Shown one piece after another: positions 1-30,202 of a DNA stretch of 30,202 bases. The notes under the pieces were generated by a model that was given only the letters and a program-made list of their open reading frames with translations, had not been told where the DNA came from and did not search any database. Both the position numbers and the translations under genes were made by a program. Position 1 is the stretch's first letter, and the number at the start of each line of letters is the position of its first letter. This DNA comes from Octopus sinensis. Its lineage: Eukaryota. Location: NCBI RefSeq assembly GCF_006345805.1, contig NW_021832627.1, positions 1 through 30,202 on the forward strand. The letters are read 5' to 3'.

Positions 1-12
1 GTTGTTGTTGGT

Positions 13-376
13 ACGCCGGGGGAAACGCTTAGAAGTATTTCGTCTGCGGTTACGTTCTGAGTTCAAATTCCACCGAGTCCAAATTCCACCGAGGTCGATA
101 TTGCCTTTCATCCTTTTGTTGTCGATTAAATAAGTACCAGTTACGCACTGGAGGCGATATAATCGACTTAATCAGCGTGTCTGTCCTTGTTTGTCCTCTC
201 TGTGTTTAGCCCCTTGTGGGTAGTAAAGAGATAAGTATTTCGTCTCTCACTACATTCTGAGTTCAAATTCCGCTTAGATCGACTTTGCCCTTCACCCTTT
301 CGGAGACGATAAATTAAGTACCAGTTACACACCGTGATCGATGTAATGGACTTGTCCTTGTGCTTCCATTAGACAG
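13..376 (+). mobile_element. Two stacked partial tRNA-derived SINEs (octopus-type, family 'A')
   Basis: B-box-like GTTCAAATTCC at 61 and 261. Each is followed by the body motif GTCGA.TTTGCC.TTCA.CCTTT...ATAAATTAAGTACCAGTTAC..ACT. The second ends in an (ATT)n tail. Confidence 0.75.
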
Positions 377-377
377 G

Positions 378-421
<44 letters not shown>
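378..421. repeat. (ATT)n microsatellite / SINE tail
   Basis: Pure ATT run directly after the SINE body. Confidence 0.95.
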
Positions 422-422
<1 letters not shown>

Positions 423-423
423 T

Positions 424-665
424 GAGGTTTAGCTGGCAGAATCGTTAGCACGCCGGGCAAAATGCTTGGTAGTATTTCATCCATCATTAGTTTCTGAGTT
501 CAAATCCCCCGAGGTCAACTTCACATTTCAACATTTCGAGGTCTATAAATTAAATACCAGTTGAGTACTAGGGGCTATGTAATCGACTAACTCCCCCCAT
601 CCAAGAATATGTCAGGCTTTGTGCTTATAGTAGGAACGACTATTATTATTGTTATTATTATTATT
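424..665 (+). mobile_element. Near full-length tRNA-derived SINE (family 'A') with (ATT)n tail
   Basis: Head GAGGTTTAGCTGGCAGAATCGTTAGCACGCCGGGCAAAATGCTT, B-box GTTCAAATCCC, body ...TAAATTAAATACCAGTTGAGTACTAGGGG...TAATCGACT, end CTTTGTGCTTATAGTAGGAACGAC, then (TAT)n at 641-665. Paralogue at 14886-15243. Confidence 0.8.
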
Positions 666-2374
666 CTATGTTTGACTTTTGCTTTATATTTGTACAAGTT
701 GTCTCCAAGTCTCACCCAGAGACCTCAAGAGACAACAGGGTTGGATGTTCATGTTGTTGTTATGCCTAGTGTGCCCTATATTTGGGGGGTGGGGATGTTG
801 TACTAATGAATGTCTAAAAAAAAAAAGGTTTTTTTTTTTTTTTTTTAAACCGAAAATTATGTTTGCTTTAAACCTTGAGATTACATAGAGAGTATTTTGC
901 GTAGGATATGAGCAGTTCCCATGAGCACTATCTTTTGAACTTCTGCCATTTTGGGGTTTCCTGGTATCTGATTAGGTAGCTATCAGCCCCTTTTGCTATC
1001 ATTCCCAGGGCACCTATGACAACAGGTATTGTTTTAGTCTTCAGCTTCCACATTTTGCTGATTTCTATTTCAAGATCTTTATATTTGCTCAGTTTTTGGT
1101 AGGTCTTGACAGATACGTTTATATCGATTGGGACAGTCATATCAATGAGGAGGCATGTTCTTTGTTTGAAGTTTTTCAATATGATGTCTGGCCTATTTGC
1201 ATCTATCTTCCTGTCAGTTTGAATGGTGAAGTTCCAGAGGAGTGAGATGTGGTCATTTTCAAGCACTGGGGGTGGTTGTGTTCCCACCAGTTTTTTTCAT
1301 GGGGCAAATCCAGGTTTTTACAGATTACCCAGTGAATATATTGTGCAGCTCTATCGTGCCTGTTGAGATACTCTGTAGGCGCTAGAAGACTGCACTTGGA
1401 GACCACATGGTCAATGGTTTCATTTTGTTGCTTGCATACACGACACGTTGGACTGCTTCTGATCTTTAATATGTTGGCCTGGTAGTTTCTTGTTGGTAGG
1501 CATTGATCTTGAGCTGCTATGATAAACCCCTCTGTTTCAGATTTTAAGCCAGAGACCATTAGCCATTGATGGGTCAGGGCTTTGTCGATATCTGCATTAT
1601 TCGCTCTCTTGGGTATTTGCCATAGAGAGGTTTTTCTTGCCATTTATTATTCAGAATATCTAAGGCCGCAGTTTTGGCACGGGTTTTCATGCGCCTAGCT
1701 TTTTCTGTGCTTGTTTCTTGTATATCTATCTCTAATTCCGAAATTGGTTGTATTCGGAATTCACTTAGATATTCCTTTGCCTGTTTTGTGACTGAGTATG
1801 ATGCTTTCTTGTTTTCATGTTTTGAGACAAGTTTTAGCATCCAGTCCTCAGAGTTTTTCAGGTAGGTGTCTAGGCCAATTGTAGCAATCTTCATTGTTAT
1901 TGCCAGTTGCAAAAGACCACGGCCTCCCTCTTTTCTTGGCAGATAGAGTCGTTCTGTATCTGCCTTAGGGTGGTGCATTCTATGCATTGTCAACAGTTTC
2001 CTTATTTTTCTGTCGAGCTGACATATTTCAGTAATTGACCAGTTAACAATATTGAAACTGTAAGTCACGACTGGTATAGCTAATGCATTGATCGCTTCGA
2101 TCCTGTTTCTTGCATTCAGCTCTGTCTTGAGTATTGCTCTCACTCTTCGATAGCATTCTCTCCTGATCCTTTCCTTCATCTCTGAATGCCTTATTCCGTT
2201 CCCTTCAATTACCCCTAGGTACTTGTAGCTCTCCACTGGGTCTAGTTCTTTTATGACATTCTGTTGGTCAAGGTTAACGTTAGATGTTTCTGTCATTTTT
2301 CCTTTGATAAAGGTAGCCATTGCACATTTATCGAGGCCGAATTGCATTCTGATGTCGTCACTGAATTGTTTGAC
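666..2374 (-). mobile_element. 5'-truncated R4/Dong-clade non-LTR retrotransposon (RLE type) inserted in a (TAA)n tract
   Basis: Encodes late RT motifs, a CCHC knuckle and an RLE nuclease. It has a ~215-nt 3' UTR (666-880), is flanked by (ATT)n on both sides, and is absent from the paralogous site at 15101-15243. Confidence 0.92.
881..2374 (-). pseudogene. C-terminal part of R4/Dong ORF: RT domains 6-7/thumb, CCHC zinc knuckle, restriction-like endonuclease; three 1-nt frameshifts
   Basis: Joining the ORFs 2347-1574, 1643-1203 and 1287-928 gives VKQFSDDIRMQFGLDKC...YKYLGV...LKSETEGFIIAAQDQ...CRVCKQQNETIDHVVSKC...RHD...LLWNFTIQTDRKIDANRPDII...LIDMTVP...KYKDL...PVVIGALG. A third shift near 975 gives QIPGNPKMAEVQKIVLMGTAHILRKILSM* (stop at 881-883). 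No in-frame stops were seen in the joined frame. Confidence 0.92.
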
Positions 2375-2431
<57 letters not shown>

Positions 2432-2433
2432 TA
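2375..2433. repeat. (ATT)n tract, 5' flank of the retroelement (remainder of the SINE tail)
   Basis: Pure ATT run. The unique sequence after it (AAATTCTTTCGTCTCA.ATACTG) matches the sequence after the single tract at 15101-15243. Confidence 0.95.
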
Positions 2434-2684
2434 GTATAAATTCTTTCGTCTCAAATACTGTGATCTCCTCAAAGACACTCTGCTACGCCTTTTTCTTCTT
2501 ATCCTGCTTATTCTGTATTAAAATTTATCTTGAATGTCTACTTTTCTACTGTTTGTCAAATGGTTTGTTTATCAAATAATTTATACTCGGAACAATTGTA
2601 CAAACGGAATTTCCCACTTGGTGCAGCTATATATTTTAGTACTTGTTTGAATGAATACACGCACATACACAACTCACTTATATG

Positions 2685-3648
<964 letters not shown>

Positions 3649-4329
3649 TTATACACAGGTATGTATGATTGTGTATAGGAGAATATATTACTGAAAGAAA
3701 TTCCAAGTTTGATTTTCATGATTTATTTATAATCCTATAATAATATATGATAAGATAAGATAACATAATGAAGCGATAGAATATCAAATATCCACTCTGA
3801 TTGAACTAGTACTTTCATGCATTCTTCAAGTTGTATAAAATTAGTTATTGTCTGCATCATTCCAAAGAGAAATAAAGTCTCCATAAAGTGTAAAAGTTAG
3901 AAATAATTTGTATGGTGTTAGTAACAAAATATTTTGTGAGAAATAGGATTATTATCAACGGTCTTAAATTTAATCTCGCCAGTGTAGATATGTGTGTGTA
4001 TAAATATCAATTTTAAATATTTACAGGAAAGTAGCAAAAATTGATTTACATTTACAATGTCGGCTCCAAATATGACTTCAGTTTTAATTTTTTACAGAAA
4101 TTAGAAAAGGTTTATCCACTTATCTGAATATTCTATTTCATCGTGAAAGTTTATTGTCTCATTCTCCGGCTTGTATCGGATAAGAATACTGACCGAAGTA
4201 CACATTTTTTATAACCCGTTATGTGTTTTTTTAACGGCAGTGTCAGTATCTTCTGTCGATGTATGTTATTCGCTGTACTTTAATATCCGGAAAATAAATC
4301 CATTTTTAAGAAATTCACCATTTCTACAC

Positions 4330-4450
4330 GACGCAAAGTAATATAAGATGAGGTGATTTGCTTAAGAACGCAATACAATTCCCTTTACGGGAATTGAAAC
4401 CGCGATCTCGCTATCGCGAATGTAACACCGTTAACAGCGTGGTCATTCGC
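4330..4450 (-). mobile_element. Degenerate tRNA-derived SINE fragment
   Basis: The reverse strand has a B-box-like GGTTTCAATTCCCGT followed by TTGCGTTCTTAAGCAAATCACCTCATCTTATATT. Related copies lie at about 9465-9560, 16745-16865 and 18650-18780. Confidence 0.5.
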
Positions 4451-5684
4451 CTTGGACACCAATTATATTATTTAACATGTTATATGACATAGGTGGGACA
4501 GTATCCCAGAATCCTTCTTATTTACTAGGCATTTTCCCGAAGCAACACCCACTGAATTTACATGGATCCCGAGAAAAATCTGAGCGTTACTCCTAAGTGA
4601 TGTCTCTTGTCAGCTAACGATATGGCGTTGTATCATGTAATGATAGAAAGTCTGACGCAGAAAATTGCGTTGTTTGATGTGGTGATACAGTCTGAGAACG
4701 AGGCCAATTTTAGGTACATATCTTTGTTTGTTTTTTTGTGTTTTACTTAGGGTGTTGTTGTCGACGTTGTTGTTTGCCCTGACTGATCGTAATTTTGCAC
4801 AAAGGCATTCCAATTATACCCTACTAATTATTTTTATTCAAACATTAGCAACCATGTCCTCCATTGTCTAAAATAAGAGTGTGTGATTGGAAAGAGATTT
4901 CGCAGGTATCTCCAGGTGTTTGATGGAAAACATTGTAAACATATCTGCGTCACAAGCCAATGTTTCCTGATTGAGTAAAGCTATGGTCAGAGGACATCCA
5001 GTCGTCATCTTCACAACCATTTAGTTATATAGCATTGTCTCCGGTCTCTAGGTGAGCAGGATTTTCCATGAATTCAACTGCTTCAGCACACATGCAACCA
5101 AAAACCCATAGGACACTTGTGTGTAGACCACTAAATACATGCTTCCACCACCTCAGATCTGAATGCTTCGCCATCTTCCCATCCCCGCAGGACTTTCGAA
5201 TGAAAAAATAAGTTGTACAGTTAAAAAGTATAGAGCTTAAATTAAAAATATAATATTAAACAAGAATATCCAAGCAAAATAGTCGGCAATGCCTGTACAC
5301 AATGCCTGTACACAACTTTACAAATTGCTTTGCAGCGCTTCTGTCGGTAATTCGCGTTCTGAGTTCCTTTCCCGCCGAAGTCCCCTTTGCATTTCATTTC
5401 TCAGAGGAGCTGAAGTCCAATTAGTCGACTGACCACTTCCCCCACAAAACAACAACCACTGGCATTCTACCTAAGCCAGAGTAAACATTATATGAGCGGC
5501 AATCTAGGATTTCAGGACAAAGAATTGCTACGCGGTGTTATATGTAATCATGTCTGGTTATATAAAAATGCATCGGGATATATATACATACACAAACACG
5601 AACAAATATATGTGCGTGTATGTGTGTGTGTGTAAGTGTACCTGTGTGTGTATGTGAATGTGAATGTGTGCAAATATGTACGTT

Positions 5685-5718
<34 letters not shown>

Positions 5719-5723
5719 GGCGT

Positions 5724-5855
5724 AAAGCCCTGTGAGTGATTTGGTAGACAGAAACTTAAAGAAGCCCGTCGTATATATGTATATATATGTGCGTGTGTGT
5801 GTCTATATGTTTCTATGTGTTATTTTATTGGTCACTTTTGCCGATCCGCTATGTT
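5724..5855 (+). mobile_element. Partial CORE-type SINE (family 'B'), head missing
   Basis: AAAGCCCTGTGAGTGATTTGGTAGACAGAAACTTAAAGAAGCCCGTCGTATATATG. The paralogue at 17960-18225 retains the tRNA-like head. Confidence 0.75.
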
Positions 5856-6712
5856 AAGGGGGGGGGTGTTATGGTTGCTTGGAACCAAATGCTCACCGAC
5901 AAATTATCGTCAGAAATTAAATAAGTTTTCTCCACTTATCTGAATATTCTATGGCCTCATATAAGTTTTTGATCGATTATTGGGATGGCGATATATGCTC
6001 AAAAAACGACCTCATCTCTCTAGTTACTAAAATGCAAACCCGACGAATTTTCCTCCTTTCACAGAATATATTTCAGTTGGTTGTAAAGATGCTTGTTGTT
6101 CACTGATGACAAGACTATGATCAGAGGCGTTTCGGTCATGATCATCCCGTCGATTTACTTACAATGTTATGTGTTCTTTCCGTGGTTAATCGGTAGGGTG
6201 TGAGACAATGGAATATCATTGTCTCAAATGCTTACGATAGGGCTGATAGCGCAAATGTTCAAGTAATGGACATTCATTAGTCAAACCTACATCTACATCA
6301 TTATTGTAATATATCACATGATGTGGAAGTTAATTTTCGTAGATCTTTCCGAAATATAAGTCCGACCTTACTATCAAGATGAAGCATCAATTTATTAAAT
6401 GACATCTAGGATTGAATTATTCTGCTACTAGCAGAAGAATGAAAGTGATATTCTACGTGGTTTACTCTGCATGTGTGTTTAGTATATTGTAACCTTCATG
6501 TACATGGGTTATCTCAAGTAAAACATAGCCTCGAATGTTTAGGGACGTCCAGTTCACCCTGTGTAACTTGCCACAGGAGTCACACAGCAGATGCAGGTAC
6601 TAGAGGTTAAAGACTGTACTAATTCCCTAAGTTGTTCACTTGAGCATCCGCATACCAATTTATTATTATTCGATATACACAAAAAACTTTAGATTGTCTG
6701 AGTACGTTCGCG

Positions 6713-6745
<33 letters not shown>

Positions 6746-6964
6746 GTATATATATATATTAATGATATGGGGGCGTCTATGTGCATCTGTGTGTGTGAGT
6801 ACATGCACAAGTGTTCGGCTTTTAACATACACACACAGACACACACACATGCACATACACACACACGCACACACGATCACACATTATGATATATATATAT
6901 ATAAAAAATATTCATACGCATTCAGAGATCTACACACACATATAAATAGTGTATTCTCTTCTTT

Positions 6965-7460
6965 AATTTTTTACTTGTTAAGTCATTTGACTGCGGCCTT
7001 GCTGGAGTACCACCTGAAAAGCGTTTAAGCCGAAGAGCCGAAGAAATTTACAGTTGGGCTTAGTTTTTGTAAGCCTGGTACATATTTTTTGAACGCTTTT
7101 GCCGAACAACTATGTTAAGGCGGGAGAGTAAAAGACCTGCTCTCAAGCTGTGAACGGGTAGCAAACATAGTCACACAGACACACACGCACACAGGTAAAC
7201 ACACACACACACACGCTCTCACACCACACCACACACGCGCGCGCGCGCACCACACATACACTCACAGACACACTCACACACACATATGTATATAATATAT
7301 ATAATAACGGATTTCCTTCGGGTCCGTCTACTAAACCCACTCACAAGTCTTTGCTCGGCCCGAGGTTATAGTAGAAGACACTTTCCCAGGTTGCCAAGCA
7401 GGGAAACGAAACCTGGACCTATGTGCTTGCGGAGCAAGCTTCTTGCCACATAGCCACGCC
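6965..7460 (-). mobile_element. CORE-type tRNA-derived SINE (family 'B') with internal (CA)n
   Basis: Reverse strand reads GGCGTGGCTATGTGGCAAGAAGCTTGCT...GCAACCTGGGAAAGTGTCTTCTACTATAACCTCGGGCCGAGCAAAGACTTGTGAGTGG, with 3' end ...CTCCAGCAAGGCCGCAGTCAAATGACT. Confidence 0.8.
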
Positions 7461-8029
7461 TATGCATGTGTGTTTATGTAGACGTCTATAAACAGGATGA
7501 AGAGGACAATCAAATGTTTAACTAATATTTCTTACGTGCGTGTAACAACGTTATGGTTGCTTGGAACCAAATGCTCACCGACAAATGACTGTCAGGAACA
7601 ACGTTATTCTATTAAGTTGCATAGTTATAGAAAGATAGAGAGAGATGGAAAAATAAATCATATATATGTGTGTGTATATATAAATGTTAAATCTTAAAAG
7701 AAAAAATAACAAAACTCGATTTATCTATTCGCATTCTGATTTCCTTTCCTGTCGAACTACCCTTTGCCTTTCATTTCTCAGAGGTGCTGAAGTCCAATTA
7801 GTCGACTGTCCAATTCCCCCACAAAACACAACCACTGGCAATCTACCTAACCCAGAAACCACTTTATAGGCGGCAATCTAGGACTTTAGGACGAAGAATT
7901 TCTACGCGGGGTCATACGTAATCATGTATGGTTATATAAAGATGCATGAGGATATATATACATAAACAAACACGCACAAATATGTGTGTGTGTATGAATG
8001 TGTGCGCATATGAGTGTGTGTATGTATTT

Positions 8030-8099
8030 TCGTTTGTATATATATATTATATATAAATATATATATGTATATATATATAAATATATATGTATATATATG

Positions 8100-8130
<31 letters not shown>

Positions 8131-8218
8131 GTATATATATGTATATATATATATATAATATATAATGTATATATATATAAATATATATATGTATATTATA
8201 TATAATAAATATATATAG

Positions 8219-8258
<40 letters not shown>

Positions 8259-8275
8259 TATATGTATATAATATG
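8030..8275. repeat. Long imperfect (TA)n microsatellite
   Basis: Direct inspection. Confidence 0.95.
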
Positions 8276-8474
8276 AATGTATATGTGAGCGTGTGTCTAC
8301 ATGTGTGTTGGAAATCATGCACATGTGTACGAGGCAAAACACTCACACACAGACACACACACACATATATATATATAGGTATATAAGTACATATTTATAT
8401 ATTCATACGCATTTATATATATACACACACGCATGCGCACACACACATATAAAGGTGTATTCTTATTCTTTAAA

Positions 8475-8920
8475 TTCCTTTACGTGTTGAAGTCATTTGC
8501 CCACGGTCATGCTGGAGCACCATATCAAAAGCCTTTAAGCCCAATAAATTGACATCAGAGCTTATTCTTTGTAAGCCAAGTACTTATTTTATTGGCCGCT
8601 TTTGCCGAACCGCAATGTTAAGGAGGGGCCTTAAAAAACGTGCTGTCAAGATATGAATGGGTAACAAACATAGTCGCAAAGACAGAAACACACATACACA
8701 AACAAATAAACTCACACACACACACACAAACACACATATGCTTCAATATATAGATACATATAGAACGCACTTCTTTCGGTTTCCGTCTACCAAATCCACT
8801 CGTAAGGCTTTGGTCAGCCAGAGGCTATAGTAGAAGACACTTTCCCAAATTGCCATGCTGTGAAACTGAACCTGGAACTATCTGCTTGTGAAGCATGTTT
8901 CTTACCACACAGCCACGCCT
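8475..8920 (-). mobile_element. CORE-type SINE (family 'B'), locally duplicated paralogue of 6965-7460
   Basis: Same head, core and tail motifs, and the same flanks (ATGCAT.TGTGTTTATGTAGA.GTCTATA...). Confidence 0.8.
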
Positions 8921-10099
8921 ATGCATATGTGTTTATGTAGAAGTCTATATATAGGATGAACAGGACAAAGAAATGTTTGAATAATAATTCTGAAGTGCAT
9001 GTAACAACGTTATGGTTGCTTGGAACCAAAATCTCACCGACAAATGATCGTCAGGAACAACTTAATTGTATAATTTGCATAGTTATAGAAAGATAGAGAG
9101 AGAGGAAAAAAAATCATATATACATGTGTGTGTAGATACAAATGTTAAATCTTAAAAGAAAAGTAACAAAAATTGATTACCTTTATAGAGCCGGCCCCAA
9201 ATATGACTTCGGTTTGAATTTTTGACAGAAATTAAATGTTTTATCCACTTATCGGAATATTCTATTGCCTCATATAAGTTTTTTGTCTCAACCTTCCAGG
9301 TGCTATCCGAAAAGCATACTGAATGAAATACCCTGTTGTAATAATTCTCTAATTATTTTTAAAACGAGAGTGGCAGTATTTTTTCTTGATGTATGTGATT
9401 GGCTGAAATTCTTTAATATCCGGAAAATAAATCCATTTTCCAGCTAGTCACCATTCCTACACGTCGAGTGTTGAAATGGTCGCTGTGCAACATAAGATGA
9501 ATTGTTCTGCGCACAAAACACCACTCGTCCCAGGATCTGAAATCACGACCTTAATCACGATTTCATGTCCTCGACTTCTATTATATTACCAAAACTTTAT
9601 TTTTCATATGTCCTGACAACACCCACAGAATATTCTTATCTACTTGTCGCTTTTCTAAAACAAACGCCATTGTTTTTACCGATTATTGGGATGGCGATAT
9701 CTGCTCAAAAATATGACCTCATCGCTCTAGTTACTAAAATGGAAACCCGGCCAATTTTCCTCGTTTCGCAGAATATATTTCAGTTATTTGTAAAGAATGC
9801 TTGTTGTTCAATGATGACAAGACTATGATCAGAGGCGTTTCGGCCATGATCATGCCGTTGATTTACTTACATCGCAATGTGTGTTGTGTTCTTTCCGTGG
9901 TTAAGACGGTAGGGTGTGGGACAATGGAATATCATTGTCTCAAATGCTTACGATAGGGCTGATAGCGCAAACGTTCAGGTAATGGACAATCATTAGTCCT
10001 GAAACCTACACCTGCAATCATTATTGTAATACATCACATGATGTGGATGTTAATTTTCATAGATCTCTCCGAAATATAAGTCCGACCTCACAATTAATT

Positions 10100-11880
10100 T
10101 TTGCTTAGAAACTCTGTCTCCCTTTTCAGCTTCCTTTCAGCAACCATAACCATGTCTCACTATTACTATTTCCTGCAACTATCTTTGCCAATCGACATTG
10201 CCATACATTCTCTTGTCAGTTAGATTATCTTCCTACTTTTTTTATTGTTTTAATTTCATTTGGCTTTTTCCTTTCCTATCTCTTACTGTAACTCTTGCAA
10301 CTCATAAATTTTATTCATTATTATATATATCAACTCTAGCTAACTCTACCCTACTTTCTGCTGATATTAAACCGCTTCCACCTTCGTTATTCTAAGTAAG
10401 TGCAATCTTGCTCTTCCTAATCGAGGCTGAAGTCCTCTATTCATATTGAATTCCTTCCTAGTTCTTCTGTCTAGATTTGCTAATTCAGATCTTTTCCAAT
10501 CAACAAATTCTGCTGAATACCGAAGTAACGACACTTCCCAAAGTTTTTACAACCTTTACTAGATTTAGAACCCTTCGCTTTCCCTTCATTAGCTTCTTCA
10601 ACCTTCCGATGTACTCCTTAGCTATTTTTGTTTTCATTTCCATTGTTAGTACACTCTCAGATTCTAATACTCCGAAGCACTTATGATTCTCTGCCTTCAG
10701 TGATATTACTCTCTTGCTATCTGGCCTTCACTCTTGACTCCCTGTCCCCTTTTTATGATTTATGATGCGCACATATCAATGCCAAATTCCATGCCTATAT
10801 CTTTTCTTAAGCGCCTTACAATTCCTATTAAGGAACCAAAAAGCTTCTAATCGTCCATCTTGAGCAAATGATTAATATTTCTTTTAACATCTCTAAACTG
10901 ATACCCTGACTTTGCCTTTCTTAGTACTAAATTGACGACAGCTAATCATAACACAAATATTAATGGAGATAACGGGTCTCCCTGGAGAATTCCTCACCTG
11001 ATATTAACTTTTCCTAAGACAGTGTCACCTGAGTAGAGATATAATTTCCAATTCTTTGCACTATAGCTGTAACTAATTAAGTCTCTTGTGTTGTCTGCAA
11101 CACTGAATATACTCGAATATTCACTTATCCGTGAGTGTTGAATCATGCCATATGATTTTTATACTGTTGAAGTTTGCATTCTTTATTTTAGAACTGCTTT
11201 CTCTGTGTGTAATTGATCGTGCGTTCCTCTAGCCTTCTTTCTGCAAACATTTCAGTTCTTCTGGTAGCAAATTCTGGTTGTCAAGTTACTTCTACATGTT
11301 TTCTGTGTGAATTCATGTTAAAAGTCTCTACATTGGGAATTTGCCTGGTTTTTGTCTATTTTGGATTTTATGTAGTTAGTTATGAATGCCTGATCGTGTG
11401 CGGTTGCTTACAAACACTGTCTCCCTTTTCATTTTCCGTTCTGAAGCCATATTTGTCTGTAAGTGTCCCTTGGCTATTCTTTCTGTACCCTTTCTGTTCC
11501 ACTGGTGCTTTGTAATTTATTTCCAGGAAATCATACACCTAATTAGATATTATTCCTGTCATCAGCTTCCACATGAGGGGCAGACAGGTGATAGGCCGGT
11601 GATTATCCACTGCATTGCTTTGTTGGGATTATTTTGGCAAAGAATTGTTTGACTTTTGGTCAGCCTCTTTGGGATTTGTACCCCGTTGTTGATCATTTTA
11701 TATATTTGCTTGGCTATTCTTCTGTGTAGTGCTGGGGAAATTTTCAGCCAATATCCTTGTACGCTATCCGGTCCTGGGTATTTCCAGTTTGGCGATTTAA
11801 TCACTCTGGCCCACATTGGTAGTCAAATATACAATGAGGCCACAGGTGTTTATACATCTGCTTTTACTCGTCCTTAATTA
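10100..11880 (-). pseudogene. Old, scrambled R4/Dong-type reverse transcriptase remnant
   Basis: Minus-strand motifs with stops and frameshifts: [118 protein letters not shown]. Confidence 0.85.
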
Positions 11881-12253
11881 CTAAACAATACTCTCCTCTC
11901 GCTCTCTTTCTCTCTCTCTCCTCTAATAACTTAATTAAATTTAACTCTCTATAATTATCTACGATGACTATGCGAGAATTTGTATGTGGGTGTGTCTGTG
12001 CGTACAAACAGACATTTATCTGTCCATTTCTAAACTCATACGTATGGATGTGTATGTATGGCCGCGTAAGTGTGTGTATCTGACTGTGTGTATATCAATA
12101 GGAATATGCCACTGCATATGTGTCTGTGTGTGTGTCTGTGTGTGTTTGCATATGTTAGTGCGTGTGTGTATGTGTATGTCTCTCTCTGTATGTATGTGTG
12201 TGTATACATGCATCCCTTTAACCCCCAAGTCAAACACCCCTTCACTATATAGA

Positions 12254-12550
12254 CTAATCTCTATATACTCTCATATATTTCTCATTCGCCCAATAATAGA
12301 CTCTTCCAAGGCCTTCCAAATCTGATTCACTTTCTATTCAAAGATGCAACTGATAACTTCCATTATCCTTTGCCAGGGACTTTCCTGGAAACTTTACTAA
12401 CTCTTCGATCACGAAAATACCAGACACATTTATCTGAGAACTCCATGGTTTCCCAAAAGACTGGTAACGAATAATATCCTCGATTAAGGATATCATGCAT
12501 TTCTGCATTTTCTTTTTTTTGTGCATATTTGTAACCACTCTGCACAGTTC
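12254..12550 (-). pseudogene. Unidentified degraded reading frame (copy A: frameshift and ~90-nt deletion relative to copy B)
   Basis: Paralogue of 21210-21593. No family recognised. Confidence 0.25.
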
Positions 12551-12735
12551 TTTTATTTGTTTCAGCCATTTCACTGCAGCCATGCTGGAGCAATGCCTTT
12601 TTCACCGAACTTATTATTTATAAGACTTGTACTTATTCTATGAGTCTCCTTTGCTGTACCACTAATTTACATGGACGTAAACTCACCAACATCGGTTGTA
12701 AAGCGATGGTGGTGGACAGACACAGACACAAAAAC
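12550..12735 (-). mobile_element. 3' half of CORE-type SINE (family 'B')
   Basis: Reverse complement of the SINE tail ...GCTCCAGCATGGCTGCAGTGAAATGGCTGAAACAAATAAAAGA. The paralogue at 21590-21950 still has the head. Confidence 0.75.
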
Positions 12736-13169
12736 TCACACACCACACACCACACACACACACACACAATACTTATATTATAAATTATAAAATGAATGTT
12801 CTTGAAAAAGGCTAAATGTTTTCTTGCTCCTAATCTGTTATAATTTATGTCCCTCCGCTCAATGATCAACCACACCTTAAACCCATGATACCCAATTTCT
12901 GCACCACATTTTTCTGTTCAAGCCGGTGTTTTAGTGGTAAACCAAACTGAGCAGTCACACTACATACGACCTTTTACATGATTTTCTTTTGTATCAACGC
13001 TAAGGTATAATATATACTTTTATGTGGCTTTGGGGAGTGGCATGAACGGATTTCTTCTATTGTATTATTTGTATTTCATTTCTCGTGTAACGAACAATTC
13101 CTTTAACGAACATGGCTTGGAAAGGATTATGTGGTATATAGAGATGGCACTGGTTTGAGAAGTTTTGAG

Positions 13170-13330
13170 TCGAACTAATTGACCTCTGTACTTAATTTTT
13201 AAGCCTTGTACTTATTTTATTGGAGTATATTGGTGAACCGCTAAGTTACCGGAACGTAAACAACCAACACAGGTCATCAAGCGGTGGGACAAACACTGAC
13301 ACAAAGACACACACACTGATACATACAGAC
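13170..13330 (-). mobile_element. Partial family 'B' SINE (3' half)
   Basis: AAGCCTTGTACTTATT...GAACCGCTAAGTTAC.GG.ACGTAAAC.ACCAACAC matches the reverse complement of the SINE body at 13540-13660. Confidence 0.7.
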
Positions 13331-13344
13331 AGACATATAGAGAC

Positions 13345-13720
13345 ATAGAAGTGGCCGTAGAGCGTAGAGTATGAAACACATGGTTCCGGGTTCAGTCCCG
13401 TTGCGAGACATTTTGGCTGAGTGTCTTCTACTATAGCCAAGGGCCGACCATAGTCTTGTGAGTGGATTTCATAGATGGAAACTCAAATAAGCCCGTCGTA
13501 TGTGTGTGTGTGTATTTGTGTGTCTATATTTGTCCCTCCACCATCATTTGACAACCGATGTTGGTGTGCTTACGTCCCTGTAACATAGCGGTTCTGGAAA
13601 AGAAACTGATAGAATAAGTACTAGGATTACAAAGGTTAAGTCCTAGGGTCGATTTGTTCGACTAAAGGCGGAGCTCCAACATGGCCGCAGTCAAATGACT
13701 GAAACAAGTAAAAGAATAGT
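13345..13720 (+). mobile_element. Near full-length CORE-type SINE (family 'B')
   Basis: B-box GGTTCAGTCCC, core GAGTGTCTTCTACTATAGCC..GGGCCGACC, internal (TG)n, tail AAAGGCGGAGCTCCAACATGGCCGCAGTCAAATGACTGAAACAAGTAAAAGA. Confidence 0.85.
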
Positions 13721-13880
13721 CACGATGGGCTTCTTTCCGTTTCCATCTACCAAATCCACTCCTGAAGATTTTGAGAGTCCAATGGCTACGGTAGAAGACA
13801 TTTATGTAGCGTGCCACGCAGTGGAACTGAACCCGAATCCAAATTTGGAAGCAAGCGTCTTACCACACAGCCGCGCCTAA
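13721..13880 (-). mobile_element. 5' half of family 'B' SINE, opposite orientation to the preceding copy
   Basis: Reverse strand reads AGGCGCGGCTGTGTGGTAAGACGCTTGCTTCC...GGGTTCAGTTCCACTGCGTGGCAC...GGATTTGGTAGATGGAAACGGAAAGAAGCCC. Confidence 0.8.
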
Positions 13881-14032
13881 ACATGCCCCCCTACACAGAT
13901 TCAATCCAAGGAAACACGCATAAGGATGAAACACTCTCCAAGCCGTTCACTTTATAATTTGTTAAAACCATTAACATGGTGTCCATTAGTAGTAGTGATG
14001 CTGTGTTTTGTTTTATTTCTCCTACACATTGA

Positions 14033-14160
14033 TTCCAAATTTTGGCACAACACCAGCAATTTCAGGGGAGGAGTAAGTTGATTACATCGACCCCAGTATA
14101 TAACTGATATTGATTTCATCGACCCCGAAAGGATAAAAAGCAAAGACAACCTCGGCGGAA
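14033..14160 (-). mobile_element. 3' part of family 'A' SINE
   Basis: Reverse strand reads TTCCGCCGAGGTTGTCTTTGCTTTTTATCCTTTCGGGGTCGATGAAAT...CTGGGGTCGATGTAATCAACTTAC...TTGTGCCAAAATTTGGAA. Confidence 0.8.
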
Positions 14161-14293
14161 TATTTCTACTTAATATTTAATATTATTACGTTCATGCATT
14201 TTTGAAATTGGGTGTTAAAACAGAAATTCTTCTATTTGGAGATGGTCGTCTGTTGCCAATGAAACACGCGCAATATATATTTGATATTCACTT

Positions 14294-14370
14294 AATTATT
14301 ATTATTAATATTCTTATTCTTATTGTTGTTGTTGTTATTTTTGTTGTTGTTGTTGTTGTCGTTGTTGTGG
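14294..14370. repeat. (ATT)n/(GTT)n microsatellite
   Basis: Direct inspection. The GTT run matches the first 10 nt of the window, so copy A likely extends leftward beyond the window. Confidence 0.9.
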
Positions 14371-14375
14371 TAGTT

Positions 14376-14798
14376 TTTGGGACGCCTGGTGAAACGCTTA
14401 GAAGTATTTCGTCTGTCCAAAGGCGGCGAGTTGGCAGAAACGTTAGCACGTCGGGCGAAATGCTTAGCAGTATTTCGTCTAGGGTTACGTTCTGAGTTCA
14501 AATTCCGCCGAGGTCGAGATTGCCTTTCATCTTTCGGGGTCGATTAAATAAGTACCTGTTACGCACTGGGGTCGATATAATCGACTTAATCCGTTTGTCT
14601 GTCTGTCCTTGTTTGTCTTCTCTGTGTATAGCCCCTCGTGGGTAGTTAAAAAATATATATTTCATCTCTCACTACGTTCTGATTTCAAATTCCGCCGAGG
14701 TTGACTTTGTCTTTCATCCTTTCAGGGACGATAAATTAAGTACCAATTACACACTGGGTTCGATGTAATGGACTTGTCCTTGTGCTTCCAAAGACAGG
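14376..14798 (+). mobile_element. Stacked family 'A' SINEs (paralogue of 13-376, with an extra SINE head at 14421-14480)
   Basis: AGGCGGCGAGTTGGCAGAAACGTTAGCACGTCGGGCGAAATGCTTAGCAGTATTTCGTCT...GTTCAAATTCCGCCGAGGTCG. Confidence 0.8.

Positions 14799-14884
<86 letters not shown>
14799..14884. repeat. (AAT)n/(ATT)n inverted microsatellite containing a perfect 62-bp palindrome (14799-14860)
   Basis: (AAT)n switches to (ATT)n at the centre 14829/14830. The arms pair perfectly for 31 nt. Confidence 0.9.
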
Positions 14885-14885
<1 letters not shown>

Positions 14886-15134
14886 TGAGGTTTAGCTGGC
14901 AGTATCGTTAGCACTCCGGGCAAAATGCTTGGTAGTATTTCATCCATCATTAGTTTCTGAGTTCAAATTTCCCCGAGGTCTACTTCGCATTTCATCATTT
15001 CGATGTCTATAAATTAAATACCAGTTAAGTACTAGGGGCTATGTAATCGACTAACTCACCCCCCCAAAATATTTCAGGCCTTGTGCCTATAGTAGGAACG
15101 ACTGTTATTATTGTTGTAGTTGTTGTTATTATTA

Positions 15135-15175
<41 letters not shown>

Positions 15176-15199
15176 TATCATTATTATTATTATTATTAA

Positions 15200-15243
<44 letters not shown>
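14886..15243 (+). mobile_element. Family 'A' SINE with long uninterrupted (ATT)n-rich tail (empty site for the 666-2374 insertion)
   Basis: Matches 424-640. The tail at 15101-15243 joins directly to the flank that follows 2433 in copy A. Confidence 0.85.
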
Positions 15244-15669
15244 GTTTATTTAAATTCTTTCGTCTCACATACTGTGATCTCCTCAGCGACTCTCTGCTAC
15301 ACCTATTTCTTCTTATCCCGCTTATTCCGTATTAAAAATTACATTGAAAGTGTACTTAATTACTGTTTGTCAAGTGGATTGTTTATCAAATAATTTATAC
15401 TCGGAACAATTGTACATATATCCCTGGTTAAAACGGAATTTCCCACTTGGTGTGGCTCCTTGTTTTAGTAATTGTCTGCAAGTGCTATGATACTTGTGAA
15501 GCTTACTTTCAACGACGCAAATGTCTCGTTTTCACAAATATAAGTTGATGGTTGCATGAAAAATTCGGACAAGCTGAAGTAGACAGGGTGGGTAGCGCAG
15601 GTCGGTGGCGGGTGTTGAACCCCTTATTGGTGAGAGGAGGAAAAAAGACGAATGAATATGAATACACGC

Positions 15670-15742
15670 ACATACAAACACACACACACAACGCACACAC
15701 ACACACAAACACATATATATATATATATATATATACATATAT

Positions 15743-15795
<53 letters not shown>

Positions 15796-16031
15796 GTGGA
15801 GAGAGAGAGACTTTTAGTGGGGCAAACAGATCGAACCGTCTCAAGTGTAACTGTCCGAGTTGGTCGTGTCTTGTGGACTTGACTGAGGAAAGAAAGCCAC
15901 GAATGGGCCGTCTATTTTTGCCTGTCCTTCTAATCGTTGTTTCTCCTGTCCGCTTTCTATTGTCTATCTGTCCGAATCATTTATTGGCCACTATTGCGTT
16001 CCTTTACCATTTATATATATATTATATATAT

Positions 16032-16079
<48 letters not shown>

Positions 16080-16085
16080 TATACA
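15670..16085. repeat. Compound (CA)n/(TA)n/(GA)n microsatellite region
   Basis: Direct inspection. Paralogous to 2650-3650. Confidence 0.9.
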
Positions 16086-17873
16086 CAGGTGTGTATGATT
16101 GTGTATAGAAGAATATATTACTGAAAGAAATTCCAACTTTGATTTTTATGATTTATTTACAATCTTATAATAATATATGATAAGATAAGATAACATAATG
16201 AAGCGATAGAATATCAAATATCCACTCTGATTGAACAAGTACTTTCATGCATTCTTCAAGTTGTATAAAAATAGTTATTGTCTGCATCATTCGAAAGAGA
16301 AATGAATTCTGCATAAGGTGTAAAAGATAGAGGTAATTTGTATTGTCTTAGTAACAAAATATTTTGTGAGAAATAGGACTATTATCATCGGTCTTAGATT
16401 TACTTTCGCCTGTGTAGATATGTGTGTGTATAAATATTAATTTTAAATCTTAACAGGAAAGTAGCAAAAATTGATTCACCTCGATAATGCCGGCTCCAAA
16501 TATGACTTCAGTTTTAATTTTTTACACAAATTAGACAAGGTTTATCCACTTATCTGAATATTCTATTACCTCATGACAGTTTATTGTATCATTTTGCGAC
16601 TTGTATCGGATAAGAATACTGACCGAAGTACACATTTGTTATAACCCGTTATGTGTGGGGTTTTTTAACGGCAGTGTCAGTATTTTCTGTCGATGTATGG
16701 GATTCGCTGAACTTTAATATCCGGAATTTCCAGAAATTCACCATTCCTACACGACGCAAAGTAATATGAGATGAGGTGTTTTGCTTAAGAACGCAATACA
16801 AGTCCCTTTACGAGAATTGAAACCGAGATCTCGCTATCGTGAATTCAGCACCATTAGCAGCGTGGACACCAATTATATTATTGAACATGGTACATGACAT
16901 ATGTAGGCGTGACAGCATGCCAGAAATCCTTCTTATTTACTAGGCGTTTTCCTGAAGCAACACCCATTGAATTATCATGGATCCCGAAAAAGATCTGAGC
17001 GTTACTCCTAAGAGATGTCTCTTGTCAGCTAACGATATGGCGTTGTATCATGTAATGATAGAAAGTCTGACGCAGAAAATTGCGTTGTTTGATGTGGTGA
17101 TACAGTCTGAGAACGAGGCCAATTTTAGGTACATATTTTTTTGTTTTTTTGTGTGTTTTACTTAGGGTGTTGTTGTCGACGTTGTTGTTTGCCCTGACTG
17201 ATCGTAATTTTACACAAAGGCATTCCAACTATAACCAACTAATTTTTTTTATTCCAACATTAGCAACCATGTCCTCCATTGTGTAAAATAAAAGCGTGTG
17301 ATTGGAAAGAGATTTCGCAGCTATTTCCAGGTGTTTGATGGAAAACATTATAAACATATCTGCGTCACAAGCCAATGTTTCCTGATTGAGTAAAGCTATG
17401 ATCAGAGGACATCCAGTTGTCATCTTCCCATCCATTTAGTTATATAGCATTGTCTCCGGTCTCTAGGTGAGCAGGGTTTTCCCTGAATTCAATTGCTTAA
17501 GTACACATGCAACCAAAAACCCATAGGACACTTGTGTGTATACCACTAAATACATGCTTCCACCACCTCAGATCTGAATGCTTCGTCACCTTCCCATCCC
17601 CGCAGGACTTTCGAATGAAAAAATAAGTCGTTCGCTTAAAAAATATAGAGATTAAATTAAAAATATAATATTAAACAAGAATATCCAAGCAAAATAGTCG
17701 GCAATGCCTGTACACAATGCCTGTACACAAATTTACAAATTGCTTTTCAGCGTTTCTGTCGGCTATTCGCGTTCTGAGTTCCTTTCCCACCGAAGTCCCC
17801 TTTGCCTTTCATGTGTTTGTAAGTGTACCTGTGCATGTTTGTGCATGTGAATGTGTGCAATTATGTACGTTTG

Positions 17874-17950
<77 letters not shown>

Positions 17951-17959
17951 ATATATATA

Positions 17960-18225
17960 GGCTTTGGAGTGTCTGTGTGGTAAGTAGCTTGTTTACCAAT
18001 CACATGGTTCCTGGTTCAGTCCCACAGCGTTGCACTTTAGGCAAGTGTCTTTTACTATAGCCTCGGGTCGACCAAAGCCCTGTGAGTGGATTTGGTAAAC
18101 AGAAACTGAAAGAAGCCCCTCGTATATATGTATATATATATATATATATATATAAATGTGTGTGTGTGTGTGTATATATGTTTGTATGTGTGATTTTATT
18201 GGTCACTTTTGCCGATCCGCTATGT
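17960..18225 (+). mobile_element. CORE-type SINE (family 'B') with intact head
   Basis: GTGTCTGTGTGGTAAGTAGCTTGTTTACCAATCACATGGTTCCTGGTTCAGTCCCACAGCGTTGCACTTTAGGCAAGTGTCTTTTACTATAGCCTCGGGTCGACC. The TTAGGCAAGTGTCTT segment resembles the CORE-SINE domain. Confidence 0.8.
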
Positions 18226-19319
18226 TATTTTTGCTTGGAACCAAATGCTCACCGAAAAATGATCGTCAGGAACAACGTTATTTTATTAAGTCTCATATTT
18301 ATAGAAAGATAGAGAGAGAGGGAAAAAATAAATCATATATATGTGTGTGTATATATAAATGTAAAATCTTAAAAGAAAAGTAAGAAAATTATTTACCTTT
18401 ATAACGCCGGCTCCAAATATTACTTCAGTTTGGATTTTTAACAGAAATTAAATCAATTTTATCCACTTATCTAAATATTCTATTTTTGTCCAACGTTCCA
18501 GGTGCTATCCGATAAGCATACTGAATGAAATACCCTGTTTGTAATTCTCCTTTCTTTTTTAAACGAGAGTGGCAGTATTTTCCCTTGATGTATGTGATTG
18601 GCTGAAATTCTTTAATATCCGGAAAATAAAACTATTTTCCAGCTACTCACCATTCCTACACGTCAAGTGTTGAAATGGTCGCTGTGTAACATGAGACGAA
18701 GTGTCTTGCGCGCCATACATCTCTCGGTCCTGTATTTGAAATCACGAGCTTGTTATCGTGTGTAGCACCCTTAACTACGGTTTCATGTGTCCTCGACTTC
18801 TATTATATTACCAAAATTTTATTTTTCATATGTCCTGGCAACACCCATTCTTATCTACTTGACGCTTTTCTAAAACAAACGCCATTGTTTTTATCGATTA
18901 TTGGGATGGCCATATCTGCTCAAAGATACGACCTCATCTCTCGAGTTACTAAAATGCAAACCCGACGAATATTCCTCGTTTCCCAGAATATATTTCAGTT
19001 GCTTGTAAAGAATGCTTGTTGTTCACTGATGACAAGAATATGATCATAGGCGTTTCGGTTATGATTATCCCGTCGATTTCCTTATATCGCAAAGTGTGTT
19101 GTGTTCTTTCCGTGGTTAAGACGGTAGGGTGTGAGACAATGGAATATCATTGTCTCACATGCTTACGACAGGGCTGATAGCGCAAATGATCCAGTAATAG
19201 GCATTCATTAGTCCTGAAACCTACATCTACAATAATTATTGTATGACATCAGAGGACGTGGATGTTAATATTCATAGATATCTCCGAAATATAAGTCCGA
19301 CCTCACTATCAAGATGTTG

Positions 19320-20855
19320 CTTAGAAACTCTGTCTCCCTTTTCAGATTCCTTTCAGCAACCATAACCATGTCTCAATATTACTATTTCCTGCAACTATCT
19401 TTGCCAATCGACCATGCAAAACATTCTCATGTCAGTTTCTCCCTTATTTTTCTGGTTTTAATTTCATATGGCTTTTTCCTTTCCTATCTGCTACTATAAC
19501 TCTTGCAAATCATAGATTTTCTTCACTATTATATATATCAACTCTGGCTATCTCTACGCTACCTTCTGGTTATATTAAACCTCTTCCACTTTCGTTATTC
19601 TAAGTAAGTGCAATGTTGCTCTTCCTAATCGAGGCTGAAGTCCTCCATTCATATTGAATTCCTTCCTTGTTCTTCTGTCTAGATTTGGTAATTCAGATTT
19701 TTTCAAATCAACAAATTCTGCTGAAAACCGAAGTAACCATACTTCCCAAAGTTTTTACAACCTTTACTAGATTTAGAACACTTAGCTTTCCCTTCATTAG
19801 CTTCTTCACCCTTCCGATGTACTCCTTATCTATTTTTGTTTTTAGTTCTATTGTTAGTACACTGTCAGATTCTAATACTCCGAAGCACTTATGATTCTCT
19901 TCCTTCAGTGATTTTACTCTCTTGCTATCTGGCCTTCACTGCTGACTACCTGTCCCTTTTTTATGACTGATGTTGCGCACATATCTATGCCAAATTCCAT
20001 GCCTATATCTTTGCTGCAGAGTCTTCTAATTCGTATTAAGGAACCAAAAGGCTTCTAATCGTCCATCTTGAGCAAATGATTAATATTCCCTTTATCATCT
20101 CTAAACTGATACCCTGCTTCTGCCTTTCTTAGTACTAAACTGACGACAGTTAAGCATAACACATATATTAATGGGGATAACGTGTCTCCCTGGAGAATTC
20201 TTCGCCCGATATTAACATTTCCTAAGGCAGTGTCACCTGTTTCCGATTCTTTGCACTATTGCTGTAAAATAATTAAGTCTCTGGTATTGTCTGCAATACT
20301 GAATATACTCAAACATTTACTTATCCGTGAGTGTTGCATCATGTCTATTTTGGCTTTTATCTAGTTAGTTATGAATGCCTGACCGTGTGCAGTTGCTTAC
20401 AAACTGTGTCTCCCGTTTCATTTTCCTTTCTGAAACCATATTAGTCTGTAACTGTCTCTTTCTGTACCCTTTCTGTTCCACTGGCTCTTTGTAATTTATT
20501 TCCTGGAAATTATACACCTAATTAGATTTTATTCCTTTCAACAACTTCCACATGAGGGGCAGACAGGTGATAGGCCGGTGATTATCCACTGCATTGCTTT
20601 GTTGGGATTCTTTTGGCAAAGAATTGTTTTACTTGTGGTCAGCCTCTTTTGGATTTGTACTCCGTTGTTGATAATTTATATATTTGCTTGGCTATTCTTC
20701 TGTGTAGTGATGGGGAAATTTTCAGCCAATATCCTTGTACCCTATCCAGTCCTGGGTATTTCCAGTTTGGCGATTTAATCACTCTGGCCCACATTGGTAG
20801 ACAAATATACAATGAGGTGACTGGCGTTGTTGCATCTGCTTTTTCTCATCCTTAA
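19320..20855 (-). pseudogene. Paralogue of the old R4/Dong RT remnant, with an extra ~200-nt internal deletion
   Basis: Collinear with 10100-11880. The segment equivalent to about 11150-11355 is absent at about 20345. Confidence 0.85.
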
Positions 20856-21209
20856 TTACTAAACAATCCTCTCCTCTCTCTCCTCTACTGACCTAATTTA
20901 ATTTAACTCTCTATACTTATATACGATGACTATGCGAGAAATTGTATGTGGGTGTGTCTGTGCGTGCAAACATACATTTATCTGTCCATCTCTAAACTCA
21001 TACGTATGCATGTGTATGTATGGCCGCGTAATTGTGTGTATCTGACTGCGTGTATATCAATGGGAATATGCCACTGCATGTATGTGTGTGTGCGTCTGTG
21101 TGTGCATATGTTAGTGCGTGTGTATATATGTATGTCTCTATCCGTATGCATGTATGTGTATACATGCATCCCCTTAACCCCCAAGTCAAACACCCCTTCA
21201 CTATATAGA

Positions 21210-21593
21210 CTAATCTCTATATACTCTCATATATTTCTCATTCGCCCAATAATAGACTCTTCCAAGGCCTTCCAAATCTGATTCACCTTCTATTCAAAGA
21301 TGCAACTGTTAACTTCCATTATCCTTTGCCAGGGACTTTCCTGGAAACTTTACTAACTCTTCGATCACGAAAATACCAACACATTTATCTGAGAACTCCA
21401 TGGTTTCCCAAAAGACTGGTAACGAATAATATCCTCGATAAAGGATATTATGCATTTCTGCATTTTCTTCTTCTTTCTCCAATAACGGAATGATTTGCTC
21501 AGATGGAATTCTTTACTCAATAACATGCTTAGCTATTCTAGAAACAGCTATAAGAGACTTTGTGCATATTTGTAACCACTCTGCACAGTTCTT
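21210..21593 (-). pseudogene. Unidentified degraded reading frame of 128 codons with three internal stops
   Basis: KNCAEWLQICTKSLIAVSRIAKHVIE*RIPSEQIIPLLEKEEENAEMHNILYRGYYSLPVFWETMEFSDKCVGIFVIEELVKFPGKSLAKDNGS*QLHL*IEGESDLEGLGRVYYWANEKYMRVYRD*. The second stop is TAT (Tyr) in copy A. No family recognised. Confidence 0.3.
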
Positions 21594-21950
21594 TTATTTG
21601 TTTCAGCCATTTTACTGCGGCCATGCTGTAGCACCACCTTTTTAATCGAACTTATTTGTAAGCCTTGTACTTATTCTATGAGTCTTCTTTGCTGAACCAC
21701 TAAATTACGGGGACGTAAACTCACCAACATCGGTTGTCAAGCGATGGTCGGGGACAAACATAGACACTCAAACTCACACACACATCCACATGATGGGCTT
21801 CTTTCAGTTTCCGTCTTCCAGATCCACTAACAAGGCTTTGGTCGGCCCGAGGTTATAGTAGAACGCATTTACCAAGACGCCACGCAATGGGACTGAACCC
21901 CGAACCATGTGGTTAGTAAGCACTCTACTTACTAAACAGCTACTCATGCA
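21590..21950 (-). mobile_element. CORE-type SINE (family 'B'), near full length
   Basis: Reverse strand has head ...CACATGGTTCGGGTTCAGTCCCATTGCGTGGCGTCTTGGTAAATG...TATAACCTCGGGCCGACCAAAGCCTTG and tail GGTGCTACAGCATGGCCGCAG. Confidence 0.8.
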
Positions 21951-22247
21951 CTCACACTTATATTATAAATTATAAAATGAATGTTCTTGAATAACGCTAA
22001 ATATTTTGCTTGATCATTATCTGTTATAATTTATGTCCCTCCGCTCAATGATAAACCACTTCATATCACCTTTCATACGCAATTTCTCCACCACATTTTT
22101 CTGTTTCAGCCGGTGTTTTAGTTGTAAACCAAACTGAGCAGTCACACTACATACGGCCTTTTACATGATTTTCTTTTGTATCAACGCTAAGGTATAATGT
22201 ATACTTTTATGTGGCTTTGGGGAGGGCATGGAACACATTTCTTCTAT

Positions 22248-22465
22248 TTGTACAGTTAAAAAGTTAAGTTGTACAGTTAAAAAGTATAGAGCTTAAATTA
22301 AAAAGATAATATTAAACAAGAATATCCAAGCAAAATAGTCGGCAATGCCTGTACACAATGCCTGTACACAAATTTACAAATTGCTTTGCAGCGCTTCTGT
22401 CGGCTATTCGCGTGCTAAAATCCAATTAGTTGACTGTCCCCTTCTCCCACAGAAACACAACCCTC
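22248..22465. repeat. Third, partial copy of the duplicated unit (matches 5213-5460 and 17625-17810)
   Basis: TTGTACAGTTAAAAAGTATAGAGCTTAAATT...AATGCCTGTACACAATGCCTGTACAC...GCGCTTCTGTCGG is shared with 5213-5350, including the 13-nt tandem duplication AATGCCTGTACAC. Confidence 0.9.
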
Positions 22466-22604
22466 CCCCCAACATAACTGGACAACAGGATGTTCATTGA
22501 AGCGTTAATTGGCTGTGGCTGCAAATGAAATTAAAATGAATTTAAAATGCCTTACCATTCCGCCAATTCGACGCCAGCCAACTGACCATTCCAAATACGA
22601 TAAA

Positions 22605-22783
22605 CAAGTGCATATACACACACATACATGTATACATACATACATACATGCATGCATACACAGGCGTATACACACATGTATGCATACACACACACATACA
22701 TACGTATATATATATGACGAACTAATTCTTATTTTCTCAGAGGCAGCTCAGATTTTTGTCAATGAAAAGCGACTATATCTCCG

Positions 22784-22825
<42 letters not shown>

Positions 22826-22842
22826 TTGATAATGATGAAGAA

Positions 22843-22880
<38 letters not shown>

Positions 22881-23000
22881 TAGAGAGAGAGAGAGACAGA
22901 CAGACAGATAGAGAGAGAGAGAGAGAGAGATACGCAAATATATATATATATAAATGTATATATATATATTTGTGTGTGTGTGTGTATGTGCGCGTATATA

Positions 23001-23042
<42 letters not shown>

Positions 23043-23045
23043 TGG
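22605..23045. repeat. Compound (CA)n/(TACA)n/(TA)n/(GA)n/(TG)n microsatellite region
   Basis: Direct inspection. Confidence 0.9.
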
Positions 23046-23122
23046 CTGCTATTTTTAGCAAGTTAAAATTACCTGTTAAAGGGTAATATTCTATTTTGAA
23101 ATATATAAACATATATATGTGT

Positions 23123-26100
23123 GTGTTGGCGAATGTAGTGTTGGCGAATCTCAGGAAGCATGGACGTTTTGAAGGATGCAGTGCTCCGACAAGTAACAAC
23201 TGATGCCGGCAGTTTGTTCCATGCTTGTATGTGTATGGAGGGGAGAAAATCAAGTGTAGTGTTGGCGAATCTCAGAAAGCATGGAAGTTTTGAAGGATGC
23301 AGTGCTCCGACAACTAACAGCTGATGCCGGCAGTTTGTTCCATGCTTGTATGTGTATGGAGGGGAGAAAATCAAGTGTAGTGTTGGCGAATCTCAGGAAG
23401 CATGGACGTTTTGAAGGATGCAGTGCTCCGACAACTAACAACTGATGCCGGCAGTTTGTTCCATGCATCAGCGTGTGTATGGAGGGGAGAAGATCAGGTG
23501 TAGTGTTGACGAATCTCAGGAAGCATGGAAGTTTTGAAGGATGCAGTGCTCCGACAACTAACAACTGATGCCGGCAGTTTGTTCCGTGCTTGCGTGTGTA
23601 TGGAGGGGAGAAAATCAGGTGTAGTGTTGGCGAATCTCAGGAAGCATGGAAGTTTTGAAGGATGCAGTGCTCCGACAAGTAACAACTGATGCCGGCAGTT
23701 TGTTCCGTGCTTGCGTGTGTATGGAGGGGAGAAAATCAGGTGTAGTGTTGCCGAATCTCAGGAAGCATGGAAGTTTTGAAGGATGCAGTGCTCAGACAAG
23801 TAACAACTGATGCCGGCAGTTTGTTCCATGCTTGCGTGTGTATGGAGGGGAGAAAATCAGGTGTAGTGTTGCCGAATCTCAGGAAGCATGGAAGTTTTGA
23901 AGGATGCAGTGCTCAGACAATTAACAACTGATGCCGGCAGTTTGTTCCATGCTTGCGTGTGTATGGAGGGGAGAAAATCAGGTGTAGTGTTGGCGAATCT
24001 CAGGAAGCATGGAAGTTTTAAAGGATGCAGTGCTCAGACAACCAACAACTGATGCCGGCAGTTTGTTCCATGCTTGCGTGTGTATGGAGGGGAGAAAATC
24101 AGGTGTAGTGTTGCCGAATCTCAGGAAGCATGGAAGTTTTGAAGGATGCAGTGCTCAGACAATTAACAACTGATGCCGGCAGTTTGTTCCATGCTTGCGT
24201 GTGTATGGAGGGGAGAAAATCAAGTGTAGTGTTGGCGAATCTCAGGAAGCATGGAAGTTTTGAAGGATGCAGTGCTCCGACAACTAACAACTGATGCCGG
24301 CAAGTTGCTCCATTCTTGAGTGTGTATGGAGGGGAGAAGATCAGGTGTAGTGTTGGCGAATCTCAGGAAGCATGGAAGTTTTGAAGGATGCAGTGCTCCG
24401 ACAACTAACAACTGATGCCGGCAGGTTGTTCCATGCTTGTGTGTGTATGGAGGGGAGAAAATCAGGTGTAGTGTTGGCGAATCTCAGGAAGCATGGAAGT
24501 TTTGAAGGATGCATTGCTCCGACAAGTAACAACTGATGCCGGCAGTTTGTTCCATGCTTGCGTGTGTATGGAGGGGAGAAAATCAGGTGTAGTGTTGCCG
24601 AATCTCAGGAAGCATGGAAGTTTTGAAGGATGCAGTGCTCAGACAAGTAACAACTGATGCCGGCAGTTTGTTCCATGCTTGCGTGTGTATGGAGGGGAGA
24701 AAATCAGGTGTAGTGTTGCCGAATCTCTGGAAGCATGGAAGTTTTGAAGGATGCAGTGCTCAGACCATTAACAACTGATGCCGGCAGTTTGTTCCATGCT
24801 TGCGTGTGTATGGAGGGGAGAAAATCAGGTGTAGTGTTGGCGAATCTCAGGAAGCATGGAAGTTTTAAAGGATGCAGTGCTCAGACAACCAACAACTGAT
24901 GCCGGCAGTTTGTTCCATGCTTGCGTGTGTATGGAGGGGAGAAAATCAGGTGTAGTGTTGCCGAATCTCAGGAAGCATGGAAATTTTGAAGGATGCAGTG
25001 CTCAGACAACCAACAACTGATGCCGGCAGTTTGTTCCATGCTTGCGTGTGTATGGAGGGGAGAAAATCAGGTGTAGTGTTGCCGAATCTCAGGAGCATGG
25101 AAAGTTTTTGAAGATGCAGTGCTCAGACAACTAACAACTGATGCCGGCAGTTTGTTCCATGCTTGCGTGTGTATGGAGGGGAGAAAATCAGGTGTAGTTT
25201 TGGCGAATCTCAGGAAGCATGGACGTTTGGAAGGATGCAGTGCTCCGACAACTAACAACTGATGCCGGCAGTTTGTTCCATGCTTGCGTGTGTATGGAGG
25301 GGAGAAAATCAGGTGTAGTGTTGCCGAATCTCAGGAAGAATGGAAGTTTTGAAGGATGCAGTGCTCAGACAACTAACAACTGATGCCGGCAGTTTGTTCC
25401 ATGCTTGCGTGTGTATGGAGGGGAGAAAATCAGGTGTAGTGTTGCCGAATTTCAGGAAGCATGGAGGTTTTGAAGGATGCAGTGCTCAGACAACTAACAA
25501 CTGATGCCGGCAGTTTGTTCCATGCTTGCGTGTGTATGGAGGGGAGAAAATCAGGTGTAGTGTTGGCGAATCTCAGGAAGCATGGAAGTTTTGAAGGATG
25601 CAGTGCTCCGACAACTAACAACTGATGCCGGCAGTTTGTTCCATGCATTAGCGTGTGTATGGAGGGGAGAAGATCAGGTGTAGTGTTGACGAATCTCAGG
25701 AAGCATGGAAGTTTTGAAGGATGCAGTGCTCCGACAACTAACAACTGATGCCGGCAGTTTGTTCCGTGCTTGCGTGTGTATGGAGGGGAGAAAATCAGGT
25801 GTAGTGTTGGCGAATCTCAGGAAGCATGGAAGTTTTGAAGGATGCATTGCTCCGACAAGTAACAACTGATGCCGGCAGGTTTGTTCCGTGCTTGCGTGTG
25901 TATGGAGGGGAGAAAATCAGGTGTAGTGTTGCCGAATCTCAGGAAGCATGGAAGTTTTGAAGGATGCAGTGCTCAGACAAGTAACAACTGATGCCGGCAG
26001 TTTGTTCCATGCTTGCGTGTGTATGGAGGGGAGAAAATCAGGTGTAGTGTTGCCGAATCTCTGGAAGCATGGAAGTTTTGAAGGATGCAGTGCTCAGACC

Positions 26101-29100
26101 ATTAACAACTGATGCCGGCAGTTTGTTCCATGCTTGCGTGTGTATGGAGGGGAGAAATCAGGTGTAGTGTTGGCGAATCTCAGGAAGCATGGAAGTTTTA
26201 AAGGATGCAGTGCTCAGACAACCAACAACTGATGCCGGCAGTTTGTTCCATGCTTGCGTGTGTATGGAGGGGAGAAAATCAGGTGTAGTGTTGCCGAATC
26301 TCAGGAAGCATGGAAGTTTTGAAGGATGCAGTGCTCAGACAACCAACAACTGATGCCGGCAGTTTGTTCCATGCTTGCGTGTGTATGGAGGGGAGAAAAT
26401 CAGGTGTAGTGTTGCCGAATCTCAGGAAGCATGGAAGTTTTGAAGATGCAGTGCTCAGACAACTAACAACTGATGCCGGCAGTTTGTTCCATGCTTGCGT
26501 GTGTATGGAGGGGAGAAAATCAGGTGTAGTTTTGGCGAATCTCAGGAAGCATGGACGTTTGGAAGGATGCAGTGCTCCGACAACTAACAACTGATGCCGG
26601 CAGTTTGTTCCATGCTTGCGTGTGTATGGAGGGGAGAAAATCAGGTGTAGTGTTGCCGAATCTCAGGAAGAATGGAAGTTTTGAAGGATGCAGTGCTCAG
26701 ACAACTAACAACTGATGCCGGCAGTTTGTTCCATGCTTGCGTGTGTATGGAGGGGAGAAAATCAGGTGTAGTGTTGCCGAATCTCAGGAAGCATGGAGGT
26801 TTTGAAGGATGCAGTGCTCAGACAACTAACAACTGATGCCGGCAGTTTGTTCCATGCTTGCGTGTGTATGGAGGGGAGAAAATCAGGTGTAGTGTTGCCG
26901 AATCTCAGGAAGCATGGACGTTTTGAAGGATGCAGTGCTCCGACAACTAACAACTGATGCCGGCAGTTTGTTCCATGCTTGCGTGTGTATGGAGGGGAGG
27001 ATATCAGGTGTAGTGTTGGCGAATCTCAGGAAGCATGGACGTTTTGAAGGATGCAGTGCTCCGACAACTAACAACTGATGCCGGCAGTTTGTTCCATGCT
27101 TGCGTGTGTATGGAGGGGAGAAAATCAGGTGTAGTGTTGGCGAATCTCAGGAAGCATGGACGTTTTGAAGGATGCAGTGCTCCGACAACTAACAACTGAT
27201 GCCGGCAGTTTGTTCCATGCTTGCGTGTGTATGGAGGGGAGAAAATCAGGTGTAGTGTTGGCGAATCTCAGGAAGCATGGACGTTTTGAAGGATGCAGTG
27301 CTCCGACAACTAACAACTGATGCCGGCAGTTTGTTCCATGCTTGTGTGTGTATGGAGTGGAGAAAATCAGGTGTAGTGTTGGCGAATCTCAGGAAGCATA
27401 GAAGTTTTGAAGGATGCAGTGCTCCGACAACTAACAACTGATGCCGGCAGTTTGTTCCATGCTTGTGTGTGTATGGAGGGGAAAAAATCAGGTTTAGTGT
27501 TGGCGAATCTCAGAAAGCATGGAGGTTTTGAAAGATGCAGTGCTCAGACAATTAACAACTGATGCTGGCAGGTTGCTCCATGCTTGTGTGTGTATGGAGG
27601 GGAGAAAATCAGGTGTAGTGTTGGCGAATCTCAGGAAGAATGTAAGTTTTGAAGGATGCAGTGCTCAGACGATTAACAACTGATGCCGGCAGTTTGTTCC
27701 ATGCTTGTGTGTGTATGGAGGGGAGAAAAATCAGGTGTAGTGTTGGCGAATCTCAGGAAGCATGGAAGTTTTGAAGGATGCAGTGCTCCGACAACTAACA
27801 ACTGATGCCGGCAGTTTGTACCATGCTTGCGTGTGTATGGAGGGGAGGAAATCAGGTGTAGTGTTGGCGAATCTCAGAAAGCATGGAGGTTTTGAAGGAT
27901 GCAGTGCTCAGACAATTAACAACTGATGCCGGCAGTTTGTTCCATGCTTGCGTGTGTATGGAGGGGAGAAAATCAGGTGTAGTGTTGGCGAATCTCAGGA
28001 AGCATGGAAGTTTTGAAGGATGCAGTGCTCCGACAACTAACAACTGATGCCGGCAGGTTGTTCCATGCTTGAGTGTGTATGGAGGGGAGAAAATCAGGTG
28101 TAGTGTTGGCGAATCTCAGGAAGAATGGAAGTTTTGAAGGATGCAGTGCTCAGACGATTAACAACTGATGCCGGCAGTTTGTTCCATGCTTGCGTGTGTA
28201 TGGAGGGGAGGAAATCAGGTGTAGTGTTGGCGAATCTCAGAAAGCATGGAAGTTTTGAAGGATGCAGTGCTCCGACAACTAACAACTGATGCCGGCAGTT
28301 TGTTCCTTGCTTGTGTGTGTATGGAGGGGAGGAAATCAGGTGTAGTATTAGCGAATCTCAGGAAGCATGGAAGTTTTGAAGGATGCAGTGCTCCGACAAC
28401 TAACAACTGATGCCAGCAGTTTGTTCCATGCTTGTGTGTGTATGGAGGGGAGGAAATCAGGTATAGTGTTGGCGAATCTCAGGAAGCATGGAAGTTTTGA
28501 AGGATGCAGTGCGCAGACAACTAACAACTGATGCCGGCAGTTTGTTCCATGCTTGCGTGTGTATGGAGGGGAGAAAATCAGGTGTAGTGTTGGCGAATCT
28601 CAGAAAGCATGGACATTTTGAAGGATGCAGTGCTCAGACAATTAACAACTGATGCCGGCAGTTTGTTCCATGCTTGTGTGTGTATGGAGGGGAGAAAATC
28701 AGGTGTAGTGTTGGCGAATCTCAGGAAGCATGGAAGTTTTGAAGGATGCAGTGCTCCGACAACTAACAACTGATGCCGGCAGTTTGTTCCATGCTTGTGT
28801 GTGTATGGAGTGGAGAAAATCAGGTGTAGTGTTGGCGAATCTCAGGAAGCATGGAAGTTTTGAAGGATGCAGTGCTCCGACAACTATCAACTGATGCCGG
28901 CAGTTTGTTCCATGCTTGTGTGTGTTTGGAGGGGAACAAATCAGGTTTAGTGTTGGCGAATCTCAGAAAGCATGGAGGTTTTGAAAGATGCAGTGCTCAG
29001 ACAATTAACAACTGATGCTGGCAGGTTGCTCCATGCTTGTGTGTGTATGGAGGGGAGAAAATCAGGTGTAGAGTTGGCGAATCTCAGGAAGAATGGAAGT

Positions 29101-30202
29101 TTTGAAGGATGCAGTGCTCAGACAATTAACAACTGATGCCGGCAGTTTGTTCCATGCTTGCGTGTGTATGGAGGGGAGGAAATCAGGTGTAGTGTTGGCG
29201 AATCTCAGAAAGCATGGAGGTTTTGAAAGATGCAGTGCTCAGACAATTAACAACTGATGCTGGCAGGTTGCTCCATGCTTGTGTGTGTATGGAGGGGAGA
29301 AAATCAGGTGTAGAGTTGGCGAATCTCAGGAAGCATGAAAGTTTTGAAGGATGCAGTGCTCAGACGATTAACAACTGATGCCGGCAGTTTGTTCCATGCT
29401 TGTGTGTGTATGGAGGGGAGAAAAATCAGGTGTAGTGTTGGCGAATCTCAGGAAGCATGGAAGTTTTGAAGGATGCAGTGTTCCGACAATTAACAACTGA
29501 TGCCGGCAGTTTGTTCCATGCTTGTGTGTGTATGGAGGGGAGAAATATCAGGTGTAGTGTTGGCAAATCTCAGGAAGCATGGAAGTTTTGAAGGATGCAG
29601 TGCTCCGACAACTAACAACTGATGCCGGCAGGTTGTTCCATGCTTGAGTGTGTATGGAGGGGAGAAAATCAGGTGTAGTGTTGGCGAATCTCAGGAAGAA
29701 TGGAAGTTTTGAAGGATGCAGTGCTCAGACAATTAACAACTGATGCCGGCAGTTTGTTCCATGCTTGTGTGTGTATGGAGGGGAGAAAATCAGGTGTAGT
29801 GTTGGCGAATCTCAGGAAGCATGGAAGTTTTGAAGGATGCAGTGCTCGACAACTAACAACTGATGCCGGCAGTTTGTTCCATGCTTGTGTGTATGGAGGG
29901 GAGAAGATCAGGTGTTGGCGAATCTCAGAAGCATGGAAGTTTTGAAGGATGCAGTGCTCCGACAACTAACAACTGATGCCGGCAGTTTGTTCCATGCTTG
30001 CGGGTGTATGGAGGGGAGGAAATCAGGTGTAGTGTTGGCGAATCTCAGGAAGCATGGAGTTTTGAAGGATGCAGTGCTCAGACAACTAACAACTGATGCC
30101 GGCAGGTGTTCCATGCTTGTGTGTGTATGGAGGGGAGAAAATCAGGTGTAGTGTTGGCGAATCTCAGGAAGCACGGAAGTTTTGAAGGATGCAGTGTTCG
30201 AC
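23123..30202. repeat. Tandem satellite array, 121-bp monomer, about 58 copies visible (runs off the window), derived from a LINE ORF2 C-terminus/3' UTR on the minus strand
   Basis: Consensus GTGTAGTGTTGGCGAATCTCAGGAAGCATGGAAGTTTTGAAGGATGCAGTGCTCCGACAACTAACAACTGATGCCGGCAGTTTGTTCCATGCTTGCGTGTGTATGGAGGGGAGAAAATCAG (121 nt, 59 G+C). The minus strand translates to AWNKLPASVVSCRSTASFKTSMLPEIRQHYT*. Confidence 0.97.

What the first reader, a model, noticed from the sequence alone, without database searches (positions are those of the whole stretch)
23123..30202. Satellite DNA built from the terminal 121 bp of a LINE ORF2/3' UTR
Seen: about 58 head-to-tail 121-bp monomers. The minus strand of each reads AWNKLPASVVSCRSTASFKTSMLPEIRQHYT-stop, followed by TTTTCTCCCCTCCATACACACGC. 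Known: W-N-x-L-P-x-x-V-V...S...F-K is the characteristic extreme C-terminal motif of ORF2 in CR1/L2/Daphne-group LINEs. Inference: a segment spanning the stop codon was tandemly amplified, with the monomer junction near (GC)AAGCATG joining 3' UTR sequence back to the 'AW' codons. This makes a retrotransposon-derived satellite at ~49% GC in an AT-rich genome. I am not aware of a description of this satellite, but cannot search. It could be a candidate centromeric or subtelomeric repeat, or a source of small RNAs against the parent LINE.
Basis: partly seen in the sequence, partly recalled or inferred. Interest (0 to 1): 0.8.

Follow-up and report, generated by a model that had tools for sequence, protein, structure and literature searches.

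The report
Octopus satellite DNA from a LINE tail
A tandem array of at least 7 kb of 121-bp units in what is almost certainly an octopus genome was copied from the last 31 codons, stop codon and first 25 bases of the 3' UTR of a dispersed CR1-like retrotransposon; it is a clear, apparently undescribed example of a known way that satellite DNA arises.

Summary
Window 23123-30202 is a head-to-tail array of 58.4 copies of a 121-bp unit. It has 47.9% GC against 36.2% in the flank, and it runs off the window end.

The interpretation also holds. An index-free HMMER search with the monomer peptide found C-terminal ORF2 tails of LINEs from Octopus vulgaris and O. sinensis. One O. vulgaris tail is identical to the satellite peptide over all 31 residues, and its DNA is 97.5% identical to the monomer over 119 nt.

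In that LINE, the heptamer AAGCATG occurs twice, exactly 121 bp apart, at the two ends of the amplified segment. The satellite junction keeps one copy.

A second O. vulgaris locus shows a 5'-truncated LINE whose ORF2 runs without a break into 6.9 monomers, which looks like a transitional stage.

Inside the window array, substitutions are neutral with respect to the old reading frame. Multi-monomer blocks are 98.6-99.2% identical against a 94.2% monomer mean, which fits growth by unequal exchange.

Not verified:
- the exact LINE clade
- genome-wide abundance
- any centromeric or small-RNA role

LINE-derived satellites are already known, for example the chicken CR1/HinfI repeat and the cetacean L1 satellite. 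This is a new member of a known kind.

The parts
23123..30202 (-). Array of 58.4 head-to-tail 121-bp monomers in the LINE sense orientation on the minus strand. It is cut by the window end, so the LINE-upstream side of the array is not visible.
   Evidence: TRF; monomer alignment; composition.
27008..27128 (-). Representative 121-bp monomer (R variant).
   Evidence: It is 97.5% identical over 119 nt to the O. vulgaris LINE tail at L001 6693-6811.
27125..27220 (-). ORF2-derived part of one repeat: 31 codons AWNKLPASVVSCRSTASFKTSMLPEIRQHYT plus the TGA stop (96 nt).
   Evidence: Translation. It is identical over 31 of 31 residues to the C-terminus of P0012 (O. vulgaris).
27100..27124 (-). 3' UTR-derived part of one repeat (25 nt): TTTTCTCCCCTCCATACACACGCAA.
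   Evidence: It aligns with the LINE 3' UTR directly after the stop codon in L001 and L003.
27095..27101 (-). Junction heptamer AAGCATG (CATGCTT on the plus strand), where 3' UTR sequence joins back to the A-W codons.
   Evidence: In the parent LINE the heptamer sits at L001 6693-6699 and 6814-6820, 121 bp apart.
23123..23148 (-). Downstream end of the array in LINE orientation. The last unit stops inside the R-Q-H-Y codons with a short duplication (TTCGCCAACAC twice), then meets (TG)n/(TA)n microsatellite. No LINE 3' UTR remainder follows.
   Evidence: Sequence.
23375..23497 (-). Monomer with the minority 123-bp junction (minus strand ACACACGCTGATGCATGG). It keeps the 'TG' that precedes AAGCATG in the LINE. 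Its near-identical twin is at 25555-25677.
   Evidence: The same junction type occurs in the O. vulgaris array in L003.
24466..25554 (-). Nine-monomer block duplicated at 25799-26887 with 99.2% identity (lag of 11 monomers).
27250..27612 (-). Three-monomer block duplicated at 28703-29065 with 98.6% identity (lag of 12 monomers).

Best explanation
This is non-coding satellite DNA in an octopus genome (O. vulgaris or a close relative). It arose from an internal 121-bp segment of a dispersed CR1-like LINE. That segment holds the last 31 codons of ORF2, the stop codon and the first 25 nt of the 3' UTR.

Shown:
- The parent LINE carries the heptamer AAGCATG at both ends of this segment, exactly 121 bp apart, and each satellite junction holds a single copy.
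- A LINE copy exists whose ORF2 continues directly into tandem monomers.
- Substitutions in the window array ignore the old reading frame.
- Multi-monomer blocks have been duplicated recently within the array.

Inferred:
- The first duplication arose by misalignment at the 7-bp direct repeat. This could be replication slippage or unequal exchange on DNA, or a template jump by the reverse transcriptase.
- The array then grew by unequal crossing-over.
- The array has no protein product. If it has any effect, it is as heterochromatin-type repeat DNA.
For: Array anatomy.

Parent LINE: an HMMER search of 1.84 billion proteins with the 40-aa read-through peptide gave LINE ORF2 tails at E 4.6e-10 to 1.6e-4. 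Named relatives come from Octopus sinensis, O. vulgaris and O. bimaculoides. P0027 and P0029 carry PF00078 and overlap the tail-bearing fragments P0011 and P0016.

DNA identity: the monomer matches O. vulgaris L001 6693-6811 at 97.5% over 119 nt, E 1e-54.

Breakpoints: the LINE upstream side reads GTTGCTG|AAGCATG|GAACAAA. The LINE downstream side reads CACACGC|AAGCATG|TATCTGAC. The satellite reads CACACGC|AAGCATG|GAACAAA. For a blunt random junction, the chance of at least 7 nt of microhomology is about 4^-7, or 6e-5.

Direction: the tail motif is conserved in relatives that are 25-33% identical to the satellite peptide over the aligned tail, including Branchiostoma.

Transitional locus: in L003 (O. 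vulgaris) a LINE body runs into 6.9 monomers at 8665-9495.

Neutral evolution: there are 65 unique substitutions, spread 21/22/22 over codon positions. 24.6% are synonymous against 23.0% expected at random. Every monomer has a stop codon, and 121 is not a multiple of 3.

Block duplications are 98.6-99.2% identical against a 94.2% monomer mean.
Against: - Only two LINE copies of the closest subfamily (L001, L003) could be read, so the ancestral sequence at the CA-rich downstream breakpoint is uncertain.
- A minority 123-bp junction that keeps the LINE upstream 'TG' occurs both in the window (2 monomers) and in L003. The history may therefore involve more than one event, or an 11-bp repeat GCTGAAGCATG in the true parent.
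- The upstream end of the window array is outside the window.
- Genome-wide copy number and location are unknown.
- The source species of the window was not identified directly.
Confidence: 0.88

Rival explanations
1. The tandem units are made and spread by retrotransposition itself. While copying LINE RNA, the reverse transcriptase jumps back from the upstream AAGCATG to the downstream one and re-copies the 121-nt segment. LINE copies are then born with a variable-number repeat, and the window array is a greatly expanded descendant of such an insertion.
For: - In L003 the array is continuous with the LINE body on its upstream side.
- The L003 array ends exactly where a different 5'-truncated CR1-like tail with an (AACT)n end begins. 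This looks like a chimeric insertion made by a template switch.
- L001 holds two LINE tails head to tail, and the first lacks its last ~119 bp of UTR. This also suggests template switching.
- CR1 families are among the recently active LINEs in O. vulgaris (PMC13282606).
Against: - No array was seen flanked on both sides by LINE sequence.
- The downstream end of the window array stops inside a monomer next to a microsatellite, with no LINE UTR remainder.
- A possible target-site duplication in L003 (TTACTAC) lies in low-complexity sequence and is not convincing.
- Growth to 58 or more copies with block duplications needs DNA-level exchange anyway.
Confidence: 0.2
2. The array has a cellular role, as a centromeric or subtelomeric satellite or as a small-RNA (piRNA) source that silences the parent LINE.
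For: - The array is long and homogenised, and its GC content differs sharply from its surroundings.
- Its sequence is 97.5% identical to a LINE family that may still be active, so antisense transcripts would match the LINE.
- The flank is repeat-rich and contains a large segmental duplication.
Against: - There is no direct evidence of any kind.
- The monomer's dyad symmetry (AAGCATGGAA/TTCCATGCTT) does not fold better than shuffled sequence, z = -0.24.
- No Rfam family matches.
- The position on the chromosome is unknown.
Confidence: 0.1
3. The array is an assembly artefact: collapsed or over-extended reads from a few LINE tails.
For: The array reaches the end of the window, and tandem repeats are error-prone in assemblies. 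Read support could not be checked.
Against: - There are 65 distinct substitutions, indel variants and structured block duplications.
- An independent tandem array of the same unit exists in the O. vulgaris chromosome-level assembly.
- The junction sequence is satellite-specific and consistent.
Confidence: 0.03
4. It is a protein-coding repeat gene, or the resemblance to a LINE tail is chance.
For: Each unit has an open stretch of 31-40 codons, and ORFs of about 100 aa cross unit borders.
Against: - There is a stop codon in every unit and a frame shift at each unit, since 121 = 3x40+1.
- The substitution pattern is neutral.
- There is no Pfam match.
- The DNA identity of 97.5% to a dispersed LINE has E 1e-54.
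Confidence: 0.01

Closest known systems
Chicken HinfI tandem repeat containing a CR1 segment (Li and Leung 2006, as summarised in review PMC9659126)
   Same: It is a tandem repeat whose unit contains the 3' UTR and a partial ORF2 coding region of a CR1-family LINE.
   Different: The CR1 piece is embedded in a larger unit. Here the whole 121-bp unit is LINE sequence, with both breakpoints and their microhomology identified. The host is a cephalopod, not a bird.
Common cetacean satellite derived from the L1 3' end; PROsat (Phodopus) and Pvc20 (harbour seal) derived from L1 ORF2 (review PMC9659126)
   Same: These are satellites whose monomers are homologous to the 3' terminal part or the ORF2 of a LINE.
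   Different: The parent is mammalian L1, not a CR1-like element. Similarity there is partial (for example 88% to a small region). Here identity is 97.5% over essentially the whole monomer, and a LINE-to-array transitional copy is seen.
Drosophila 18HT satellite derived from the HeT-A/TART non-LTR retrotransposons (review PMC9659126)
   Same: [quoted passage not shown]
   Different: 18HT is centromeric on the Y chromosome, and its parents are telomere-specialised elements. No chromosomal location is known here.
Variable-number tandem repeats inside retrotransposons (for example 3' UTR tandem repeats of Ogre elements, mentioned in PMC9659126)
   Same: In L003 the repeats sit inside or at the end of a retroelement copy.
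   Different: The window array is at least 7 kb and its visible end is not bounded by LINE sequence.

Membership tests
Transposable-element-derived satellite DNA (LINE-derived) | Many head-to-tail copies of one unit | tested here: met
   58.4 copies with period 121.
Transposable-element-derived satellite DNA (LINE-derived) | The unit is homologous to a segment of a dispersed transposable element | tested here: met
   97.5% over 119 nt to the LINE tail in O. vulgaris L001. LINE tails were also found in L002-L005 and L007.
Transposable-element-derived satellite DNA (LINE-derived) | Direction is from element to satellite (the segment is ancestral in the element) | tested here: met
   The tail motif is conserved in distant LINE ORF2 tails, including Branchiostoma. 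The satellite keeps the stop codon and UTR in LINE order.
Transposable-element-derived satellite DNA (LINE-derived) | High genomic abundance or long arrays at one or more loci | tested here: inconclusive
   One array of at least 7.1 kb (the window) and one of 0.83 kb (L003). Genome-wide copy number cannot be measured with these tools.
CR1-group LINE (parent element) | ORF2 with a reverse transcriptase domain | tested here: met
   P0027 and P0029 (O. bimaculoides, PF00078) overlap P0011 and P0016, which carry the tail. No single full-length copy was read.
CR1-group LINE (parent element) | Conserved C-terminal tail ...VRPHLEY..VQRR.T...RGH.FK...FF..RV...WN.LP..VV...S...FK..L | tested here: met
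   Alignment A1. That this tail is typical of the CR1 group is from memory, not from a tool.
CR1-group LINE (parent element) | RT phylogeny places the element inside the CR1 clade | not testable with these tools
   No reference LINE library (Repbase, Dfam, RTclass1) is available. Database names such as 'jockey-like' and 'Tick transposon' are automatic.
CR1-group LINE (parent element) | 3' end made of short microsatellite-like repeats | tested here: not met
   The LINE ends near ...CAATAATTTCATTATATT in L001 and L002, with no clear repeat. Only two ends were seen. A different CR1-like tail in L003 does end in (AACT)n.
CR1-group LINE (parent element) | Apurinic-type endonuclease domain at the N-terminus of ORF2 | not tested
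   Only 5'-truncated copies were recovered.
Centromeric satellite | Association with the centromeric histone or a cytological centromere position | not testable with these tools
   Needs FISH or CENP-A profiling.
Protein-coding tandem-repeat gene | A continuous reading frame under purifying selection | tested here: not met
   There is a stop codon in each unit, the unit length is not a multiple of 3, and 24.6% of substitutions are synonymous against 23.0% expected at random.

The most novel reading that the evidence does not exclude
The 121-bp repeat is generated in one step by the LINE's own reverse transcriptase jumping between the two AAGCATG sites during insertion. LINE copies would then seed ready-made mini-arrays across the octopus genome, and some of these grow into satellites, possibly including centromere-associated ones. 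The LINE-to-array copy in L003, its chimeric 3' end, and the head-to-tail LINE tails in L001 would be footprints of this process.
Probability: 0.2. Interest if true: 0.6.

Novelty: new member of a known kind. Interest (0 to 1): 0.4.

Why it matters
Satellite DNA in cephalopods is almost undescribed. Searches of the held literature found no octopus satellite paper. A detailed 2026 repeat annotation of O. vulgaris (PMC13282606) lists CR1 among the recently active LINEs but never uses the word 'satellite'.

This locus shows three stages of a satellite's birth together:
- the parent LINE with its two 7-bp direct repeats;
- a LINE copy carrying about 7 units;
- an array of 58 or more units.

It could therefore be useful as a worked example of microhomology-mediated satellite origin, and the unit could be tried as a probe for octopus cytogenetics. 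It does not change the general picture, because LINE-derived satellites are already known in birds, mammals and flies.

Tried and rejected
1. Whole-monomer coding (my own idea). The frame stays open across the unit border as DFLPSIHTQ-AWNKLP, and this seemed to resemble the FFPRTI..WN.LP tails of some LINEs. It was rejected: the DFLPSIH part does not align with ORF2, and it is homologous to the LINE 3' UTR.

2. Word-indexed protein search with a 47-aa peptide. This was a false negative of the index, because the index-free search then found near-identical tails.

3. Hairpin or cruciform from the 10-bp inverted repeat AAGCATGGAA/TTCCATGCTT. The DNA fold energy is no better than for shuffles, z = -0.24. 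The two motifs are on opposite strands, so they are not the direct-repeat microhomology. The second direct copy lies in the LINE UTR, outside the satellite.

4. Search for the parent LINE or degenerate monomers in the rest of the window. None was found.

5. Rfam search of the window and three octopus loci: no family. tRNA scan: none.

6. Exact scan of JGI metagenome contigs for the junction sequence: none.

7. Exact look-ups of window ORFs, to find the source contig and the far end of the array: not on record.

8. P0005/L008, a 64-bp satellite that matched the peptide weakly. It has no significant DNA similarity to the monomer, E 0.54, so I treat it as unrelated.

9. Target-site duplication around the chimeric insertion in L003. 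The only candidate is a 7-nt match in low-complexity sequence, so it was not used as evidence.
Full report
**Observation**

Tandem Repeats Finder reports a single large array at 23134-30196, with period 121, 58.4 copies, 95% matches and no indels. A partial unit begins at 23123. The array runs to the last base of the window, so 7.1 kb is a minimum. GC is 0.479 in the array against 0.362 in the left 23 kb, with a strong GC skew. An anchored split gives 58 units, most of exactly 121 bp, and mean pairwise identity is 94.2%. On the minus strand a consensus-like unit reads AWNKLPASVVSC(R/L)STASFKTSMLPEIRQHYT, then TGA, then TTTTCTCCCCTCCATACACACGCAA. The rest of the window holds no copy of the unit and no WNxLP motif.

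**Finding the parent element**

A word-indexed protein search with the peptide found nothing. This turned out to be a false negative. An index-free HMMER search of 1.84 billion representative proteins used the 40-aa read-through peptide (window 27007-27126, minus strand). It gave eight hits at E<=1e-3.

Five of these (P0001-P0004 and P0007) are short proteins containing ...FRKHFFTLRVAEAWNKLPASVV.C..T.SFK.SMLP.IRQHYT. Upstream of that motif the longer ones (P0001, P0003, P0007) also carry parts of a VRPHLEF..VQRRATR..RGH.YKVRK block. From memory, this is the typical C-terminal region of CR1-like LINE ORF2.

A search with P0003 returned relatives named from Octopus sinensis (P0011) and O. vulgaris (P0012, P0016, P0007). 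A search with P0011 returned O. bimaculoides proteins P0027 and P0029. These carry the reverse-transcriptase domain PF00078 and overlap the tail-bearing fragments.

The last 31 residues of P0012 are identical to the R-variant satellite peptide. In the protein alignment, W, N, L and V of the motif are invariant, and P, F and K nearly so, from octopus tails to Branchiostoma tails. The coding sequence is therefore ancestral in the LINE, and the satellite is the derivative.

**DNA-level proof and breakpoints**

Locus L001 (O. vulgaris OX597841.1) holds a 5'-truncated LINE tail. Its positions 6693-6811 are 97.5% identical to the monomer over 119 nt, E 1e-54.

In this LINE, AAGCATG occurs at 6693-6699, overlapping the E-A-W codons. 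It occurs again at 6814-6820 in the 3' UTR, exactly 121 bp downstream. The alignment shows:

| Sequence | Left flank | Shared heptamer | Right flank |
|---|---|---|---|
| LINE, upstream border | GTTGCTG | AAGCATG | GAACAAA |
| LINE, downstream border | CACACGC | AAGCATG | TATCTGAC |
| Satellite junction | CACACGC | AAGCATG | GAACAAA |

The unit is therefore the LINE segment between two 7-nt direct repeats, with one repeat retained at each junction. For a random blunt junction, the chance of at least 7 nt of microhomology is about 6e-5.

The LINE 3' UTR continues about 119 bp beyond the second heptamer. The amplified piece is thus the end of ORF2, not the end of the element. An older LINE copy from O. 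sinensis (L002, 80% identical) has AACATG and ACATG at these places. The perfect heptamer pair therefore belongs to the young O. vulgaris-type subfamily.

**A transitional copy**

Locus L003 is an O. vulgaris scaffold in the same assembly. It holds a 5'-truncated LINE copy, 95% identical to the L001 copy. Its ORF2 tail continues without interruption into 6.9 tandem units at 8665-9495.

Its first two junctions read ACACGC-TG-AAGCATGG. They have a period of 123 and keep the 'TG' that precedes the heptamer in the LINE. Later junctions have the 121 type. The window array also contains two units with the 123-type junction, at 23375-23497 and 25555-25677. There are two possible reasons:
- The true parent UTR carried a longer repeat, GCTGAAGCATG.
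- More than one duplication or conversion event occurred.

With only two close LINE copies I cannot decide between these.

The L003 array ends exactly where a different 5'-truncated CR1-like tail with an (AACT)n end begins. L001 holds two LINE tails head to tail, and the first lacks its last ~119 bp. Both arrangements suggest template switching by the reverse transcriptase, but neither proves it.

**How the array evolves**

The 65 distinct substitutions are spread 21/22/22 over the three positions of the old codons. 24.6% are synonymous against 23.0% expected for random changes. Every unit has the stop codon, and the unit length shifts the frame. There is no coding constraint.

Multi-unit blocks are near-identical:
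- 24466-25554 against 25799-26887, 99.2%
- 23375-23618 against 25555-25798, 99.2%
- 27250-27612 against 28703-29065, 98.6%

The monomer mean is 94.2%, and identity peaks at lags of 11 and 18 units. This is the pattern left by unequal exchange within an array. It also argues against a simple assembly collapse.

**What was not supported or not testable**

- The 10-bp inverted repeat inside the unit does not give an unusually stable fold, z = -0.24.
- There is no Rfam family and no tRNA.
- The clade of the parent LINE was not established, because no reference LINE library is at hand. The two LINE 3' ends that I could read show no microsatellite tail.
- Abundance, chromosomal position, transcription and small RNAs cannot be addressed here.
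- The source species was not identified directly. The 96-98% identity to O. vulgaris units, together with shared old dispersed repeats, points to Octopus, probably the vulgaris/sinensis group.

**Comparison with what is known**

A review of satellites derived from transposable elements (PMC9659126) lists the following:
- the chicken HinfI repeat, which contains CR1 3' UTR and partial ORF2
- the common cetacean satellite, from the L1 3' end
- PROsat and Pvc20, from L1 ORF2
- Drosophila 18HT, from HeT-A/TART

The present case is of the same kind.

What seems new is the host and the completeness of the record. No octopus satellite paper was found. The 2026 O. vulgaris repeat annotation does not mention satellites, although it lists 13 recently active CR1 families. 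Here both breakpoints, their microhomology and a LINE-to-array intermediate are all visible.

**Verdict**

This is a new member of a known kind. Interest is moderate at 0.4.

The most novel reading still open is that the reverse transcriptase itself makes and spreads the mini-arrays. I put this at about 0.2.

Noticed in passing
window 928-2347 (minus strand): A fragment of a different LINE, split over three overlapping ORFs. The middle ORF matches zf-RVT (PF13966, E 5.5e-6, just under the curated cut-off). It is not related to the satellite's parent.
   Followed up: partly
window 7-13061 and 14442-22248: The left flank consists of two collinear copies of a large segment, 82-91% identical, with big indels. 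Matching blocks start at 7/14442, 3575/16008, 9009/18224, 11353/20342 and 12771/21956. The satellite starts about 900 bp after the second copy ends.
   Followed up: partly
window 82-178, 266-362, 502-598, 14688-14784, 14966-15062: Five copies of a SINE-like unit of about 97 nt (…TTTCATCCTTTCGGGGTCGATAAATTAAGTACCAGTT…), next to (ATT)n runs (family D14). ARAGORN finds no tRNA in them.
   Followed up: no
window 5203-5367, 17618-17782, 22259-22423: Three copies (93-94%) of a 165-nt element that contains CAATGCCTGTACA 2.2 times.
   Followed up: no
window 11562-11816 (minus strand) and its copy near 20600-20860: An ORF that looks like a decayed N-terminal part of a reverse transcriptase (…KSPNWKYPGPDSVQGYWLK…). 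The 9-12.5 kb / 18-21.5 kb repeat blocks may therefore be LINE fragments. This was judged by eye only.
   Followed up: no
L003 9500-9890: A second, different CR1-like LINE tail (…RVADPWNKLPDEMV…FKVSLDQKW…stop, then an (AACT)n-like end) starts exactly where the 121-bp array stops. This may be a chimeric insertion. A candidate target-site duplication, TTACTAC, is weak.
   Followed up: partly
L001 6140-6436 and 6437-6939: Two 5'-truncated tails of the parent LINE lie head to tail (offset 385 bp, 92.8% identical). The first stops 15 nt after the UTR heptamer and has a 6- to 8-bp deletion in the S-M-L codons. The surrounding genes are C2H2 zinc-finger arrays with 84-bp periodicity.
   Followed up: partly
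L006 591-1373 (Logan SRR26065847, organism unknown): Another tandem repeat, with units of about 127-141 bp, about 6 copies and 73-76% matches. Its translation repeats …VVSRWNKLPADEVSAKLTDSFF… (P0008, E 6.7e-4 to the satellite peptide). It may be an independent LINE-tail-derived repeat in another organism. It has no DNA similarity to the octopus unit.
   Followed up: partly
P0006 (ENA, 820-bp contig, organism unknown): A LINE-type tail in which the 15-residue piece HTQDWNLLPETVVNV is repeated three times in frame before …ATSVNSFRNHLDIF. This is another small tandem duplication centred on the same WN.LP motif.
   Followed up: no
L001 8851-9357; L003 10284-10891: Other tandem repeats in the O. 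vulgaris loci: a 167-bp unit in 3.0 copies at 100% identity, and a 265-bp unit in 2.3 copies.
   Followed up: no
tool behaviour: The word-indexed search reported that no candidate shared three 5-residue words with the 47-aa query. However, P0007 and P0012, which are in that collection, share 21-31 consecutive residues with it. Negative results from that index for short queries should not be trusted.
   Followed up: yes

What the first reader, a model, noticed from the sequence alone, without database searches (positions are those of the whole stretch)
23494..27003. Higher-order repeat: 7-mer + 11-mer + 11-mer blocks in the left half of the array
Seen: diagnostic variants recur at fixed spacing. 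The GA(A/G)(G/T)ATCAGG block starts are at 23494, 24341, 25674 and 27004 (gaps 847 = 7x121, 1333 and 1330 = about 11x121). TTTTAAAGG is at 24020, 24867 and 26200 (gaps 847 and 1333). TCTCTGGAAG (24728/26062), GTAGTTTTGG (25198/26531), GCATTGCTCC, GGACGTTTGG and GAAGAATGG all recur at about 1333. The GCCGAAT variant is confined to about 23750-26900. Known: multi-monomer higher-order repeats typify actively homogenising centromeric satellites such as primate alpha satellite. Inference: recent block amplification by unequal crossover.
Basis: partly seen in the sequence, partly recalled or inferred. Interest (0 to 1): 0.7.

Follow-up and report, generated by a model that had tools for sequence, protein, structure and literature searches.

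The report
LINE-tail satellite with local 11-monomer duplication
The 7+11+11 monomer block pattern is real, but it is a small, recent multi-monomer duplication inside a 121-bp tandem array that arose from the tail end of a jumping gene (a LINE retrotransposon) in an octopus genome; nothing here shows it is a centromere.

Summary
Observation confirmed. A 121-bp satellite runs from 23134 to the window end (58 full monomers). Monomers m03-m09 (23376-24224), m10-m20 (24225-25555) and m21-m31 (25556-26887) form 7+11+11 blocks. In register, m12-20 and m23-31 are 99.3% identical, against 95.6-96.5% out of register. No shuffle of monomer order (0/5000, 0/3000) reproduced the colinearity. The fourth 'block start' (27004) is a different variant, and the pattern stops at m31.

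This is 2.6 copies of an 11-monomer unit whose monomers differ by only about 4%, so it is an incipient local HOR, not an alpha-satellite-like homogenised array. History needs at least three events: an older split of block A, a younger B/C duplication, and a ~250-bp conversion-like patch in B.

New result: the monomer is the last 31 codons, the stop and ~23 nt of 3'UTR of an APE+RT LINE ORF2 (minus strand). Octopus vulgaris carries it as single TE copies bracketed by an AAGCATG direct repeat 121 bp apart, and as a TE 3' end carrying 6.9 tandem units. TE-derived satellites are a known kind. Centromere function and assembly correctness could not be tested.

The parts
23134..30202 (-). 121-bp satellite array, 58 full monomers plus a partial one, cut by the window end. 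The parent retrotransposon reads on the minus strand.
   Evidence: TRF; monomer starts; alignment; tblastn of P0121 residues 89/90-121 onto the minus strand at 97% identity
23122..23133 (-). Partial monomer (GTGTTGGCGAAT) at the left edge of the array. It abuts a (TA)n(TG)n microsatellite. The array ends inside the former coding part, not at a TE terminus.
   Evidence: Sequence read directly
23376..24224 (-). Block A: monomers m03-m09, equal to unit positions 1-7 (partial copy of the 11-monomer unit)
   Evidence: Lag-18 differences 2,0,2,0,3,0,3; 98.8% identical to m21-m27
24225..25555 (-). Block B: monomers m10-m20, a full 11-monomer unit
   Evidence: Lag-11 differences; m12-20 vs m23-31 99.3%; class string .D.BECF.GHI
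25556..26887 (-). Block C: monomers m21-m31, a full 11-monomer unit
   Evidence: Class string .A.BECF.GHI
24304..24555 (-). Patch of about 250 bp in block B (m10 column 80 to m12 column 89) holding 12 contiguous B-private differences. m11 is within 1 difference of right-half monomers m41 and m54. Conversion-like tract.
   Evidence: Three-way site comparison; classes
26888..27008 (-). m32: transitional monomer, the last with the GCCGAAT variant. Its tail is GAGGATATCAGG. It is not a homologue of unit position 1.
27009..30202 (-). Right part of the array: more diverse monomers, mostly of the ancestral type (G at column 11, often C at column 54). Only short scattered duplications: m35-37~m47-49, m37-38~m51-52, m41-42~m54-55.
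   Evidence: polarity from TE copies

Best explanation
The region is part of a tandem array of a 121-bp unit. The unit was copied out of the 3' end of a LINE (APE endonuclease + reverse transcriptase) retrotransposon of an octopus. On the minus strand each monomer is the last 31 codons of ORF2 (AWNKLPASVVSC[R/L]STASFKTSMLPEIRQHYT), the stop codon and about 23 nt of 3'UTR.

In the parent element this stretch is bracketed by an imperfect direct repeat, GC(TG)AAGCATG, 121-123 bp apart. That repeat is the likely substrate for the founding tandem duplication (inferred).

Once tandem, the array grew and turned over by out-of-register exchange between its ~95% identical monomers. In the left part, a derived monomer subfamily (C at column 11, A at column 54) diversified into an ordered string of 11 distinguishable monomers. 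That string was then duplicated as a block.

Shown: the blocks are 1-7 | 1-11 | 1-11. For unit positions 3-7, B and C are each other's closest relatives and A is older. A ~250-bp patch at the start of B carries variants typical of monomers elsewhere in the array.

Inferred: at least three events.
1. A 7-monomer-offset duplication, or an 11-offset duplication followed by loss of positions 8-11.
2. A later 11-monomer-offset duplication, by unequal sister-chromatid or homologue exchange, or by replication slippage/BIR.
3. A short gene-conversion or double-exchange patch.

The array most likely has no sequence-specific function. It is a young, locally amplifying TE-derived satellite.
For: Array and monomers.

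Block order and significance:
- 0/5000 shuffles
- 99.3% in register vs 95.6-96.5% out of register
- class string
- 0/3000 shuffles

Mosaic history: for unit positions 3-7 there are 6 A-private sites against 2 B-private and 2 C-private. Twelve contiguous B-private sites run from m10 to m12.

TE origin:
- The satellite ORF hits the O. vulgaris protein P0121.
- The consensus is 96% identical over 128 bp to a single non-tandem copy in L001, with CATGCTT at both ends.
- L002 has the TE ORF 3' part continuous with a 6.9-copy 121-bp array that starts exactly at AAGCATGG.
- P0130 is named a jockey-like RT by NCBI.
- The profile of the family hits the extreme C-terminus of 820-1025-aa proteins, and all 8 that were tested carry Exo_endo_phos plus RVT_1.

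Polarity: TE copies and L002 units all have G11 and C54, so the C11/A54 monomers of the block domain are derived.

Precedents for LINE-3'-end satellites: PMC9659126.
Against: - Only 2.6 unit copies are visible and the array is cut by the window end, so the block pattern could be a one-off.
- No reads were available. Five of the eight B-C differences are 1-bp homopolymer indels, three of them clustered in m17. That looks like long-read consensus noise and leaves room for mis-assembly of copy number.
- The mechanism of duplication is inferred from the pattern alone.
- The founding role of the AAGCATG repeat is inferred from two O. vulgaris copies.
- The species of the window was not identified directly.
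Confidence: 0.8

Rival explanations
1. Assembly artefact: the second 11-monomer block, or the 7-monomer block, was created by the assembler mis-joining reads in a near-identical tandem array. The true locus would have fewer blocks.
For: The copies are 98.8-99.3% identical, which is within the range where long-read assemblers expand or collapse repeats. Several differences are homopolymer indels typical of consensus error, such as m17 with three within 20 bp.
Against: The blocks are not identical. There are true substitutions (3 for B-C, 8 for A-C), and the mosaic is structured, with A older than B/C and a contiguous 12-site patch in B. That is what evolution of separate copies produces, not the duplication of one read pile.
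Confidence: 0.1
2. Functional centromeric HOR: the 121-bp repeat is a centromere satellite of the octopus. The 11-mer would be the young, actively homogenising core, as in primate alpha satellite.
For: The derived, block-duplicated monomers are flanked on both sides by more ancestral-type monomers, which loosely resembles layered centromere arrays. Cephalopod centromere DNA is not described in the searched literature, so this cannot be excluded.
Against: - Only 2.6 unit copies, and 4% divergence within the unit.
- No significant dyad or fold signal.
- The array edge lies beside ordinary microsatellite- and TE-rich DNA with a diverged segmental duplication.
- The same unit occurs as dispersed TE tails and as a 7-copy mini-array in O. 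vulgaris, as expected for a TE by-product.
- Array size beyond 7 kb is unknown.
Confidence: 0.07
3. Amplification without crossover: the blocks arose by rolling-circle replication and reinsertion of an extrachromosomal circle. Alternatively, template jumping of the LINE reverse transcriptase during insertion produced tandem 3' ends.
For: In L002 the array is attached directly to the TE 3' end, which RT template switching at the AAGCATG repeat could produce in one step. EccDNA and microhomology routes are documented for euchromatic satellites in Drosophila (10.1101/846238, listed; abstract only read).
Against: A rolling circle of 11 monomers gives cyclically continuous copies. Here position 7 is followed by position 1, and the three blocks have different ages, so several separate events are needed anyway. 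Neither the L002 array nor the window's array ends with the element's normal 3' terminus (TATCTGAC...). That argues against a simple one-step reverse-transcription product. RT jumping could explain the founding of the array but not the 11-monomer order.
Confidence: 0.1

Closest known systems
Primate alpha-satellite higher-order repeats
   Same: Head-to-tail monomers in which an ordered multi-monomer unit is repeated. Unit copies are much more alike (99.3%) than neighbouring monomers (about 96%). Derived young monomers are flanked by older types.
   Different: Here there are only 2 full copies plus one partial copy. Monomers within the unit differ by about 4% rather than 20-40%. The monomer is 121 bp. 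There is no CENP-B-box-type feature, no evidence of centromere location, and the sequence is unrelated.
Chicken HinfI repeat derived from CR1 (3'UTR plus partial ORF2), the cetacean common satellite derived from the L1 3' end, and Drosophila 18HT derived from HeT-A/TART (as summarised in PMC9659126)
   Same: A satellite monomer made from the 3' end (partial ORF2 and/or 3'UTR) of a non-LTR retrotransposon.
   Different: Different host (an octopus), a different LINE family, and a different unit length. Here the intermediate stages are visible side by side: a single copy with a flanking direct repeat, a 7-copy array on the TE, and an array of at least 58 copies with block structure.
TE-to-satellite transitions through tandem TE dimers or microhomology (McGurk & Barbash 2018, PMC5932611; Sproul et al. 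2020, 10.1101/846238)
   Same: A TE-derived sequence becomes tandem and then expands by recombination. A short direct repeat lies at the unit boundaries.
   Different: The unit here is an internal 121-bp piece of the element rather than a whole element or a double insertion. The mechanism was not tested here.

Membership tests
Higher-order repeat (HOR) satellite organisation | Tandem head-to-tail monomers of one family | tested here: met
   58 monomers of 116-123 bp, 95% matches
Higher-order repeat (HOR) satellite organisation | Copies of an ordered multi-monomer unit are clearly more similar to each other than the monomers within the unit are | tested here: met
   99.3% in register vs 95.6-96.5% out of register; median 1 difference between homologous positions vs a mean of 5.1 within the unit; 0/5000 and 0/3000 shuffles
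Higher-order repeat (HOR) satellite organisation | The unit is reiterated many times, giving a homogenised array | tested here: not met
   Only 7+11+11 monomers (2.6 units). The order stops at m31/m32 and is absent from m33-m58. Copies elsewhere in the genome could not be searched.
Higher-order repeat (HOR) satellite organisation | Monomers within the unit are well differentiated types (20-40% in alpha satellite) | tested here: not met
   2-10 differences per 121 bp, mean 4.3%
LINE-derived (TE-derived) satellite DNA | The monomer is homologous to a defined segment of a transposable element | tested here: met
   96% over 128 bp to the O. vulgaris TE copy. The minus strand translates to the ORF C-terminus at 97% identity. 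The family profile matches the C-terminus of APE+RVT_1 proteins.
LINE-derived (TE-derived) satellite DNA | The same segment occurs as dispersed single copies within element copies | tested here: met
   L001 10269-10396 and 9884-10003; L003 874-972; L004 567-657 and 5227-5317. All are single, non-tandem copies.
LINE-derived (TE-derived) satellite DNA | Intermediate forms: an element copy carrying a short tandem array of the segment | tested here: met
   L002 8665-9495: 6.9 units continuous with the TE ORF
Centromeric satellite | Bound by the centromeric histone (CenH3/CENP-A) and located at the primary constriction | not testable with these tools
   No chromatin or cytogenetic data. No relevant octopus literature found.
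Centromeric satellite | Very long arrays (hundreds of kb or more) | tested here: inconclusive
   At least 7.07 kb. The array runs off the window end.
Centromeric satellite | Dyad symmetry or non-B DNA propensity (reported for satellites that lack CENP-B boxes; from my own knowledge) | tested here: not met
   A 10-bp inverted repeat, AAGCATGGAA/TTCCATGCTT, exists. However, the monomer fold energy is ordinary: -12.8 kcal/mol, z = -0.21, and 85/200 shuffles fold as well.

The most novel reading that the evidence does not exclude
The LINE-tail 121-bp repeat is a centromeric, or otherwise chromosomally important, satellite of octopus chromosomes. The 11-monomer unit would be its young expanding core. 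That would give the first sequence-level handle on cephalopod centromeres, together with a visible TE-to-centromere-satellite birth series.
Probability: 0.07. Interest if true: 0.65.

Novelty: new member of a known kind. Interest (0 to 1): 0.33.

Why it matters
As a repeat pattern it is ordinary: satellites commonly show local multi-monomer duplications. The value lies in the context found here. Three stages of satellite birth can be seen for one sequence:
1. A single copy inside a LINE 3' end, with a flanking direct repeat.
2. A 7-unit array still attached to the element.
3. An array of at least 58 units that has begun to form higher-order blocks.

That makes it a clean example for studying how retrotransposon tails turn into satellites. 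I found no description of cephalopod satellite or centromere DNA in the library searched. For genome annotators, it also explains why short 'hypothetical protein' or 'Tick transposon' gene models are called on such arrays.

Tried and rejected
- Ungapped lag identity was confounded by 1-2-bp indels and was replaced by monomer decomposition.
- Rfam and the tRNA scan: nothing in the window.
- Exact-pattern scans of the metagenome and prokaryote genome collections with a conserved 25-mer: no match.
- Full-text search for six monomer substrings: no paper.
- Searches for '121 bp satellite' and for octopus or cephalopod satellites and centromeres: nothing relevant.
- The flanking LINE RT fragment (window 1574-2347, minus strand) gave only hits of 59% identity or less among the top hits (up to 67% over partial alignments lower in the list), from many animals. 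It did not identify the species.
- Pfam has no model for the ORF2 C-terminal tail, so membership was shown through full-length homologues instead.
- Extending the block order leftwards (m01-m02) or rightwards (m32-m33): rejected, 7-9 and 7/3 differences.
- An 18-monomer duplication model: rejected, because lag-18 similarity stops after m09/m27.
- A nested G-C-C trimer inside the 11-mer: seen at one column only, with no lag-3 similarity. Left as a hint.
- Higher-order structure in the right half: not significant at strict thresholds.
Full report
**1. What is in the sequence**

The window looks eukaryotic. GC content is 30-42% in the first 23 kb, and microsatellites are dense: (TA)n, (TG)n, (ATT)n, (AG)n. 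From 23134 to the window end there is one tandem array of a 121-bp unit, with 58.4 copies at 95% matches and a strong G-over-C skew. A wrap-around alignment to the unit gives 58 full monomers (m01-m58). Most are exactly 121 bp, and a few are 116-123 bp. The unit does not occur elsewhere in the window.

**2. Checking the observation**

- GAAGATCAGG-type tails: 23489, 24336, 25669 (gaps 847 and 1333).
- TTTTAAAGG: 24016, 24863, 26196.
- Five other variants recur at 1332-1334 bp.
- GCCGAAT is confined to 23750-26897 within the array.

The fourth 'block start' at about 27004 is not the same variant. m32 ends GAGGATATCAGG and differs from m21 at 7 positions.

The aligned monomers and their difference matrix show three blocks:
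- A = m03-m09 (23376-24224)
- B = m10-m20 (24225-25555)
- C = m21-m31 (25556-26887)

Differences between homologous monomers:
- B vs C (m12-m20 vs m23-m31): 2,0,1,0,1,9,0,0,1
- A vs C: 2,0,2,0,3,0,3

The '9' for m17/m28 is an alignment effect. Both monomers share a G deletion, and m17 has three further 1-bp homopolymer changes.

With monomers grouped at <=1 difference, the array reads '.A.BBCB | .D.BECF.GHI | .A.BECF.GHI', followed by no repeated order. Gapped block alignments give 99.3% for m12-20 vs m23-31 and 98.8% for A vs C. Eight out-of-register controls give 95.6-96.5%. Shuffling the monomer order never reproduced the colinearity (0 of 5000; 0 of 3000). The right half has a few short duplicated runs (m35-37~m47-49, m37-38~m51-52, m41-42~m54-55). 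Its colinearity is weak: 26 of 3000 shuffles at the loosest cut-off and nothing at stricter ones. The observation therefore stands and is far beyond chance.

**3. What the satellite is**

The minus strand of the array carries ~100-aa open frames. One of them was used as a query against the protein collection and hit a single protein, P0121 of Octopus vulgaris ('Hypothetical predicted protein' / 'Tick transposon'). Its C-terminus, AWNKLPASVVSCRSTASFKTSMLPEIRQHYT, is the monomer's translation.

At the DNA level the consensus is 96% identical over 128 bp to one non-tandem stretch at the 3' end of that gene (L001 10269-10396). A second copy lies 393 bp upstream. The match is 7 bp longer than a monomer because the octopus copy has CATGCTT (AAGCATG in TE orientation) at both ends, 121 bp apart.

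A second O. vulgaris locus, L002, shows the same ORF tail running straight into 6.9 tandem 121-123-bp units. These begin exactly at AAGCATGG and are 93-97% identical to the window's consensus.

The protein family is the tail of a LINE ORF2:
- P0130 overlaps P0121 and is named a jockey-like reverse transcriptase by NCBI.
- A profile of the family matched 15,979 representatives, including many 820-1025-aa proteins at their extreme C-terminus.
- All eight of those that I scanned have Exo_endo_phos(_2) plus RVT_1.

So each monomer equals the last 31 codons, the stop and about 23 nt of 3'UTR of an APE-type non-LTR retrotransposon. No other part of the element is in the window.

More distant single copies (about 85%) occur on two contigs of another sample. 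The window therefore most likely comes from an octopus, either O. vulgaris or a close relative. This is inferred from 93-97% identity to the O. vulgaris copies. The species was not identified directly.

**4. Polarity and history**

All TE copies and all L002 units have G at column 11 and C at column 54. The C11 (GCCGAAT) and A54 states that characterise the block domain are therefore derived. More ancestral-type monomers lie on both sides (m01-m05 and m33 onward).

The two 123-bp monomers at unit position 1 (m03, m21) keep a TE-type junction, GCTGA(T)GCATGG, also seen in L002 units. The parent element has the imperfect direct repeat GC(TG)AAGCATG at both ends of the unit. That repeat can yield both 121- and 123-bp units, depending on where the founding exchange fell (the founding step is inferred).

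Site-by-site comparison of A, B and C shows:
- For unit positions 3-7 there are 6 A-private sites against 2 B-private and 2 C-private. B and C are therefore the youngest pair, and A split off earlier.
- Twelve B-private differences form one contiguous tract of about 250 bp, from m10 column 80 to m12 column 89 (about 24304-24555).
- Within that tract, m11 is within one difference of the right-half monomers m41 and m54. This looks like a conversion or double-exchange patch.

At least three events are therefore needed.

**5. Mechanism**

The most likely sequence of events, with the status of each step marked:
- A microhomology-flanked piece of a LINE tail became tandem (inferred). The stages are visible in L001, then L002, then the window.
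- The array expanded by out-of-register exchange among ~95% identical monomers (inferred, standard for satellites).
- A derived subfamily diversified into 11 distinguishable monomers (shown).
- These were duplicated as blocks with offsets of 7 (or 11 followed by a 4-monomer loss) and 11 monomers (pattern shown, process inferred).
- A short patch was overwritten (pattern shown).

B and C differ by 3 substitutions in 1089 bp, and A and C by 8 in 849 bp. Monomers within the unit differ by about 4%. The block duplications are therefore much younger than the monomer diversification.

**6. Rivals**

Assembly artefact cannot be excluded without reads. The homopolymer indels suggest noisy long-read consensus. 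However, the substitutions and the structured mosaic argue for real, separately evolving copies.

Centromeric function is unsupported:
- there are only 2.6 units;
- the monomer fold is ordinary (z = -0.21);
- the flank is ordinary TE- and microsatellite-rich DNA;
- the same unit occurs as dispersed TE tails.

It is also not excluded, because cephalopod centromere DNA is not described in the literature I could search.

Rolling-circle or reverse-transcriptase template jumping might found an array. Neither explains a 7-to-1 junction and blocks of different ages.

**7. Comparison with what is known**

The organisation works like a nascent HOR but fails two defining features of the alpha-satellite type: many reiterations, and strongly differentiated monomers. 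It meets all three tested features of a TE-derived satellite.

LINE-3'-end satellites are documented: chicken HinfI/CR1, the cetacean common satellite/L1, and Drosophila 18HT/HeT-A (PMC9659126). TE-to-satellite routes are discussed in PMC5932611 and 10.1101/846238. This is therefore a new member of a known kind.

**8. Verdict**

The added finding is the LINE-tail origin, with intermediates in Octopus vulgaris. Interest is modest.

Noticed in passing
window 75-13064 and 14494-22252: The flank consists of two diverged (85-94% identical) copies of a large segment, in colinear pieces: 75-653~14494-15115, 2375-2602~15191-15416, 3575-5397~16008-17812, 9009-11147~18224-20343, 11353-13064~20342-22252. 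Copy 1 carries extra DNA at 653-2375 and 5397-9009. A 165-bp piece (5203-5367) recurs at 17618 and again at 22259, just before the satellite.
   Followed up: partly
window 928-2347, minus strand: A frameshifted fragment of a different LINE (ORFs of 257, 146 and 119 aa; zf-RVT hit). The highest-ranked database relatives are only 54-61% identical and come from diverse animals. It lies in the stretch that is missing from the second copy of the flank duplication, so it probably inserted after that duplication.
   Followed up: partly
window 82-178, 266-362, 502-598, 14688-14784, 14966-15062: SINE-like units of about 97 bp (…GAGGTCGA…TTTCATCCTTTC…GATAAATTAAGTACCAGTT…), often next to (ATT)n runs. No tRNA or Rfam match.
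   Followed up: no
window 25072-25192 (m17) vs 26405-26524 (m28): Both monomers share a G deletion (GAAGGATGC to GAAGATGC). m17 also has three 1-bp homopolymer length changes within about 20 bp. This looks like long-read consensus error and is a warning about base-level accuracy of the array.
   Followed up: partly
window 25556-26887 (unit C), column 11 of each monomer: Within the 11-monomer unit, the G/C variant at column 11 reads G A | G C C | G C C | G C C. This hints at an older 3-monomer periodicity nested inside the 11-mer. It is seen at this one site only, and there is no lag-3 similarity otherwise.
   Followed up: partly
window 23376-23498 (m03) and 25556-25678 (m21); L002 8665-9495: The two 123-bp monomers at unit position 1 retain the parent element's junction GCTGA(A/T)GCATGG, as do units of the O. 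vulgaris mini-array. The GAAGATCAGG tail variant is likewise shared with L002 units. Part of the variant pool therefore predates this array.
   Followed up: partly
L002 9493-9783: The O. vulgaris mini-array is followed immediately by the C-terminal coding end of a different LINE of the same superfamily (…WNKLPDEMV…), in the same orientation. The array itself ends inside the 3'UTR part of a unit, without the element's normal 3' terminus.
   Followed up: no
L001 9577-10396: Two 5'-truncated copies of the LINE tail lie head to tail, 393 bp apart. Each was annotated as a small protein (P0127-like and P0121). The first has an 8-bp deletion. The locus also holds C2H2 zinc-finger gene arrays with 84-bp periodicity.
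   Followed up: no
window 27493-29430: A distinctive monomer subtype with about 9 private variants (T2, A22, G32, A41, T60, T74, G81, C85, T98) occurs three times (m37, m49, m51). Twice it is followed by the same partner type (m38, m52). These are short scattered duplications at lags of 2, 12 and 14 monomers.
   Followed up: partly
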